From Gammaproteobacteria bacterium (GTDB lineage: Bacteria > Pseudomonadota > Gammaproteobacteria > Steroidobacterales > Foliamicaceae): a DNA stretch of 64,000 nucleotides. The stretch spans positions 2,343 through 66,342 of the forward strand of contig VXSK01000022.1 of assembly GCA_009838035.1 (NCBI GenBank), in the 5' to 3' direction. The translations under genes and the position numbers were made by a program. Below are positions 1 through 64,000 of the stretch, piece after piece (position 1 is the first letter of the stretch; every line of letters begins with the position of its first letter). The notes below the pieces were generated by a model that saw nothing but the letters and a program-made list of their open reading frames with translations, was not told where the DNA came from and ran no database searches.

Positions 1-909
1 GCCACGCTCGACAATTGTCGAGCCAATGGCGTGGATCCGACAACGTTGGGATTGGACGGCCTGAACACGACCTACTCGGTGGAGCGATTGCGCAAGGGCG
101 GCCAGCAGGTTCAACTGGACATCGATCCGGAAACCTCGACCTCCTACACCTATGGAGTGGTTCTCGACCAGCCCTACTGGGACAACTTCACGCTGCGCGC
201 CGGGGTGACCTACTACGACATCCATGTGGAGAACACGATCAGCCAGTTGGGCACGGGCTTCATCGTCAATGACTGCTACGTGGAACAGCCGAACAACGCC
301 AGCGCCTTCTGCCGGTTCATCAATCGGGGCGCCAATGGCCTGATCGACCTGGTTGAAGCCAGTTTCGTCAACATCAACGCCATTACCTCGCGCGGCATCG
401 ACTACAACCTGTACTTTCAGCGCGACTTCATAGTTGCCGACCGGAACCTGAATCTGGAATTCGACATCAGGGTCTCGCGCCTGCTCGAGAACAACTTCAT
501 TTTCCGCGAGGCCGAGGAGGACGACGCCGGCACCCCGGTTGCGCCCGAGTGGGAAGGCACCAGCCTGCTGGTTGCGACCTACGGCAGGTTCCGCTTCCTC
601 TGGCGGGCGAACTATATCCATGGCGAGGAGGACGACCCGGGCGATTTCTTCGTGGGAGCGCCCTGCGCCACGCTGCAGGTGATGTGCCGGCCGATTGCGA
701 GGACAGATAAATACTGGACACATACCACCTCGGTTACCTGGGTTCCGCGCGACTGGGAGATCACGCTGGGGCTGGTGAACGTGTTCGACGAAGAGCCGCC
801 CTTGATGGATAACGGCGCGCCGGAAGTGCAGTTGAATAACATTCCGCTGGGGGCGGGTTACGATCTGCTGGGGCGGCGCCTCTTCCTGTCGGTTAGGACG
901 CAGTTCTAG
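1..909 (+). CDS. TonB-dependent receptor, C-terminal part (gene begins upstream of window)
   Basis: Frame is open from base 1. Beta-barrel-like strands and the typical TBDR C-terminus (LGLVNVFDEEPP...YDLLGRRLFLSVRTQF, terminal Phe). Confidence 0.85.
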   Translation, partial: ATLDNCRANGVDPTTLGLDGLNTTYSVERLRKGGQQVQLDIDPETSTSYTYGVVLDQPYWDNFTLRAGVTYYDIHVENTISQLGTGFIVNDCYVEQPNNASAFCRFINRGANGLIDLVEASFVNINAITSRGIDYNLYFQRDFIVADRNLNLEFDIRVSRLLENNFIFREAEEDDAGTPVAPEWEGTSLLVATYGRFRFLWRANYIHGEEDDPGDFFVGAPCATLQVMCRPIARTDKYWTHTTSVTWVPRDWEITLGLVNVFDEEPPLMDNGAPEVQLNNIPLGAGYDLLGRRLFLSVRTQF

Positions 910-966
910 CGAGATTGCGGAAATCATGCGGCGGACCGGCCCGATGAACAAGAACAGGAGTGGCCG

Positions 967-2952
967 ATGAAGATCAGAATCCGTTTTCTTGCGGGCGTAT
1001 GTCTCGCGCTGCCCTTATTTTCCGCGGCACAGGAACAACAGGCGCTGTCCGGGTATGAAGCGTTCGCCCAGGAACCCGCCATGAGTTCCGCGTCGGTCTC
1101 ACCCGACGGCGAGCACCTGGCCACGCTGCAGCGCTTCGCCAAGGACGGGAAGCAGTTCCTTCTGGTTTATGACCTGAGCGATATGGCCAAACGGCCGGTG
1201 ACGCTGGGCTCCGATCGAATGGACATCGTTTCCGCCGGCTGGGCCAACAACGAGCGGCTCATCGTGCGTTTCCGTCAGGACGTGGACACGCTGCAGCGGC
1301 TGGGCGCGGACACGCGCCAGGTCAGCAAACTGGCCACCGTGGACAGGGAAGGCAAGCGTTGGCTGGAGATTCCCCGCAGACGCGCCGACCGCCGGAGCCA
1401 GACGGCCAAGACCATTCAGCGATGGGCCGGCGCGTCCGTCTTTGACCTGTTGCCCAAGGACGACGACCACATCCTGATTGAGTATGACGACGATCAGAAT
1501 TTCGTGGCGGACATTTTTCGGGTCAACGTGGAAACAGGCTCGGCGCAGCGGGTCGTGAAGAACAGCGACCGGATCAACATCACTTACCTGGACGACGACG
1601 GCGACCCCAGGCTCGCCTTCCGTTTCGACGAGGGCTCGGAAGCGATCATTGATCTGGCCAGGCTCAAGGGCGAAACGGACTGGATCGAAATTGGCCGGAC
1701 TCAGGCCAGTGTGGGCAATATGAGCAGTATTTTCAATGCCTTCCGTATTGTGGGGCCACCGTCGAGCAACGAGTTCTATGTCCTGTCCAACCACGAGACG
1801 GACACCGCTGCGATCTATACCTTTGACCTGGAAACGCGCGAGTTCGGCGAGATGCAGTTCATGCACCCGCGATACGATGCGACCGGCGTGCGCACCCGGC
1901 TGGACGAAGAAAAGAACGACGTGATTATCGGGTTTACGTTCACCGGCAAGGCGGGTGACGTCTACCTCGTGGATCAGGAGGAAAAGGCGCTCTACGACGC
2001 GATTGACGGGATTCTCCCGGATACGGACAACAGCATCGTGTCCCGTTCTCACGACGGCAAGACAATGGTCATTCGCGCCGAAGGCCCCCGCACGCCGCGG
2101 TCCTGGTATCTGCTCAAGGAAGGCCGGCTGGATCTGCTCGGGCGGTCGATGCCGTTCCTGACCGAGGACATGCTCGCCGAAGTGGAGTGGGTCCGGTACG
2201 AGGCCCGCGACGGCATGGAGATCCCGGCGCTGGTGACGGTACCGCGGGGCGACGGTCCCTTCCCCCTCGTGGTACTGCCCCACGGCGGGCCGGTTGCGCG
2301 GGACTACTGGGGCTTTGACGTCTGGGCGCAGTTGCTTGCGTATCACGGCTACGTGGTCATTCAGCCGCAATTTCGGATTTCCGACGGATTTGGCCGGCGG
2401 CACCTGGAGTCGGGTTTCTCGCGATGGGGTTACGAGATGCAGGACGATCTGGAAGACGCGATCGGTTATCTCGCCCAACGAAACCTGGGCGATCCCGGAC
2501 GGGCTGCCATATTCGGTTGGAGTTACGGCGGATACGCCGCTTTTGTAGGCTCCTTCCGCGATCCGAATCCGTTCCGCTGCGCGATCGCCGGTGCGGGCGT
2601 CGCCGACTTGCCATACTTCCGGGCTTGGCTGGCCGATTCAGGGACCCTGGCGGAGAAAGCCTATCGCCCCACGGTGGACGGCGTAAACCCGCTGGAGCAC
2701 GTGGACAGCGTCGATGTCCCCATCCTGGTGATCCACGGCGATGACGACGAACGCGTGCCGGTGGACGAGAGCCGAAAATTCGTCGCTAAGCTGAAGGAAT
2801 ACGACAAGCACCACAAGTACATCGAACTCGAAGGCGCGAACCACTTTTTCGGCACGATCTACTACCGCCACTACATGGAAATGTATCCGGCCATGATCGA
2901 CTGGCTCGACAATACCTGCAACCTCAAGGCAACCGCCGCCGCCGCCAACTAA
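967..2952 (+). CDS. S9 (prolyl oligopeptidase/dipeptidyl peptidase) family serine peptidase with signal peptide
   Basis: PHGGP, GWSYGG nucleophile motif, IHGDDDERVP Asp and GANHFF His. N-terminal signal peptide and beta-propeller-like N domain. Confidence 0.9.
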   Translation: MKIRIRFLAGVCLALPLFSAAQEQQALSGYEAFAQEPAMSSASVSPDGEHLATLQRFAKDGKQFLLVYDLSDMAKRPVTLGSDRMDIVSAGWANNERLIVRFRQDVDTLQRLGADTRQVSKLATVDREGKRWLEIPRRRADRRSQTAKTIQRWAGASVFDLLPKDDDHILIEYDDDQNFVADIFRVNVETGSAQRVVKNSDRINITYLDDDGDPRLAFRFDEGSEAIIDLARLKGETDWIEIGRTQASVGNMSSIFNAFRIVGPPSSNEFYVLSNHETDTAAIYTFDLETREFGEMQFMHPRYDATGVRTRLDEEKNDVIIGFTFTGKAGDVYLVDQEEKALYDAIDGILPDTDNSIVSRSHDGKTMVIRAEGPRTPRSWYLLKEGRLDLLGRSMPFLTEDMLAEVEWVRYEARDGMEIPALVTVPRGDGPFPLVVLPHGGPVARDYWGFDVWAQLLAYHGYVVIQPQFRISDGFGRRHLESGFSRWGYEMQDDLEDAIGYLAQRNLGDPGRAAIFGWSYGGYAAFVGSFRDPNPFRCAIAGAGVADLPYFRAWLADSGTLAEKAYRPTVDGVNPLEHVDSVDVPILVIHGDDDERVPVDESRKFVAKLKEYDKHHKYIELEGANHFFGTIYYRHYMEMYPAMIDWLDNTCNLKATAAAAN

Positions 2953-2958
2953 GGCCTG

Positions 2959-3420
2959 CTAGTCGGTAACCGCCCGCACGTTGATTTCCACCAGCAGTCC
3001 GGGATAGGCCAGCGCCGAGACCCCGATGACCATCGATGCCGGTTTGTGTCCGGCGGGGAAGAAATCGCGCACGTCCTGGTAAACGGGGGTGGGGTCCACG
3101 TTCTCCAGGTTCACGATGTAGATTTGGATTTCGACCACGTCCTCGCGCGTGGCGCCTGCCGCCTTCAGCGCGCGGTCGATATTGGCCCAGGTCAGGCGCG
3201 ACTGTTCGGCCAGGCTCTCGGGGAAGCTGTCGTCGGGGTGGATGCCGGCCTTGCCGCCCAGGTAGATGAAGCGCCCCGGGTTTTTGGCTATGACCACCTG
3301 CGAGTAGCCGTCGGGCTGGGAAAGCCCTTCCGGGTTGAAGCGCTCGATTTCGGTGGCCGCCGCTACCGGCAGGGCGAATACCAGGCCGGCCAGCGGAAGT
3401 GTCCTGCTGTTGTAGGTCAT
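2959..3420 (-). CDS. Rid (RidA/YjgF/YER057c/UK114) family protein with N-terminal signal peptide
   Basis: YSQVV, GGKAG, EQ..LTWANI..AL.AAG, GVSAL..PGLLVEI motifs. Hydrophobic N-terminus ending PVAAA. Confidence 0.8.
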   Translation of the reverse strand: MTYNSRTLPLAGLVFALPVAAATEIERFNPEGLSQPDGYSQVVIAKNPGRFIYLGGKAGIHPDDSFPESLAEQSRLTWANIDRALKAAGATREDVVEIQIYIVNLENVDPTPVYQDVRDFFPAGHKPASMVIGVSALAYPGLLVEINVRAVTD

Positions 3421-3534
3421 GCTTTGTTCTCCTGATTGTCGGATCGAAAGGCGCCGGCCTGTGCCGCCGGGCCGTGCCTATTTTCGGTCAATTGTCCGCC
3501 GGGCGGTGGCTACGGCCGAAAGTCGCCGCAGGAC

Positions 3535-3540
3535 TATAAT
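3535..3540 (+). promoter_or_regulatory. Possible sigma70 -10 element (TATAAT) upstream of dapF
   Basis: Exact TATAAT ~27 nt before the likely dapF ATG. No consensus -35 seen. Confidence 0.3.
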
Positions 3541-3567
3541 TTTCGGAGCGCCCGCCGACTTTCCGAA

Positions 3568-4392
3568 ATGCTCCAGGCCTTTACCAAGATGCAATCCGCC
3601 GGCAACGACTTCATGGTCGTGATCGGCCGGTCGCTGCCGGCGCCGTCACGGCAACGGATTCGCGCGCTGGCGGACCGCCGCCGGGGCGTGGGTTTCGATC
3701 AGCTACTGTGGGTGGACGAGCCCGGAAACGGCATCGATGCGGTCGGGTACCGGGTCTTCAATGCCGATGGCGGCGAGGCTGGCCAGTGCGGCAACGGAGC
3801 CTTGTGCATCGCCGCCCTGGTGGCCGATCGCCGGCCGGCCGGCGGTGAATTCTCCCTGAAGAGCCGTGGCGGGGAGGTCCGCGCAAGGTTCGCCGGGGAT
3901 GATTCGGTCAGTTGCTCGCTTGGCCGACCCGAATGGAACCCCGAGCGGGTCCCGTTTGTCGCCGGCGAGCAAGAGCCGTCATACAGGATTGCGGTCGATG
4001 GAGAGAACTGGCAGATCGAAGTGCTTTCCCTGGGCAACCCGCACGCGGTCATTGCCGTCGCCGACGCCGCCGAAGCTCCGGTTGCGGGCCTGGGGGCCAG
4101 CCTTTCCGTGCATGAGCGATTTCCGCGCGGCTGCAATGTGGGCTTTGCCGAGACGCTGGGCGAGCAGGAACTGAAGCTGCGCGTGTACGAGCGCGGCGTG
4201 GGCGAGACTCCCGCCTGCGGCACGGGCGCCTGCGCGGCGGCGGTTGCAGGCATTCGTCAGGGCCGGGTCCGTTCTCCCGTCAAAGTGGAAATGCCCGGAG
4301 GCGATTTGCAGGTCGATTGGGCCGGTGGCGACGAACCGGTCTGGCTTACCGGGCGGATCGATTGCGTTTTCGAGGGCCGGGTGGAGTTATGA
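3568..4392 (+). CDS. dapF: Diaminopimelate epimerase
   Basis: FTKMQSAGNDF, QCGNGALC, SLGNPH, RVYERGVGETPACGTGAC. Start placed at ATG 3568 rather than the ORF-track start 3436. Confidence 0.95.
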   Translation: MLQAFTKMQSAGNDFMVVIGRSLPAPSRQRIRALADRRRGVGFDQLLWVDEPGNGIDAVGYRVFNADGGEAGQCGNGALCIAALVADRRPAGGEFSLKSRGGEVRARFAGDDSVSCSLGRPEWNPERVPFVAGEQEPSYRIAVDGENWQIEVLSLGNPHAVIAVADAAEAPVAGLGASLSVHERFPRGCNVGFAETLGEQELKLRVYERGVGETPACGTGACAAAVAGIRQGRVRSPVKVEMPGGDLQVDWAGGDEPVWLTGRIDCVFEGRVEL

Positions 4393-5093
4393 GCCCGCCG
4401 CGCAAGGCAACCCGCAGCTCCGGCTTGAGTCCGAAGAGCGTGGCCGCTTATCTCAGGGACAATCCCGACTTTTTCGAGCGTCACGCCGACCTGCTGCTGG
4501 AGCTGAGCGTGCCGCACGACGGCGGCGCAGGGGCCGTGTCGCTGGTCGAGCGCCAGATCGAGTTGCTGCGCCAGCGCAACGAGGAAATGCGCCGCACGCT
4601 CGACGAGTATGTGGCCAACGGCCGCGCCAGCGATGAACTCGCCGGCAAGCTGAACCGGCTCGTAACCAAGCTGCTGGCCTGCCCCGACCCGGACGAAAGG
4701 TTGCGCGCTTTGCCGGGGAATCTGCGGGAGATTTTTTCGCTGGATTTCGTTCGCCTGTTGCTGTTCGACGCGGCGTCCGGCGACTATGCCGACGTACCGG
4801 GACTGTCGGCGACGCCGCGCGAAGACCTGATGACCGAGGGCCTGAGCGCGGTCCTGAAGGCCAACGCGCCGCGCTGCGGCCGATTCAGCTCCGGGCAGCG
4901 CGAATTCCTGTTCGGCGCGGACGCCGGCGAGGTGGCGTCGGTGGCGCTGGCCCCGCTGGGGCATCGCGGCAAGCTGGGACTGCTGGCCCTGGGCAGCCGC
5001 GACCCCGATCACTATCACCGCGCCAAGAGCACCGAGTTCCTGGGCCGCGTCAGCGCCATCGTGGCGGCGGCGGTATCGCCGGAAAGCTCCTGA
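4389..5093 (+). CDS. DUF484 (YigA-like) family protein
   Basis: VAAYLRDNPDFFERHADLL..L.VPH..GAVSLVERQ; LALGSRDPDHY. Conserved position between dapF and xerC. Confidence 0.85.
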   Translation: MSPPRKATRSSGLSPKSVAAYLRDNPDFFERHADLLLELSVPHDGGAGAVSLVERQIELLRQRNEEMRRTLDEYVANGRASDELAGKLNRLVTKLLACPDPDERLRALPGNLREIFSLDFVRLLLFDAASGDYADVPGLSATPREDLMTEGLSAVLKANAPRCGRFSSGQREFLFGADAGEVASVALAPLGHRGKLGLLALGSRDPDHYHRAKSTEFLGRVSAIVAAAVSPESS

Positions 5094-6007
5094 TGCGGGC
5101 CGGGGCGCAACGGCAGGTTGACGCGTTCCTGCACCACATACGATTCGAGCGGCGACTGTCGGAACACACGGTCAGCGCCTATCGCCGCGATCTCGCGGCG
5201 CTGGGCGAGTATTGCGCCGAGCGCAATCTCGCCGACTGGTCCGGACTGTCCACCGGCGATCTGCGCCGTTTCGCCGCGGGCGCCCACCGCCGCGGCCTGG
5301 CGCCGCGCACCGTGCAGCGCCGCCTGGCCGGAGCCCGCAGCTTCTTCAACTACCTGGAGAGCGAGGGCGCGATAAGCTGCAATCCGGCGCGCGGGGTCAA
5401 GGCCCCGCGGCCGCCACGCAGCCTTCCGCAAACCCTGAACCTCGACCAGGTGACGCGGCTTCTGGACATCCCGAATGGCGATACGGTTGCCTGCCGCGAT
5501 CGCGCTATGCTGGAACTGATCTACTCCTCCGGATTGCGGCTGGCCGAACTGGCCGGCCTCGACCTGGGCGGCGTGGACATGCGCGAGGGCCTGATCCGGG
5601 TCACGGGCAAGGGCCGCAAGACCCGCATCCTGCCGGTGGGTCGCAAGGCGATCGATGCGCTGAAGGCCTGGCTGCGGCGCCGCGGCGAGTTGGCGGCGGA
5701 CGGTGAGAACGCACTGTTCGTGGGCGTAAGGGGCCGGCGAATCAGTTCCAGCAGCGTCCAGTCGCGACTCGACTACTGGGCCCGGCGCGCGGGCCTGCCG
5801 GGGCGTGTTCACCCGCATATGCTTCGCCACAGTTTCGCCACGCACCTGCTGGAATCGTCCGGCGACCTTCGCGCGGTGCAGGAACTGCTGGGTCATGCCG
5901 ACATATCGACGACGCAGGTTTACACCCACCTGGACTTCCAGCATCTGTCAAGGGTGTACGATCGCGCCCACCCCAGAGCCCGGCGCAAGGCGTCCACGAA
6001 ATCATGA
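5093..6007 (+). CDS. xerC: Tyrosine recombinase XerC
   Basis: [70 protein letters not shown]. dapF-DUF484-xerC synteny. Confidence 0.95.
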
Positions 6008-6582
6008 ACTCTCCGGACCGTACGAAAAGCCCCGCGGCGGGCAAAAAGGTCCGCTCCACGACCATACTCTGCGTTCGCAGGAACGGCACGGTCGCAATGG
6101 GCGGAGACGGACAGGTAAGCCTTGGCGATACCGTCTTGAAGGGCAATGCCCGCAAGATTCGCCGGCTGGCCGATGACTCGGTGCTGGCGGGTTTCGCCGG
6201 CGGCACGGCCGATGCCTTCACTTTGTTCGAGTTGTTCGAAGGCAAGCTCAAGCAATACGGAAACCTCACCCGGGCCGCGGTCGAACTGGCCAAGGACTGG
6301 CGCACAGACCGGCGCCTGCGCCGGCTCGAGGCCATGCTGTGCGTGGCCGACCGGCAGAAGACGCTGCTGGTGTCGGGCTCGGGCGACGTGGTGGAACCGG
6401 AGGACGGGCTGCTGGCGCTCGGTTCCGGCGGCGGTTACGCGCGCGCCGCGGCGCGGGCGCTGCTGGCGGAAACCGAACTGGGCGCCGAGGAAGTGGTGCG
6501 CCGCTCGCTGGAGATCGCGGCGGACATCTGCGTCTACACGAATTCGGAAATCGTCATCGACACGCTCAAGAGCGAAGCATGA
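6004..6582 (+). CDS. hslV: ATP-dependent protease subunit HslV
   Basis: [65 protein letters not shown]. Confidence 0.95.
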
Positions 6583-7904
6583 CCCAGATGACGCCCAGGG
6601 AGATTGTCGAGGAACTCGACAAGCACGTGATCGGGCAGCACGAGGCCAAGCGGGCCGTGGCCATCGCGCTCAGAAACCGGTGGCGGCGAATGCAGCTCGA
6701 CGACGAGCTGCGCCGCGAGATCACGCCGAAGAACATCCTGATGATGGGCCCCACCGGCGTCGGCAAGACCGAGATCGCCCGCCGCCTGTCGCACCTCGCG
6801 CGCGCCCCTTTCATCAAGGTCGAGGCCACCAAGTTCACCGAGGTGGGCTACGTGGGGCGCGAAGTGGACAGCATCGTGCGGGACCTGACCGATACGGCCG
6901 TGAAGATGGTGCGCGAAACGGAAATGGACCGGGTCCGCCACCGCGCCCGCGAAAGCGCCGAGCGGAGGGTCCTCGACGCCCTGGTGCGGGTCGCGGCGAG
7001 TGCGGGCCCGGCCTCCAGGCTTCCGATCAGCGGCGACGAACGGGAACTGAAGGCGGCGCTGAGGCGCGGCGACCTCGACGGCGAGGAAGTGGAAATGGAA
7101 CTGCAGCTCGCGCCGGTGGGTGTGGAAATCATGGCGCCGCCCGGTATGGAGGAGATGACCAGCCAGTTGCAGAATATGTTCCAGTCACTGGGGAACCAGC
7201 GCACCCGGACCCGCAAGCTGAAGGTAAAGGACGCGATGCGGCTGCTTACCGAGGAGGCCGCCGCCTCGATGGTGGACCAGGAGGAACTGAAGTCGCAGGC
7301 GCTGGAAGCGGTGGAGCAGAACGGTATCGTGTTTATCGACGAGATGGACAAGGTCTGCCGCCGGGCCGAGGCCCTGGGCGCGGACGTTTCGCGCGAGGGT
7401 GTGCAGCGGGACCTCCTGCCCCTGGTGGAAGGCTGCGCCGTCACCACCAAGTACGGCGTCGTGCGCACCGACCACATCCTGTTCATCGCGTCCGGCGCAT
7501 TCCAGGCGGTCAAGCCGTCGGACCTGATCCCGGAACTGCAGGGCCGGTTTCCGATACGGGTGGAACTGGGCGCGCTGGGGATCGAGGAGTTCGAGCGCAT
7601 TCTCACCGAGCCGGACGCGTCGCTTACCGAGCAATACACGGCGCTGCTCGGCACCGAGCAGGTTTCCCTGAGCTTCGAGGCGGAGGCGGTGCACCGCATC
7701 GCCGAGATCGCCTGCTCGGTCAACGACAGCACGGAAAACATCGGGGCGAGGCGCCTGCAGACCGTCCTGGAGCGGCTGCTGGAATCGATTTCCTTCGACG
7801 CAGCCGACCGCGGCGGGCAGACGCTGAAAGTGGACGCGGCCTACGTCGACGAGCATCTCGGAAAGCTGGCGGAGGACGAGGATTTCCGCCGCTACATCCT
7901 CTGA
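6579..7904 (+). CDS. hslU: ATP-dependent protease ATPase subunit HslU
   Basis: [60 protein letters not shown]. Start at ATG 6579. Confidence 0.95.
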
Positions 7905-7906
7905 AG

Positions 7907-8266
7907 GTGCAGACCGAGGCGCCTCTCGAGTTGCGCTTGCGCGGCAAGCGCCGGATCCTGCGCGTGAGTTTTGCCGACGGCGCCGCGTTCGATCTCAACG
8001 CCGAATACCTGCGCGTGAAGTCCCCATCGGCGGAGGTGCGGGGTCACGGACGCGGCGGCGGAGAATTGCCCCTCGGCAAGTCCGAAGTGCGGGTAATGGC
8101 GGTTGAACCCGTGGGCCAGTATGCGGTTCGCCTGGTGTTCGACGACGGCCACGATTCCGGCATCTACTCCTGGAAATACCTGCGGGAACTCGGCGAATAC
8201 CGCGATGAGTACTGGGCGGGCTACCTCAGGGAAGTGGCGGCGCAGAAGGCTCATGCCGGCAACTAA
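7907..8266 (+). CDS. DUF971 / gamma-butyrobetaine hydroxylase-like N-terminal domain protein
   Basis: AEYLRVKSPSAEVRGHG...VEPVGQYAVRLVFDDGHDSGIYSWKYL. This is the 3' end of the 6146..8266 ORF; GTG start 7907. Usual position between hslU and ubiE. Confidence 0.85.
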   Translation: MQTEAPLELRLRGKRRILRVSFADGAAFDLNAEYLRVKSPSAEVRGHGRGGGELPLGKSEVRVMAVEPVGQYAVRLVFDDGHDSGIYSWKYLRELGEYRDEYWAGYLREVAAQKAHAGN

Positions 8267-9008
8267 CCCCGGAGAGCGACACTTCGGCTTCAGCCGGGTA
8301 AGCCCCCAGGAGAAGACCCGGCGAGTGCGGGGCGTGTTCGACTCCGTGGCGGACCGCTACGACCTGATGAACGACCTGATGTCGCTTGGCGCGCACCGCT
8401 TGTGGAAGAGGTTCGCCCTGGCGCGCACGGGGCTGCGGCCCGGGGGCGTAGCGCTGGATGTCGCGGGCGGCACCGGCGATCTGGCCATCGGCATGGGCCG
8501 GCAGGTCGGACCGCAGGGACGTGTTCTGCTCACCGACATCAATCCCGCGATGCTGCGGGTCGGGCGCAGCCGGCTGCTTGACGCCGGCGCCTGGGGCAAC
8601 ACCAGGGCGCTGCGCGCCGATGCGACCGCCCTGCCCTTTGGCGCCGGACTGTTCGACTGCGTGACCATAGGGTTCGGGCTGCGCAACGTAACCGGAAAGC
8701 CGGCCGCGCTGAAGAGCATGGCGCGGGTCGTCAAGCCCGGCGGCCGCCTGCTGGTGCTGGAATTCTCGCGCCCGGCGCTCAAGTTCATTCGTCCCGCCTA
8801 CGACTGGTATTCGTTCGCCGTCATTCCCGCCCTCGGGCGCATGGTCGCGGGCGACGCCGACAGTTATCGTTACCTGGTGGAATCCATACGGGTGCATCCC
8901 GACCAGGAAACGCTTGCCGAAATGATGCGCGAGGCCGGGTTCGAGAACGTGCGCTGGCACAACCTGTCGGGCGGCGTCGTCGCGCTGCACATCGGCTTTC
9001 GCTACTAG
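8253..9008 (+). CDS. ubiE: Ubiquinone/menaquinone biosynthesis C-methyltransferase
   Basis: HFGFSRV, VFDSVADRYDLMNDLMSLGAHRLWK, LDVAGGTGD, FGLRNVT, LEFSRP, YRYLVESIR. Confidence 0.95.
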   Translation: MPATNPGERHFGFSRVSPQEKTRRVRGVFDSVADRYDLMNDLMSLGAHRLWKRFALARTGLRPGGVALDVAGGTGDLAIGMGRQVGPQGRVLLTDINPAMLRVGRSRLLDAGAWGNTRALRADATALPFGAGLFDCVTIGFGLRNVTGKPAALKSMARVVKPGGRLLVLEFSRPALKFIRPAYDWYSFAVIPALGRMVAGDADSYRYLVESIRVHPDQETLAEMMREAGFENVRWHNLSGGVVALHIGFRY

Positions 9009-9019
9009 GAGGCCTGCGC

Positions 9020-9613
9020 TTGTTCGCGAAACTGGCCACCTCGCTGGAAGGCGTGCTGAACCGCAATCTTCACGCTTCGCTGACCGCGCGCCGCGCGGCG
9101 GCCGAACTGGAGGGACTGTGCATGGACATGGGCGTATCGGCGTCGCAGCCGATGCTGCGCATCAGCATGGAAGACGGCCGCCTGCGGTTCACCGAGCCCG
9201 ACGAAAAGCCCTCCGGAGTCACGCTGTCCGGCGGCTGGCGCCGCTTGCTGGAACTGCTCGGCGGCGATCACGCGGGGCCGGGACTCGACTTGCGGGGCGA
9301 TCCCGCCGTGGCCGAAGGATTCGCCCGGCTCCTCAAGCACTGCCGGCCCAGCCCGGAAGAGGAACTGGCCCGTTTCACCGGCGATGCCTTTGCCCATGAG
9401 GCGGGCGACGCCGCCAGGGCCGCCACCGCGTGGGCAGGCGAGGCGGCCGGATCATTGCGGCGCAACCTGCGCGATTTCGTCCAGGAAGAGGCACGCTTCT
9501 CGCCGACGCGGGTGGAGTTCGACGCCTTCTCGGGTGAAGTGGAGCAGCTTCGCGACAGCGTCGCGCGTATCGGCGCGCGGATCGAGGCCCTGGGCAGGGG
9601 CCGGACCCGATAG
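9020..9613 (+). CDS. ubiJ: Ubiquinone biosynthesis accessory factor UbiJ (SCP2 domain)
   Basis: Lies between ubiE and ubiB. SCP2-like N half, EEELARFTGDAFAH motif, C-terminal coiled coil. Confidence 0.75.
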   Translation: MFAKLATSLEGVLNRNLHASLTARRAAAELEGLCMDMGVSASQPMLRISMEDGRLRFTEPDEKPSGVTLSGGWRRLLELLGGDHAGPGLDLRGDPAVAEGFARLLKHCRPSPEEELARFTGDAFAHEAGDAARAATAWAGEAAGSLRRNLRDFVQEEARFSPTRVEFDAFSGEVEQLRDSVARIGARIEALGRGRTR

Positions 9614-9642
9614 CCGACGGGGCCGCGGAATCCGGTTCAGTC

Positions 9643-11235
9643 GTGCGCCTGTTGTTCCGAATCATTGGGATCGTGCGCCTGCTGGCGCGTTACGGCCTGT
9701 TGCGGGATGCCGGCGTCGCGCGCCCTCTGCGCGTGCCCGCATGGTTGCTGCTGGCGCGGCGCAGGCTCAAGGGCGAATCGCGCGGCCGGCGCTTGCGCGA
9801 GGCGCTGCAAGACCTCGGCCCGATCTTCGTCAAGTTTGGGCAGAACATTTCCACCCGCCCCGACCTTCTCCCGCAGGACATAGCGGAGGAGCTGGCGCGG
9901 CTACAGGATGACGTACCGCCATTCCCGGCGGAAGAAGCGCGCGAACTGCTGGGCGGCTTCTACGGACGTCCGGTGGAAGAAGTATTCGCCGAATTCGAGC
10001 CGGAAGCGCTGGCGGCCGCCTCGATTGCGCAGGTCCATGCCGCGTGCCTGCCGGACGGCGAGGAAGTCGTGGTCAAGCTGCTGCGCCCGGGCATCCGCGC
10101 GCGCATCGGCCGCGACGTGGAGTTGCTCTACGGCGTGGCGCGGCTGGCCAGCGCATGGTGGCCGTCCACCTACCGCCTGCGCCTGGTCGAAGTCGTCGAG
10201 GAATATGAGCGCACGCTCGGCTACGAACTGGACCTGACCCGCGAGGGGGCCAACGCCGCGCGCCTGAAGCGCAGCTTTGCCGGCTCCGACATCATCCACG
10301 TGCCGGCCGTGTACTGGGACTACTGTCGACCGGACGTGCTGGTCATGGAGCGCATACACGGCGCCCCCATCCGGGACGTGCAGGCGCTCAAGGACGCCGG
10401 CGTGGACATTCCGGAGCTGGCCGCCCGGGGCGTGCAGATCTTTTTCACCCAGGTGTTCCGGGACAGCTTCTTCCATGCCGACATGCATCCCGGAAACGTG
10501 TTCGTGGACATCAGCGATCCGAAGAACCCCCGCTACGCCGCCGTGGATTTCGGCATCGTGGGAATACTCGACGAGCGCGACCATCACTACCTGGGCCAGA
10601 CGCTGCTGGCCTTCTTCGAGCAGGACTATGCGCGCCTGGCGCGGCTGCACCTGTACTGGGGATGGGTCGCGCCCGATGCGCGCGCCGAGGACCTGGAGGC
10701 TGCCTTCCGGGTCATCGGGGAGCCGATCTTCGCCAGGCCGCTGAGCGAATGCAGCTTCGGAAGGGTCCTGGGCCGGATCTTCGCCACCGCCCAGGAATTC
10801 GACATGCACCTGCAGCCGCAGATGCTGCTGCTGCACAAGACGCTGCTCAACATCGAGGGCCTGGGCCGGGAGCTCTATCCCGAACTGGACCTGTGGGAAA
10901 CCGGCTATCCGCTGCTGAAGAAGTGGATGGCGCGCCGCGCCGAACCCGGCCGTGTGATGAAGGAGCTTCGGCGCGACCTGCCAGAGTTGCGGTACGCCGT
11001 TCAGCGCCTGCCCCGCGCACTCCACCGCCTGCTGGACAGGGCCGAAGGAGCGCCGAGCCGGCGTCGCGAACGCCGTCCGGAAGGGAGGCGAAGGCTGTGG
11101 CGGCAGCTGACCGGCTGCACGCTGCTGCTCGTGGGGGCCGTGCTGCTGGGTCTTCAGGCCCAGCCGCCGTTCCTGTCCTGGCTGGCCGGCGCGGCCGGCC
11201 TGCTCCTGGTGCTCAGCGCCCGCCCGCGCGCCTAA
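9643..11235 (+). CDS. ubiB: Ubiquinone biosynthesis protein kinase-like UbiB
   Basis: LGPIFVKFGQNISTRPDLLP, AAASIAQVH, FFHADMHPGNVF, DFGIVG, LQPQMLLLHKTLLNIEGLGRELYP. Confidence 0.95.
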   Translation: MRLLFRIIGIVRLLARYGLLRDAGVARPLRVPAWLLLARRRLKGESRGRRLREALQDLGPIFVKFGQNISTRPDLLPQDIAEELARLQDDVPPFPAEEARELLGGFYGRPVEEVFAEFEPEALAAASIAQVHAACLPDGEEVVVKLLRPGIRARIGRDVELLYGVARLASAWWPSTYRLRLVEVVEEYERTLGYELDLTREGANAARLKRSFAGSDIIHVPAVYWDYCRPDVLVMERIHGAPIRDVQALKDAGVDIPELAARGVQIFFTQVFRDSFFHADMHPGNVFVDISDPKNPRYAAVDFGIVGILDERDHHYLGQTLLAFFEQDYARLARLHLYWGWVAPDARAEDLEAAFRVIGEPIFARPLSECSFGRVLGRIFATAQEFDMHLQPQMLLLHKTLLNIEGLGRELYPELDLWETGYPLLKKWMARRAEPGRVMKELRRDLPELRYAVQRLPRALHRLLDRAEGAPSRRRERRPEGRRRLWRQLTGCTLLLVGAVLLGLQAQPPFLSWLAGAAGLLLVLSARPRA

Positions 11236-11248
11236 CCGGCGCTTCGAT

Positions 11249-12019
11249 TCAGGCGCGCAGCGAGCGGAGGAAGTCGCCGGGGTCCTCGCCGCGCTCGAGG
11301 CAGTCCACGACCGCCGAGCCCACGATAACGCCGTCCGCCACGCTCGCCAGCGTGCGCACCTGCTCGGCGCTGCGCACGCCGAAGCCCGCGCACACGGGAA
11401 GCGTCGAACACTCGCCGACCGTTTGCAAGTAGGCTGTCATTTCATCCGACACCCGGCGCTCGCCGCCGGTCACGCCGGTGACCGTCACGGCATAGACGAA
11501 TCCGCCGCTGCCCCCGCACAGGGTCCGCATCCGCTCGGCGGGAGTGGCCGGCGTGACCATCTGGACCAGCCCGACGCCGTGATCCTCAAACAGTTCACGG
11601 ACGCTGTCGCATTCCTCCCAGGGCAGGTCGGGCACGATCAGGCCGCCCACATGGCACTCGCCGCAGCGCTCGGCGAGGTTCTCCAGGCCGTAGGCCAGCA
11701 GCGGGTTGTAGTAGCTCATCAGCACCAGAGGCGCGCCCGGATCGCCATGCGCCTTCAGTTCTCGCAGGATCCAGTCGAGCGAAACGCCGTTGGCGAGGGC
11801 CGCTTCGCTGGCGCGCTGGATGGTCACGCCGTCTGCCATCGGATCGGAGAACGGAACTCCGATCTCCACGACATCGCCAGCATCTGCAAGCTGCTCAAGA
11901 ATCGAATGAAACTCCCCCGCGCTCGGATGTCCCGCAGAGAAAAAAGGAAGCAGGGCAGGCCGCCGGGCTTCAAGGATGGCGCGTCGGATTCGTTCGGCGC
12001 CGGGCATCGTACTACTCAC
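11249..12019 (-). CDS. trpA: Tryptophan synthase alpha subunit
   Basis: EIGVPFSDPMADGVTIQRAS, LMSYYNP, IVPDLP, GFVYAVTVTGVTG, GFGVRS, ADGVIVGSA. Start is GTG 12019 or ATG 12007. Confidence 0.92.
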   Translation of the reverse strand: MSSTMPGAERIRRAILEARRPALLPFFSAGHPSAGEFHSILEQLADAGDVVEIGVPFSDPMADGVTIQRASEAALANGVSLDWILRELKAHGDPGAPLVLMSYYNPLLAYGLENLAERCGECHVGGLIVPDLPWEECDSVRELFEDHGVGLVQMVTPATPAERMRTLCGGSGGFVYAVTVTGVTGGERRVSDEMTAYLQTVGECSTLPVCAGFGVRSAEQVRTLASVADGVIVGSAVVDCLERGEDPGDFLRSLRA

Positions 12020-12153
12020 GAAGCCGTACTGTAGGTCAAGGCAACCGCGTCTGACAAACGAAGACATCCGGCGTGGCGCAGCGGGCTTTGCAACCCTGTA
12101 CCCATGGACGGCATCCACTTAGGTACTGGTCTTGCAGACAACAGGGGAAACAA

Positions 12154-12588
12154 ATGAGACGCTTGGCGGGCATTGCAGGCACCTTTCTTCTTGTCGGTTG
12201 CACCGGATTTTCGGATCCCAGCGGTGCGATTGTGGACCTTAAGGGAGTGGACAGGGAGCAATATGAAGCGGACCTGGCGGATTGTCAGGACTATGCGAAC
12301 GAAGTACCGCTGGGGAAACATGTCGGCACCGGCGCTGTTGCCGGCGCTGTTGTTGGTGCGGCAGGGGCGGCCGTCTCCGGAGCCAATACGACGGGTATAG
12401 GGCAATCGGCTGGTGTCGGCGCGGTCTATGGCGGGACGATCAGAGGATTGGGAGCCGTGGGCGAGAAACAACAGGTCCTGCGCGAGTGCATGCGGGGCCG
12501 GGGCTATCGCGTCCTCAACTCCAGACACTACGGGCGTTCGACGCATTGTTGCGTGAATAGTGTGCCGCCGGTTGCCGTAATTCGATAA
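12154..12588 (+). CDS. Glycine-zipper lipoprotein
   Basis: Lipobox LLVGC; DLADC, GTGAVAGAVVGAAG glycine zipper, VLRECMRGRGYRVLN. Purine-rich RBS before ATG 12154. Confidence 0.75.
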   Translation: MRRLAGIAGTFLLVGCTGFSDPSGAIVDLKGVDREQYEADLADCQDYANEVPLGKHVGTGAVAGAVVGAAGAAVSGANTTGIGQSAGVGAVYGGTIRGLGAVGEKQQVLRECMRGRGYRVLNSRHYGRSTHCCVNSVPPVAVIR

Positions 12589-12643
12589 AGGAAGGGATCG
12601 CGCGGGCAGCGCAGGTTGCAGGCGCCAGCCCGAGGTATCGTGG

Positions 12644-13872
<1,229 letters not shown>

Positions 13873-13873
<1 letters not shown>

Positions 13874-14478
13874 CAGGCCAGGTCCGCCTCCCGGGCAGCG
13901 CGAATGAAGGCGCGAACCTGCCGGGGGTCCTTCACGCCGGCGCTTGACTCCACGCCGGAACTCACGTCCACGCCCCATGGACGCACGCGGCGAACGGCCT
14001 CGCCGACATTCTCGGGATCAAGGCCGCCGGCCAGCATCACCCGGGTGCGGCGGGCCAGGAGCGCTGCCCGCTCCCAACTCGGCGGACGCCCCTTGCCGCT
14101 TACGGCGCTCTCGAAAAGGCAGGGTATTTCAATCGAAAAATTGTCGGTATCGAATCGCTCATGGTCCCGGTACACAGGCAGCCTCCCGACATCCTCGGGC
14201 AGGCGCAGTTCCGCCAGGCAGTCGGCATCCGCCTGCAGTGAATCCGGTCTGAAACCTTCCAACACCTCGTCCCACTCCGCTTGTTGCGGGCGCAGCATAA
14301 CCGCAACGCGCTGCACGTGCCCGGGAACCGGTCCGGCCAGCGCCGTCGCCCGCTGCGGAGACAGGAACCGTGGTGAGGGTGGATGGAAATTGAAGCCGAT
14401 CGCATCGGCGCCCGCCTCCACCGCCGCCTCCACCGCATCGTGACGGGTCACCCCGCAGATTTTCACGAACAGGCTCAC
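13873..14478 (-). CDS. trpF: Phosphoribosylanthranilate isomerase
   Basis: VKICGVT, GADAIGFNF, LAGGLDPENV, PWGVDVSSGVES. Confidence 0.93.
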
Positions 14479-15302
14479 GGCTGCCTTCTCCGGCGGCCCT
14501 CGGCCAGCATGGCGGCGGTCAGCTCTTGTGGGTCCGCAGCGCGCATCAGGGCCGTGCCGATCAGCAGGCCGTCCCAGCCGCGGGCGGCCAGTTCGCCCGC
14601 CTGCCGCGCATCCTCGATTCCGCTCTCGGCAATCATCCGGTAGCCGCCTGCGTTTTGGGGGTCCACGCGCCCGAACCGCTCACGATCAACCTCCAGGGTC
14701 CGCAGGTCGCGGCAATTCAGTCCCAGCAATATCTTGTCCCGTGGCGCGTCAACGCGCCCGGCCATTTCCCGCGCACGCTCCAATTCCGCGTCCCCGAACG
14801 CCTCCAGCAGCGAAAACATGCCGCAGGCCAGGGCGGTGGCGAGCATCGCTTCGGTGTTCACGTCATCGGTCATGCCGACAATCAGCAGCACGCCCGACGC
14901 GCCATGCAATCGCGCCTCCAGCACCTGGTAAGGATCGACCAGAAAATCCTTGCGCATGACGGGTATGTCCCCGGCGGCCTTGGCGATGTCCGCCAGCAAC
15001 TCGAGCGACCCGCCGAAGCGGCTGGGTTCGGTCAGGACCGACAGCGCGGCCGCGCCCGCCGAAGCGTATTGCCGGGCAAACGCGGCCGGCGAGAAATCGG
15101 CGCCGGCCAATCGGCCCTCGCTGGGGGAGCGCGGCTTGATCTCCGCGATCAGGTCAAAACCATGAGGCGAGAAGCCGATGGCCCGCGGAAGCGGCAGCCG
15201 CTCGACCCGGCGGCGCAGCTCGTCCTCGGCCATGTGCTCCTTCGCCTCGGCGGAACGCCGGCAGCTGGATTCCGCCATGCGCTCGAGAAATTCGCCGCTC
15301 AT
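14475..15302 (-). CDS. trpC: Indole-3-glycerol phosphate synthase
   Basis: LIAEIKPRSPSEG, SVLTEPSRFGGS, MRKDFLVDPYQV, GLNCRDLRT, AESGI, LIGTALM. Confidence 0.93.
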   Translation of the reverse strand: MSGEFLERMAESSCRRSAEAKEHMAEDELRRRVERLPLPRAIGFSPHGFDLIAEIKPRSPSEGRLAGADFSPAAFARQYASAGAAALSVLTEPSRFGGSLELLADIAKAAGDIPVMRKDFLVDPYQVLEARLHGASGVLLIVGMTDDVNTEAMLATALACGMFSLLEAFGDAELERAREMAGRVDAPRDKILLGLNCRDLRTLEVDRERFGRVDPQNAGGYRMIAESGIEDARQAGELAARGWDGLLIGTALMRAADPQELTAAMLAEGRRRRQP

Positions 15303-16330
15303 GGCGCCGCCGCTCGCATGTCCTCCAGCAGGCCGCCCGCCGCGCCCGCCTGCAGTGCGTCCCGCGCCGTGCCCAGGCCTTCGCGCAGGCTGCTTGCCGC
15401 GCCCACGAGTTCCAGCACCAGGCCCGCCTGCAGCACCAGCGCGTCGCTCAGCGCTTCCGCTCCCTCGCCGCGCAGGGCGCCCTCCAGTGTGGCGGCGTTG
15501 TAATCGCGCTCACCGCCCGCCAGGTCGGATGGCTTGCAGCGCGGAATACCGAAGTCGGCTGGGTCCACGCTGCGATTGCGCATCTCGCCGGGACGCACGT
15601 CGATCAGCAGGAAACGGCCCACGGGCGTGGGCTCGTCCCAGCCCGGTTCGCCGTGCACGACGAAGCAGCGCTCGATGTCGAGGCCGCTCAGGGTATCCGC
15701 CATCAGGGCTGCCGCTTCGCGGCTGAACGCGCCCACCAGCATGAAGGGAGGCCGCGCCGGATTGGCCAGTGGGCCCAGCAGATTGAATACCGTGCGCACG
15801 CCAATCGCCGCCCGGATCGGCGCGATCGACTTCATCGCCGGGTGAAAATACGGCGCGAACATGAAGGCGAAGCCGTGGGCTTCGAGCGACCCCGTAACCT
15901 CTTCGGCCGTATTCGGCCAGGCCACGCCCAGCGCCTGCAGCACGTCGGCGCTGCCGGTCTTGCTGGACACCGCCCGGTTGCCGTGCTTTGCGATGCGCAC
16001 CCCGCAGGCGGCCGCCAGCAGTCCTGCCCCCGTGGACAGGTTGATGCTGCCGGAACCGTCGCCGCCGGTGCCGACCACATCGGCAACGGGCCCGCCCGCC
16101 GGCAGTTCCGGGCGGATCGCCAGCTCGCGCATCGCCCGCGCGAAACCGCGCAACTCCGCGGCGCTCTCTCCTTTCAGACGCAGCGACGCGAGCAGCGCGC
16201 CGGCCAGCGCCGGTTCGGCTTCGCCTCCGGCCAGTTCGCGCATCGCGGCCTCGGCCTGGCCCTCGGAGAGGTCGTCGCCGGCCAGCAGCCGTTCCAGCAT
16301 GGAACGGAGCGTTTGAGTCTGGGCGTTCAC
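15299..16330 (-). CDS. trpD: Anthranilate phosphoribosyltransferase
   Basis: DVVGTGGDG, NLSTGA, AKHGNRAVSSKTGSADVL, FAPYFHPAMK, RTVFNLLGPLANP. Start is GTG 16330 or ATG 16300. Confidence 0.93.
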   Translation of the reverse strand: MNAQTQTLRSMLERLLAGDDLSEGQAEAAMRELAGGEAEPALAGALLASLRLKGESAAELRGFARAMRELAIRPELPAGGPVADVVGTGGDGSGSINLSTGAGLLAAACGVRIAKHGNRAVSSKTGSADVLQALGVAWPNTAEEVTGSLEAHGFAFMFAPYFHPAMKSIAPIRAAIGVRTVFNLLGPLANPARPPFMLVGAFSREAAALMADTLSGLDIERCFVVHGEPGWDEPTPVGRFLLIDVRPGEMRNRSVDPADFGIPRCKPSDLAGGERDYNAATLEGALRGEGAEALSDALVLQAGLVLELVGAASSLREGLGTARDALQAGAAGGLLEDMRAAAP

Positions 16331-16350
16331 TGCGTGCTTCGAGGAGGCGC

Positions 16351-18153
16351 CTAGAGCGAGTACATCATGGGCAGCAGCAGGGAGAAGCCCAGCCACATAA
16401 TCAGGGTGAGCGGCGCGCCGATGCGCAGAAAGTCCAGGCGCCGGTAGCCTCCCGCGCTCATGATCAGCAGGTTGGTCTGGTAGCCGATCGGCGTGAGGAA
16501 GCTCATGTTGGCGCCGAATATCACCGCCAGGATGAAGGGCTCCACCGGCGCGCCGAGGCCGGTGGCGAACGAGTACGCGATCGGCGTTCCGATGATGGCC
16601 GCGGCGTTGTTGGAGACGATGTTGGTCAGTATCGCCATCAGAAGCATCAGGCCGCTGAGTATCAGCGGAATCGGCAGGTCGCCCGAAAGCACCACGAACA
16701 CCTGCGCCAGCCAGTCGGCTGCGCCGGTCTTGATCAGGGCCTGGCCGAGGCTCAGGCTGGCCACGATGATGATGGTCAGAGGCACGTTGAAAGCGTCCCG
16801 CACGTTCCTCCAGCTCAGGCACTTGGCCGCGATCATCAGTCCGGCTCCGGTCACGGCAGTGAGCACGATCGGTACCCAGCCCAGCGCCGCCGGGACGATG
16901 ATGGCGGCCATGATCCCCACCGCGGCCTTGGCCCGGCCGGCGCGGGGAAGTTCCACGACCCGTCCCAGCACCAGCATTGCGGATTCCGTGGCGAGGCGGC
17001 GGATTTCGGCGCGCGATGCCTGCACCAGCAACACGTCTCCGGTGTTCAGCCGCGCGTTCAGCAAGTCGTGCGTGGGCGCCTCGCGCGCGCCGGCGCGATG
17101 GATGGCCAGCGGCACCAGCCCGTAGATCTCGTCCAGGTGCGCCGCGCGCACGCTGCGCTTGTCCAGCGGCGAGCCCCGCGTCACCACGAGTTCCGCGATC
17201 TGCTGGGGTTCGTCGCGGAACCGGTCCTGGCCATGCGGCAACGAGGCGCCGAGCGTCTCTTCATATTCGCTCAGGCGCTCCATCGTGTCGCGAACGAACA
17301 GCCGGTCGCCCGCCCTGATCTGCAGCGTGTCAAGCCCGTGAAGGAACACGTTGTTGCCGCGCACGATCCGGGTAATCAGCATTTCATTGTTGGTGCGGGC
17401 CCGAATCTCCGCGACCGTCTTGCCGTCCGCGAATCCGCCGGGTTCGATGATCAGCGTGGAGGTAAAGAGAAGATTGGCCTTGGCCAGCGGCAGCGTACGC
17501 TCCGGCACCAGGCGGGGCGCAACGAGCCACAGGAACACCATGGCAACGCTTCCCACCAGCAGCACCGGCAGGCTGAAGGAGAACATTCCGAAAGTGGGCA
17601 GTCCGAGGTCCTGCTCGGCCAGCTTCACGACCAGCAGATTGGTGGACGTGCCGATCACCGTGGACATGCCGCCGATCAGGGTCGCGAATCCCATCGGCAG
17701 GAGAATCGACGACGGCGCCTGTTTGGCGTGCAGCGCCGCGGCTGTAAGCACCGGAAGCAGCATCACCACCACCGGCGTGTTGTTGACGAACGCGCTGAAA
17801 GCGGCCGAGCCGACCAGCGTCAGCAGCGCGGCGAGCAGCGGCTGGCGGGTCCAGAGCCGGGTGAAGAACAGGGCCACCGGTCGTAGCGCGCCGGTGGTCT
17901 CGAGACCCTTGCCGGCCACCAGCAGCGCCGTAATCGTAACGAGCGCTTCATGGCCCAGGTTAAGCAGGAAGTCCGTCGGCCGGATAAGTTCGCCGTCCTG
18001 CTCCAGCGGCCAGAAATGGAACGCCAGCAGCAGCAGCAGCAACACGCCCATGCCGGCGGTTTCCAGAGGAATCCGGTCACGGGTAAACAGGTACAGCGCG
18101 AACACGGTGAGCAGCATCACCATCACCGCGTGTGCGCCCGGGAACTCCGGCAA
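16351..18153 (-). CDS. SLC13/CitMHS-like permease with TrkA-C domains
   Basis: SAFVNNTPVVV, IGTSTNLLV, soluble TrkA-C-like middle region, TNIVSNNAAA, SFLTPIGYQTNLLIMSAGGY. Confidence 0.85.
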   Translation of the reverse strand: MPEFPGAHAVMVMLLTVFALYLFTRDRIPLETAGMGVLLLLLLAFHFWPLEQDGELIRPTDFLLNLGHEALVTITALLVAGKGLETTGALRPVALFFTRLWTRQPLLAALLTLVGSAAFSAFVNNTPVVVMLLPVLTAAALHAKQAPSSILLPMGFATLIGGMSTVIGTSTNLLVVKLAEQDLGLPTFGMFSFSLPVLLVGSVAMVFLWLVAPRLVPERTLPLAKANLLFTSTLIIEPGGFADGKTVAEIRARTNNEMLITRIVRGNNVFLHGLDTLQIRAGDRLFVRDTMERLSEYEETLGASLPHGQDRFRDEPQQIAELVVTRGSPLDKRSVRAAHLDEIYGLVPLAIHRAGAREAPTHDLLNARLNTGDVLLVQASRAEIRRLATESAMLVLGRVVELPRAGRAKAAVGIMAAIIVPAALGWVPIVLTAVTGAGLMIAAKCLSWRNVRDAFNVPLTIIIVASLSLGQALIKTGAADWLAQVFVVLSGDLPIPLILSGLMLLMAILTNIVSNNAAAIIGTPIAYSFATGLGAPVEPFILAVIFGANMSFLTPIGYQTNLLIMSAGGYRRLDFLRIGAPLTLIMWLGFSLLLPMMYSL

Positions 18154-18221
18154 GGCTTGATCCCCCCAGTAAAACGGAGGCCGCTATGGTAGCAGCCCCG
18201 GTGTTGCCGGAGATGGTTGCT

Positions 18222-19550
18222 TCAGGGGCCCTGACCGGCACGCAGCAAGGCCCAGGTCGAACGGAGCAGGCGCTCATAATCGGCCCGGTCGAGAAGCGAG
18301 CGAACCCGGCTGCCGTGCATCGTGAGGTTGTCCGCAACACGCACGAGCGGCAGCAGATTCAGCCACTTGCGGGCCGGAATGGCGTTTGCCCGGCGCGGCA
18401 GTACGCAATACGGCGACAGCGCCAGGAGTTGGCGGTGACGCGGGCTGCGCCGGGAGATGATCCGGCGAGCGCGGACGTCTCCGTAGCGCGGGGCAAGCGC
18501 GCGCACCAGTTGTTCCGCATTGAGCGCCGGGTACGGCCCCCGCTCCCGAGCCAGGCGCAGGGATTCGCGTAGCAACTGGCGCTTGAACAGCGTCAGCCAG
18601 CGTTGCAGGAGCCGCAGCGTGGAGAAGGACGCCGGATCCAGCCCGTGGCGCAATACCAGGTCCCCGATCCCGGTGACGTGCGCGGCCAGCCGGCGATTGG
18701 CCAGGGCGTCGCGGCGCAGTTGCTCCGAAGGCCATGTCACGGCATCGATCAGGTTGTCGGCCAGCCGCACTCCAACCCGAACCAGCTTCTTGAGGTGTTG
18801 CGTGCCGCGCTCGATCTGCTCCAAGGGGATCGCGCTCAAGTCGAACTGCATGCCCAGCCAGGCGGTATCGGCTGGGGCCTCGAACAGGCTCAGCGGCATG
18901 ATCGTGTCCGGCCTCTCGCTACCCATCAGGTCCGTAAGCGGCTGCTTTTGGCCCGCAAGGACCAGGTCGATGCGCGGGTTGACGTGACTGGCGCAAACCA
19001 GTTCCTCCCACAGCGCTTCCTCGCGGAAGGTTCCCGCGTCCACCCGCAACGCCGTGCGCGGGCCTGCTCCGCCCGGATCCTGCACGGCCTTCAGCAGGGT
19101 GCGGCATGCCGGATGTTCGGCACGAAGCGAAAAGACCACCGGAGGAACCTCGGGCAGGACCTCGGACTGCTTTCGGATCTCGCGGATCAGCGCGTCGAGC
19201 CAGGCGCCGAAATGATCCGGGACAATCCCGGAGAGGTCGATCCCGATCGCGACGTCCCGCTCTCCGGGTTGCGCAAGGCAGTCGCGAAATGCCCCTAGCG
19301 CAGGACCGCCGGAACCGGGCGATTCGTCCGGGCCGACCCGCATGCGGAAGGCATATTGTCCGGAGACGGCATGGCTTGTCGCAAGCGGATCCCCGGCATC
19401 GAACGGCAGCGGCCCGATGGTTTCGCCGCTGAGCAACCGCTCGAAGTAGCCGCGCCAGCGCTGGGGCTCCGCTTCGCCGCGCACGGCTATCGCCGCCAGT
19501 GCGCGCGCATGCTCCAGCCGCCCGCCATTGCCGATCGTCCGCGGATCCAT
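18222..19550 (-). CDS. Hypothetical protein resembling the C-terminal barrel half of ribonucleotide reductase large subunits (NrdJ/NrdA), apparently without catalytic Cys
   Basis: VRLADNLID..TWP....DALANRRL..HVTGIGDL; ESLRLARERGPYP; RHRQLLALSP mirror the RNR motifs VRFLDNVID..P....RRLGLG.MG.AD; S.ELA.E.GPFP; RN..LL.IAP. Confidence 0.65.
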   Translation of the reverse strand: MDPRTIGNGGRLEHARALAAIAVRGEAEPQRWRGYFERLLSGETIGPLPFDAGDPLATSHAVSGQYAFRMRVGPDESPGSGGPALGAFRDCLAQPGERDVAIGIDLSGIVPDHFGAWLDALIREIRKQSEVLPEVPPVVFSLRAEHPACRTLLKAVQDPGGAGPRTALRVDAGTFREEALWEELVCASHVNPRIDLVLAGQKQPLTDLMGSERPDTIMPLSLFEAPADTAWLGMQFDLSAIPLEQIERGTQHLKKLVRVGVRLADNLIDAVTWPSEQLRRDALANRRLAAHVTGIGDLVLRHGLDPASFSTLRLLQRWLTLFKRQLLRESLRLARERGPYPALNAEQLVRALAPRYGDVRARRIISRRSPRHRQLLALSPYCVLPRRANAIPARKWLNLLPLVRVADNLTMHGSRVRSLLDRADYERLLRSTWALLRAGQGP

Positions 19551-19639
19551 GCTTCGAATGTGCCGCTCGAATGCCGGCCCGGCAATCGGGAAATTGGCCG
19601 CGTTCGCCCCGTTATGGGTGTGGCGGGCCTAGTGACTTG

Positions 19640-20860
19640 TCACGCCTGGATCAGGTCCTTGAGGGCAACGGACTCGTCGGTCAGCAGACCAGGGTCCGGG
19701 GCAGAGCCGGAGGCGATCAGTTTCTTGCCCGCCATGAAATCCCGTGGACTGGATACGGCTTCCACCGCGGTCAACCGGTCGTCGCGCAGGCGGAACGCCG
19801 CGAAACTGCCGGAGGTTGGATCGCCGCGCAGGATGGTTTCGTCCGCGGGCCGGGCGAGTCCTGCGATCTGCAGCTTCACGTGAAACTGGTCCGACCAGAA
19901 CCAGGGCAGGCCGGAATAGGGTTTCGGATCGCCCAGGATTACCGAGGCGGCCACCTGGCCATGGTCCACGGCGTTCTGCACCGATTCCAAACGCACGGCG
20001 AACCCCAGGGTGGTATTGACCGCGCGCGCGCAGTCGCCTGCGGCCAGCACCGATTCGTCTTCGGTCCGGCAGTGCTCGTCGGCCAGGATGCCGTCGTCTT
20101 CGCCAAGACCGCACTCGCGGGCCAGGTCCGCCGACGGGAGCACGCCGATGCCCACCACCACGGCATCGGCGGCATGCGTGCCGTTGGCCGTTTCGACCGC
20201 CTCGATGCGCCTGCGCCCCGCGAAGCCCCGGACCTGCTCGCCGACCCGAATGCGCACGCCGGATTGCCGGTGCAGGCCGGTAAGCCAGTCCGCGACGGGG
20301 GCGCTGGCCACGCGGCTCATTACCCGCTCCTCGGCCTCCAGGACAGTGACTTCGGCGCCGGCCTTCGCCGCCGTGGCCGCCACTTCCAACCCTATGTACC
20401 CTCCGCCCACAATGACAATCCGCCGCCCGGGAGCCAGCTCTCCGTGCAGTGCGTCGGCGTCGTCCAGCGACCTCAGATAGTGGACGCCGGGCAGGTCCGA
20501 GCCCGGAGCATCGAGCTTACGCAGAACGCTTCCCGTGGCCAGCACCAGGCGGTCGTAGCCAAGCTCCTCGCCATCGTCCAGAAACGCGCGCCGGTGGCCG
20601 CGGTCCACCGACAGCACCCGGCGGCCCAGGCGCAGCTCCACGTCCCTGGACTCGTAGTACTCGGCCCGGCGAAGCAGCAGCCGCTCGCGCTCGAGGTCGC
20701 CGGCCAGGTACTGCTTGGAAAGTGGCGGGCGCTGATAGGGTGGCGCGTTCTCGTCGCTGACCAGCGTTATCGGTCCGCCATGGCCGCCGAGCCGAAGCGA
20801 AACAACCAGTTGGGCCGCGGCCTGGCCGCCGCCGACGATGAGCACCGATTCTCCCGACAC
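19640..20860 (-). CDS. FAD/NAD(P)-dependent ferredoxin reductase (putidaredoxin-reductase type)
   Basis: IVGGGQAA, PYQRPPLSK, LATGS, VGGGYIGLEVA, AAGDC, RLESVQNA, PWFWSDQF. GTG start overlaps the stop of the upstream permease. Confidence 0.9.
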   Translation of the reverse strand: MSGESVLIVGGGQAAAQLVVSLRLGGHGGPITLVSDENAPPYQRPPLSKQYLAGDLERERLLLRRAEYYESRDVELRLGRRVLSVDRGHRRAFLDDGEELGYDRLVLATGSVLRKLDAPGSDLPGVHYLRSLDDADALHGELAPGRRIVIVGGGYIGLEVAATAAKAGAEVTVLEAEERVMSRVASAPVADWLTGLHRQSGVRIRVGEQVRGFAGRRRIEAVETANGTHAADAVVVGIGVLPSADLARECGLGEDDGILADEHCRTEDESVLAAGDCARAVNTTLGFAVRLESVQNAVDHGQVAASVILGDPKPYSGLPWFWSDQFHVKLQIAGLARPADETILRGDPTSGSFAAFRLRDDRLTAVEAVSSPRDFMAGKKLIASGSAPDPGLLTDESVALKDLIQA

Positions 20861-23214
20861 TAGGAAACGGCCGGCTGCAGCGGCCAGAAGATCGGCAGCA
20901 GCAGCATCACAATGACGAACACGAGCAGCGTAAGCGGAATGCCTGCCCGGATGTAGTCCTTGAACCGGTAGTTGCCGGGACCCATGATCAGGATATTGGC
21001 CGGATGCGAAATCGGGCTGGTGAAGCTGGCTGACGCCGCCATGGCCATGGCCATCATCGCCGTCGTCGGTGCGATCCCCAGCGACGCGCTGGCCGACAGC
21101 ACCACCGGCGACATCAGCACCACCAGCGCGGCGGTGGGAACGATCATCGTGGCCAGCGCCGTAACCAGGTAAAGCCCGCCTATCACGTACCAGGGTCCCA
21201 GCGTTCCCAGCAGATCGACCGCGGTGCCGGCCAGCAGCCGGGCGGCGCCGGTGTTGGCCAGCGCCGTGCCCAGGGGCAGCATGCCCGCGATGAGGAAGAC
21301 CGCCCGCCAATCGATCGCCCGGTAGGCATCCTCCATGCTGAGGCAGCGGATCAGCACCATGAGGGTCGCGCCGATCAGGGCGGCGATGGAAATCGGCAGC
21401 CAGCCGGTCAGCACGGCGCCGATCACGCCGATCATGATCAGTCCGGCATAACGCTTGCGCGGGCGCCGGGGGACGAAGGGAGTCACCTCGATGAACGAGG
21501 GGTCCCGGGCCAGCCGGCGCAGATTGTTACGCGGCCCCACGAGCAAGAGCGCATCGCCGAAGTTCAGCCGCTCCGTCTGCAGGTCGGTGTGCAGGGTCTG
21601 CCCGGCGCGCCGGATCGCAACCAGTTCCAGGCCGTACTTCTCGTTGAAACCCATTTCCGCCGCCGTGCGGCCGCCAAGGCGCGACAGTGGCGCCAGCGTG
21701 ACCTCTTCGGTGGCCAGCCGGTCGGTGGCGTAGAGGTTCAGGGCCGGCGTCATTTCCTCTTCGATTTCGAGTTCCTGGACCGCGCGCAGCGTTTCCAGGT
21801 CCTCGTTACGGGTCTGCAGAAGCAGACGGTCGTCCTCGCGCAGCACTTCATCCGGATCCGGAATGAAGTTGACTTCGTCCTCGCGGTTGATGGCCAGCAG
21901 CCGGAACTCCAGCGCCTCGGCCAGGCGGGATTCGCCGTAGGCCAGGCCGACCAGCGGCGAGCCGGCCGGAACGCGAACGCTGATCAGACGCTCATTGGGC
22001 CGGTAAAGCCTCTCCAGCGTGCCCTGGTCGAGTTCGATCACTTCGTCGAATTCCTCCAGTCTCCGGGCCAGGTCCGCCGTTTCCACCCGACCCTGGAGAA
22101 GGACAAAGTCCCCGGCGCGCAGCGGCAGCCGGCTCAATCCGGAACGGCGCACGCGGGTCCCGCGTCGAAGCGCGATGGCCAGGCCGCGGGTCTTCAGTTG
22201 CAGCTCCTGCCGGTTTACGGGGTTCTGTATCAGCGGCGACCCCTCGGCGACCCGAGCCTGCACCATCCGGAGGTTTTCGGTCAGGGGCAGGTTGGCGGGC
22301 ACCGTCTCGCCCTTTCCGATGACGCCCTGCCACGCGCGCAACTCTTCGATGTATTCGCGCTTGCCCTGCACCAGCAGCCGGTCGCCCGCCTTGAGCGCCG
22401 TCTGGCGCGCGGGCAGCCGGATGATGCGCCGGCCCCGTTCAATGGCGATGACGATCAGCCCCAGGGCCGCTATCCGGCTCTCCGCCAGCGTGCGTCCGGC
22501 GAGCCCGGAAGCACCGCTCAGGGAAACCGTGAACATGAATTCCCGCAATCCGTAGAGCGCCCTCAGGTTGCGCTGGCTGCGCGTCCTGGTGAACTCGCCC
22601 GCCTCGCGAGTCGGCAGCAGCCGGCGGCCGAAGAGCACGAAGAACAGCACGCCCCCGACCAGGGCTGCCCCGCCCACCGGCAGGAAGTCGAACAGTTGGA
22701 ACCGGAAATCGCCCTGCTCCGCGAGCGCCGCGCTGACCAGGAGGTTCGGCGGGGTTCCGATCTGGGTGGTGAGGCCGCCGAGCAGGCATCCGAATGCCAG
22801 CGGCATCAGCAGCCGCGAGGGCGGCACGCGGGCGCGCCGCGCCAGTCCCATGACGACGGGCAGCATCAGCACCGCCACGCCGATATTGTTCATGAAGGCC
22901 GACAGCCCGCCCGACGCGAACATGATCACCGCCACCAGCGCCGCCTCGTTGCGGCCGGCCAGGCGCATGAGGTAGCGCCCGATCAGATCGCCCACGCCGG
23001 TGCGCAGCAATCCCTCGCTGATGATGAACATGGCCCACAGCGTGATGACGGCCTCGTTGCTGAACCCGGCCACGGCCTCCGCGGGCGTGACCAGGCCGGT
23101 GACGGTAAGCGCGCCCACCACCAGCAGCGCCACGATGTCCATGCGCAAGGCCTCGGTGACGAACAGCACCAGCGCGATCACGAGGATCGTGGTGACCAGT
23201 GCGATGTCAAACAT
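20860..23214 (-). CDS. SLC13-type permease with multiple TrkA-C domains
   Basis: GFSNEAVIT, SAFMNNIGVA, QIGTPPNLLV, long repeated TrkA-C-like region, SFTSPISHPANILIMGPGNY. Confidence 0.85.
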   Translation of the reverse strand: MFDIALVTTILVIALVLFVTEALRMDIVALLVVGALTVTGLVTPAEAVAGFSNEAVITLWAMFIISEGLLRTGVGDLIGRYLMRLAGRNEAALVAVIMFASGGLSAFMNNIGVAVLMLPVVMGLARRARVPPSRLLMPLAFGCLLGGLTTQIGTPPNLLVSAALAEQGDFRFQLFDFLPVGGAALVGGVLFFVLFGRRLLPTREAGEFTRTRSQRNLRALYGLREFMFTVSLSGASGLAGRTLAESRIAALGLIVIAIERGRRIIRLPARQTALKAGDRLLVQGKREYIEELRAWQGVIGKGETVPANLPLTENLRMVQARVAEGSPLIQNPVNRQELQLKTRGLAIALRRGTRVRRSGLSRLPLRAGDFVLLQGRVETADLARRLEEFDEVIELDQGTLERLYRPNERLISVRVPAGSPLVGLAYGESRLAEALEFRLLAINREDEVNFIPDPDEVLREDDRLLLQTRNEDLETLRAVQELEIEEEMTPALNLYATDRLATEEVTLAPLSRLGGRTAAEMGFNEKYGLELVAIRRAGQTLHTDLQTERLNFGDALLLVGPRNNLRRLARDPSFIEVTPFVPRRPRKRYAGLIMIGVIGAVLTGWLPISIAALIGATLMVLIRCLSMEDAYRAIDWRAVFLIAGMLPLGTALANTGAARLLAGTAVDLLGTLGPWYVIGGLYLVTALATMIVPTAALVVLMSPVVLSASASLGIAPTTAMMAMAMAASASFTSPISHPANILIMGPGNYRFKDYIRAGIPLTLLVFVIVMLLLPIFWPLQPAVS

Positions 23215-26200
23215 CGGGTGTTTTCTCCGGGGCGCCGTAACCGCCGCCGCCCGGCGTTTCGATCGTGAACAGGTCTCCGGGCTCCACACGGGTCCTGTCG
23301 CGTGCGGTCAGTTCGGTCACGACGCCGTTGGAGCGCCGCACCCGGCCACGCCCGGGAGCGCCGTCGCCGCCCCCCGCCAATCCGAACGGCGCCGTCCGGC
23401 GTCGGTTCGACAGGATGGCCAGTTCCATCGGCTGAAGGAATTCGATGCGGCGTACCGCGCCGTCCCCGCCGCTGCGCCGCCCGCTCCCCCCGCTGTCGCC
23501 GCGAAGGCGGAACTCGCGCAGCAGCACCGGAAACCGCAATTCCAGCACTTCGGGGTCGGTGAGGCGCGAATTGGTCATGTGCGTATGCACGGCGGAGGCC
23601 CCATCGAAATCGGGACCCGCCCCGCTGCCTCCGCAGACGGTCTCGTAGTACTGGTACCGCTCATTGCCGAAAGTGACGTTGTTCATCGTTCCCTGGGCCG
23701 CCGCCATCACCCCCAGCGCGCCGTACAGCGTGTCCACCACGCACTGCGAGGTCTCCACGTTGCCGGCAACCACCGCGGCCGGCCAGCGGGGATTCAGCAG
23801 CGTGCCTTCGGGAAGGATAATGCGTAGGGGCTTCATGCAGCCGGAATTCATCGGAATGTCCGCGCCCACCAGCGAGCGGAACACGTAGAGCACGCAGGCC
23901 CGGCAAATCGGCGAGGGCGCATTGAAGTTGCCCTTGGATTGTTCGCTGGACCCGCTGAAGTCGATGACGGCTTCCCGCCGGCGCCGGTCGATGCGGATAT
24001 CCACGACGATCCGTTCGTCGCCGTCCATTGTGCATTCGAACCGCCCGTCCTCCAGCCGGTCGATCACGCGCCGCACCGACTCCTCGGCGTTGTCGCGAAC
24101 ATGCGTCATGTAGGCGCGCACCGTCGATGCGCCGTAGTGCGCGACCAGCGCCTTCAGTTCCCGTGCGCCCTTGGCGTTGGCCGCGAGTTGCGCCTTGATG
24201 TCGGCCAGGTTGCGGGCCGGGTTGCGCGCCGGCCAGGGACCGCCCGTGAGCGCCGCGTTCAAGCGCGCTTCCTCGAGGCGCCCGCCCGACACCAGCAGGA
24301 AGTTGTCGAACAGCACGCCCTCTTCATCGATGTGCCGGCTGTCGGGAGGCATGGAGCCCGGCGTGATTCCGCCGATGTCAGCGTGATGTGCCCGCGAGGC
24401 CACGAAAAAGTCCGCAGCCTCCTCGTTCCCGAGGAACACCGGTGAAACCACCGTGAGGTCGGGCAGGTGCGTGCCGCCGTTGTAGGGGGCGTTGACCAGG
24501 TAGGCCTCGCCCGGGCGCGGGCCGGACTTGCGGGAGGTCAGGACCGCCTTGACGCTGGCGTCCATCGAGCCGAGATGCACCGGCATGTGCGGCGCGTTGG
24601 CCACCAGTTCGGCGCTCGAATCGAACAGGGCGCAGGAAAAGTCCAGCCGCTCCTTGATGTTGACCGAGTGCGCGGTGTTTTCCAGCACCGCGCCCATCTG
24701 TTCGGCGATGTGCATGAAGCGGTTGTTGAACACTTCCAGCAGCACCGGATCGGGAACGTCGCCGGTGGTCTCGATCCGGTCCTGGCGCGCGTGGCGGGAA
24801 AGGACCAGGTGACCCCCGGGCCGCGCCGATGCCGTCCAGCCCGGCGGAACGACCGTGGTGGCGTGGTCCTCGGAAATGATGGCCGGGCCCGTGATGGAGT
24901 GTTCGGCGCCCAGGTCCCGCCGCCGATACGCGGGCGTGCCGTGCTCGGCGCCGCCGAACACGGTCTTCGCGGTGAATGCGGGCCGTGGCTCCTGCGACGG
25001 ATCGGGATCGTTGCCGGGCTCCCACCGGTATTCCTCGCCGGTATCGCCGCTGGCCTGCACGCGAATCGCTTCGACGACCAACGCCGGCCCGGGCGGCTCG
25101 ATGCCGTAGCGAGCCCGATGCGCTTCGGAGAACCGCCGCCGCAAATCCGACAGCCCGGAGTTCCCGCCCTCCACGGAGACGGGAAGCGTGTTGTCCGAGT
25201 CCCGCACGCGGATTTCGGCCACGTATTCGAACGACAGGTTTCCCGGCTCGATGTCCGCTTCCACCAGTTCCCTTCGGCACTCGTCCGCAAGCCGGGCAAA
25301 AGCGGCCTTCATCCGTTGGACCGTTTCCGCATCCAATGAGGCTTCCAGCGCCTCCTGCCGGTATGCGCGCAACGGCGCCAATCCCAGCCCCAGGGCCGAC
25401 AGCACACCCGCCAGGGGATGAAGCAGCACGGTGTCCATTCCCAGCTCTTCGGCGATGGCGCAGGCGTGCTGACCGCCCGCCCCGCCGAATGAGCACAGCG
25501 CGAACTCGGCCGGGTTCTCGCCCCGCTGCACGGATATCTTCTCGATCGCGGAGGCCATCTGGTTGATGGTGACCCGCAGGAAGCCCTCGGCGGCTTCTTC
25601 GACGCTCATCCGCCTGCCGCTGTTGTCGAACACCTCCGCGGCCAGCTTCGCGAATCCCTCCCGCGACGCCGCCTCGTCCAGCGGCTGCCGTCCATCCTCG
25701 CCGAACACACGGGGAAACATGCGCGGCTGAATACGCCCCAGCACCAGGTTCGCATCGGTCACGGTCAGCGGTCCGCCGTTGCGATAGCAGGCCGGACCGG
25801 GGTTGGCGCCCGCGGACTGGGGACCGGAAAGAAACCGGCCGGACTTGTAGCGAAGGACAGAGCCGCCGCCCGCGGCCACGGTGTGGACCTTGAGCATCGG
25901 TGCGCGCAGGCGCACGCCCGCGATTTCGTTGTGCGTAACGTACTCGTAGCCGCCGGCGTACAGCGCGACGTCGGTGGAGGTTCCGCCCATGTCGAAGCAG
26001 ATCAGCTTTTCATGGCCCGCCTGCCGCGCGGTGCGCACGGCGCCCACCACGCCGGCCGCCGGCCCGGACAGAATCGCGTCCTTGCCCCGGAACCGCCCGG
26101 CTTCGACCAGTCCGCCGTTGCTTTGCATGAAAGCCAGGTTGCGCGGCGCGATCCGCTTGCTCTTCAGCCCGGCGCTCAATCCTGCGATATAGCGCCGCAG

Positions 26201-26839
26201 CACCGGCGAGAGGTACGCATCGACCAGGGTGGTGTCGCCGCGGCTAACCAGCTTGATCAGGGGCGACACCTCGTGCGAAAGCGACACCTGTTCGAAACCG
26301 GCCCGCTCCGCCAGCCGGCCGGCCTGCCGTTCGTGTTCCGGATTGCGCCAGGCATGCATGAAGCAGACCGCCACCGACTTCAGCCCTTGCCCGCGGGCCG
26401 CCTTGAGCCCTTCGAGAAGCGCGCCGGCGTCGAGCGGAGCCAGTTCCCGTCCGTCGGCATCGATGCGCCCCTCGGCCTCGAGCACGTCCGCGTACAGGGC
26501 GGGCGGACGCCGAATCTCCAGGGCGAACAGATCGGGCCGGTTCTGGTAGCCGATCAGCAGGGCGTCCGCGTAGCCGCGGTTCACCAACAGCAGCGTGGGT
26601 TCTCCGCGCCGCTCCAGAAGCGCGTTGGTGGCCACCGTGGTGCCCATTTTCAAGTCTCGCACGGCGCCCGGGGCGCCGTCTTCGGCCATCAGCGCGCCGA
26701 TAGCGTGCACCGCGGCGTCCGTGTAGCGGGAAGGATCCTCCGACAGCAGCTTGTGGACTTTCAGTTTCCCTTCGGGGTTGCGCGCCACTACGTCCGTGAA
26801 CGTGCCGCCGCGATCAATCCAGAACCGCCAATCGGACAT
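23207..26839 (-). CDS. Single-chain 5-oxoprolinase / hydantoinase A-B fusion
   Basis: WIDRGGTFTD, MGTTVATNALLER, FDMGGTSTDV, HTVAAGGGS, NIKERLDFSCALF, PYNGGTHLPD, GNVETSQ, NSRLTDPEVLE. Confidence 0.9.
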   Translation of the reverse strand: MSDWRFWIDRGGTFTDVVARNPEGKLKVHKLLSEDPSRYTDAAVHAIGALMAEDGAPGAVRDLKMGTTVATNALLERRGEPTLLLVNRGYADALLIGYQNRPDLFALEIRRPPALYADVLEAEGRIDADGRELAPLDAGALLEGLKAARGQGLKSVAVCFMHAWRNPEHERQAGRLAERAGFEQVSLSHEVSPLIKLVSRGDTTLVDAYLSPVLRRYIAGLSAGLKSKRIAPRNLAFMQSNGGLVEAGRFRGKDAILSGPAAGVVGAVRTARQAGHEKLICFDMGGTSTDVALYAGGYEYVTHNEIAGVRLRAPMLKVHTVAAGGGSVLRYKSGRFLSGPQSAGANPGPACYRNGGPLTVTDANLVLGRIQPRMFPRVFGEDGRQPLDEAASREGFAKLAAEVFDNSGRRMSVEEAAEGFLRVTINQMASAIEKISVQRGENPAEFALCSFGGAGGQHACAIAEELGMDTVLLHPLAGVLSALGLGLAPLRAYRQEALEASLDAETVQRMKAAFARLADECRRELVEADIEPGNLSFEYVAEIRVRDSDNTLPVSVEGGNSGLSDLRRRFSEAHRARYGIEPPGPALVVEAIRVQASGDTGEEYRWEPGNDPDPSQEPRPAFTAKTVFGGAEHGTPAYRRRDLGAEHSITGPAIISEDHATTVVPPGWTASARPGGHLVLSRHARQDRIETTGDVPDPVLLEVFNNRFMHIAEQMGAVLENTAHSVNIKERLDFSCALFDSSAELVANAPHMPVHLGSMDASVKAVLTSRKSGPRPGEAYLVNAPYNGGTHLPDLTVVSPVFLGNEEAADFFVASRAHHADIGGITPGSMPPDSRHIDEEGVLFDNFLLVSGGRLEEARLNAALTGGPWPARNPARNLADIKAQLAANAKGARELKALVAHYGASTVRAYMTHVRDNAEESVRRVIDRLEDGRFECTMDGDERIVVDIRIDRRRREAVIDFSGSSEQSKGNFNAPSPICRACVLYVFRSLVGADIPMNSGCMKPLRIILPEGTLLNPRWPAAVVAGNVETSQCVVDTLYGALGVMAAAQGTMNNVTFGNERYQYYETVCGGSGAGPDFDGASAVHTHMTNSRLTDPEVLELRFPVLLREFRLRGDSGGSGRRSGGDGAVRRIEFLQPMELAILSNRRRTAPFGLAGGGDGAPGRGRVRRSNGVVTELTARDRTRVEPGDLFTIETPGGGGYGAPEKTPDV

Positions 26840-26889
26840 GCGGAAATTGTATGTCGCATGGCTGCGCCTTCGCCGCTATAGTTGCCCGG

Positions 26890-28302
26890 ATGAACAGCAC
26901 CGCCACGGTAATCGTCACCCTCGTCCTGTACAAGCTGGTCCTGCTTTCGATCGGCGTGTGGGCCCACCGGCGCAGCCAGGATCAGGGCGAATTCCTTCTG
27001 GGGGGAAGGCGCATCGGCGCCTGGGTGACGTCGCTGAGCGCCTGCGCCAGCACCACCTCGGCCTGGACGCTGCTGGGCGTGAGCGGGTTTGCCTATTTTG
27101 TTGGCCCGCCGGCCATCTGGTTGACGGTAGGCATCGTCGGCGGGTTCGTGATCAACTGGTGCTGGGTGGCGCCGCGCATCAACAGGGCGGCCGCACAGAC
27201 CGGCGCGCTGACCCTGACCGAACTGCTGCTCGGCGGTGACGACCCCTATGCACGCCTGGCCCGGCGGGTCGCGTCGGTGATCATCCTGGTGTGCTTCATG
27301 TTCTACGTGGCGGCCCAGTTCCAGGCGGCCGCCAACGCCTTCAACGAATCGCTCGGGCTTTCGGTCGAATCCGGCATCCTGGTGGGCGCCGCGGTGATCC
27401 TGGCCTACACGCTGCTCGGCGGTTTCCTGGCGGTCAGCCTCACCGACAGCGTGCAGGGCGCCCTGATGCTGCTGGTCTCGATACTGTTGCCGGTGGTCAC
27501 GGTGTTCTTCGTGATTGCGCTCGGAGGAAGCGATTACATATTCAGCGTCCGCGGAGAGGCCTTCAGCATCGCGCCCCCGGACGCGGGCCTTGCGGCGATC
27601 GGCTTCGTCATCGGTTCGCTGAGCCCGGCCCTGGGCCAGCCTGGGCAGCCGCATGTCGTGAACCGCTTCATGGCCGCCCGCGACTACCAGGCGGTGCGCC
27701 GCGCACGGATCATCGCGCTGGTGTGGGTGGCGTTCGTGTTTGTGGGCATGACTGTTCTCGGACTGGCGGGACGGGTGCTGTATTCGGACATCGGCAATCC
27801 CGAGGACATGTTCTTCGTCGTGACCCAGCGCTTGCTGCCCCCGATCCTGGCCGGCATCGTGATCGCGGCGGTCCTGAGCGCCATCATGTCCACCGCCGAC
27901 AGCCAGCTACTGACCGGGGCGGCCGCCATTTCGCGCGACTGGAACCTCAAGCGGGCGCGCCGGGCGGTCGGGCTGAAGTTCACCTATGCCGCCGTCACCG
28001 CGATAACCGTCGGAGCCACGCTTCTCGCGCTGTTCGCGCCCCAATCGATCTTCCTGCGGGTCCTATTCGCCTGGCATGCGCTGGGCGCTTCGCTGGCCCC
28101 GCTGGTCTACATGGCCGTGCTGGGAAGACAGGTCCGCTCCGGTTACGCGCTGGCCGTGCTGATCTGCGGCTTTACCTTTACCGTCGTGCTGCACCAGCGG
28201 CCGGATACGCCCGGCGACTGGCTGGAGCGCCTGGTTCCGTTCATCGTTACCATGTGCATCGCGATAGCCGGTTCGCGCCGGATCGACGGAAAACATGACT
28301 AG
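26890..28302 (+). CDS. putP: Sodium:solute (proline-type) symporter, paralog 1
   Basis: [57 protein letters not shown]. Substrate not established. Confidence 0.75.
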   Translation: MNSTATVIVTLVLYKLVLLSIGVWAHRRSQDQGEFLLGGRRIGAWVTSLSACASTTSAWTLLGVSGFAYFVGPPAIWLTVGIVGGFVINWCWVAPRINRAAAQTGALTLTELLLGGDDPYARLARRVASVIILVCFMFYVAAQFQAAANAFNESLGLSVESGILVGAAVILAYTLLGGFLAVSLTDSVQGALMLLVSILLPVVTVFFVIALGGSDYIFSVRGEAFSIAPPDAGLAAIGFVIGSLSPALGQPGQPHVVNRFMAARDYQAVRRARIIALVWVAFVFVGMTVLGLAGRVLYSDIGNPEDMFFVVTQRLLPPILAGIVIAAVLSAIMSTADSQLLTGAAAISRDWNLKRARRAVGLKFTYAAVTAITVGATLLALFAPQSIFLRVLFAWHALGASLAPLVYMAVLGRQVRSGYALAVLICGFTFTVVLHQRPDTPGDWLERLVPFIVTMCIAIAGSRRIDGKHD

Positions 28303-29695
28303 CAACGCAACCGTAATCACGACGCTGATCTGCTACAAGCTGGTCCTGCTCGGCATCGGCTTGTGGGCCTGGCGCCGTTCGCAGAACCAGGGCGAGTTCT
28401 TTCTGGGCGGCAGAAGCATCGGCGCCTGGGTCACGTCCATCAGTTCCTCGGCCAGCGCGGCGTCGGCCTGGACCCTGCTCGGCGTCAGCGGCTTTGCGCT
28501 GACCCAGGGTTTGCCTGCCGTATGGCTCTGCGGCGGCGTAATCCTGGGTTACATCATCAACTGGTTCTGGATTGGGCCGCGGCTGCGCGTGATCGCCAGG
28601 AGGACCGGCGCCCTGACTCTTACCGAGTTGCTCCTGGGCGACGGCGACGACGCCCTTCGGCGCGCCTCGCGCAAGGTCGCTTCGCTGATCATCCTGATTT
28701 CGTTCGTGTTCTACGTCGCCGCGCAATTCCAGGCCGCCGGCGACGCCTTCAGCCAGGCGCTGGGCCTGCCCGGCAACACCAGCATCATGCTGGGAGCCGC
28801 GATCATCCTGGCGTACACGCTGCTCGGCGGATTTCTGGCGGTAAGCGTTACCGACACGCTGCAGGGCCTGCTGATGGTGTTCGTGGCGGTCGCCCTGCCG
28901 GCAGTCGCACTATTCGCCCTCGCAGACCTGGGCGGGTCGGCGCAGGCTGTGCTGGCCGACGATGGAACGCTACGGCTGACGCCCGCCAACGCGGGCATTG
29001 CCGCCCTGGGATTCGTGGTCGGCTGCCTTTCCGTGGGTCTTGCCCAGCCCGGACAACCGCATGTGGTCAATCGCTACATGGCGGCACGGGACGACAAGGC
29101 CATTCGTCAGGGCCGGATCATCGCCCTTTCGTGGGTGGTGCTGGTGCTCTCCGGCATGACCGCGCTGGGCCTGGCCGGAAGAGTGCTGTTTACCGGCCTC
29201 GCAAACCCGGAGACGGTCCTGTTCGAGACCGCTGCGACCCTGCTGCCTCCGGTACTTTCGGGCCTGGTGATCGCGGCGGTGCTCAGCGCCATCATGTCCA
29301 CCGCCGACAGCCAGCTCCTGGCCGGTGCGGCCGCCGCCTCGCGCGACTGGCGGCTGGAGCGCGTGCGCGAGCGCAAGGGCCTCAGGTCCACGTACGTCGT
29401 GGTGACCTTGATCACGGTCGGCGCCACGATGATTGCGCTGTTCGCACCCGAGGCGATCTTCACCCGGGTGCTGTTCGCCTGGCACGCCCTGGGCGCATCG
29501 TTCGCGCCGCTGGTGGTCATGACGGTGCTGCGCCGTCCGGTGCGGCCCGCCTATGCGCTGGCCGTGCTTTGCTGCGGCTTCGTGTTCACCGTGCTGCTGA
29601 ACTGGCAGGAAAACACGCCGGGCGACTGGGCCGAGCGCCTGCTTCCGCTGATTCTGACCATGTCGATCGCGTACCTCGGATCGCGCCGCCGCTGA
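28295..29695 (+). CDS. putP: Sodium:solute (proline-type) symporter, paralog 2
   Basis: Same motifs as paralog 1 ([49 protein letters not shown]). Overlaps paralog 1 by 8 nt. Confidence 0.75.
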
Positions 29696-29757
29696 TTCAG
29701 TCTTTCCCTTATTGCTATACAATGCCGGCCTCAAACGGCGCTCGCCGGGGAAACACC

Positions 29758-29994
29758 ATGTCACGCGTATGCCAGGTCACGGGGAAACGACCCATGTCGG
29801 GGAACACCGTTTCGCACGCGCATAACAAGCGCCGTCGCCGTTTCCTGCCCAACCTCCACACGCACCGCTTCTGGGTGGAGAGCGAAAAGCGTTATGTCAG
29901 GCTGCGGGTTTCGCGCAAGGGACTGAAGATCATCGACCGCGACGGCATCGACACGGTGCTGGCGAATCTGCGTGCGACAGGCGAGCGGGTATAA
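29758..29994 (+). CDS. rpmB: 50S ribosomal protein L28
   Basis: [43 protein letters not shown]. Confidence 0.97.
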
Positions 29995-30017
29995 GACGCA
30001 GCCCGGGAGTTATCGCG

Positions 30018-30173
30018 ATGCGGGAGAAAATCAGGTTGGTATCCACGGCCGGGACCGGTCACTTCTATACGACCACGAAGAACCGCAGGACGCACCCGGA
30101 GAAGATGGAAGTGAAGAAATACGACCCGCGCGCGCGCAAGCACGTTACCTACAAGGAAGCCAAGATCAAGTAG
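30018..30173 (+). CDS. rpmG: 50S ribosomal protein L33 (51 aa; absent from the ORF track)
   Basis: Manual translation: [51 protein letters not shown]. Confidence 0.97.
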
Positions 30174-30249
30174 TTTCAGCGCGCCTCGCGGCCGGATTCG
30201 CAGGTGCTAGAATGCGGAAATAGCTGGCTTCGGGGGAGCCACTGGTCCG

Positions 30250-30585
30250 ATGCAGATTCGCACCGAGACTATAGACGGAACGCTGATCGCCTACGCGGCG
30301 GGCCGCATTGACGGAGCCAGCGCATTAGACTTCAAGCGTTCCATGCAGGCAGTGCTGGGCGACGAAAAAACAGTCGTCGTCGATTGCCATGAAGTCACGG
30401 AAGTCAGCAGCGCGGGACTGAGCGCGTTCCTGATGATCGCCAGGGAATTGCAGGAGCAGGGCATGAAATTCGCGCTATGTTCCATGACGCCGCGGGTCAG
30501 GATTGTTTTCGAGATGACCGGGTTCGACAAGATCATCCCGGTGCATGCGACCCGCGAAGGGGCGCTGGGCTCGCTCCGCGACTGA
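30250..30585 (+). CDS. STAS-domain anti-sigma factor antagonist
   Basis: GRIDGASA, VVDCHEVTEVSSAGL (phospho-Ser motif), VFEMTGFDKII. Confidence 0.85.
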   Translation: MQIRTETIDGTLIAYAAGRIDGASALDFKRSMQAVLGDEKTVVVDCHEVTEVSSAGLSAFLMIARELQEQGMKFALCSMTPRVRIVFEMTGFDKIIPVHATREGALGSLRD

Positions 30586-30599
30586 AGTATGACACGGCA

Positions 30600-31283
30600 C
30601 TAAAGCGCCCCCAGGCGCGCGAGCGAAGCGCATCCGTCGTGTCCGACGATAAAGTGGTCTAGCACCCGCACGTCGATCAGTTCCAGCGCCTTGCGGATGC
30701 GCTCGGTAATCAGGTGGTCCGCCTGGCTGGGCTCCGCCACGCCGGACGGGTGGTTGTGGGCAAGGATGACCGCCGCCGCGTTTCGTTCCATGGCGCGGCG
30801 CACGATTTCCCGCGGATAGACCATGGCGCTGTCGAGGGTGCCGTGAAAGATCTCTTCAAAGGCCAGCACCCGGTTTCGGCAATCGAGAAACATGCAGCAG
30901 AAGGTCTCGTAGCGGCGGTCCCGCAGCCGGGCCAGCAGGAAGCGCTCGCTGTCGGCCGAATTGCCCAGTCGGCGCCCTGTCGTGATCTTTTCCTTCAGCG
31001 ACCGGGCATAGCATTCACGAGCGGCCGCGATCACGGTGGCCTTGGCCGCGCCGATTCCGTGCACCCCGGCGAGTTCGCGGGGCGTGGCCGCGAATACCCC
31101 GCGCAGGCCGCCGAAGCGCACCAGCAACTCCTGCGCCAGCTCCAGCGCCGACATCCCGGCGGCGCCCGATCCCAGAAGAATGCACAGCATCTCGGCATCC
31201 GACACGCTGTCGACTCCCTCGTTCAGAAGCCGTTCCCGGGGTCGCGTGGAACTCGGCCACTGGCTAATCCTTGAACCGGCCAT
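30600..31283 (-). CDS. radC: RadC / UPF0758 JAB-domain protein (full length)
   Basis: RPRERLLNEG, SDAEMLCILLGSG, EIFHGTLDSAMVYPRE, AHNHPSG..EPSQAD, VLDHFIVG. Confidence 0.93.
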   Translation of the reverse strand: MAGSRISQWPSSTRPRERLLNEGVDSVSDAEMLCILLGSGAAGMSALELAQELLVRFGGLRGVFAATPRELAGVHGIGAAKATVIAAARECYARSLKEKITTGRRLGNSADSERFLLARLRDRRYETFCCMFLDCRNRVLAFEEIFHGTLDSAMVYPREIVRRAMERNAAAVILAHNHPSGVAEPSQADHLITERIRKALELIDVRVLDHFIVGHDGCASLARLGAL

Positions 31284-31286
31284 GCT

Positions 31287-31551
31287 AGTGTGCTGTCCCC
31301 TAAGTTCCTTGCCTTTCAGCGTGTCCCCTGTGGCGTGTGGCGAGGCGCGTTCCGCCGGGAATGGTGTCTTCCATTGCCAAGGGGCGCAACGCGGCCACGG
31401 GCCACAGGGGCCGCGCCCTACGGGAGCGGGCCTGAAGCGCCACTGCGGCGTTGTCGTCCTGGGCAATACGGGCGTATTCCCTGCGGACGGCGCCTTGCAT
31501 TGACGCTTCAGGCCCGCTCTGAAAGGCAAGGAACTTAGGGGACAGCACACT
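31287..31551. mobile_element. 265-bp MITE-like non-autonomous element with perfect 33-bp terminal inverted repeats and two internal hairpins
   Basis: AGTGTGCTGTCCCCTAAGTTCCTTGCCTTTCAG at 31287-31319; its exact reverse complement at 31519-31551. Internal IRs at 31325-31334/31401-31410 and 31424-31439/31504-31519. No clear target-site duplication. Confidence 0.65.
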
Positions 31552-31653
31552 GACAGTGTGCAAGCCGACGGGCGCGCGGCAAAGGGCGAATGGCGGCGCG
31601 TTTGCAAAGAAATGACGCGACACCGGCGTTTGCTGGGATAATGGGCGGCGACC

Positions 31654-32889
31654 ATGCACATCCTGACGAACAAGAAGATCCTGCTGGGCGTAAGCGGCAG
31701 CGTCGCCGCGTACCGTGCCCCGGAGCTGGCCCGCCGGCTGTCCGAGCATGGCGCGGAGGTTCGCGCGGTCCTGACCGAAGGCGGCGCGAAGCTGATTTCC
31801 CCGCTTTTGATGCAGGCCGTTACGGGTGCGCCGGCCCGCTGCTCGCTCTGGGACGAAGCGGCCGAGGCGGCGATGAGCCATATCGAGCTGGCGAGGTGGG
31901 CGGATTGCATCGTCATCGCCCCCGCTACCGCCAATACGATCGCGCGCCTGGCTCGCGGCGAAGCCTCCGACCTGCTCGGCACGGTATGCCTGGCGAGCAA
32001 TGCTCCGGTGCTGGTGGCGCCGGCCATGAATCGCAATATGTGGAGCAACCGGGCCACGCAGGAAAATTGCGCCTCGCTGCGCGAGCGCGGATGCGTACTG
32101 GTGGGTCCCGATCACGGACAGCAGGCCTGCGGCGACGTTGGCGAGGGTCGCATGAGCGCGGTTCCGGACATCATCGAGGCGCTGGAGCGGAGCGTCGGCG
32201 TGTCGGACCAACTGGCCGGGCAGCGGGTGCTGATTACGGCCGGACCGACGCGGGAACCGATCGATCCGGTGCGATTCCTGTCCAACCGGAGCACCGGGAC
32301 GATGGGATTCGAGCTTGCCGAAGCGGCGGCGCGGGCCGGCGCCGACGTTCAGTTGGTGACCGGACCCACTTCGCGGCCTACGCCGGCGGGAGTCGAGCGC
32401 CTGGACGTGGTCACTGCCGACGAAATGCTCAATGCTGTGATGGAGCGGGCGAACGACTGCCACGTTTTCATCGCCTGCGCTGCCGTGTCGGACTACACTC
32501 CGGCGCGTTACAGCACCAAAAAGCTGAAACGCCGGGACTCCGCGGAAGCGCTGGAACTGAAGCCGTCGCCCGACATTCTGGCCGGCGTGGCCCGACTGCC
32601 CGAGCGGCCTTTCCTGGTCGGCTTCGCCGCCGAGACCCAGCAGGTGGAGGAGAACGCGCGCGCCAAGCTTGAGTCCAAGGGCGTGGACATGGTGGTCGGC
32701 AACCGGGTCGGCGAGGATCGCGGGTTCGGGGACGTGGCGACGTCGGCGAGGGTCGTATGGGAAGGCGGCGGCCGGCGGATCGGGAAGTGCGCCAAGCCGG
32801 AGATGGCGCGGCAGTTGATCGGCCTGATCGCCGAACGCTGCGGACTGGAGAAAGTAACGCTGCTGCGGACCCGGAGTTCGGCGCAGTGA
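31654..32889 (+). CDS. coaBC: Bifunctional phosphopantothenoylcysteine decarboxylase/synthetase
   Basis: [64 protein letters not shown]. Confidence 0.95.
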
Positions 32890-33362
32890 GCCGACCGGCG
32901 CGGCCCGCGGATCAGCGGGGTTGCGCGATCCAGCTACGGATTCTCAATGAAAGAGCCCGGCTGCCCCGTTATGAAACGCAGGGATCGGCCGGCATGGACC
33001 TTCGCGCCTGCCTGGACGAGCCGCTTACGCTGAAGCCGGGCGAGACCCGCCTCGTACATACGGGCATCGCGGTGCATATCGCCGATCCGGAACTGGCCGC
33101 GGTCATACTTCCGCGCTCCGGCCTCGGCCACAAGCACGGCGTAGTGCTCGGCAACCTGGTGGGACTGATCGACTCCGACTACCAGGGCGAGATCATGATG
33201 TCCTGCTGGAACCGCGGCGACAAACCCTTCGTGCTGGAGGACGGAATGCGGGTGGCGCAACTGGTGCTGTTGCCGGTAGCGCGGGCGGCCTTCGACGTGG
33301 TCGAAGAATTCACGGCATCCGAGCGGGGCGAGGGCGGCTTCGGCCACACCGGCCGCACCTGA
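32886..33362 (+). CDS. dut: dUTP pyrophosphatase
   Basis: [41 protein letters not shown] start overlaps the coaBC stop. Confidence 0.95.
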
Positions 33363-33368
33363 GGAGGA

Positions 33369-34022
33369 TCAGGGCGCGCCGTATTTCTTTCGGTAAGCCG
33401 CGATCCGCTCTTGTGCGTCGGGGTCCATTCCGGTCGCGCGCATCGCACCGAGCAGGCTGTCCAGTCCGAATACGGAGCAGACGCCGATACCGAATACGTC
33501 AGCCAGTTCCCCGGCCGCGCTGAGCTTGCCGGAACCGCGTTCCTGCCGGTCCAGCAACAACAGCAAGCCCACGGGTTCGGCTCCGGCATCCCGCACAAGG
33601 CCCACCGCCTCGCGCGCGGAGGTGCCGGCGGTCAGCACGTCGTCGACGATCAGAACGCGGCCGCCCAGTGCCGCTCCCACCACGGCTCCGCCTTCGCCGT
33701 GGTCCTTGCGCTCCTTTCGGTTGTACGCGTACGGGACGTCCAGGCCGTAGCCCTGCGCCAGGGCCAGCGACGTAATGGCGGCCAGCGGTATGCCCTTGTA
33801 GGCCGCGCCGAAGAGCATGTCGAAACGCAGTCCCGACCCCATGGCCGCCTCCGCCAGGGCCTGGCCGGCCACCAGCGAACCGCGTCCGGTGCACAGCTTC
33901 GAGGAGTTGAAGAAATAAGGACTTGCCCGCCCGCCCTTGGTTGTGAATTCGCCGAACAGCAAGGCGCCGGTGTCGAGCGCAAGGCGCAGCAGATCGGCCT
34001 GGCTGGGACGCAGCACGCTCAC
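33369..34022 (-). CDS. pyrE: Orotate phosphoribosyltransferase
   Basis: FGEFTTKGGRASPYFFN, FGAAYKGIP, NRKERKDHGEGG, IVDDVLTAGTS. Confidence 0.95.
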   Translation of the reverse strand: MSVLRPSQADLLRLALDTGALLFGEFTTKGGRASPYFFNSSKLCTGRGSLVAGQALAEAAMGSGLRFDMLFGAAYKGIPLAAITSLALAQGYGLDVPYAYNRKERKDHGEGGAVVGAALGGRVLIVDDVLTAGTSAREAVGLVRDAGAEPVGLLLLLDRQERGSGKLSAAGELADVFGIGVCSVFGLDSLLGAMRATGMDPDAQERIAAYRKKYGAP

Positions 34023-34028
34023 TTCCGG

Positions 34029-34829
34029 TCAGTCTCCCCTGAATTCCGGTCGCTCGCGCTTCACGAATGCCTCGTAGGCGCGCCGGAAATCACCGGTCTG
34101 CATGCAGATGGCCTGCGCCTGCGCCTCCGACTCGATCGCAAGATCCAGCGGCATGTCCCACTCCAGGTTGAGCTGGTTCTTGGTGATCGCGTGCGCGAAG
34201 TTGGGACCGGACGCGAGTTGCCCGGCCCACTCCAGGCTTTCGTCCAGAAGCCGTTCCGGTTCCGCGAGGCGGTTGAAAAACCCGGTTTCCCGCGCCTCGT
34301 CGCCGCTCATCGAACGTCCGGTCAGCAACAATTCCGTTGCCCTCCCCTGCCCGATGATGCGCGGCAGCAGCGCGCAGGCCCCCATGTCGCAGCCCGCCAG
34401 TCCCACGCGGGTGAAAAGGAAAGCGGTCCGGCTACGCGCCGTGCCGACCCTTAGATCGGCGGCCATGGCGATCGCCGCCCCGGCCCCCGCGCAAATGCCG
34501 TCGACGGCGGCGATGACGGGCAGGGGGCAGGAGCGCATGGCCTTCACCAGGTCGCCGGTCATGCGTGTGAAGTTCAGGAGATTCGTCCCGTCCATTTCCA
34601 GCAGCGGGCCGATGATCTCGTGCACGTCTCCGCCGGAGCAGAAATTGCCGCCGGCGCCATGTATCACGACTGCGCGCGGCTCCGCATTGCGATCCAGCGA
34701 CCTGAAGGTGTCCCGGAGTTCCGCATAGGAGTCGAACGTCAGCGGGTTCTTGCGTTCCGGGCGATTGAGCGTAATGACGGCCACGCGCCCACGCAATTCC
34801 ATCAGGAAATGCTCGGGACTGAAGTTCAT
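34029..34829 (-). CDS. Enoyl-CoA hydratase/isomerase family protein
   Basis: [49 protein letters not shown]. Typical partner of aminobenzoyl-CoA monooxygenase clusters. Confidence 0.9.
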
Positions 34830-37111
34830 ATGTCCGCTTCCTGCAACAGTGCCGCCCGGGCCGCAAGGCGCTCGGCCTGTTCTTTGCCCGACAGGTATTG
34901 TATGGGCCAATGCTGCCGGCCGTGGCCCAAGGCCGTGGAGGCGTGCAGCGTCCAGTACGGGTCGCTGAGATGCGGCCTGGCCAGCGCGCACAGGTCGGCT
35001 CGGCCGGCGGCCAGGATACTGTTGACGTGGTCGGTCTCGTAGATGTTCCCGACCGCGATCGTTGGCACGCCGGCCTCGTTGCGGATCCGGTCCGAGTACG
35101 GCGTCTGGAACATGCGGCCGTAGACCGGCCGCGCGCGGGTGGAGGTCTGTCCCGCCGATACGTGAATGATGTCCGCGCCGGCCGCGGTCATGGCGCGCGC
35201 GATCTCAACCGAATCCTCGCCGGTCACGCCGCTCTTGACCCAGTCGGTGGCCGAAATCCGCACCGACAGGGGCCGCTCGTCGGGCCAGATGCCGCGCACG
35301 GCTTCCAGCACCTCCAGCGGGAACCGCAGGCGGCGCCTGAGCGACCCGCCGTATTGGTCGCGGCGCCGGTTGGACAGCGGAGAGATGAACGAGGACAGCA
35401 GATAGCCGTGGGCGCAATGCAGCTCCAGCCAGTCGAAGCCGGCCTCAATGCCGAGCCGGGCCGCTTGCCGGAATTGTTCCACGACCTCGTCCATGTCGGC
35501 GCGGGTCATGGGGCGGGGAACCTGGCCGCCACGCCGGTAGGTTTTCTCCGATGGCCCCATCACCGGCCAGTTCCCGGATTCCAGCGGCTGGTCCATTCCG
35601 TCCCACATCAGGCGGGTGGAGCCCTTGGGGCCCGAGTGCCCGATCTGCAGTGCAATACGGGCCTCGCTGTGTTCGTGCACGAAGTCGACGATGCGCCGGT
35701 AGGCATCGGCGTGTTCCCGGCGGTACACGCCGGCGCAGCCCGGCGTGATCCGCCCCTCGGGAGACACGCAACTCATTTCGGTGAACACCAGTCCCGCGCC
35801 GCCCTGCGCGCGCGACCCCAGGTGCACGAGGTGAAAGTCGCCTACGGTTCCGTCCACCGCGCTGTACATGTCCATCGGCGCCACCACCACGCGGTTGGAC
35901 AGTTCCAGGTCCTTGATTCGAAAAGGCACGAACATCGGCGCGACCGCGCGTGCGCTGCCCGTTTCCCGCCGGCTGTACCAGCGCTCCATCCGCTTGAGCC
36001 AGCGGCTGTCGCGCAGCCTCAGGTTCTCGTGGCTTACCCGCTGGCTGCGGGTCAGCAGCGAATAGTTGAACTGCTGCGGCGCGAAGCGCGCATAGCGGGG
36101 CACGTTCTCGAACCACTCGGTGGAATTGCGCGCCGCCGACTGCAGCTTGATCACCTCCAGCCTGCGGCTCTCCTCGTATTCCTGGAGCGCCTCGTCGGTG
36201 GCGCCGCCGCCGTTGAGCGCCTCGGCCAGCTCGATGGCGTCCTCCAGCCCCAGCTTGGTGCCGGAGCCGATCGAGAAATGGGCTGTGTGCGCCGCGTCCC
36301 CCGCCAGGATCAGGTTGCGGTAGCGCCACTTCCCGCAGTGCACCCGGCGGAAGTTCAGCCAGGCGTGGCCCTCGATATGGCCGGCGTTGCTCACCAGCCG
36401 GTGTCCGCCCAGATGTCGCGCGAATATCTTTTCCAGCGCCCGGCAGTTCTCCTCCTGGCCCATTTCGCCGAACCCGAGCCGCTCCCAGGCGCCCGAGCTG
36501 CACTCGGGGATAAAGGTCGAAAAACCGTCCTCGAAGCGGTAGGCGTGCGCCCAGATCCAGCCCTCCTCAAGTTCTTTGAATATGAAGTTGAAGGCCTCGA
36601 AGTGCTTTTGCGTGCCAAGCCACTGGAAGTAATTGGGCCGGGTCTGGATCTCCACGTCGAAGTGCGGAGCGTAAGCCTGGCGAAAGCGGCTGTTGACGCC
36701 GTCGGTGGCAACGACTAGGTCGTGGTCGCGATACAGGTCGAGGTCCGGTTCCGCCTCGGTTTCGAAGCGCAGTTCGGCGCCCAGTTCAGAAGCCCGGCGC
36801 TGGAGGATGCGCAGCAGCCGCTTGCGCCCGATTCCGCAGAAGCCGTGACCGCCGGACAGAAGCTTGCGGCCCCGAAAGTGCACCTCGATGTCGTCCCAGT
36901 GGGTGAACCGCCCGCGGATTTCGCCGGCGGTCTTTGGGTCGTTTTCGGTCAGGTTGTCGAGCGTCGCGTCGGAAAACACCACGCCCCAGCCGAAGGTGTC
37001 GTCGGGCCGGTTGCGTTCCAGCACCGTGATTCGGTGACTCGACGAGCGCCGCAGCATCGAAATGGCCAGGTACAGCCCGGTCGGTCCGCCGCCCGCAATC
37101 AATAAGCGCAT
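34826..37111 (-). CDS. Bifunctional anthraniloyl-CoA/salicylyl-CoA monooxygenase-reductase (flavin hydroxylase + OYE-like domain)
   Basis: [35 protein letters not shown] in the N half. [33 protein letters not shown] in the C half. Confidence 0.88.
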
Positions 37112-37204
37112 CCGCTCAGTTTATCCGCTACGCGGTATCGGGCGCGACGGTCCGGAGGGCCTTATACTCTTGCGTCCATCCCAACGAGGAGGAGGCGGGA
37201 GACA

Positions 37205-38689
37205 GTGAGGAAATTCAATCGGCGGGACGCGGTAAAGGGCATCGGCGCCACCGCATTCGTGCTGGCCGGCTGCGGCCGGAGCCCCAGCAACGAAGACAAT
37301 GCGGCTGCAAACGGTAACGGATTGCCGGCGACGGACAGCGATGTGATCGTGATCGGCGCCGGGCTGTCCGGCCTGCAGGCGGCGCGGCTGCTCGAGTCGG
37401 AAGGCCTGAGCGTCAAGGTGCTGGAATCGCGCAACCGCGTGGGCGGGCGGGTCCTGTCCTACCGGCATATACCCGGTTCGCCCGAAGCCGGAGGCACGAG
37501 TTTCGGGGCCGGCTACGCGCGCCTGATGCAGGTCATCCAGGAGCTCGGCGTAGGGCTGGTGAACCTGGACGCGATGGTCGAGTTCTTCCGCGTGCGCACA
37601 CTGGCCCTGAATGGCGAGATCATTCCCATGGAGGAATGGCCCACGCACGCATTGAACCCGCTGCCCGAGCAGTCCCGCCAGTTCCCGCCCTGGGCCTACC
37701 TGAATTTCAAGATGTTTACGAATAACCCGTATCCCACGACGCCGGATTGGGTATCGCCCGAGTTTGCTCACCTCGACGTGTCGCTGCGCGAATACCTGAC
37801 CGGTCAGGGCGAGACCGATGCCGTTGTCGATCTCTGCTACAACAACAACCCGGGCTGGGGCAACAACGCCGACGAGGTGTCCGCCGCACTCGTGTTGTTC
37901 GCGATGCGGTTCGGGGCCGCTGTGGAGGGGTTTACCGGTCCGGACGGCGGGTCCGCGTACACGGCTGTGAACGGCAACCAGTCGATACCCGAGGCCATGG
38001 CCGCTGCGCTGAACTCGGAGGTGCTGCTGGAGCGCCGCGTCACGGGCATCACCGATACCGGTTCCCGCGTCGAAGTGCATTGCGAGGACGGCAGCCGTCA
38101 TTACGCCGGCCGCGTGGTCTGCTCGCTCCCATGCTCCCTGCTGCGTCATCTGAACCTGGAGCCCGGGCTTGAAGGATTGCAGGCCGAGGCGGCACAAAAC
38201 GTCGATTCCCAGATACTCAACCAATTGCACATGGTCGCGAAGCGTCCCTTCTGGGAGGACGACGGCCTTTCGCCCAACATGTGGACCGATTCGCTCGCCG
38301 GAATGGTGGTCGGCGAGCGCAAGGGCGACACGCCGGACGAAGTCACCAGCCTCACGAGCTGGACGCGCGGCGCGCTGGCGGTGGAGCAGGATCGATTGTC
38401 GGACGATGAAGCCGCCGCCCATATCGTTGCGGACATCGAGCGCCTGCGCCCGGCCGCCAAGGGCCAGCTTGAGGTCATGGCCTACCAGTCGTGGTACAAC
38501 GATCCCGACTCGGCGGGCGACTGGGCGGTCTGGAAGCCGGGCCAGGTCATGAAGTACGCACCCGAGGTGGGCAAGCAGCATGGCCGGGTGCACTTCTGCG
38601 GCGAACACACGGCCGTGGCCAACCGCGGCATGGAAGGAGCGCTGGAGTCCGGCGACCGCGTCGCCTTCGAAGTGCTCGACTTGATCTGA
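37205..38689 (+). CDS. Flavin monoamine oxidase family protein with Tat/lipoprotein signal
   Basis: NRRDAVK...LAGC; IGAGLSGL..A, ESRNRVGGRV, VHFCGEHT, GMEGALESG. Confidence 0.85.
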   Translation: MRKFNRRDAVKGIGATAFVLAGCGRSPSNEDNAAANGNGLPATDSDVIVIGAGLSGLQAARLLESEGLSVKVLESRNRVGGRVLSYRHIPGSPEAGGTSFGAGYARLMQVIQELGVGLVNLDAMVEFFRVRTLALNGEIIPMEEWPTHALNPLPEQSRQFPPWAYLNFKMFTNNPYPTTPDWVSPEFAHLDVSLREYLTGQGETDAVVDLCYNNNPGWGNNADEVSAALVLFAMRFGAAVEGFTGPDGGSAYTAVNGNQSIPEAMAAALNSEVLLERRVTGITDTGSRVEVHCEDGSRHYAGRVVCSLPCSLLRHLNLEPGLEGLQAEAAQNVDSQILNQLHMVAKRPFWEDDGLSPNMWTDSLAGMVVGERKGDTPDEVTSLTSWTRGALAVEQDRLSDDEAAAHIVADIERLRPAAKGQLEVMAYQSWYNDPDSAGDWAVWKPGQVMKYAPEVGKQHGRVHFCGEHTAVANRGMEGALESGDRVAFEVLDLI

Positions 38690-38788
38690 TTCCCATGATC
38701 GAAACCCGGGAGCGAGGTCATGCCCCTCGCGGCGTCCCGCCCGCACTCCTGATACGCGGTAAATGAGCGCTTCGGCCTGGTCCCCTGC

Positions 38789-40042
38789 ATGCTTGAGGTA
38801 GCACCTTTCAGCGCATTGCGTCCCTCGCCGGGACAGGCTTCCGAGACCATCGCTCCGCCGTACGACGTAGTGAGCATTGACGAAGCCCGAGCACGAATCG
38901 CCGGTCGGCCCCACGATTTCTTCCGCCTTTCGCTGCCGGAGGCTGCCATGTCCGACTCCGACAACAGCGGGCCGGAGCAGCACTACGCCAAGGCGCGTCG
39001 GACGCTTGATGAATTCCTGGCGAGCGGCGTGATCGCCCGTGATGCCAAACCGGCCTATTACCTATATCGGGTACGGAGCGGGGACCATGCGCAAACCGGA
39101 ATCGTGCTGCTGGTTTCGGTGGAGAGCTATCGCGCGGGCACGCTGCGCCGCCACGAACTGACCCGTCCCGACAAGGAAACGGTGCGTTCAAGGCTGATCC
39201 AGGCGCTGGAATCGCAGACCGGGCTGGTCATGCTGGCGCACCGCGCGCATGAAGGCCTGGCTGCGCTGATTGCCGCAGCAACGCAGGTTGCCCCCGATTG
39301 CGAAGCAACCCTGGAGCAGGGCGGTGCGGTTACCGAGCACAGCGTCTGGGTGGTGGATGACGAGTCCTCAATGGAGCGGATCACGAAGGCGTTTGCCGAT
39401 CTGGGCGAGTTGTACATCGCCGATGGCCACCACCGCGTTGCCGCGGGCAATCGGGCCGCGGCGGCGCATGATGGACGGCCCGAAGCGCAGTGGCTGATCG
39501 GGGCCACCTTTCCTGCCGACGAATTGAGGATCCTCGACTACAACCGTGTCGTCTCGGGCCTGAACGGGTACAGCCCCGCGTCGTTCCTTGAAGCGTTGTC
39601 CGCCTGTTTCGAGGTGACCGCTTCGCCAGGACCGGCACGACCCGCTCGATCCCGCGAATACGGACTCTACCTGGACGGCAACTGGCACCGGGCGCGGCTG
39701 CGTGCGGGCCTTGCGCCGGAAGACGATCCCGTCGGCAGCCTGGACGTAAGCCTGCTGGGGAAACATCTGCTGGCGCCGATTCTGGGAATCGAGGATTCGC
39801 GTACCGACCCGCGGATCGACTTCGTGGGCGGCGCGCGTGGTCTTGAAGAACTGGAGCGGCGCGTGGACGGAGGCGACGTGTCGGTTGCCGTAGCGCTCTA
39901 CCCCACGCCCATGCAGGCCCTGATGGACGTGGCGGGCGCCGGCGAGATCATGCCGCCCAAGTCCACCTGGTTCGAACCCAAGCTCGCCGACGGATTGTTG
40001 GCCTATAGTTGGGCCACGGAGGTGACTGAAAATGTCCGATGA
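38789..40042 (+). CDS. DUF1015 family protein
   Basis: APPYDVV, RRHELTRPDKE, YIADGHHR, ILDYNRVV, MPPKSTWFEPKLADGL. Confidence 0.85.
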   Translation: MLEVAPFSALRPSPGQASETIAPPYDVVSIDEARARIAGRPHDFFRLSLPEAAMSDSDNSGPEQHYAKARRTLDEFLASGVIARDAKPAYYLYRVRSGDHAQTGIVLLVSVESYRAGTLRRHELTRPDKETVRSRLIQALESQTGLVMLAHRAHEGLAALIAAATQVAPDCEATLEQGGAVTEHSVWVVDDESSMERITKAFADLGELYIADGHHRVAAGNRAAAAHDGRPEAQWLIGATFPADELRILDYNRVVSGLNGYSPASFLEALSACFEVTASPGPARPARSREYGLYLDGNWHRARLRAGLAPEDDPVGSLDVSLLGKHLLAPILGIEDSRTDPRIDFVGGARGLEELERRVDGGDVSVAVALYPTPMQALMDVAGAGEIMPPKSTWFEPKLADGLLAYSWATEVTENVR

Positions 40043-40232
40043 AAACGCTCTGGCGGAAGCCAACGAGATCGATGATGAAGTGAAGTTCGCGCCGGATGCG
40101 GCGCCTTTTATCGAGCGCATTCCCGGCTTTGTCCGCGGCGTGGCGCTGAAGTCCATGATCGCCAAGGCCAAGGAGAAGGGCGTCACTCTGATCGACGGCG
40201 CGTTCATGGACGAGAACAACCCCATGAAGTAG
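40032..40232 (+). CDS. Small stand-alone PCP_red-like domain protein (66 aa)
   Basis: F.PDA...IERIPGFVRG.ALK.M...AKEKG...I matches the BchB/ChlB C-terminal domain pattern. Host-like codon usage; overlaps the DUF1015 stop. Confidence 0.6.
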   Translation: MSDENALAEANEIDDEVKFAPDAAPFIERIPGFVRGVALKSMIAKAKEKGVTLIDGAFMDENNPMK

Positions 40233-40326
40233 CCCTGGAAGCGAGGGCATCTCGCCCTCGAAAGAGGCGCGCTATCATCCATCCCCGCCCCATAGGCATG
40301 CCACAAGTTAGGGAGAGGAGGGACAA

Positions 40327-41232
40327 ATGGGACAATTTGCATTGAATCGGCGCGAAGCCATTTTGGCGGGCGCCGGAACCGCGCTGACGGGCGGCGTGCT
40401 TACCGGATGCGCGGCCGAGACGCCGCTGGATCTGGAACTGGACCTCGAAGACCCTGCCGTCCGCGCCCGCGTGCGCGCCAAGGTATCGGGTTCCGCCGCG
40501 GAGGAAACGGTCTACAGGTTCTACCGCCTGCATCTCTACGCCTACATGAACGACGGCAACCTCATACCGCTGTTCACGATGAATAACCTGAACGTCACGC
40601 AGTGCAGTCCGCTGGAGGACAACCAGTACGCATTCAAGGTGTTCGAGTGCGGCGTCTATTGCAAGTTCGACACGGACGAGGTGCTGGAGTCCTGGGAAAA
40701 CCCGATTACGGGAGAAGTCAGGGAGCCCTGGACGTTCCTCGGCGGACCGCTGAATGTGAAAATGGGTCCCGACGGGGTGGAGACTCCGCCGGAGGCCACG
40801 GTCCACCCAACGCCCCTGCGCATGGAAACATACGGCGGCATGGTCTTCGTGCCCATTGCCTCGCATTTTTCGTATCCCAGCCCGTTCGACCCGGAAGAAT
40901 GGCCGAAGGAATCGCCCGGCCGCACCCACTACTGGGATTCCCTGTTCGTCCACGCCGCAAGGCTGGAGGACGTGGCCAATCCGGAAATCAACAACGCGCC
41001 GGCCTTCTGCCAGTTCCAGAACCTGGTGAGCTGGGGACCGTGGGTCGGCATGGGCGGCCACGAAGGCCGCAGTTACGGCCGGGCCTACGGCACAAAGCTG
41101 GCCAGCATCGACGAACTACCGGCCGGGGCCCGGAAGTCGCTGGAACTGAAGGCGCCGAAAATCTTCGACGTGGAGAACTGGACCGAGTACCACGACTACA
41201 TAGAGGAATACAAGGACACCTACGGGTCGTAG
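40327..41232 (+). CDS. Tat-exported lipoprotein, probably DUF1838 family
   Basis: NRREAILAG...LTGC signal; EVLESWENPITGE, FCQFQNLVSWGPWVGMG resemble DUF1838 proteins. Confidence 0.55.
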   Translation: MGQFALNRREAILAGAGTALTGGVLTGCAAETPLDLELDLEDPAVRARVRAKVSGSAAEETVYRFYRLHLYAYMNDGNLIPLFTMNNLNVTQCSPLEDNQYAFKVFECGVYCKFDTDEVLESWENPITGEVREPWTFLGGPLNVKMGPDGVETPPEATVHPTPLRMETYGGMVFVPIASHFSYPSPFDPEEWPKESPGRTHYWDSLFVHAARLEDVANPEINNAPAFCQFQNLVSWGPWVGMGGHEGRSYGRAYGTKLASIDELPAGARKSLELKAPKIFDVENWTEYHDYIEEYKDTYGS

Positions 41233-41255
41233 CCGCGCGGGAACGGGCGCGCGCC

Positions 41256-42296
41256 ATGAAAGTCTTTGAAATAGGGGACTACAGCGAGGGCCTGGCCCTG
41301 CATGCGGTTGAGCGGCCCGAGCCCGTTCCCGGCCACGGCGAAGCGGTCATGCGGGTGCGCGCCACCGGCATCAACGCCCGCGACCTCACCATCATGCACG
41401 GCAGTCTGGGCAAGACCGTCATGCCTTATACCCGCGTCCCGCTGAGCGACAATGCCGGCGACATCATCGCGGTCGGCGCCGGCGTGGGAAACGTCCGGGT
41501 CGGCGACCGGGTGACCATGAGCCATTACTGGCAATGGCTGGACGGCGACTGGCACGCGTCCATGTCGGAACAGGACTACTCCGCCACCGTCGACGGTTTT
41601 CTCGCCGAGCAGGTCGTCGTGCCGGCGGCGGCGCTGATCAGGCTGCCCGACAGCCTGAGTTACGAGGAGGCCAGCACCCTGCAAAGCCCGGGCCTCACTG
41701 CCTGGAACGCCGTGGTGGAAGCGGGTGCGGCCAGGGCCAGCGATACGGTCCTGACCCTGGGTTCCGGCGCGGTGTCCGTGTTCGGAATGCAATGGGCCAA
41801 GATGCTGGGCGCGCGATGCATCATGACGTCATCGAGCGACGCGAAGCTTGCCCGCCTGAAGGAACTTGGCGCCGATCTCGGCGTGAACTACCGCACCAGC
41901 CCGGACTGGCCCGCGGAGGTGCTGGAACTCACCGATGGCGAGGGCGCGGACATCATTCTCAACAATGTGGGTTTAGGCGAAATGGAGAACTGCCTGATGG
42001 CCGCCGCCTCCAACGGCCGCATCATGCACATCGGCGCCAACCCGGTGGTCCACCACCAGGAACCGCAGGAGCCCCCGGTCCTGACGAAGCTGCCGAACCT
42101 CATTCTCAAGAACCTCACCGTTAGGGGCATCATCGTTGGCAGCCGGCGCATGTTCACGGACCTCATCCGGGCCATGGTCCGCAACGACATCAGGCCCGTC
42201 ATCGACCGCGTCTTCGACTGGGACGACATCTACGACGCGATCGACTACATGCAAAGCGGCCAGAAGATCGGCAAGATCGTCATCCGGGTCACGTAG
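41256..42296 (+). CDS. NAD(P)-dependent medium-chain dehydrogenase/reductase (QOR/MDR7-like)
   Basis: VRATGINARD, VPLSDNAGDI..VG.GV..V.VGDRV, LGSGAVS, IRPVIDRVF, IGKIVI. Start ATG 41256. Confidence 0.85.
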   Translation: MKVFEIGDYSEGLALHAVERPEPVPGHGEAVMRVRATGINARDLTIMHGSLGKTVMPYTRVPLSDNAGDIIAVGAGVGNVRVGDRVTMSHYWQWLDGDWHASMSEQDYSATVDGFLAEQVVVPAAALIRLPDSLSYEEASTLQSPGLTAWNAVVEAGAARASDTVLTLGSGAVSVFGMQWAKMLGARCIMTSSSDAKLARLKELGADLGVNYRTSPDWPAEVLELTDGEGADIILNNVGLGEMENCLMAAASNGRIMHIGANPVVHHQEPQEPPVLTKLPNLILKNLTVRGIIVGSRRMFTDLIRAMVRNDIRPVIDRVFDWDDIYDAIDYMQSGQKIGKIVIRVT

Positions 42297-42313
42297 CGCC
42301 ACGTGCAAGAAAG

Positions 42314-42390
42314 TGGTGGTGATGGGTGGGCTTGAACCACCGACCTGCGGGTTATGAGTCCGCCGCTCTAACCAGCTGAGCTACATCACC
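42314..42390 (-). tRNA. tRNA with CAT anticodon (probably elongator Met; Ile2 not excluded)
   Basis: GGTGATG/CATCACC acceptor stem, D arm GCTC/GAGC, loop CTCATAA, T arm GGTGG-TTCAAGC-CCACC, encoded CCA. Confidence 0.9.
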
Positions 42391-42392
42391 AC

Positions 42393-42468
42393 TGGTGCCG
42401 GAAGAGGGACTTGAACCCGCAACCTTCCGCTTACAAGGCGGGTGCTCTACCAGTTGAGCTATTCCGGC
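42393..42468 (-). tRNA. tRNA-Thr(TGT)
   Basis: GCCGGAA/TTCCGGC acceptor stem, loop CTTGTAA, GGTTCAAGTCC T loop, encoded CCA. Follows coaX as in many Gammaproteobacteria. Confidence 0.88.
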
Positions 42469-43247
42469 CCGACGCGCAATTCTAACGCGAGCGCGGCCAG
42501 CCCGCGCAGCACCAGGTCCGGCGTCAATCGCGCTTCCGGCAGTTCGCCAGTGGCTAGCAGGGCGTCGGCGCCTCCGCCGGTCAGGAGCAGTGCCGGTGAA
42601 CCCCCTCCCTCGCTTGCCAGCCTTTCCATGCCCGAGCGGATCATGCCCAGTTGCGCCGCCAGCGTTCCTTTCTCCATGGCTTCGGCGCTGTCGGTGCCGG
42701 GTGCGAGATCGCCTGACCGGCCGGCATGGTCCCTGAGCCTCAAGGCGAGTCCGGCCGTTCCCTTCGCCATGGCGGCCAGGCTCATTTCCCGGCCGGGCGC
42801 GATATAGCCGCCCAGATGCCGACCGTCGGCCAGCAGCAGGTCCAAGGTCACGGTGCTACCCGCGTCGACGATGCAATAGTCGGCGGGGCCCAGCGCGTGC
42901 GCGCCGATCAGGGCCGCCCAGCGGTCCGCGCCCAGGTTCAGGGGGTTGGCGTAGGCGGCGGTGACGCCGCAGGCGGAGGCTTGCGCCTGCACGAAAACAA
43001 GTTCGACGGACAGTCTTTCCCGCACCAGTCCGGCCAGCTTGCGTCCAAGTTCAATGCCCGCCACGTTGCAAGCCACCGCGCCGGCTATCGCCTCTTCGCC
43101 ATCGAGGAAAGACAGCCCGGACAGCCCATCGCCGGTGCGTACGGCGCCCGCGCTTTCAGGTTCCTTCCCATCGCCGGGCAGCCAGGCCCACTTGATCCGC
43201 GTATTGCCCAGATCGATCAGAAGGACACGTGAAGAAGCGGCGTTCAC
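42459..43247 (-). CDS. coaX: Type III pantothenate kinase
   Basis: LLIDLGNTRIKW, LGADRW, VDAGSTVTLD, GGYIAPG, LTGGGA. Follows birA. Confidence 0.92.
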   Translation of the reverse strand: MNAASSRVLLIDLGNTRIKWAWLPGDGKEPESAGAVRTGDGLSGLSFLDGEEAIAGAVACNVAGIELGRKLAGLVRERLSVELVFVQAQASACGVTAAYANPLNLGADRWAALIGAHALGPADYCIVDAGSTVTLDLLLADGRHLGGYIAPGREMSLAAMAKGTAGLALRLRDHAGRSGDLAPGTDSAEAMEKGTLAAQLGMIRSGMERLASEGGGSPALLLTGGGADALLATGELPEARLTPDLVLRGLAALALELRVGPE

Positions 43248-43993
43248 AAGCGGATCTCCGCTGACAGGATGCGCCGTTCGCCGCCGGATTCCTCAAGCAG
43301 CAGGGCGCCCGACGAATCGACTCCGGTGGCCGTGCCCACGTGCGTATCGGCGCCGCTTCGTGCCTCGATTCGCTTTCCCGCAAGCCAGTCGCGCCGTTTC
43401 CAGTCGTCCGTCCAGCGGCCGAAACCGTCGACGGGATGCGAATCCAGCACTCCTGCAATCGCCGTGATCATGGCGACCGCCAGGTCGTTGGTCTCGGGCG
43501 CTTTCTGCAGATTGAGCTCCGAAAGGCCGGCCGGGTGCATGCCGCCCGCCCCGGTGACCAGCTTACGCTGTTCTTCGTTTACCCGGATGTTGATGCCCAG
43601 GCCCGCAACCACGCGGGTTTCGGCTCCGCCTTGCGAGGAGGTCTCGACCAGGATGCCGCCCAGCTTGCGGTCCTGCGTCACCAGGTCATTGGGCCACTTC
43701 AATTCCACGCGGTCGGATACGAAGGCCTCCAGGCCTTCGGCAATCGCGACGCCCAGCGCCAGGGCAAGGGAACCGTCCGGGGGCTTCGGCGCGGTCCGGC
43801 TCACGCTTAGCAGCAATCCGGCGCCGGACGGCGAATGCCAGCTCTTTCCGTTCCGCCCCCGCCCGGCGCTCTGATGGCCGGCGAGGCATACCGCCAGGCT
43901 GCCGGCAGTCGGCGTATCCGGAACCTGCAGCAACCGCTCGTTGGTGGACGGCAGCGAATCGTGGATTTCGAGCAGCGTGATTTGCCGGAGCAA
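43244..43993 (-). CDS. birA: Biotin--[acetyl-CoA-carboxylase] ligase (no N-terminal HTH)
   Basis: SLPSTN, QSAGRGRNGKSWHSP, LKWPNDL, KLGGILVE, GLGIN. Start codon uncertain. Confidence 0.88.
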   Translation of the reverse strand: MLRQITLLEIHDSLPSTNERLLQVPDTPTAGSLAVCLAGHQSAGRGRNGKSWHSPSGAGLLLSVSRTAPKPPDGSLALALGVAIAEGLEAFVSDRVELKWPNDLVTQDRKLGGILVETSSQGGAETRVVAGLGINIRVNEEQRKLVTGAGGMHPAGLSELNLQKAPETNDLAVAMITAIAGVLDSHPVDGFGRWTDDWKRRDWLAGKRIEARSGADTHVGTATGVDSSGALLLEESGGERRILSAEIRL

Positions 43994-44046
43994 TGCCGGA
44001 TTGAGCGCTCCCAGCAGTACGTGCCGGTCGTACAGGACTTAAGGCC

Positions 44047-44697
44047 CTACCCGCCGCTCTTGAACCAGTGATCGACCCGCACCTTCCTGAAACTATGCTC
44101 CGATCCGTCGAGCAGGTTGCGGATATTGTCGCGGTGCGTCAAAACCGTGAACGCACCCGCCGCGGCCGCCAGCCAGAACAGTTCCGGCGGCGCCTCGGGC
44201 ATGAAGAAAGCAAGGAACACGGGCGCCGAAACGGCCGCCACCATGGTCGCCAGTCCCACGTAGCCGCTGAGGATCATCACGATCACCCAGACGGCCAGCA
44301 CCGCGCCCACCAGCGGCGCGTGCAGCACCAGGTACGAGCCGAGCAGCGTGGCGAACCCCTTGCCGCCCCGGAACTCGTGCCAAAGCGGATAGCAATGCGC
44401 CGCGGTCACGGACGCTCCCGCGGCCACCTGGACCCAGGTCAGCGAAAACGTCGGGTTCTCCGCAAACGAGTAGGCCAGCGTGGCGAGCGGGCCCACCGCC
44501 AGGATCGCCTTGCCCACGTCGCCGACCATGACCGCCAGGGCAAACCAGAATCCCGCGGCGCGCAGGGCATTGGTGGCGCCGGCGTTGCCGCTGCCCGTTT
44601 TGCGTACATCCAGGTTCCGGAGCTTGCCCAGCGTCAGGCTGAAATTGATCGAGCCGATCAGGTAGGCGAAGACGAGGGATAGGCCGAGTTCAAGCAT
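44047..44697 (-). CDS. plsY: Glycerol-3-phosphate acyltransferase PlsY
   Basis: YLIGSI, DVRKTGSGNAGATNALR, DVGK, HCYP...F.GGKGFAT, THRDNIRNLL.G.E. Confidence 0.92.
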   Translation of the reverse strand: MLELGLSLVFAYLIGSINFSLTLGKLRNLDVRKTGSGNAGATNALRAAGFWFALAVMVGDVGKAILAVGPLATLAYSFAENPTFSLTWVQVAAGASVTAAHCYPLWHEFRGGKGFATLLGSYLVLHAPLVGAVLAVWVIVMILSGYVGLATMVAAVSAPVFLAFFMPEAPPELFWLAAAAGAFTVLTHRDNIRNLLDGSEHSFRKVRVDHWFKSGG

Positions 44698-44703
44698 GCG
44701 TCG

Positions 44704-45351
44704 TCACGCCGCTCCGTGGAGGCTGGGACGTTCGGATACGCGGGCGTGCCAGGCGGCCAGCTCCGCACGGTCTTCCAGCACGGCGAGATCGAACTTGCTT
44801 GCCATTCGTGCGGCCATGTCAACGGCCACCCGCAGCGTGATGTCGGCGATCGTGAATCGGTCCAGCGCCAGGTAGTCGCGGCCGGTCAGCCGGCGGTCCA
44901 TGAAATCCAGGAAGTGCCGGGCGCGCTTGCGGCCCCGCTCCACCAGTTCGGGAATCTGGGCGTAGGCCACAGGACCCGGCAACGCATGGTCCCTGAAGTT
45001 GTTGATCCTGTTGCGGAGGGCTTCGGCGAGCCCGGGCATGCCTTCCTGCTCGACGATGTGGTTCCACATCAGCACCTGCGCGCGCTCGTCGGGACCTGAT
45101 CCGAACAGATTGGGCTCCGGGTACAGATCCTCCAGATAGTGGCATATGGCAACGCACTCGCTGATGCGCGTGCCGTCGTCAGTCTCCAGCACCGGCACCT
45201 GGCAGAGCGGGTTGACCTCCCGGTACTCGGGATTCAATTGCTCCTTCTTGACCAGGTCGACCTCCACGCGCTCCATCTCCAGGCCCTTCTCGGCCAGAAA
45301 AATGTGCAGGCGCTTCGGGTTGGGCGCATGGGCGTAGTCGTACAGCTTCAT
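44704..45351 (-). CDS. Glutathione S-transferase family protein
   Basis: APNPKRLHIFLAEKG, NPLCQVPVLETDDG..ISECVAIC.YLE, FTIADIT. Confidence 0.88.
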   Translation of the reverse strand: MKLYDYAHAPNPKRLHIFLAEKGLEMERVEVDLVKKEQLNPEYREVNPLCQVPVLETDDGTRISECVAICHYLEDLYPEPNLFGSGPDERAQVLMWNHIVEQEGMPGLAEALRNRINNFRDHALPGPVAYAQIPELVERGRKRARHFLDFMDRRLTGRDYLALDRFTIADITLRVAVDMAARMASKFDLAVLEDRAELAAWHARVSERPSLHGAA

Positions 45352-46046
45352 GCCTTCTCCAGTGTCTTCTTGCCCGTTTGACCATAAAGCATCTTGCGCT
45401 GCTCCTCGGTCAGCGGCTTGTCGGACCGCAGTTCCCTGCCGACATCCATTCCACGCTGCAGTGCCGGACGTGCGCGCAGCCTCTCGATCCAGGCAGCCAC
45501 CCGAGGCAACTCTTCGATGCTCTGGCCGAGCCTCTCGTAGGGGGCCGCCCAGGGATAGCAGGCCATGTCCGCGATCGAATACTCGCCGGCCAGGTAATCG
45601 CGGTCCCTGAGCCTGCGCTCCATGACCGCCAGCAAGCGTCCGTACTCGGTCGTGTAGCGCTCGGTAGCGTACTCGTGCTTGCCTTCCTGGTAGATGAGGA
45701 AGTGGCCCGCCTGGCCGGCCATGGGCCCCAGCCCGGCCATCTGCCAGAACAGCCATTGCATCACGTCGAAGCGCTGGTGCGTATCCGTGGGCAGAAAGCG
45801 CCCGGTCTTGTCGGCCAGGTAAACCAGGATGGCGCCCGACTCGAACACCGAAAGCGGGCCGCCGGTCGCGTCGTTGTCGACGATCACGGGCATCCGGTGG
45901 TTGGGGTTCAGCGCCAGGAACTCGGGCGTGAACTGGTCGCCCGCGCCGATATTGACCGGCTTGATGTCGTAAGGTAGCCCGCACTCCTCGAGCATGATGG
46001 CGATCTTGAAGCCGTTGGGCGTCGGCCAGTAGTAAAGATCAATCAA
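45348..46046 (-). CDS. Glutathione S-transferase, YfcG/YghU (nu)-like
   Basis: YYWPTPNGFKIAIMLEE, NPNHRMPVIVD, VFESGAILVYLADK, QMAGLGPMAGQ, YSIADMA. Confidence 0.88.
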   Translation of the reverse strand: MIDLYYWPTPNGFKIAIMLEECGLPYDIKPVNIGAGDQFTPEFLALNPNHRMPVIVDNDATGGPLSVFESGAILVYLADKTGRFLPTDTHQRFDVMQWLFWQMAGLGPMAGQAGHFLIYQEGKHEYATERYTTEYGRLLAVMERRLRDRDYLAGEYSIADMACYPWAAPYERLGQSIEELPRVAAWIERLRARPALQRGMDVGRELRSDKPLTEEQRKMLYGQTGKKTLEKA

Positions 46047-46076
46047 GTTGCTGCTCCTCTTGTGTAAAAAAGGGGG

Positions 46077-47279
46077 TTATTCGGCGCGCAGCGCCAGCAC
46101 CGGGTTCATGCGCGCCGCGCGCACCGCGGGCGCCACGCCCGCGAGGATTCCGATCAGCACCGCGATCATCAGGGCTGCAATGGTATAGGCCACCGAAATA
46201 CTGACCGGGATGACCGGGAACAGCGCGCTCAGCAGCCAGGCCGCGCCCTGGCCCAGGGCCAGTCCGAGCAGGCCGCCGGCGGCTCCTAGCGCAAGCGCTT
46301 CGGCCATGAACAGGCGGCGGACCTCGCGACGCCGGGCCCCCAGCGAGCGAAACAGGCCGATCTCGAAGATGCGCTCCTGAACCGAGATGGTCATGATCGT
46401 GAAGATGCCCACTCCGCCCACCACCAGCGATATGCCACCCAGGGCCGCGACCGCCGAAGTGATCGTGCTCAGAATCACCCGCATGGTGCTGAGCATCTGG
46501 TCCTGGGTTGTTATCGAAAAGTCTTCCGAACCGTGCCGCGCGATCAGCAGGCGCGTGATGTCGCCCTCCACCTCGCTGGCCGGCCGGTTTTCGTCGTAGC
46601 GCACGTCCACTTCCTGCACGCCCAGCATGTTGTAGATTTCCATCGTGTGCCTGACCGGCACAAAGATGATGTCGTTCATGTCGAAGCCGACCGTGGTGCC
46701 GGCATCGGCGAGCACTCCGACCACCCGGAAGCGCTGCCCGGCAACACGGATGTACTGTCCCAGCGCGTTGTCCGCTCCGAACAGTCGGCGCTTCATTTCG
46801 CTGCCCAGTACCGCAAGCGGACGCGAGGCCTCGAAGTCCTCCTGCGGCAGGAACCGGCCCGACGCGACTTCCAGCGAGAATATCTCGGGAAGGCTGGGGC
46901 CGGTCCCCAGCACCGTCACGTCGCGCTTGATGCCCTCGCGTTCCGCTTCCGCAAATCCCATGACCGCGGGGGCAACGGCCTTGACCGAACTCAGTCGCCC
47001 GATCGCCAGCGCATCGTCCAGGGTCAGCGGACGCACCGTATTGGTGTTCAGCCCGGGGGGTCCGCCGATGGTGACGGTCTTTCCGGGCGTGATGACCAGG
47101 AAGTGCGTTCCGAAGCGAGTGGCTTCGGTCTCCATGAATTCATACATGCCCTCGCCGATGGACGTCAGCAGAATCACGGCGGCCACGCCGATTCCCGTGC
47201 CGAGGGCGGTCAGCAGCGTGCGCAGACGATGCATGGACAGCGCGCGCAAAGCCAGGCGCAACAGGTCAACGGGACTCAT
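46077..47279 (-). CDS. ABC transporter permease (MacB/FtsX-like)
   Basis: RLRTLLTALGTGIG, ISLVVGGVGIFTIM.ISVQER..EIG, ARMNPVLALRAE. Confidence 0.88.
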   Translation of the reverse strand: MSPVDLLRLALRALSMHRLRTLLTALGTGIGVAAVILLTSIGEGMYEFMETEATRFGTHFLVITPGKTVTIGGPPGLNTNTVRPLTLDDALAIGRLSSVKAVAPAVMGFAEAEREGIKRDVTVLGTGPSLPEIFSLEVASGRFLPQEDFEASRPLAVLGSEMKRRLFGADNALGQYIRVAGQRFRVVGVLADAGTTVGFDMNDIIFVPVRHTMEIYNMLGVQEVDVRYDENRPASEVEGDITRLLIARHGSEDFSITTQDQMLSTMRVILSTITSAVAALGGISLVVGGVGIFTIMTISVQERIFEIGLFRSLGARRREVRRLFMAEALALGAAGGLLGLALGQGAAWLLSALFPVIPVSISVAYTIAALMIAVLIGILAGVAPAVRAARMNPVLALRAE

Positions 47280-48490
47280 CAGATGCGCCCTCTCAGCGCC
47301 TGCACCGGGTCCAGGCGGGCCGCCTTGCGCGCGGGCAGCGCTCCGAACACCAGGCCGCTGCCCACGGCGGTAATCACCGCCGCCAGCACGGCCCACCAGG
47401 GCGGCCGGATTTCAATGGCCGGGAACAGTTGCTGCGCGAACCAGATCAGCAGGTAACCCAGTCCCAGCCCGCACACGGTCCCGATTACCGCAAGAAGCGC
47501 GGCCTCGCCGATAAACAGGCGCATGATCTGGCGGCGGGCTGCTCCTATGGCCATGTAGAGGCCGATCTCCGACGTCCGCTGGCTGACCGCTACCAGCATC
47601 ACGTTCATGATCAGGACCCCGGCCACGATCAGGCTGATCCCGGCGATACCGCCGAGTGCGGCCGTAATCGCGTTGAAGATGCCGTCGAATACCGACAGGA
47701 CCGCGTCCTGGGTGATGGTTATGAAATCCTGCTTGCCGTAATGCTGTTCCTTCAGGCGTTCGGTGAGCCGGCGGATGACTCCGGGCACCGACTCGCGGTC
47801 GCGGGCCTGGACCATGATGTTGGTCAAGGCTTCGGTATTGAACATGGTCGCCGCGAAAGCCACCGGAACCACGACGATCTCGCCCACGTTGATCCCGATG
47901 CTCTGGCCCGTATCGGCCAGCAGCCCCACGATCCGGCAGCGGGAGTCTCCGAGCCGCAGCCAGGTGCCCAGGGCGGGTTCGGAGCCATACAGTTCCTTGA
48001 CCAGCAGTTCTCCCGCCACGCACACCGGGGAAATGCGGTCCATGTCCATGCGCGGGAAGAAAGTTCCGGCACTCAGGTCGAGCCCCCGGATGTGGAAATA
48101 GTCCCGGGTGGTGCCCATCACGAACGATTCCCGTTCCTTCCCGCCCCGCGAGGCGGGCAGGGCACCCATCATCATTGGCGCCGCCTTCATCACGCCCGGC
48201 ACGCGCATCACCACTTCCGCGTCGCGGTAGGTCAGGTCGCGGGGAGCCTCACCGGAAAAACCGAACGGGTTGGAGCCGGATTCGCCGGGATTGCCGGGCT
48301 GCACGATGATGAGTTCGGTCCCCAGGATCCGGAATTCGCCGGTAACGAACAGGCGGCCCGCTTCGCCCAGCGCGGTCAGCAGCAGCACCGACACGATCCC
48401 GATGGACGTGGCGAGCATCATCATGGCGGCGCGCAGCCGGTGACGGAACATCGAGCGCGTCGCCATCAACAGCAGGTCGTTGGTTTTCAT
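47279..48490 (-). CDS. ABC transporter permease (MacB/FtsX-like)
   Basis: ISLIVAGVLIMNVMLVAVSQRTSEIG, AARLDPVQALR. Confidence 0.88.
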   Translation of the reverse strand: MKTNDLLLMATRSMFRHRLRAAMMMLATSIGIVSVLLLTALGEAGRLFVTGEFRILGTELIIVQPGNPGESGSNPFGFSGEAPRDLTYRDAEVVMRVPGVMKAAPMMMGALPASRGGKERESFVMGTTRDYFHIRGLDLSAGTFFPRMDMDRISPVCVAGELLVKELYGSEPALGTWLRLGDSRCRIVGLLADTGQSIGINVGEIVVVPVAFAATMFNTEALTNIMVQARDRESVPGVIRRLTERLKEQHYGKQDFITITQDAVLSVFDGIFNAITAALGGIAGISLIVAGVLIMNVMLVAVSQRTSEIGLYMAIGAARRQIMRLFIGEAALLAVIGTVCGLGLGYLLIWFAQQLFPAIEIRPPWWAVLAAVITAVGSGLVFGALPARKAARLDPVQALRGRI

Positions 48491-48586
48491 TTGCCTGGGT
48501 TTTCGTGGGCAGATGAATTGTGCCTCATGTGGCTTGATGACGCCGAACGGTTACAGTAGCGGCTTCCGATTGACCGGGGCCCCACC

Positions 48587-49336
48587 ATGTTTGCCGGATT
48601 CGAACAACTCCTGCAGGAACACCAGGCCTGGCTGTGGTTCCTGACGGTCATGCTGGACCTCGGGTTCGCGATCCTGCTGTACCGGTTCTTCGGGCGCTAC
48701 GGCCTCTACGGGGCCATCGTCCTGAGCCTCGTCATGGCCAATATCCAGGGTCCGAAACTCACGACCGTCATGGGCCTTGAGACCAGCATGGCGGTCATCC
48801 TTTACTCCAGCATCTTCTTCGCCACCGACCTCCTGAGCGAGAAGTTCGGCCGGCGGGAGGCGCAGCGGGCGGTCCTGCTGGGGTTTGCCGTCAGCGTGAT
48901 GGTGGTGGTGATCAGCCGGGTGGGTTTGTTCTATGCGCCCACATCCGATCCGGACACGGCCGCGTACGCCTTGAGAATGCACGAGGCCATGGCGGCGCTG
49001 TTCGACTACACGCCCCGCTTCGTGTTCGGATCGCTGTTGGCCTATCTACTGAGCCAGAGCTTCGACGTGTGGGTGTTTCACCGGATTCGCAAGGCGACCG
49101 GCGTGAAGCATCTGTGGCTGCGCAACACCGGCTCCACACTCCTTTCGCAGGTCGTGGACACGCTGATCTACGGCCTGGTCGTGTGGTGGGGGATCGTCGA
49201 TCTCGTGACCGCGCTGCAACTGGCCGCGGCCAAATACGTATTCAAGTTCCTGATCGCCGTGATCGACACGCCGTTCATCTACTGGGCCCGGACCTGGAAG
49301 CGGACCGGGCTCGCGCGCGCCGCGGCCGAGCGTTAA
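48587..49336 (+). CDS. yhhQ: Queuosine precursor (preQ0) transporter, YhhQ/VUT family
   Basis: MANIQGPK, FFATDLLSEKFG, GSLLAYLLSQSFDVWVF, LWLRNTGSTLLSQVVDT, DTPFIYW. Confidence 0.8.
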   Translation: MFAGFEQLLQEHQAWLWFLTVMLDLGFAILLYRFFGRYGLYGAIVLSLVMANIQGPKLTTVMGLETSMAVILYSSIFFATDLLSEKFGRREAQRAVLLGFAVSVMVVVISRVGLFYAPTSDPDTAAYALRMHEAMAALFDYTPRFVFGSLLAYLLSQSFDVWVFHRIRKATGVKHLWLRNTGSTLLSQVVDTLIYGLVVWWGIVDLVTALQLAAAKYVFKFLIAVIDTPFIYWARTWKRTGLARAAAER

Positions 49337-49369
49337 ACGCCCGGTTCCTTTTGCGGAGTCTCAATGGCG

Positions 49370-49410
49370 CGCGCCCATCCCGCCGGGGATGCCCCGGCGG
49401 GATGGGCGCG
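49370..49410. terminator. Perfect 19-bp GC-rich hairpin between convergent genes (probable bidirectional terminator)
   Basis: CGCGCCCATCCCGCCGGGG-ATG-CCCCGGCGGGATGGGCGCG. No long U tract on either side. Confidence 0.55.
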
Positions 49411-49478
49411 AAACCAAGCGCCTTTTGGGTGATTCAGGGCGTGGTGCGCTAAGTGCGCGCGACGCCCCAGGAATCCTG

Positions 49479-49814
49479 TTACAGGCTTCCCTTGGATATC
49501 AGGTTCCAGGCACGTACGCCCAGCACGCCCGCGCCACCTGACAGGTAGACGACCGCAACCTGATCGACGATATTGTCGAGGAAGCCGCCGACTGCCGGGA
49601 CGTTGGAAAGCACGTCCGCTCCGCCGGCGGCGGCGACCACCAGTGCGGTGGTCAGAAACGCCTGCGGATTTGCGGCATCAATGTTCATTACGGCGTAAGC
49701 CACTCCGAGCACGACCATGGCCAGCGGGAGAAGGTCGCCGGGGACCGCGCCGGGCGCAACGCCCTCTATGACAGCAGCAAGGATCGCAAGACCGTAAACC
49801 ACACGTGTCGCCAT
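49479..49814 (-). CDS. Small hydrophobic membrane protein of unknown function
   Basis: GGGAGG RBS 7 nt before ATG 49814; 3-4 hydrophobic segments. Confidence 0.6.
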   Translation of the reverse strand: MATRVVYGLAILAAVIEGVAPGAVPGDLLPLAMVVLGVAYAVMNIDAANPQAFLTTALVVAAAGGADVLSNVPAVGGFLDNIVDQVAVVYLSGGAGVLGVRAWNLISKGSL

Positions 49815-49923
49815 TTCCATTCCTCCCAAGTTGGCTAAACAAGCTTCCCAACCTTATCACGCGAAATCGGGCGGGAGGACGGCGCAGGTCGGCGCGCGGC
49901 GATTGCCTTATGGCTGCCCGGAT

Positions 49924-50598
49924 TCAGAGGCGCTCGTCGCCGCCGATACGACCGTCCAGCATGGTCAGCCGCCGCCGCGCGCGGCGGCCGAGGTCCGGGT
50001 CGTGGGTCACGACGACCAGCGTGAGCCCGTCCTCGTTCAGCGATTCCAGAAGCCGGATGATTTCCATGCTTGAGCGCGAATCGAGGTTGCCGGTGGGCTC
50101 GTCGGCCAGCAGCAACTTGGGAGACATGACGATGGAGCGCGCGATGGCGGCTCGCTGGAGCTGACCGCCGGAGAGCTGGTTCGGGCGGTGCTCCATGCGG
50201 TCGGCCAGTTCGACGCGCTCGAGCGCGCGCCTGACCTTCTCGCGGCGCTTTCGCCGGCGCCAGCCGGCCAGTGTCAGCGGCAGTTCGACGTTCTCGAAGG
50301 CGGTCAGGCGCGGAACCAGGTGGAAGAACTGGAACACGAAGCCAATCACCTCGCGCCGCGTGCGCGCCAGCTTGTCGTCGGACATCTTCGCGGTGTCTTC
50401 GCCGAGCAGGCGGTAGCTGCCGCCGTCCGGCGAGTCCAGCAGGCCGATGATGTTCAGCAGCGTGGACTTGCCCGACCCGGACGGTCCCATGATCGACAGG
50501 TATTCGCCCGCCTCGACTTCCAGCGTGATGTTGCGCAACGCGTGCACCACCTGCTCGCCGACCGGGTAGTCGCGGAAAACGCTGGTGAGGGCCAACAC
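49924..50598 (-). CDS. ABC transporter ATP-binding protein (LolD/MacB-like)
   Basis: GPSGSGKST, LSGGQLQRAAIAR, LLADEPTGNLD, VVTHD. Confidence 0.92.
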   Translation of the reverse strand: MLALTSVFRDYPVGEQVVHALRNITLEVEAGEYLSIMGPSGSGKSTLLNIIGLLDSPDGGSYRLLGEDTAKMSDDKLARTRREVIGFVFQFFHLVPRLTAFENVELPLTLAGWRRRKRREKVRRALERVELADRMEHRPNQLSGGQLQRAAIARSIVMSPKLLLADEPTGNLDSRSSMEIIRLLESLNEDGLTLVVVTHDPDLGRRARRRLTMLDGRIGGDERL

Positions 50599-50632
50599 CG
50601 GGCGATACCCTCTGGCCGGAATCGGCTGCGGT

Positions 50633-51781
50633 CTATTCCGCTGCGCGCACTGCCGGCGCGCCCGGCTCGACGCCCGCCCGGTCCAGGCTCAGGACCACCA
50701 GTTCCCCGTTCCTGGCGCCCTCGGTGATCTCGGTGAATTCCCAGTTGCCCAGGCCGATCTCGACCGTGCGTTCCTCGAGAAGACCCGTTTCCGTGTTCAG
50801 CACCATGATCCGTTCGTCCTCGATGACCGCCTCCGTCGGCACGCGAAGGGCCTCGTCGCGCACGTCCACGATCACTTCCACGTCGGCGCTGTAGCCCGGC
50901 ATCAGCCCGTAGCGTTGCGGGTTGTTGATCTCGGCCTCGATCTCCACGGTGCGCGCCTGTTTCTCCAGATCCAGCACGTAAGGCGCAACGCGCCGCACGA
51001 AGCCGGGAAAGAACTGGTCCGGGAAAGCATCAAGCAGGATTCGGGCTTCTTGCCCCGCCTGGACCAGCGGCGCATCGACCTCGTCGATCGGGGCGGTGAT
51101 ATACAGGCAGTTGTTGTCGATCACGTCCACCGTGGGCAGCGTCGCAACGCCCATGGGCGAGGGTGTCACGAACTCGCCCAATTCGCCGTTGATCTCGGCG
51201 ATGACGCCGTCGAAGGGTGAGCGCAGGATGGTGCGTTCCAGGCGTGCGCGGTTGACTTCCACGCGCGCCTCGGCGGCGCTTGCGGAATCGTTGGCCGCCT
51301 TGCAGGACGCGGCCCGCGCTTCCCCTTCGGCTTGGGCCCTTTCCAGCTCCTCCTCGGAGACCAGGTTGTCGTCATGCAGCTTGGCCAGCCGCACCGCCTC
51401 GCGCGCCGCCAGGTCGGCCCGCGTGCAGCTTTCCGCCGCCCGCGACCGCTCTGCAACCATGTTGCGCTGCGAGAGTTCGATTTCGGAGCGCAGGTCCTCG
51501 TTCCAGACCTCCAGCAGCACCTGGCCTTCGGTCACGGCGTCGCCCTCCGCTACGGGAAGGCTCGCAATCTGGCCTGCGGAGGCCGGCGACATCTGCGCCC
51601 GCCGGCAGGCGTCCACCGTGCCCGCGCGAGTGTTCAGCACCGTCTTTCGAATCTCTCCGGTGGTCACCTCGGCCACCCGCACTTCGACCCCGTCCTCGCC
51701 GCCCGAAAACAGGCTGAAGGCGCCCACGATCACGATCGCGGCGATCGCGATCCAGATGCTGTACTTGACGGCCGGGCGCAT
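50633..51781 (-). CDS. Periplasmic adaptor (MacA/HlyD-family membrane fusion protein)
   Basis: N-terminal membrane anchor, GDAVTEGQVL lipoyl half-motif, coiled coil, SPFDGVI, PGYSADVEVIV, VPTEAV. Confidence 0.88.
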   Translation of the reverse strand: MRPAVKYSIWIAIAAIVIVGAFSLFSGGEDGVEVRVAEVTTGEIRKTVLNTRAGTVDACRRAQMSPASAGQIASLPVAEGDAVTEGQVLLEVWNEDLRSEIELSQRNMVAERSRAAESCTRADLAAREAVRLAKLHDDNLVSEEELERAQAEGEARAASCKAANDSASAAEARVEVNRARLERTILRSPFDGVIAEINGELGEFVTPSPMGVATLPTVDVIDNNCLYITAPIDEVDAPLVQAGQEARILLDAFPDQFFPGFVRRVAPYVLDLEKQARTVEIEAEINNPQRYGLMPGYSADVEVIVDVRDEALRVPTEAVIEDERIMVLNTETGLLEERTVEIGLGNWEFTEITEGARNGELVVLSLDRAGVEPGAPAVRAAE

Positions 51782-51833
51782 GGCTGCGTGAGTATAGCCG
51801 CGTCCGCCCGGCCACCCGCGTTATATTCCCCGA

Positions 51834-52964
51834 ATGACCACGCGCATCCGCGACACCCTCCCCGAACACGGCCACAACATCCGCGGCCGGGGCGCCCGCG
51901 GCAACCTGCCCGGCCGCTTCGAACGGCGGACCTACGAGCCGGACCCGGGCGTCGCCGAGATGGCCCCGCATCCCGACACCGAGCTGATCCCCGAACTCAG
52001 CAAGACCATCATCAGCCGCAACAAGTCTCCGGATGTCGGCTTCGAACAGTCCATCAACCCCTACAAGGGCTGCGAGCACGGCTGCATCTACTGCTTCGCG
52101 CGCCCGGCGCATGCCTACCTGGACTTCTCGCCAGGCCTCGACTTCGAGACCAAGATCGTGCACAAGCCCAATGCCGCCGAGTTGCTCAGGAAGGAACTGG
52201 CCAAACCCGGATATCGATGCTCGCCGATCGCCCTGGGCATAAACACCGACGGCTACCAGCCGTTCGAGAAGCAGTTGCGCACCACCCGCTCGCTGCTTGA
52301 GATCATGCTCGAAACCCGCCACCCGGTAACGATCGTCACCAAGTCCGCGCTGGTGGAGCGGGACCTTGACCTGCTGGGCGAACTGGCGCGGCTGGGCCTT
52401 ACCCAGGTCGCGCTGAGCATCACCACGCTGGACGACGAACTCAAGCGCCGCATGGAGCCGCGCACCGCCTCGCCCCGCCGCCGGCTGACGACCATTGAGC
52501 GCCTGACCGAGGCGGGTGTTCCTGCCGGCGTGATGTTCGCGCCCGTCATCCCCGCGCTAAACGACCACGAACTCGAAGCCGTTCTCGAGGCCTCCGCCGA
52601 GGCCGGCGCGCTGTGGGCCGGCTACGCGGTGCTGCGCCTGCCCAACGAGGTCCGTCCGCTGTTCAAGGACTGGCTCGCCGAACAATATCCCCTGCGCGCC
52701 GAACACGTAATGAGCCGCGTCCGCCAGATCCGCGGCGGCAGGGAAAACGACACGACCTTCGGCCGCCGCATGCGCGGCCAGGGTCAATACGCGGACTTGC
52801 TCCGCCAGCGCTTCGAGCGCGCCTGCCGCCGCCACGGCCTGAACCGCGGCACCCGCCCGTCCCTCAAGACCACGCTGTTCCGCCCGCCCGCCGCTCCGCC
52901 AAAGTCTGCGCGCCGTTCTCGACGGAACCCGGTCCCAGACGAACAGCTTTCACTTCTGTCTTGA
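51834..52964 (+). CDS. PA0069-family radical SAM protein (spore photoproduct lyase-like)
   Basis: SINPYKGCEHGCIYCFARPAH (CxxxCxxC), NTDGYQPFE, LRLPNEVRPLF. Confidence 0.9.
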   Translation: MTTRIRDTLPEHGHNIRGRGARGNLPGRFERRTYEPDPGVAEMAPHPDTELIPELSKTIISRNKSPDVGFEQSINPYKGCEHGCIYCFARPAHAYLDFSPGLDFETKIVHKPNAAELLRKELAKPGYRCSPIALGINTDGYQPFEKQLRTTRSLLEIMLETRHPVTIVTKSALVERDLDLLGELARLGLTQVALSITTLDDELKRRMEPRTASPRRRLTTIERLTEAGVPAGVMFAPVIPALNDHELEAVLEASAEAGALWAGYAVLRLPNEVRPLFKDWLAEQYPLRAEHVMSRVRQIRGGRENDTTFGRRMRGQGQYADLLRQRFERACRRHGLNRGTRPSLKTTLFRPPAAPPKSARRSRRNPVPDEQLSLLS

Positions 52965-53710
52965 TCGCACCATTGACCCTGCTATCCGCGATCTGGGCCG
53001 CGCTCGCCGTTCTCGCGTTTGCAGTGAGCTTCAAGGTTCGCGACATCACCGGCCGGATCGGCGGCGCAGGTTGGGGCAAGCACATCGACGCCCGCTGGGG
53101 CTGGTTCTGGATGGAGCTGCCTGCGCTCGTTACGTTCCCCGCAGTCTACTTCGCAAGCGGGAATCTACACCTGGTCGGGAACATCGCAGTTGCGCTGTGG
53201 CTGGCGCACTACGCCCATCGCACCCTGGTGTGGCCCCTCGTCGTGCTCAGGCCGGGCGCCACGATACCGTCCGGCATGTGGCTGAGTGGAGGCGCCTTCA
53301 ACGTGATAAACGGCGCCCTGTTGGGCGCCTACCTGGCGTTTGCTCCCCAGCTCGGTGACGCATGGCTGTCCGATCCGCGATTCATTGCAGGCGGACTCCT
53401 GATGATCGGCGGCGCCTGGCTCAACCTGTGGTCGGACTACCGCCTGCTCGGCCTGCGCCGTCGCAGCGGGCACCAACGCGTCATGCCCAAAGGCGGCGCG
53501 TTCAACCTCTGCTGCAGCCCGAACCTCCTCGGCGAGATCATCGAATGGCTCGGCTTCGCCATGCTGACCTGGTGCCTGCCCGCCCTCGCCTTCGCCCTGT
53601 GGAGCATCGCCAATCTCGTCCCCCGGGCACTCTGGCGCCGCTCCTGGTACCGCACCCACTTCCCCGATTTCCCCAAGACCCGCGCCGCTCTGATCCCCGG
53701 CCTGCTGTAG
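52961..53710 (+). CDS. 3-oxo-5-alpha-steroid 4-dehydrogenase (steroid 5-alpha-reductase) family protein
   Basis: WFWMELPA, HYAHR, NLWSD..L..LR, SPNLLGEIIEWLG, ANLVPRA, FPKTRAALIP. TTG start overlaps the upstream stop. Confidence 0.82.
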   Translation: MIAPLTLLSAIWAALAVLAFAVSFKVRDITGRIGGAGWGKHIDARWGWFWMELPALVTFPAVYFASGNLHLVGNIAVALWLAHYAHRTLVWPLVVLRPGATIPSGMWLSGGAFNVINGALLGAYLAFAPQLGDAWLSDPRFIAGGLLMIGGAWLNLWSDYRLLGLRRRSGHQRVMPKGGAFNLCCSPNLLGEIIEWLGFAMLTWCLPALAFALWSIANLVPRALWRRSWYRTHFPDFPKTRAALIPGLL

Positions 53711-53725
53711 CGCTTAAAAAGCGAA

Positions 53726-55516
53726 CTAAGCCGGCTGCCATTCGCGAAGTTGCTGGTCCCGTTTCAGAACCAGTTGCTGGAACATCAGGCCGTCGAATAC
53801 GGATTCGAGCGTGAAGCCGTCCTCGCCGAGACCGGTTGCGGGCAGGGCGCTGCGCGCCTCGTCCTCGAATGTCGCCTTCAGCCGGATGTCTTGCTGGTAT
53901 GCGGAATGCCACCAGTCCAGAAGACGCGACTTTGCGCTGTCCAGCGCATCAGGACTTGGGAGTCGGTCGGACTTGTTCTGATTGGTCCGGCGGTCGCTGG
54001 GCAGCAGATTCCACAAGTCATTGCAAGGCCAGGCGGAGAAGGGGAAGCAATGATCGATTTCATACTTTCTTGTCAGCCGCTTTCCGGTCCATACGCAATG
54101 CAGAGAACTATGAGCACGCAGAGTCTCCGCGCGCCTACGGGCAATATCGGTGTCGTGTTCGGGCGCAAGCCATTCGAGAGCCTTCCAGTGCGCGTCCCAG
54201 GATTGCTGACCCCCACTGGTTCGCTGTTCGTAAGTCCGCATCATCAGTATCCACTCGTTCAAAACCGCAGGCTCCAGCCAGGCGGCATAACGGCCCATGG
54301 CCTGCCAGAGATTGCGCGGCACCGAAAAGGCACCTAACGACCACAGAAAGGCCTCGTCAATGTTGACAGAGTTCTTCAGGCGCACCGGACCGCTGCGAAC
54401 GCAAGGAAATACGGGCTTGTCGCTTCCGGGGTATGTAATGTAGTTGGCCGGCATACGTCGAATGCAGTTCGCTGCCTCGCGAATCGCCAGGATCAAATTT
54501 TTGGCGTCCTTTTCGCTGAAGCGCTGGCCAACGCGCAGATCGAATGGCGATCGGTCCATCAGTCCTCGAAAACCTGCCTTTACGAAGCCCAGGTGCTGAT
54601 TGCCGCGAGGCTGCTGCGGAAGGTCCGCCTTGATCAGCGGCTGGAAGGATCGGATCCAGTAGAGCGCCACCAGTCCGAGGGGCAATTCCACGTGATCATC
54701 GTTCGCTCGGGGACGCGCGAAGCCTGCGGCGCCGTCGGCGATTCGCAACAGCGCCCGCAACAGGGCCAGTTTGTAGGTTGAAGACTTCTGATCATTGAAC
54801 ACAACGTGCCGAAGCAGCGGCAATGCGCCCGTACCGTCGTCCGGCAACTGCAGCCAAACGACCTCCCATGAGACTGCTTTTCGCCCGCTCGCGTCATTGC
54901 TTTTCGTCACACGGATCACCTGCAATCCGTGTCGTCGCGCCAGTCCTTCTATTTCCGCGGAGGTGGCGTGGCTCATGGGGCGTCCCGGCGCGGGCGGGCC
55001 TTGGCGAAGGCTGATCATCATGCTGCCACCGGGGCCGAGCACCGAAACGAGCTTGCGAAAGGCCCGATGTCTCTGGCTGGCCGGCAGATGGTGCCAGACT
55101 GCGCTTACCCACACGAGATCGAAAGAGGATTTGGTTCGCAGCAACTTTTCGAGCGCCGGAAGCCGGTCATCAAGCCAGCGAATTTTCGACGACTTGTGTC
55201 GCGCACTGCCCGCCTCGCGCATCCCGGAAGAAGGCTCGACGGCCACGACACTATGGCCCTGCTCCGCAAACCAGGCGGCATCCCGACCGCTTCCCGCACC
55301 CACGTCCAGCACATTGCCGGAAGACTCGGGCAGCAGATCCGCAACCTGCCGATGCACGCTCCCAAACGGAATTCGTTCGTAGCCGTCGAAGAGCCCCGGC
55401 GCTTTGGCGTTGTACGCCGCCACGACATCGCGCACCCCGAAGCTTTCGGATCGAGCCGTGGCTGAGATGTTCCCCGGACTATTGTCGGAATGGCCGGACT
55501 CTAATTCCGTTGGCAT
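53726..55516 (-). CDS. Class I SAM-dependent methyltransferase fused to an HNH endonuclease
   Basis: N half: LDVGAGSGRDAAW, VAVEPS, WLDDRLP. Middle: KSSTYKLALLRAL. C half: CVWTGKRL...IDHCFPFSAWPCNDLWNLLP...N..KSD. Confidence 0.8.
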   Translation of the reverse strand: MPTELESGHSDNSPGNISATARSESFGVRDVVAAYNAKAPGLFDGYERIPFGSVHRQVADLLPESSGNVLDVGAGSGRDAAWFAEQGHSVVAVEPSSGMREAGSARHKSSKIRWLDDRLPALEKLLRTKSSFDLVWVSAVWHHLPASQRHRAFRKLVSVLGPGGSMMISLRQGPPAPGRPMSHATSAEIEGLARRHGLQVIRVTKSNDASGRKAVSWEVVWLQLPDDGTGALPLLRHVVFNDQKSSTYKLALLRALLRIADGAAGFARPRANDDHVELPLGLVALYWIRSFQPLIKADLPQQPRGNQHLGFVKAGFRGLMDRSPFDLRVGQRFSEKDAKNLILAIREAANCIRRMPANYITYPGSDKPVFPCVRSGPVRLKNSVNIDEAFLWSLGAFSVPRNLWQAMGRYAAWLEPAVLNEWILMMRTYEQRTSGGQQSWDAHWKALEWLAPEHDTDIARRRAETLRAHSSLHCVWTGKRLTRKYEIDHCFPFSAWPCNDLWNLLPSDRRTNQNKSDRLPSPDALDSAKSRLLDWWHSAYQQDIRLKATFEDEARSALPATGLGEDGFTLESVFDGLMFQQLVLKRDQQLREWQPA

Positions 55517-55747
55517 ATTTCGCCGGATGACAAGGCTTGTTCTTGATTCTTGCTGTTGGTCTAAGGCCGCTTACAAGAAGCCTGCATAACCGCAGGCGAC
55601 ACGCACGGCGTTTCCTGACAATAGCATGCAGCGACAAGTGTTGGCCATGCGCAGCTTCTTGTTCGACAGCGCGCTTTCGCCGAGAATCTATCTTGAATGG
55701 AGATTCGCCATGGGGGCGGAGAGGAAGTTCCGAGGAGGGAACAAAGG

Positions 55748-55999
55748 ATGGAGATTCAACTTACCTTGCAGCATATCGGAATGCAGCTGGACGATACGAA
55801 GAAGACGTTTTACACGGAACGTAAGGAACCGAAGCCTGATTCCGAAATGATGGGCCAGCTCGTGGAGGATTTCCGCGACGAACTGGATAAGCTCGATAGT
55901 CAGGTGCACTCGCTGCGCTGCGGGCTGCGGCGAATGGAAAGCACACTGGAAAGGGAAGGCGGAGGGAGTGGCTACAGCACCCGAATCGGGCCGGGATAG
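55748..55999 (+). CDS. Small coiled-coil hypothetical protein overlapping the 3' end of the PIN gene
   Basis: AAAGG before ATG 55748; heptad-like LVEDFRDELDKLDSQVHSL. Coding status unproven. Confidence 0.4.
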   Translation: MEIQLTLQHIGMQLDDTKKTFYTERKEPKPDSEMMGQLVEDFRDELDKLDSQVHSLRCGLRRMESTLEREGGGSGYSTRIGPG

Positions 56000-56358
56000 T
56001 CGCGAAGTTTCTTGTCGGCCGTCAATAGCGTGAGACCTTCAATTTGCGCTTGTGCAATGAGAATTCGATCAAAGGGATCCTTATGGATGTCCGGTAGCAG
56101 ATCAACTGCCACAGCGTGCGCTCCCGTCACAGGGAGTTCGGAGTAACCGTTCTCAAGCAATCCACGCCTGAGAAGGCGCGGGTCGACATTGAAATCGGCG
56201 TGTCCTCGACCGTTCTTGATGGCGACTTCCCATAGTGATGCGGCGCTGAAGAACAGCTCTGTGGCCTTGTCTTGAATCAGGTCGCGCGCTTCCAGCGGTA
56301 GCCGGTCCGGATGACCGGAAGTCCAGAGCAGCACATTTGCGTCGAGAAGAAACATCAC
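55972..56358 (-). CDS. vapC: PIN-domain (VapC-like) toxin
   Basis: LLDANVLLW, SAASLWEVAIK, HKDPFDRILIAQA, LLTAD: the acidic active-site residues are present. Confidence 0.88.
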   Translation of the reverse strand: MMFLLDANVLLWTSGHPDRLPLEARDLIQDKATELFFSAASLWEVAIKNGRGHADFNVDPRLLRRGLLENGYSELPVTGAHAVAVDLLPDIHKDPFDRILIAQAQIEGLTLLTADKKLRDYPGPIRVL

Positions 56359-56408
56359 TTTTTCCCAACCGCTGCCTCGGACGCGCCGGAGTGCGCCGAA
56401 CCCGTATA

Positions 56409-56424
56409 AGCTATTATAATAGCT
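56409..56424. promoter_or_regulatory. Perfect 16-bp palindrome containing TATAAT on both strands, between divergent PIN and integrase genes
   Basis: AGCTATTATAATAGCT equals its own reverse complement. Confidence 0.55.
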
Positions 56425-56579
56425 CTACAAATATACACTTTCCGACTTGCCTCGCGCCTTGCACCGACGCCAAAAATGCGATGTAATACGCCCATATTTC
56501 GAGCCGGGCGCTTTCGATTCGCTTACGGTAAATCGGCATTGTCGAATCCGGCCCGGCACGAACCCGACCGACGAACGCG

Positions 56580-57143
56580 ATGCCCCAGCCAAGTTACCGC
56601 ACCCTTTCAAAGCGCACCGTGGACCGCCTGTCGGTGGACGACAAGGATACCGTGTTCTGGGACCGGGAGCTGCCCGGCTACGGTGTCAGGGTCTATCCGA
56701 GCGGGCGCAAGGTCTACGTGGTGCAGACGCGGGTCGCCGGCAAGTCCCGGCGCATCACCGTGGGCCGTCACGGCGACATCGCGCCCGACCGGGCCCGCAA
56801 GGACGCCGCGAAGATCATCGCGCGCGTCAAGGCTGGGGAGCCGCCGGTCGAGACCAAACCCGAGGCCCCGCCGACCGTCGCCGACCTCGCGGGGCGTTAT
56901 CAGCGCGAGCACGTCGCCATGCATTGCAAGCCCAACACGGTCAAGCACTACGGCCTGATGCTCAAGAAGCACATCGTGCCGCGCCTCGGGGGACTGGAGG
57001 TCGCCGAGGTGGAGCGCAGGGACATCCTCAAGTTCCAGTTCCAGTTGAGCGACATGCCCACGGTGGCCAACCGCTGCGTGGACATGCTGGTCAAGATGTT
57101 CAAACAGGTACATGATTTCCGCCTAGCGGCGGCGTTATCCTAG
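56580..57143 (+). pseudogene. Truncated tyrosine integrase (arm-binding and core-binding domains only)
   Basis: VFWDRELPGYGVRVYPSGRKVY...RITVGRHG (arm-DNA-binding/DUF4102-like), TVADLAGRY, HIVPRLG, ANRCVDML. Similarity stops near 57102, before any R-H-R-H-Y catalytic domain. Confidence 0.8.
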
Positions 57144-57482
57144 ATAATTCATAAATAACAATCGGTTACAAACCTTCCGTTTCGCTGGCTCTCTAGGCCC
57201 TCCATTCTCAGGTACCAATTAGGTACCACTTCATTTCCAAGTCAGGCGCACGCTTGCGCCGCCAATCCGCAGGCTGATTCGGCCATCCCGCCGCGCAACC
57301 GCGCATTCGATTCGCGCCGACGCAGGCCCCGACCCGTTCCACGACAACGATCCGCCGTTCGCCGTCTGCCGGCCTTGCGCCGGCGAGAGGGGAGTTTCGG
57401 CCGGAAGCGGGGGGGTCGGCGGCGCTCCGGGAGAGGGGCGCTGCCGCCGTTCCCTTTCACCTGACCGAAGGAGCATCGAACC

Positions 57483-57809
57483 ATGCAGGCGGCACTCGCA
57501 CCGCGCGGCGACGCGCGCACCTATCTCACGCACTTCGTCGGCGGGGGGCTCGATGACGAGCGCTACGTCGTCGAGACCTTCCGCTCGCTGGCCAACGGCG
57601 ACATCGTTCCCGTTCAGGCGGACGGTTCGAGGCCCAGGGGCCGGCGCAAGGCGCGCGGCCGGATCCTGCCGCTGAAGGCGGTCGAGAAGCTGCGTCCGGC
57701 CCGCGACGAGATCATCATCGCGACGGGGGTGAAGCGGCGCAACTCCGGTTGCCAGGTCTGGGGTTGGCGCGCACTCGGTCTGTTTCTGGAGCGCCGTCAG
57801 AAAGGCTGA
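57483..57809 (+). CDS. Hypothetical protein (108 aa)
   Basis: Strong GAAGGAG RBS; host-like codon usage. Confidence 0.6.
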   Translation: MQAALAPRGDARTYLTHFVGGGLDDERYVVETFRSLANGDIVPVQADGSRPRGRRKARGRILPLKAVEKLRPARDEIIIATGVKRRNSGCQVWGWRALGLFLERRQKG

Positions 57810-57895
57810 GTTTCCGCATTTGCGGACGTCCAGCCGGCCCGTCGCCGGTTGGACATCCGCAGTCCCGTCCCCCCCTGTTACACCTGGAGCAGCCC

Positions 57896-58906
57896 ATGGC
57901 CTACCGTGACGTTGAGCAACGCCGACGACGCGACCGCGAGCGGTTCCTCGAGCGAACCGAACGACGCCGGGCGGCCGGGCTTTGCCCTCGGTGCGGAGTT
58001 CGCCGGCCCGAGAACGGACTCGCGCTGTGCGGCGAGTGCGCCGGGAAGCGCCGGGCATCGGAGCGGGCGCGCGACGCGCGCCGGCGGGCCGCCGGCATCA
58101 AGCGCCGCCGCAACGTGGTCGGCGAACGGGCGAGGGACCGCCGGCGGACCGCCGAGTGGATCGCACGGGGGGTCTGCACGAAGTGCGGCGTCAATCAACC
58201 TGAGCCCGGTCGCCGGCTCTGCGCCGCATGCGGCGAGAAGCGACGCGCCGCCGAGCGCGCCCGATACGCCCGGGCCAAACGCCGGGGCGAGCTCTATGGC
58301 GGCCGGAATCCGCAGGTCAAGCGCAAGGCCGGACGGGCGGCCAGCGCCCGGCGCCGGCAGGCCCGCCTCGACGGCGGGACATGCGTGCGCTGCGGGCGTC
58401 GGCTGCCCGTCGAGGGCGGCGCCACCTGCCAGCCGTGCCGTGAGATTCGGCAGGCCGCGGAGCGCGAGCTGTACGCCTCCCGGAAGGCCGCCGGGCTTTG
58501 CGTATCCTGTGGCCGGCCGGCTTTTGCGGGCGAGGCCCGTTGCGGCGTGTGCGCGACCGTCGATGGCCAGAGGCGAAACCGAGACCGAAAGAACGCCACC
58601 TCCCGACGCCGGTATTGGGAACGGCGAGAGGCTGGCCGCTGCACGGACTGCAACCGGCCGAGCTTCGGGGCGTCGCGCTGCCCGGGCTGCGCGAAACGCT
58701 CCTACGAGCGCTCCGATTTCTTCCGCGGCATCCCGGCGTGGGATCCGAGCTTCACCGTCATCGAGCTGGCCACCGGAGAGACGCATGGCCCGTTCGATTC
58801 CGAAGCCGATGCCGTCGCCGAACTGGCCTTCGCCGGCTTGTCGTTCGACGAGGTGGAGATCGTGAACGACGCGCCGGTCACGGCGCGCTACGCCGCATGG
58901 GCCTGA
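57896..58906 (+). CDS. Arg-rich protein with five tandem CxxC-x(9-11)-CxxC units and an acidic C-terminal domain
   Basis: CPRC/CGEC, CTKC/CAAC, CVRC/CQPC, CVSC/CGVC, CTDC/CPGC. GGAG RBS before ATG 57896. Confidence 0.75.
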   Translation: MAYRDVEQRRRRDRERFLERTERRRAAGLCPRCGVRRPENGLALCGECAGKRRASERARDARRRAAGIKRRRNVVGERARDRRRTAEWIARGVCTKCGVNQPEPGRRLCAACGEKRRAAERARYARAKRRGELYGGRNPQVKRKAGRAASARRRQARLDGGTCVRCGRRLPVEGGATCQPCREIRQAAERELYASRKAAGLCVSCGRPAFAGEARCGVCATVDGQRRNRDRKNATSRRRYWERREAGRCTDCNRPSFGASRCPGCAKRSYERSDFFRGIPAWDPSFTVIELATGETHGPFDSEADAVAELAFAGLSFDEVEIVNDAPVTARYAAWA

Positions 58907-59032
58907 ACGCTTGTCGCCCTTCGGCGGGAGGGATTCCAGAGAGTAGGAGGACAGCGAGTGCCGGGTAGGCGTCCGGGAGCGCGGAGGGAGAACGGCTCCC
59001 CCGGCCCGGGCGCGACACCTGAAGGAGCCCCC

Positions 59033-59209
59033 ATGTTCGTACCCGACACCGACTACGACCCCATCGCCCCGGCCACCGGCTGCCTGCTCGCCGAGATCGG
59101 CATCGACATCGACGCCGTGCGCGAGACCCTCGCCGACGACCTCGCCCACCACTGTCCCGACCGCGAGGTCCCGGATACCGGGAGATGGAGGGAAGCGGGA
59201 GAAGGGTGA
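59033..59209 (+). CDS. Small acidic hypothetical protein (58 aa)
   Basis: GAAGGAG RBS; MFVPDTDYDPIAPATGCLLAEIGIDIDAVRETLADDL... Confidence 0.5.
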   Translation: MFVPDTDYDPIAPATGCLLAEIGIDIDAVRETLADDLAHHCPDREVPDTGRWREAGEG

Positions 59210-59292
59210 ACGGACGAGGGGCCGGAGCGAGGGCTTCCGGTTCCCGACCGTTCGCCAACCCATCGTCATCACTCAGCAGAAGGAGAATCCCC

Positions 59293-59751
59293 ATGAGCTT
59301 CGGATTGAACAGGGCAGAAGTCATCGGCCGGCTCGGCGCCGACGTGACCGTGAATCACCTGGTGTCGGGGGGCCGCGTGGCCAATCTCAGCATCGCCACC
59401 GACGAGTCGTACATCGACCGGGAAGGCCAGAAGGTCGACAAGACCGAGTGGCACCGCGTCGTCACGTTCCAGCCCGGGCTGGTGGACATGCTGGCCAGGC
59501 ACGCGCGGAAGGGCCGGCTGGTCTACGTCGCGGGCAAGCTGCAGACGCGGCGCTGGCGCAAGGACGGCGAGGCCTCCGACCGCTTCTCGACCGAGATCCT
59601 CCTGGCCCCCGGTTCCCGCATCCAGTTCCTGGATCGGCCGGGGGCTCCCAACGGCAACGGCGCGCACGCCGAGGCCGAGGCGGCGGCCAACGGCTCGACC
59701 GTGCCGGAGGGTGGCGAAGCCACCGACCCGGACATGTCGATCCCGTTCTGA
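59293..59751 (+). CDS. ssb: Single-stranded DNA-binding protein (mobile-element type)
   Basis: NRAEVIGRLGAD, ANLSIAT, TEWHRVV, LVYVAGKLQTRRW, acidic tail ending DMSIPF. Confidence 0.92.
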   Translation: MSFGLNRAEVIGRLGADVTVNHLVSGGRVANLSIATDESYIDREGQKVDKTEWHRVVTFQPGLVDMLARHARKGRLVYVAGKLQTRRWRKDGEASDRFSTEILLAPGSRIQFLDRPGAPNGNGAHAEAEAAANGSTVPEGGEATDPDMSIPF

Positions 59752-59949
59752 GGCTGCGCCTCTCCCGCCCCCGAATAGGGCCGTCGCTTCGCGCGTCGGC
59801 CCTATTCTCATGCTGCCCACTTCGAGTCCTCACGCCGGGTTCACGGAGCGACCCCGTGAGCTGGAGTGAGAGTGAAGCCCGTTGCGGGCGAACGCCGCAC
59901 GGCCGGGAGGGAGGCCGGGCGGCATCGAATCCCGAGACAGGAGCCCACC

Positions 59950-60177
59950 ATGAGTTACGTCACCTTCAAGCGCGTCCGCCCGGACGAATCCCGCATCTAC
60001 GACGCCGAGGGCGACTACGTCGGCGACGTGTACGCCCACGACGACATCCTCAACCCCGGCCAGCGGGTCTACCTGGTCCTGCTCGAGGACGACCCCCGGG
60101 GCTGGGCTACGGTGCGTGACCGCAACCGCATCCGAGAGATCGCCGAGCAGCGTCTTCTGTCACATCCGTACCGCTGA
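59950..60177 (+). CDS. Small hypothetical protein (75 aa)
   Basis: CAGGAG RBS; MSYVTFKRVRPDESRIYDAEGDYVGDVY...; high GC at third codon positions. Confidence 0.6.
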   Translation: MSYVTFKRVRPDESRIYDAEGDYVGDVYAHDDILNPGQRVYLVLLEDDPRGWATVRDRNRIREIAEQRLLSHPYR

Positions 60178-60473
60178 GTGCGCGGCGGTGCTGTCGCACG
60201 AGCCGGCGAGGTCCATCGTCAAGCCCGGCACCGTGCTCGCCGACAGGCCCAAAAAAGAGGTCGTGCCAATCCCAAACAAAGCTCTCTCCTCTGTATGTCC
60301 CATCGTGCCACACGTGCTCACTGCGCCAACCCCTTCGGGGTTCTCCACTGCGTTGCGACCGCTGCGCGGTGGCTGCGCTGCGCGCGCGTGTCCCAATGAA
60401 ACATACGCCGGAGCGAGCCACGCAACGGCATCACGGGCCGGTTGGCCCTACCACTCAAGACAGGAGACTCTCA

Positions 60474-61400
60474 ATGTACGACATCGACCACATCGACACC
60501 TTCCAGGCGCAATCCCCCACCGCGGTGATCTGCGAGAACGCGGCACTGTACGGCGCCACCCCCGAGCGCGGCGAGTTCGATCCTCGCGAGATCTGGGACC
60601 GCGACGGTGCCGTCGCGGCCGTCGGCGAAGCGTTCCGCCTCCTCGCCGAGCACGTGACGCCCGACGGGTTCCAACTCGCCGACGAACGCGAGCACCTGCT
60701 CTGGGGGTTCGCGAATACTCTCGACGCACAGGTCCGCCGGATCGACCGGCGCATCGACAGGCTGATGCCCAAGATGCGCGACCTGCAATCCTCACAGGAC
60801 GGCTCCGAAGTCAAGGCGAGAGAACTCGAACTCACGACCGACCGCGCCCGCCACCTCGGCGACCGCCGCGACGCCTTCGAGCAACTGCGCGACACCGCCG
60901 CCGACGCCTACCGCGCCGCCACCGGCGACACCTGGCGGCCGCGGCGCGGCAGCCACGTCTCCCAGACCCGCAAGCTGACTTCCGCAGCCATCGACGCCCG
61001 CGACTTCCAGCGCGCAAGAAAGGACCGCGAGATACAAGCGCACCTGCCCGACGGCACCCTGGTCGCCGTCGCCGGCGGCAAGACCGTCAACCATCCCGAT
61101 GCGGTATCGCGCAGCCTGGACAAGGCCCGCGCCAAGTACCCCGACCTGGTCCTGGTGCACGGCGGCGGCCCCGGCGTCGACAAGATCGCTGCCCAGTGGG
61201 CCGAGCGCCACGGCGTGCACCAGATCGTGTGCAAGCCCGACTGGCAGCGGTATGGACGGGCCGCACCGTTCCGGCGCAACGACGAGCTGCTGAACCTGCT
61301 GCCCAAGGGCGTCATCGCCTTCCCCGGCAGCGGCATCACCGGCAACCTCGTCGACAAGGCCAAGTCCATGGGCATCCCGGTGATGCGGGCCGCTGCATAG
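60474..61400 (+). CDS. SLOG-superfamily (DUF2493/YspA-like) domain protein with N-terminal helical extension
   Basis: C-terminal TLVAVAGG...LVLVHGGGPGVDKIAAQWA...PDW.RYGRAAPFRRNDELL...IAFPGSGITGNLV.KA..MGIPV. Confidence 0.8.
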   Translation: MYDIDHIDTFQAQSPTAVICENAALYGATPERGEFDPREIWDRDGAVAAVGEAFRLLAEHVTPDGFQLADEREHLLWGFANTLDAQVRRIDRRIDRLMPKMRDLQSSQDGSEVKARELELTTDRARHLGDRRDAFEQLRDTAADAYRAATGDTWRPRRGSHVSQTRKLTSAAIDARDFQRARKDREIQAHLPDGTLVAVAGGKTVNHPDAVSRSLDKARAKYPDLVLVHGGGPGVDKIAAQWAERHGVHQIVCKPDWQRYGRAAPFRRNDELLNLLPKGVIAFPGSGITGNLVDKAKSMGIPVMRAAA

Positions 61401-61795
61401 CCGCCACGACAACGGGCCGTGCCGTTCGCCGGTGCGGCCCGTTCCGCTCTTGTGTCAGCAGCCGGTACGGCGATGCGGGCCGCGTCGCGCCCGCTCGCCG
61501 TCACCGGGTACGCCTCGCTTGGCCTCGCCGGCTGCGCAGGCATCGGCCATCGCCCCGGCGCGTCGCTCGAACACTGCGTGCTTCGCCAGTGTCGGCTTCG
61601 CCGTTCACCGGGCTCCGCACTCCCGTCGATGGCGGTGTCGATCCCGGTGCGCACATCGCGGTCCGCTTCGCCGTGCACCGGCTCGCGCACCGGTGCGGGC
61701 GCTCGTGCCGGGTCAAGTGCGCGCCGAACCGCGTCCGTCGCCGCATAGCTTTCGTCCAAATCCGCTGTAATACGGCGTAGTACGGAAAAACACCC

Positions 61796-62193
61796 GTGTA
61801 TGCTCCAGAGCACACGCCCGATTCTCCGGAGAACCGCCGTATGCTGTCAGCATACATCGCCGTCAGGTCCGCGCTCGAAACGCCTCGGCTGCTTCCTGGA
61901 TTACGGCCCTGCAACTGCCCCCGGCTCACGGCTCAGGCTCGTATAGGGTCTGTCCAATCCCTCCCGCTCAAGCGCCGCTCGGGCTAAACCGTTGGTTATC
62001 AACGGTTTTCCATCCCCATGGGTTGAGCTTCCTCCTCCGGTTCCGTCTCGACGGCGGAGCCGGTTCGCGTTCACACCTCACGCACCTCGGTGCCCGTCGA
62101 GGCAAGCGCGCGCCTGTCGTGTTTCGCCTGCGTTTTCAACGACAGGAGCCGCCTGGCGGTTGCCGGGAAGAGTGGATGCTCTGGAGCATACAC
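61796..62193. repeat. 398-bp non-coding segment bounded by a perfect 17-bp inverted repeat, with internal palindromes
   Basis: GTGTATGCTCCAGAGCA 61796-61812; TGCTCTGGAGCATACAC 62177-62193; internal GTATGCTG-T-CAGCATAC 61839-61855. Confidence 0.7.
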
Positions 62194-62676
62194 AGGGAAC
62201 AAAATTCGAATATATACAACGGCATCAATAACTTGCGTCAGTCAGGACTCCGTTTACCGAAGAGACCGACCATAGGGATTGTCAAACCGGGCAGTCAAAG
62301 TGACTGCGCGCCCGGTTGCGCTGGCCGTTGACAGCACTCAATCTGACTGCGTGGCTGAAGCCGCCGTAGGGCTGGCCCCATCGCGCCGAGCCAGGCCCGT
62401 CGGTGCGCCCGGCGCTACGGTTGTCGGCGAAGCTGTCGTACGGTGAGGTGACCGAATTTGCTCAGGAGGGCGCCAAGAGCCGATGGTGGAAACGTTGACG
62501 GAGACCATCCGGGCCACGCCGGATCAATGAGCCGCGACACGAAAGCCCCGATCAACGCAGCGTGGCTGGTAATATGGTTGTTCTTCAAATGATCGAAACG
62601 CATCCCCGAGCGGACCAAAGCAGGATTGGCCTGAGAACTAAGGGGACCTCACCACCAATTCAGGGAGACGGCACTC

Positions 62677-64000
62677 TTGTCTGAGTCGACTGCGGCGGAC
62701 TTCCATCAATTCTTTACCGAGCTGAGTGGCAGCAAGGACCCGCGCCGCTGGCAGTGCGAGCTATCCGATCCGACGGAATGCGGGAACCGCCTGATTCGCA
62801 TACCCACGGGCGTCGGAAAAACGCTCGGCGTGCTTGCGGCTTGGGCTTGGCATCGCGTCAGACAGCGCAACGAAGATTGGCCGCGCCGCCTGATCTGGTG
62901 CTTGCCGATGCGCGTGCTCGTCGAACAGATAGAGAGCGAAGTCCGATCAGCGCTTCAACGTCTCGAAGTGCTATGGGACGGTGAGAGCCCCCATGACGGC
63001 AGGGTTGGTGTCCACTTGCTAATGGGCGGCGCCGACGCCGGCCAGTGGCATCTCCACCCCGAAGGCGACGCGGTGCTGATTGGCACGCAAGACATGCTGC
63101 TTTCTCGCGCCTTGAACCGTGGCTACGCAAGCCCTAGAGCGCGGTGGCCCATGGAGTTCGGGCTGCTGAACCAGGACGCCCTTTGGGTGATGGACGAAGT
63201 GCAGTTGATGGATGTGGGCCTCGCAACGTCGGGGCAGCTTCAGGCATTTCGGTGCGAGGATCGGTGCGCCAAAAGGTCGTTGCGGCCCTGTTTCACATGG
63301 TGGATGAGCGCGACGTTGCAGCCCGCCTGGTTGGAGAGGAGTCCCGACACGACCGATCTGACCGGAGAGCTTGCCCGTAACACGCACCAAATCCGATCTG
63401 CAGAGCAGGTGGGAGATCTATGGGATGAAATGACCAAACCCTTGGAGGTCGTTCCGTTTGCCAATCCGAAGGCGCTTGCTCGGGATGTCTCACAACGTCA
63501 CCACCGTTGCGGATGCGGAAAGAAGGGGCCGACGCTGGTCGTGCTCAACACGGTGGAGCGCGCGGTTGACGTATGGACGGCGCTTCGACGGGACAAGACG
63601 CTGAAGGACGCGGGTACGGACATTCGCTTGGTGCACAGCCGGTTCCGCCCGGCCGAACGCCGAGATTGGCGCAGAGAGTTCCTTGATCGAGGGGGTTGCG
63701 GCCCGGATACGAACCGCATCATCGTCTCCACGCAGATAATCGAAGCCGGCGTGGATATCTCCGCGTCCCTTCTGATCACTGAGCTTGCGCCGTGGCCAAG
63801 CTTGGTTCAGCGATTCGGCCGCTGCGCGCGATGGGGTGGCATGGGCCAAGTCATCGTTGCGGACTTCAAGCACAAGAGTGACAAGAAAGCCTCTCCCTAC
63901 ACAAAGGATGAGCTCGACGTCTCGCGCGATGCCTGCAATGCGTTGCCGGATGTCGGACCGGTCCATCTGGAAAGGTACGAGAACAAGCACGAAGCACTGC
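62677..64000 (+). CDS. cas3: CRISPR-associated helicase Cas3, helicase-first (type I-G/I-U-like), partial; runs off the window
   Basis: Manual translation of frame 1 is open from TTG 62677 (AGGGAG RBS) to the window end: IPTGVGKT, PRRLIWCLPMRVLVEQ, LMGG, IGTQDMLLSRALNRGY, WVMDEVQLM, MSAT, NTVERA, HSRFRPAER, STQIIEAGVDIS, LVQRFGRCAR. No HD domain ahead of the helicase. Confidence 0.85.
   Translation, partial: MSESTAADFHQFFTELSGSKDPRRWQCELSDPTECGNRLIRIPTGVGKTLGVLAAWAWHRVRQRNEDWPRRLIWCLPMRVLVEQIESEVRSALQRLEVLWDGESPHDGRVGVHLLMGGADAGQWHLHPEGDAVLIGTQDMLLSRALNRGYASPRARWPMEFGLLNQDALWVMDEVQLMDVGLATSGQLQAFRCEDRCAKRSLRPCFTWWMSATLQPAWLERSPDTTDLTGELARNTHQIRSAEQVGDLWDEMTKPLEVVPFANPKALARDVSQRHHRCGCGKKGPTLVVLNTVERAVDVWTALRRDKTLKDAGTDIRLVHSRFRPAERRDWRREFLDRGGCGPDTNRIIVSTQIIEAGVDISASLLITELAPWPSLVQRFGRCARWGGMGQVIVADFKHKSDKKASPYTKDELDVSRDACNALPDVGPVHLERYENKHEAL

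Follow-up and report, generated by a model that had tools for sequence, protein, structure and literature searches.

Every leading-region gene family in the study by Samuel et al. (2024) has the orientation needed for the T-strand to be transcribed, and Ssb is common among them (PMC11541004), and GC-rich leading regions have been reported (PMC13478746). The nick site (nic) of R388 reads GCGCACCGAAAGGTGCGTATTGTCT^ATAG (PMC4176350) and that of F reads ...TTTTTGCGTGGGGTGT^GGT (PMC3074121); according to the latter paper, F TraI becomes attached at the nick to the 5' phosphate group, by which the direction of entry is set. Integrative elements carrying an oriT alone (iOriTs) have been studied in six nosocomial species (Ares-Arroyo et al., 2026, bioRxiv 10.64898/2026.01.13.699239). 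The stretch of DNA analysed here (64,000 nucleotides, hereafter the window) belongs to an uncultured sponge symbiont, and its positions 57361-62200 (Table 1) are very probably the oriT and leading region of an F-type (MPF_F/MOBF) integrative conjugative element. Features of this kind are already known; the family to which the element belongs is undescribed, and its hosts are uncultured bacteria associated with sponges, for the most part Alphaproteobacteria.

Table 1. Coordinates of the features in and around the cassette and the predicted nick site
Feature	Position	Strand	Detail
Truncated P4-type integrase, N-terminal 187 aa only	56580..57143	+	Pfam Arm-DNA-bind_3 + Phage_int_SAM_3
S0, structured leader of first gene	57361..57482	+	72-87% DNA identity in 29 loci
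108-aa basic protein, pI 11.2	57483..57809	+	present in 40/44 loci
Spacer S1	57810-57895		DNA-fold z -4.1
S1 intercistronic hairpin, strong	57821..57861	+	-19 kcal/mol, z = -4.1; 0/200 shuffles equally stable
336-aa Arg-rich protein, net charge +39.5, 20 Cys	57896..58906	+	alignment A1
Spacer S2, hairpin with GAGAGGGAG-type loop	58907..59032	+	conserved in 19 loci
58-aa acidic protein, pI 4.1	59033..59209	+	detected in 26/44 loci
Spacer S3 5' of ssb, hairpin with GGAGAGAG-type loop	59210..59292	+	24 loci with hit
Ssb, 152 aa, acidic C-terminal tail ...DMSIPF	59293..59751	+	PF00436, E = 8e-22
Spacer S4	59752-59949		folded over 59752-59900, z -2.7
Perfect 11-bp stem-loop directly 3' of ssb stop	59773..59807	+	z = -2.7 (fold of 59752-59900)
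75-aa protein	59950..60177	+	alignment A6
S5 long hairpin (~140 nt) 5' of SLOG gene	60281..60418	-	core conserved in 23 loci
308-aa SLOG protein	60474..61400	+	PF10686 YAcAr/SLOG, E = 1.8e-23
Leading-side oriT region, non-coding	61401..62072	.	k-mer conservation in 16-21 of 28 loci
Predicted nic region	62063..62102	-	5'-GCACC-GA-GGTGC-GTGAGGTGT^GAAC
cas3 start, type I-G (I-U) CRISPR-Cas	62677..64000	+	Pfam Cas3-like_C_2, DEAD, Helicase_C

Like plasmid leading regions, the cassette of six genes lies next to a predicted MOBF nick site, on the side that would be transferred first, its genes are co-oriented with the T-strand as template, and it combines ssb with strong translation signals, a candidate T-strand hairpin 5' of a gene and a high GC content (70%, against 60-61% in the island flanks), the last in agreement with the GC-rich leading regions reported (PMC13478746). 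Unlike them, it is integrated in a chromosome and not carried on a plasmid, its gene set is a fixed operon with conserved synteny and not a variable island, it lacks psiB, ardA/ardB/klcA and methyltransferase genes, and neither similarity to the Frpo sequence nor -35/-10 elements were recognised in it. The co-orientation and the presence of Ssb and a SLOG protein, as given in the initial annotation, were borne out, and so were the ribosome-binding sites, a GGAG lying 6-10 nt 5' of the ATG in all six ORFs and extended to AGGAG in five. Substitutions relative to homologues were in excess at third codon positions in all six ORFs, the 58-aa ORF showing the weakest excess (0.23/0.20/0.28). In a non-redundant set of 44 related loci, taken from genomes of uncultured and predominantly alphaproteobacterial organisms, the order 108-aa, zinc-ribbon, Ssb, SLOG is kept in 31, often with near-identical spacing, and sharing on this scale is far in excess of chance; in some relatives, toprim and DUF4326 genes are inserted within the cassette. 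The three small ORFs (108, 58 and 75 aa) are conserved core genes of the element family and not variable accessory genes. Families of four of the six cassette genes were missing from 72,556 sequenced plasmids.

None of these three small ORFs gave a relative of known function by sequence or fold. The 108-aa protein was modelled (AF2, pLDDT 80) with six beta-strands, one short helix and a C-terminal helix, its invariant residues in alignment A5 being H17, E76, T81-G82, Q91, W93-G94 and R104; neither its sequence nor its fold retrieved a PDB relative, and the plasmid search gave no match. The 75-aa protein (AF2, pLDDT 94) was modelled as a five-stranded beta-sheet with a C-terminal helix, likewise without a match in the PDB or the plasmid search, and small phage proteins, themselves uncharacterised, have a similar fold (TM 0.58-0.68). 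The 58-aa ORF, also called as a gene in independent assemblies, encodes a small acidic protein, which among the products is the best candidate for an anti-restriction protein or DNA mimic. The 336-aa protein has a conserved C-terminal domain of ~60 aa in addition to five zinc ribbons (CxxC...CxxC); its sole profile match was a weak one to DZR_2, no match was obtained in plasmids or phages, and at least 844 homologues were found, nearly all of 336-339 aa and in some genomes in several copies. Ssb was further matched by TIGR00621 (93 bits, over its cut-off) and phrog_44. The 308-aa protein consists of a helical N-terminal domain of ~190 aa and a C-terminal YAcAr/DUF2493 SLOG domain, and its relatives, of up to 47% identity, are found on 740 plasmids, 471 of them conjugative. 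Phage domains related to this SLOG domain carry the depositors' label 'DprA-like'.

The description of the spacers as long and structured held in terms of folding for S1 and S4, which fold significantly, while for S0, S2, S3 and the S5 core what was found was DNA-level conservation in 19-29 loci. S0 forms a GC-rich hairpin of ~20 bp with a purine-rich GGGAGAG-type loop, predicted in all ten loci folded; it is more stable on the plus strand in 32 of 38 loci with DNA parameters and in 34 of 38 with RNA parameters, a preference that persisted after shuffle control for composition (28/38, p = 0.006). Alifold energies also favoured the plus strand for S2 (-19.1 vs -8.2) and for S3 (-9.4 vs 0), the latter being 77-87% identical in the best-matching loci. 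The S5 hairpin is instead more stable on the minus strand in 28 of 29 sites (mean -44.1 vs -37.5 kcal/mol), a set that included two chance motif hits, dropped afterwards; with shuffle control the mean z-scores were -2.40 for the minus strand and -1.53 for the plus strand (24/27 loci, p = 1.6e-4), and in the window copy alone no strand asymmetry was seen by z-score. This hairpin, stabler family-wide in what would be the transferred strand, is a candidate single-strand promoter or priming signal. No sigma-70-like -35/-10 elements were found on the plus strand or within the hairpins.

The zone at which the cassette points (61401-62676) is indeed non-coding, as judged from the many indels and absence of 3-periodicity relative to the closest relative (L012). 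It contains a 30-nt direct repeat (61591-61620 and 61661-61690), a conserved block CGCTCAAGCGCCGC at 61965 and a 20-nt inverted repeat, 95% complementary, whose arms (61793-61812 and 62177-62196) bracket the nick site; its leading-side part (Table 1) had no Rfam match. A MOBF-type nick site is predicted on the minus strand between 62073 and 62072, consisting of a GCACC/GGTGC hairpin (62082-62093), the 9-nt GTGAGGTGT (62073-62081) and, after the nick, a G. The motif was present in 25 of the 28 loci searched, and an alignment of 31 sites, representing most related loci, gave a near-invariant GTnnGGTGT^G, located 300-2450 nt 3' of the SLOG stop codon and on the other strand from the cassette genes. 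A perfect 5-bp stem is formed in 24 of the 31 sites, compared with 1.7-1.9 of 5 pairs at control offsets, and pair 4 covaries (C:G 11, T:A 6, G:C 10). The site shares with those of R388 (TrwC) and F/R100 (TraI) an inverted repeat whose proximal arm ends ...TGC, 9 nt of GTnnnnTGT/GTCT type, the nick and a purine; its arms are identical to those of R388 nic, and the exact F 9-mer GTGGGGTGT is carried by six relatives. However, the stem in the window is shorter than in F (5 bp vs 8), and the loop in the element family is only 2-3 nt, unlike R388 and F/R100. If all five pairs form, the window hairpin has a 2-nt loop; more realistically, it is a 4-bp stem with a 4-nt loop.

Across the nick from the cassette, intact relatives carry RHH, TrwC relaxase (PF08751, 1.8e-84), coupling protein and F-type TraG/TraH/TraF genes, in the order TraF/TraH/TraG_N, coupling protein, TrwC, RHH, oriT, SLOG ... 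108 aa, cargo, integrase (loci L032, L033, L043 and L056-L058); the tra operon reads toward oriT, whereas in F and R388 it reads away. Full-length integrases homologous to the truncated one, a family found in 17 related loci, stand upstream of the cassette in relatives. In the window, no catalytic domain was found in the integrase by Pfam search (46% identity to that of L032 over 184 aa), and the initial claim that relaxase and T4SS genes are absent was extended to ~75 kb: the 64-kb window and 11.5 kb beyond it contain no homologue of relaxase, coupling protein, TraG/TraH or RHH. The far side of the nick is instead occupied by a type I-G CRISPR-Cas system (3' of cas3, a 724-aa gene, Cas_GSU0053, a 561-aa gene, the array, cas2 and cas4/cas1), then XhoI/MTase genes of an XhoI-type R-M system and integrases, a junction that recurs in independent assemblies and runs. 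The window copy is non-autonomous, with a truncated integrase and with CRISPR-Cas and R-M in place of RHH, relaxase, coupling protein and T4SS. The nick site and the relatives' tra genes, together with the lack of such genes here, support the original proposal of a non-autonomous leading region transcribed toward oriT, more precisely that of a relaxase-less 'oriT-only' derivative. Locus L054 likewise has no tra, relaxase or RHH genes.

Given the polarity of the predicted nick, transfer would begin with the cassette, and all six genes would have the transferred strand as their template, making early expression possible. A TrwC/TraI-type relaxase would bind the small hairpin, cut the minus strand at the predicted position and lead it 5'->3' into the recipient. 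The first gene to enter would be that of the SLOG protein (stop codon 672 nt from the nick), and after it those of the 75-aa protein, Ssb, the 58-aa protein, the zinc-ribbon protein and the 108-aa protein. Early expression may begin at the hairpin 5' of the SLOG gene, and translation is probably tuned by the strong ribosome-binding sites together with the conserved leader hairpins of RNA sense. The most likely role of the products is to handle the single strand as it comes in and to protect it, with which Ssb, a DprA-like SLOG domain and two very basic putative nucleic-acid binders are in keeping. Lacking transfer machinery of its own, the window copy would be mobile only with relaxase and pore supplied in trans by a related element, as an iOriT-type hitcher, or else is a recent fossil; owing to the truncated integrase, it may no longer excise.

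The fossil alternative, in which cassette and oriT were left after loss of the tra genes and half of the integrase and are functionless now, the ORFs being intact only since the loss was recent, is possible but somewhat doubtful. The integrase ending at residue 187 and the ~75 kb free of RHH, relaxase, coupling protein or T4SS genes are compatible with it, as is the occurrence in other samples of a 99.8%-identical block whose left flank differs, which demonstrates recent rearrangement. However, the six ORFs, nick hairpin, 9-nt core and 20-nt flanking inverted repeat are all intact, and most relatives found have no relaxase within 10 kb and yet keep cassette and nick site, which fits selection on hitchers, as for iOriTs (bioRxiv 10.64898/2026.01.13.699239). 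The two readings agree on leading region and oriT and differ solely on present-day activity.

An anti-CRISPR or anti-defence operon, with the small ORFs acting on the neighbouring type I-G system or MTase-HNH gene, is unlikely. Anti-defence genes are enriched in leading regions (PMC11541004), many of the loci have defence-rich surroundings, and the 58-aa protein is small and acidic like many DNA mimics; nevertheless, the ORFs resemble no known family or fold and stay fixed in order while the adjoining cargo varies (GmrSD, MmeI, type I R-M, Dnd, AbiE, CRISPR), which is not the behaviour expected of a specific inhibitor. The analysis gave no support to such a role for the 108-, 58- and 75-aa ORFs, nor to the view that the proximity of cas3 makes them notable. 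The CRISPR-Cas system lies on the side of the nick that would enter last and is part of this island's own cargo, so that inhibiting it would be self-defeating, and no spacer of the adjacent array matches the related loci compared. A prophage or satellite replication/recombination module with no tie to conjugation is highly improbable: PHROG matches for Ssb and the SLOG domain, 'DprA-like' SLOG-domain genes in 274 phage records and the phage-ORFan-like fold of the 75-aa protein would suit it, but phages match the SLOG domain alone and never the full-length protein, and the zinc-ribbon protein has no phage match. Moreover, the genes recurring on either side of the 44 loci include those of integrase, RHH, TrwC, coupling protein and TraG/TraH/TraF but none for phage structure or replication, and the homologous cassettes adjoin oriT with its conserved F/R388-type nick site instead of mapping to prophage or replication modules; this module was largely refuted on these grounds.

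As a leading region of a relaxase-less derivative, the locus resembles iOriTs in that its chromosomal island has an oriT and no relaxase or mating-pair genes, that defence and counter-defence genes are concentrated near oriT and that relaxase-less copies outnumber putative helpers. It differs in its host, a sponge symbiont rather than a nosocomial species, in its truncated integrase and putative mobility, and in sharing a whole leading region, not oriT alone, with the helper family. Similarity was also seen to the DUF2493/SLOG-ssb-toprim-DUF4326-ParB/ArdC clusters of alphaproteobacterial repABC plasmids and ICEs, which have the same SLOG architecture (at most 47% identity over 97-99%). These rhizobial clusters lack the zinc-ribbon, 108-, 58- and 75-aa genes and, unlike the present family, are associated with MOBQ/Ti-type relaxases and MPF_T; in the Agrobacterium plasmid examined, the SLOG gene lies in a mostly co-oriented cluster ~9 kb from traA / traG-traD-traC.

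With high confidence, the cassette and the non-coding zone behind it are a MOBF leading region and its oriT, belonging to a seemingly undescribed family of ICEs in sponge symbionts. As in the initial annotation, which had described six plus-strand ORFs with strong ribosome-binding sites at these coordinates, GGAG was located 6-10 nt before the ATG of every ORF, with AGGAG in five of the six. Within the cassette, Pfam recognised no more than Ssb (PF00436) and, at the C-terminus of the last protein, a YAcAr/DUF2493 SLOG domain; a double-zinc-ribbon match in the 336-aa protein was sub-threshold, and the 108-, 58- and 75-aa ORFs were without matches in Pfam, NCBIfam and PHROG. Compared with relatives, substitutions at the third codon position exceeded those at the first or second in all six ORFs, most weakly in the 58-aa ORF, indicating that these are real genes under purifying selection. 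Coordinates and basic properties of the features are collected in the table.

Features of the cassette, the oriT zone and their surroundings (positions in the window unless L054, the contig extending it rightwards, is named)
Feature	Position	Strand	Properties
Lower-GC region	53726-56358		~60% GC
Truncated P4-type integrase	56580-57143		187 aa
Junction region	57144-57360		AT-rich
Terminator-like hairpin	57211-57227		GGTACCAATTAGGTACC
Recombination joint	57312-57360		
Spacer S0	57361-57482		purine-loop hairpin at 57400-57440
108-aa ORF	57483-57809	+	pI 11.2
Spacer S1	57810-57895		strong local hairpin (z = -4.1)
Zinc-ribbon ORF	57896-58906	+	336 aa; net charge +39.5; pI 10.8
Spacer S2	58907-59032		purine-loop hairpin at 58960-59000
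58-aa ORF	59033-59209	+	pI 4.1
Spacer S3	59210-59292		purine-loop hairpin at 59225-59255
Ssb ORF	59293-59751	+	152 aa; ordinary; acidic C-terminal tail
75-aa ORF	59950-60177	+	
Hairpin upstream of SLOG	~60281-60418		~140 nt
SLOG ORF	60474-61400	+	308 aa
oriT zone	61401-62676		non-coding
Nick motif	62071-62084		TCACACCTCACGCA
Predicted nick	62073|62072	-	
RHH-related stretch	62286-62532		
Effector genes	right of nick		cas3, 724-aa gene, Cas_GSU0053, 561-aa gene; type I-G/I-U
CRISPR array	L054:11781-12608		~11 repeats (GCTTCAATGAGGCCGGGGCGCGCGCGCCCCGGATGC), spacers ~32 nt; followed by cas2 and cas4/cas1
Restriction-modification genes	right of nick		XhoI-type restriction enzyme and methyltransferase
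Integrase genes	L054:18037-21218	-, +, +	384 aa, 208-aa fragment, 401 aa

By looking up gene contexts and scanning a single genome for each species, a set of 44 non-redundant related loci was compiled. These loci belong mainly to uncultured Alphaproteobacteria (Rhodospirillales, Thalassobaculaceae, Paracoccaceae and Defluviicoccus), with a few bins otherwise labelled, and the runs containing the window are sponge metagenomes. The order 108 aa, zinc-ribbon, Ssb, SLOG was present in 31/44 loci, often with near-identical spacing, and all six genes were detectable in order in 10 of the 44. For the zinc-ribbon protein at least 844 homologues were found, nearly all of 336-339 aa, which derive throughout from metagenomic or MAG assemblies and occur in several copies in some genomes. 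The ICE family seems to be undescribed in the literature, and is common and multi-copy in sponge-associated bacteria. The flanks of the cassette vary between loci and are rich in toxin-antitoxin pairs, IS elements and defence systems (GmrSD, MmeI, XamI, type I R-M, Dnd, AbiE and SNF2/DUF1156). The 2.9-Mb MAG chromosome OZ241752.1 carries three cassette copies (L025, L031 and L053), two of them separated by just ~30 kb that holds defence cargo and a relaxase, indicating that the elements occur in tandem. In sequencing run X1, summed contig depth over the SLOG gene (window 60346-61347) was 90-116 compared with ~54 on either side, as would be expected if this sponge metagenome contained several related copies of the gene.

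The zone downstream of the SLOG gene was searched using a k-mer scan, which identified TCACACCTCACGCA in 25/28 relatives when up to two mismatches were allowed. On the minus strand the nic region reads 5'-GCACC GA GGTGC GTGAGGTGT^GAAC-3', from which the position of the nick was predicted; the motif can be expressed as TGCGTnnGGTGTGA and the minus-strand oligonucleotide covering the nic region as 5'-GGGCACCGAGGTGCGTGAGGTGTGAACGCGAACC-3', with predicted cleavage after ...GGTGT. Motif and hairpin together occur once within the window. The R388/TrwC substrate is GCGCACCGAAAGGTGCGTATTGTCT^ATAG, in which the proximal arm (nt 12-16) is followed by a single-stranded recognition sequence of 9 nt (nt 17-25) and by an obligatory purine at position 26 (PMC4176350), and the F/TraI substrate is GCAAAAACTTGTTTTTGC GTGGGGTGT^GGT (PMC3074121). 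The window site has the same MOBF-type architecture (inverted repeat, ~9 nt, nick, purine), its hairpin arm sequences are identical to those of R388, and the exact F 9-mer is found in six relatives. A perfect 5-bp stem was present in 24/31 aligned sites, with covariation at stem pair 4 (C:G in 11, T:A in 6 and G:C in 10 sites), and an average of 4.5 of the 5 pairs were Watson-Crick in the proposed register compared with 1.7-1.9 in control registers across the 31 sites. As this covarying hairpin is directly abutted by a near-invariant GTnnGGTGT^G, the alignments provide strong evidence for a predicted functional MOBF nic region. The predicted oriT is precise, in that nick position, nicked strand and recognition hairpin are all specified for a seemingly undescribed ICE family.

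Within the zone, the predicted nick is bracketed by an inverted repeat of 20 nt, and a direct repeat of 30 nt is also present. A protein-coding gene in this zone was considered and rejected, as indels are many and codon periodicity is absent, and Rfam returned no match across 55500-63000 at E <= 1. The stretch at 62286-62532 shows 72-78% identity to sequence that, in two related loci (L015 and L050), precedes and reaches into a 103-aa RHH-like (ribbon-helix-helix) gene located after the oriT. No matching ORF survives in this stretch, and a possible remnant RHH gene at ~62458 was not confirmed; the stretch may represent a remnant truncated by the cas3 block.

During conjugative transfer the relaxase-bound 5' end is the first to enter the recipient. 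On the minus strand, the DNA that lies 3' of the predicted nick runs from 62072 through 61400 into the cassette, and since the nicked strand is the minus strand, the cassette, adjacent to the oriT on the first-transferred side, would be the first DNA to enter. Because all six ORFs lie on the plus strand, the transferred strand (T-strand) would be the template of all six genes. Joining of the relaxase to the 5' phosphate at the nick is described in PMC3074121, and gene families of leading regions have been reported to be arranged with the T-strand as template (PMC11541004). In the related loci, the motif was 300-2450 nt past the SLOG stop and, at all aligned sites, on the opposite strand to the cassette; in intact relatives the tra genes lie across the nick from the cassette and would be the last to enter. 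The cassette and nick zone are thus assigned as leading region and oriT with high confidence, and the initial proposal of a leading region pointing at a hairpin-rich non-coding zone is supported by the predicted MOBF nick site, the polarity and the tra genes of the relatives. The assignment accounts for a 1.3-kb 'empty' zone and six hypothetical genes. To our knowledge, leading-region biology has so far been drawn almost only from enterobacterial plasmids, and it is here extended to chromosomal elements of uncultured Alphaproteobacteria.

The gene neighbourhood was analysed by clustering the flanking ORFs of the loci and annotating recurrent families using Pfam. A P4-type integrase was located upstream of the cassette in the same orientation in 17 loci, and the truncated integrase of the window is 46% identical to this family. 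Downstream of the cassette, a NikA-like RHH protein of ~125 aa was found in 13 loci; a TrwC relaxase-helicase of ~1050 aa (PF08751, E = 1.8e-84), adjoined by a coupling protein of ~695 aa, was found in 6, and a TrwC homologue lies beside the same nick motif in L025, L032, L033, L037, L043 and L056-L058. An RHH-anchored look-up recovered the full layout in three assemblies, comprising TraF, TraH, TraG_N, the coupling protein, TrwC and RHH, followed after a gap of ~1.5-4.6 kb by the inverted cassette (SLOG ... 108 aa); in one of these, cargo and an integrase were present beyond the cassette within the stretch read. The cassette therefore belongs to an F-type (MPF_F/MOBF) ICE, beside its DNA-processing genes. 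Homologous cassettes with a relaxase and oriT in intact ICEs, as envisaged initially, were thereby located, with TrwC, RHH and the nick motif beside the cassette.

The integrase fragment in the window stops after the N-terminal DNA-binding domains, and no tblastn hits to the NikA-like RHH protein, relaxase, coupling protein, TraH or TraG_N were obtained in the window or L054. No TrwC (MOBF) homologue is present in the window and the next 11.5 kb, over which the earlier observation that relaxase and T4SS genes are missing also holds. With a truncated integrase and no DNA-processing or mating-pair (Dtr/MPF) genes, the window copy is not classed as an MPF_F ICE, a term that applies only to its relatives, and its non-autonomous status is supported. 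It fits the 'iOriT' class of oriT-only integrative hitchers proposed recently (bioRxiv 10.64898/2026.01.13.699239), as the predicted oriT motif is present and no relaxase or MPF gene was found from 56580 to the integrases ~19 kb downstream; intact integrases lie at the far end of the island. Tandem integrase ORFs also occur in L027, L039, L043, L047 and L052, and this clustering suggests element arrays at one insertion hotspot, or paired integrases. The CRISPR array lies ~5.7 kb past the window end, between the type I-G effector genes and the inverted cas2-cas4/cas1.

The SLOG protein has the architecture of the DUF2493 proteins of 740 mostly conjugative alphaproteobacterial plasmids, and in an Agrobacterium plasmid a SLOG-type gene lies ~9 kb from traA/traCDG; phage genes with the SLOG domain alone carry the depositors' label 'DprA-like'. 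The zinc-ribbon and 108-aa proteins are likely to be nucleic-acid binders. Sequence and profile searches of the PDB yielded nothing significant for the 108-aa, 75-aa, SLOG and zinc-ribbon proteins. Confident AlphaFold models were obtained for the 108-aa (pLDDT 80) and 75-aa (pLDDT 94) proteins; Foldseek identified no significant neighbour of either in the PDB, no fold match of known function was found for them, and in BFVD the 75-aa fold resembled uncharacterised small phage proteins only. The zinc-ribbon, 108-aa and 75-aa proteins were matchless in PLSDB (72,556 plasmids), as was the zinc-ribbon protein in phages. With regard to leading-region gene content, Ssb is present, four genes match no functionally known family, and no anti-defence (Acr/Ard) family or psi gene was recognised in the cassette using Pfam, NCBIfam and PHROG, or the PDB for four proteins.

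Conservation at the DNA level in S0, S2, S3 and the core of S5 (the spacer upstream of the SLOG gene) equals that of the genes. S0, S2 and S3 each harbour a GC-rich hairpin, the apical loop of which is purine-rich and of the GGAGAGAG type. For S0, the RNAalifold consensus was weak and the GC-rich alignment ambiguous, and per-sequence folds and strand-asymmetry tests were used instead. The plus strand of S0 folded better in 32-34/38 loci (28/38 when shuffle-controlled, p = 0.006), a bias that points to an RNA-level leader rather than a T-strand structure. These purine-loop hairpins (GGAGAGAG / GAGAGGGAG), upstream of three genes and kept across loci, may act as a common operator or as a site of RNA binding, with the Arg-rich zinc-ribbon protein as one possible binder. 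Upstream of the SLOG gene, the minus strand of the ~140-nt hairpin was more stable in 28/29 sites, because many positions that pair as G:T on this strand are A:C mismatches on its complement; shuffle-controlled z was -2.40 for the minus strand versus -1.53 (24/27 loci, p = 1.6e-4), with both strands folding about equally in the window alone. This hairpin is a candidate single-strand promoter or priming signal. A scan for sigma-70 -35/-10 elements found none on the plus strand or in the hairpins, and ad hoc interpretations of the S5 core as a sigma-54 or extended -10 promoter were dropped as unconvincing. A further strong local stem-loop follows ssb.

Alternative readings of the cassette were considered together with its cargo. 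A prophage or replication module, to which the homologues might instead have mapped, is not supported, as no phage genes recur in the flanks and full-length phage matches were absent. The small ORFs had also been proposed as anti-defence or anti-CRISPR candidates, notable for the nearby cas3; however, the cassette genes stay the same across loci with different neighbouring defence cargo, and no array spacer matched the window or the related loci compared, so that an anti-CRISPR operon dedicated to the adjacent type I-G system is unlikely. For the same reason of fixed genes and varying cargo, general establishment functions seem more likely for the cassette unknowns than a specific anti-CRISPR role, and candidate roles would include coating or protection of the strand as it enters, a part in priming, and broad anti-restriction activity or control of SOS. 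The four conserved first-to-enter proteins are candidates for establishment or counter-defence roles and are of interest together with the strand-specific hairpin and the oriT-linked CRISPR-Cas cargo, which suggests a concrete route whereby defence islands including CRISPR-Cas could spread by oriT hitch-hiking.

For the window copy itself, the main alternative to an active hitcher is a recent fossil. The junction between integrase fragment and cassette was recovered in independent assemblies and two sequencing runs, while two other runs and the related contig L004 contain the block from 57312 rightwards at 99.8% identity with another left flank, identifying 57312-57360 as a recent recombination joint. 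Contigs from the four sponge-metagenome runs provided this second genomic context for the block and no excision joints, and no att repeats were defined. A more far-reaching reading, possible but rather doubtful at present, is that cassette and oriT form a self-contained 'hitcher backbone' for whole defence islands (here a complete type I-G CRISPR-Cas system and R-M) riding F-type ICEs between sponge symbionts. The four unknown proteins would then be a new establishment or counter-defence toolkit, with the T-strand hairpin upstream of SLOG as a single-strand promoter of a new class outside the enterobacteria and with tuning by the purine-loop RNA hairpins before three genes.

Runs X3 and X4 showed no depth left of ~57340. 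The left flank in L004 (1-7000) contains a Na+/H+ antiporter and a HigBA-like pair, together with another leading-region set, inverted and more diverged, that encodes SSB, toprim/DUF7146, DUF4326, a 75-aa homologue and SLOG (76% identity). In the window, the junction region after the truncated integrase is absent from other loci and has flanking CTAG...CTCTAG motifs; an IS end, an att remnant and a deletion scar are candidates for its origin. The lower-GC region that precedes the integrase fragment encodes a SAM-methyltransferase-HNH fusion of 596 aa and a PIN (VapC-like) toxin, upstream of which no antitoxin is obvious; a plus-strand ORF of 83 aa in the gene calls overlaps the toxin gene at its 3' end.

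Follow-up and report, generated by a model that had tools for sequence, protein, structure and literature searches.

At the right edge of the window, by which we mean the whole 64,000-nt stretch of DNA analysed, a TTG-started frame on the plus strand (62677-64000; ORF listing and translation) stayed open for 441 codons up to the last base. It was absent from the ORF track because the frame runs off the window. The initial annotation had pointed to this overlooked frame and its helicase motifs, and every string that it quoted was present in the translation, which contained IPTGVGKT (Walker A), MDEVQLMD (motif II), MSATLQ, VHSRFRP, VQRFGRCAR and GTQDMLLSRALNRGY. A GGGAG Shine-Dalgarno sequence lay 9 nt 5' of the TTG. 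When compared with NCBIfam TIGR02621 (Cas3g), the edge ORF scored 442 bits (E 5e-132, model positions 1-423 of 854); the cut-off of 400 bits set for the whole protein was thus exceeded by the half protein alone, showing that the ORF is real and far beyond chance. The Pfam domains DEAD, Helicase_C and Cas3-like_C_2 were recognised in it. No HD domain was found in the N-terminal 441 residues by Pfam and profile searches of the window ORF, in agreement with the earlier reading that an N-terminal HD nuclease is missing. In the 961-aa continuation, the HD sub-model matched residues 645-815, with the motifs AGHG, RWHDLGK, FRHE and CAHHGK, so that the proposal of a helicase-first Cas3 of type I-G was borne out by the TIGR02621 match and the C-terminal HD domain. 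The best match to a chimeric full-length query of this Cas3 was 80% identical. A sequence search of the PDB returned no Cas3g structure and only distant Cas3 helicase cores.

Beyond position 64000, the DNA was read in public sponge-metagenome contigs whose sequence matches that of the window without differences, and not in the assembly to which the window belongs. Two of them, L081 and L084, were 100% identical to window positions 50474-64000 (13,527 bases, zero mismatches). L081 (ENA sponge-metagenome scaffold_85) was reached by an exact protein match of the SLOG gene product (ATG at 60474), and L084 and L088 were reached by walking with Csb2 and then Int401. The NCBI MAG contig VYFW01000058.1 (GCA_009842185.1) was 100% identical to L084 over 11.7 kb. 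Extended window coordinates equal the L084 position plus 58816.

Table 1. Features of the locus and its carrier; "ext." marks extended window coordinates, and scores are followed by the curated cut-off in brackets
Feature	Position	Strand	Remarks
Split P4-type tyrosine integrase, N-terminal half (~175 codons), target gene	56580..57103	+	aligns to Int401 1-187
10-bp direct repeat AGATGTTCAA, left copy (attL core or target duplication)	57094..57103		right copy ext. 78171-78180
Integrative element, 21,067 bp	ext. 57104-78170		left 6.9 kb in window (57104..64000); delimited by the L091 empty site
Paired arm-type-like motifs TCAGGTACCaatTAGGTACC	57208..57227	+	just inside left end
Six-gene cassette, conjugative leading-region-like	57483..61400	+	gene calls, Pfam
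108-aa cassette gene	57483-57809	+	
Zn-ribbon gene, 336 aa	57896-58906	+	
58-aa cassette gene	59033-59209	+	
SSB gene	59293-59751	+	
75-aa cassette gene	59950-60177	+	
SLOG/YAcAr gene	60474-61400	+	
Non-coding stretch, 1.28 kb, including cas3 5' leader	61401..62676	+	Shine-Dalgarno GGGAG at 62663-62667
cas3g, codons 1-441 of 961	62677..64000	+	helicase half; HD encoded off-window
cas3g, full gene, 961 aa	ext. 62677-65562	+	TIGR02621 733.5 bits, model 1-853/854
csx17/cas8g	ext. 65559-67733	+	TIGR04113 453 bits (150), model 1-712/718
csb1/cas7g	ext. 67736-68812	+	TIGR02570 65.5 bits (38); Pfam Cas_GSU0053 match
csb2 (Cas5-Cas6 fusion)	ext. 68817-70502	+	TIGR02165 167.5 bits (45), model 4-489/492
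CRISPR array	ext. 70602-71424	transcribed on -	11 identical 36-nt repeats and one truncated
Leader	ext. 71425-71690	-	266 bp, AT-richer
cas2	ext. 71691-71984	-	TIGR01573 37.6 bits (24.5)
cas4g/cas1g fusion	ext. 71998-73659	-	NF049935 739.9 bits (560), full length
Type II REase	ext. 73797-74540	-	model 1-244/247
Type II MTase	ext. 74542-76530	-	840 bits
P4-type tyrosine integrase Int384	ext. 76853-78007	-	Arm-DNA-bind_3 and Phage_integrase domains
Twin arm-type-like pair TCAGGTACCggaTAGGTACC	ext. 78035-78054		adjoins the element's integrase gene

All six Cas proteins (Cas3g, Csx17, Csb1, Csb2, Cas2 and Cas4g/Cas1g) scored above the NCBIfam curated cut-offs over near full-length models, and the csx17 start overlapped the cas3 stop. 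Effectors, HD domain, array and adaptation genes were all present, showing that the locus is complete and is not HD-less, array-less or adaptation-less. The initial annotation had placed the start of a CRISPR-Cas locus at the edge ORF and had named what the next ~10 kb should hold (the HD domain, csb1/csb2/csx17, cas1/cas4/cas2 and an array); all were found in identical public DNA, and the opposite outcome that it had considered, no cas genes downstream, did not occur. Judged by its sequence, the edge ORF is the first gene of a complete, ordinary subtype I-G (formerly I-U) CRISPR-Cas system.

The locus sat in an insert that splits an integrase gene. The truncated integrase ORF as called ran from 56580 to 57143 (+), and a 208-aa ORF (extended 78200-78826, +) matched Int401 residues 188-390; 5' of this ORF, its frame resumed exactly where the left fragment diverged, on the same strand and in perfect abutment. 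When the flanks were joined through one copy of AGATGTTCAA (57103 to 78181-78826), an intact 389-aa integrase ORF was restored, which was 96% identical to intact P0124; intact copies are known at 95-96%. An empty site was present in L091, a related contig from another sponge study, which carried the intact 389-aa integrase and the same flanks with no insert. The left neighbours (radical-SAM, steroid dehydrogenase, MTase-HNH, 83-aa and PIN genes) and the right neighbours (Int401, a 311-aa gene and an OMP gene) were shared. In blastn, L091 positions 1-10524 corresponded to 46580-57103 of the merged sequence and positions 10515-12901 to 78171-80555, the empty site carrying a single AGATGTTCAA at L091 10515-10524. 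This comparison of occupied and empty sites shows a discrete 21,067-bp insert: the CRISPR-Cas locus is cargo of a 21-kb mobile element inserted in the integrase gene of another element. The earlier suggestion of island cargo, made only as a possibility, is thereby upheld.

The 10-bp core was located by the logic of the split integrase; a search for direct repeats of at least 16 nt between the island edges gave nothing useful, and no tRNA gene was found near either element end. The core is short. The motif pairs at both ends had the form TCAGGTACC-N3-TAGGTACC (paired GGTACC) and are candidate arm sites. Neither a circular joint nor an empty-site loose end at 57103 was seen in the assembled contigs of four sponge metagenomes, a form of data from which rare forms are dropped. 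Most likely, the insertion arose by integrase-mediated site-specific recombination at a AGATGTTC(AA) core in the integrase gene of the resident island.

The 21,067-bp insert consisted of the cassette, the 1.28-kb non-coding stretch, the CRISPR-Cas locus, a restriction-modification pair that was intact by full-length model matches, and the gene for Int384. No relaxase, coupling protein or type IV secretion genes were found among the called genes of the insert, indicating that the element is at most mobilisable in trans and is not to be classed as an ICE. No plasmid record matched window positions 60000-64000. The cassette was homologous and collinear in L099 (SSB 85%, SLOG 75% amino acid identity) and was linked to cas3 in none of 80 relatives. 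Close relatives of Int384 stood at island edges with other defence cargo: with an integrase 90% identical, L097 carried HigBA and a BREX-like pair, namely a BrxB gene with a 1148-aa ORF behind it; in L098 and L099, whose integrase was 84% identical, an MmeI-type restriction-modification gene preceded this cassette. The integrase-proximal ends of the window element, L097 and L099 aligned up to TTAGAT(GTTC), beyond which the flanks diverged, supporting site-specific integration by the Int384 family. The GGTACC motif pair adjoining the integrase was kept in L097. The gene flanking the element end was an integrase gene here and an ABC-ATPase gene in both L097 and L099. These ABC-ATPase targets and the L099 remnant, which is decayed and breaks elsewhere, led us to reject the idea that cassette-led elements always strike one particular codon of an integrase gene.

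Tentatively, the carrier might be one of a group of small tyrosine-integrase elements (~14-21 kb) in sponge symbionts that has so far not been described as a family. The members of such a family would share an integrase end in which paired GGTACC arm sites and a TTAGATGTTC core are conserved, a 'leading-region' cassette of the SSB/SLOG/Zn-ribbon kind, a defence payload that can be exchanged, and insertion into coding genes, the integrase genes of rivals included. The payloads in this grouping are the type I-G system with an XhoI-type restriction-modification pair here, the MmeI-type restriction-modification gene in L098 and L099, and BrxB with the 1148-aa ORF in L097. If the family is real, its members as shuttles could explain the similarity of Cas3g across phyla described below.

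The repeat of the array, written on the plus strand, was GCTTCAATGAGGCCGGGGCGCGCGCGCCCCGGATGC (36 nt), with 11 full and identical copies. Because its reverse complement ends in ATTGAAGC, transcription was assigned to the minus strand, with its origin in the leader next to cas2. The repeat at the old, csb2-proximal end of the array is damaged by an internal truncation. Of 11 spacers, ten measured 36-39 nt and one was truncated. In the fold of the repeat, 4 nt precede an 8-bp stem that is capped by a 4-nt loop, and a 12-nt tail follows; 4 nt, stem and 12-nt tail is the geometry reported for type I-G (PMC9638904). In Thioalkalivibrio, cleavage by Csb2, for which the catalytic histidine H503 is the reference residue, falls 4 nt past the 3' side of the hairpin and yields a handle of 8 nt (PMC9638904). 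The predicted cut site in the present repeat would be CCUC|AUUGAAGC, giving an 8-nt 5' handle. The tail of the present repeat, GGCCTCATTGAAGC, recurred without variation, with co-varying stems, in 13 of the 14 arrays at related loci; the remaining one, L018, had a partial consensus only and a stem close to the window-type repeat. The array had no Rfam match.

No spacer target was found in the window, in the adjacent cassette or in any of 87 loci, nor in phage or plasmid records. The exact cores of six spacers had no match in IMG/VR, and the newest spacer had none in JGI metagenomes. The initial annotation had asked whether spacers match the adjacent cassette; with zero matches there, self-targeting of the cassette is not supported. 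It is conceivable, though rather unlikely as an account of the locus, that the system mainly serves the mobile element (against plasmids, ICEs and phages, or in an addiction-like manner), or that it arrived recently and either has not begun to adapt or has ceased to do so. The shared carriage with a restriction-modification pair, the other defence cargo of same-integrase relatives, and the short array of 11 spacers with its damaged oldest end and absence of detected targets fit such readings. Against them, every gene is intact and the repeats are identical to one another. In sequence, immunity that serves the element and immunity that serves the host look the same, and one does not preclude the other.

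GC content varied across the insert: the cassette had 68-73%, the cas genes 58-63% and the restriction-modification pair 55-57%. A second left-hand context was seen in two runs, in which the cassette-plus-cas block had a different left flank (L082-type junction at ~57312, 208 bp inside the element). The uneven GC and the second left context indicate that the insert may have been built stepwise, and the element is probably a mosaic. An apparent split of cas3 in L082 was an artefact, the breaks being 10-N scaffold gaps. The same two observations, together with three paralogous P4-type integrase genes (41-58% amino acid identity) and two recombinase trios that crowd the site, would suit a 21-kb segment accreted by several nested insertions or by homologous recombination among such integrase paralogues instead of one integrase event. 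We consider such accretion improbable: nothing but the insert and one copy of the 10-bp repeat separates the occupied from the empty site, the target ORF is restored in frame, the Int384-side end is conserved as far as this core in two further genomes, and matching arm-type motif pairs stand at both ends.

The arrangement of the cas genes was compared with that of related loci. In 12 of the 21 closest loci, no adaptation genes or array were found within 10 kb; where close relatives had adaptation genes, these lay upstream and divergent, and distant relatives had the canonical co-directional order. The convergent adaptation module seen here is, from the gene orders compared, a third arrangement. 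The effector order given in the initial annotation held; the adaptation genes, co-directional after csb2 in the canonical layout, are here convergent with the effector operon, with the array between. That the edge ORF could be a stand-alone Cas3-like helicase lacking cas partners, as its end at codon 441 in the window and the relatives without adaptation genes or array might suggest, is scarcely credible, because csx17, csb1, csb2, array, cas2 and cas4/cas1 directly follow in 100%-identical DNA and the same order recurs in the NCBI MAG contig and several samples.

The modules of the system had different nearest relatives. Cas3 was ~75% identical to its nearest relatives at many loci; Csx17 was 72% identical to L004 and L005 only and at most 57% to others; Cas4-Cas1 was 83% identical to L018 only, 76% to L011 (a match at the locus edge) and at most 59% to the rest. 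This pattern points to exchange of modules between lineages. In a collection of species-representative genomes, with taxa taken from the MAG labels, the best Cas3g match was 76% identical. Matches were found in MAGs labelled Gammaproteobacteria and Nitrospirales (76% each), Vicinamibacterales (75%), Alphaproteobacteria (74%), Latescibacterota (73%), Prochlorococcaceae cyanobacterium (70%), Rhodothermales and Binatia (69% each) and Nitrosopumilaceae archaeon (61%). Such similarity across phyla indicates horizontal transfer of Cas3g.

Of 122 close Cas3g homologues (closest protein clusters), 86 bore at the C-terminus a Fic domain, marked by the motif HPFEDFNGR; one example is the 1169-aa Cas3g of L001. 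The window's Cas3g aligned to this protein through residue 953 (...GGDSPPR), after which its last eight codons read RRFAQESFR-stop, against RRFSQGSSR-stop in L001. At the DNA level the join was clean and in frame, and the overlap of cas3 and csx17 was kept. Other Fic-less relatives showed assorted truncations and decay. With a clean in-frame join here and decay elsewhere, deletion from a Fic-tagged ancestor is the parsimonious reading; the Cas3g would descend from a Fic-tagged form that lost its Fic domain by an in-frame deletion of ~630 bp. Compared with the Fic-tagged subfamily, the window's protein had 75-80% amino acid identity across helicase, HD domain and 50 linker residues, whereas it was without the ~210-aa Fic domain. 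In 2013 it was already noted that type I cas loci, that of Geobacter sulfurreducens among them, can contain free-standing Fic/DOC toxin genes (PMC3936711). As a natural Fic-less derivative of a widespread Fic-tagged Cas3g, the present protein offers a comparison for testing the role of the Fic domain.

No sigma-70-like promoter was found upstream of cas3 on the plus strand, and no promoter-like sites were found in the CRISPR leader. In one sponge metatranscriptome, three short contigs 94-98% identical to the window covered cas3 and its 5' leader, although carry-over of DNA is possible; the contig spanning 62454-62686 was ~94% identical. These contigs hint that the cas3 of a close relative may be transcribed. 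The cas3 stretch of the window was present in four sponge metagenome runs, two with all sampled words and two with 94% and 80%.

How the system would work we infer from the family to which it belongs and from its characterised counterpart in Thioalkalivibrio. Transcription of the array would run on the minus strand, outward from the leader next to cas2, and the Cas6-like C-terminal domain of Csb2 would cut each 36-nt repeat 4 nt 3' of the 8-bp hairpin, leaving the 8-nt 5' handle AUUGAAGC. Csb2, Cas7g and Cas8g/Csx17 would assemble on the crRNA, and Cas3g, with its helicase first and its HD nuclease last, would join the complex to nick and unwind matching DNA. Cas4-Cas1 and Cas2 would add spacers at the leader end.

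Taken together, the edge ORF is very probably the 5' half of a cas3g that has lost its Fic domain, in a complete type I-G system on a 21,067-bp element placed by an integrase. The question of a hidden orphan helicase is settled in favour of the first gene of a textbook-complete type I-G locus. Beyond annotation, the analysis adds proof of mobile cargo resolved to the base pair, the in-frame loss of Fic and the convergent adaptation module. The occupied and empty pair presents a whole type I-G locus as 21-kb cargo, a concrete vehicle for the cross-phylum similarity, and defines att sequences that are testable in the laboratory.

The system is of a known kind and is not a new category. It resembled subtype I-G of Geobacter sulfurreducens (GSU0051-0054/0057-0058) and Thioalkalivibrio sulfidiphilus HL-EbGr7 (PMC9638904) in gene set and effector order, in the cas4-cas1 fusion and cas2, and in the 36-nt hairpin repeat with its 12-nt tail and (here predicted) 8-nt handle. 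However, the adaptation module and array of the window locus are convergent and not co-directional, the tail of its Cas3g keeps the linker of the putatively lost Fic domain, and the locus rides a small integrative element. CRISPR-Cas systems are known from integrative or conjugative elements and from genomic islands: pKLC102-like ICEs of Pseudomonas aeruginosa carry type I-C, and islands of Vibrio carry type I-F. As in those cases, a complete type I system is tyrosine-integrase cargo beside defence genes. In contrast to them, the subtype here is I-G, the carrier is small (21 kb) and has neither a relaxase gene nor type IV secretion genes, insertion took place within the integrase gene of a different element, and the host is an uncultured sponge symbiont.

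A C-terminal Fic domain was carried on Cas3g in 86 of 122 close homologues (cluster P0003 and others), which were about 1170 aa long; the Fic-less relatives showed numerous independent truncations. The Fic motif read HPFEDFNGR, with Phe in place of the Gly of canonical HPFx[D/E]GNGR, and the domain matched 'mobile mystery protein B' (TIGR02613). No published description of a Cas3g-Fic fusion was found in the literature; Fic genes in cas loci have been reported only as free-standing (PMC3936711).

A Cas3g 61% identical to the bacterial protein of the window was present in a MAG labelled as a Nitrosopumilaceae archaeon (L032), indicating either cross-domain transfer or a binning error. It was accompanied there by csx17, csb1 and csb2, and by a CRISPR array with repeats ending in CCCCATTGAAGC. 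In 12 of the 21 type I-G loci closest to that of the window, no cas1, cas2, cas4 or array was located within 10 kb of cas3, and in one of the 21 (L001) csb2 was followed by an IS21 transposase. Candidate effector modules lacking adaptation genes may be common among these sponge-symbiont MAGs.

The cassette-plus-cas block was shared by sponge-metagenome locus L082, from another sample, with a different left flank; this junction sequence was confirmed in two metagenome runs (X3 and X4). Islands with different defence cargo, flanked by integrases 84-90% identical to that of the element, were inserted at or inside ABC-transporter ATPase genes in two other loci (L097 and L099). The SSB/SLOG/Zn-ribbon cassette was also present in L099, adjoining a decayed integrase remnant.

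Features of related loci and of the right side of the insertion site (extended, window numbering carried past 64000)
Feature	Locus	Coordinates
Fic-tagged Cas3g	L001	9992-13501
Island: HigBA and BrxB gene, then 1148-aa ORF (BREX-like)	L097	10001-21155
Island: MmeI-type restriction-modification gene	L099	355-14700
Differing left flank	L082 (vs window 57312)	1-6837
Gp49/HTH toxin-antitoxin pair	L082	within 1-6837
Na+/H+ antiporter	L082	within 1-6837
Second SSB, Toprim, DUF4326, 75-aa, SLOG gene set, inverted	L082	within 1-6837
Recombinase hot spot	extended (L088)	78829-90034 (10001-21206)
Int401, second P4-type integrase, first in order	extended	within 78829-90034
Three adjacent tyrosine recombinase genes, set 1, after Int401 (340/327/406 aa)	extended	within 78829-90034
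Three adjacent tyrosine recombinase genes, set 2 (333/307/521 aa)	extended	within 78829-90034
RadC fragments	extended	within 78829-90034

A recombinase hot spot was observed on the right side of the insertion site, and its two recombinase gene triplets, which come after Int401, look like 'recombinase in trio' elements.
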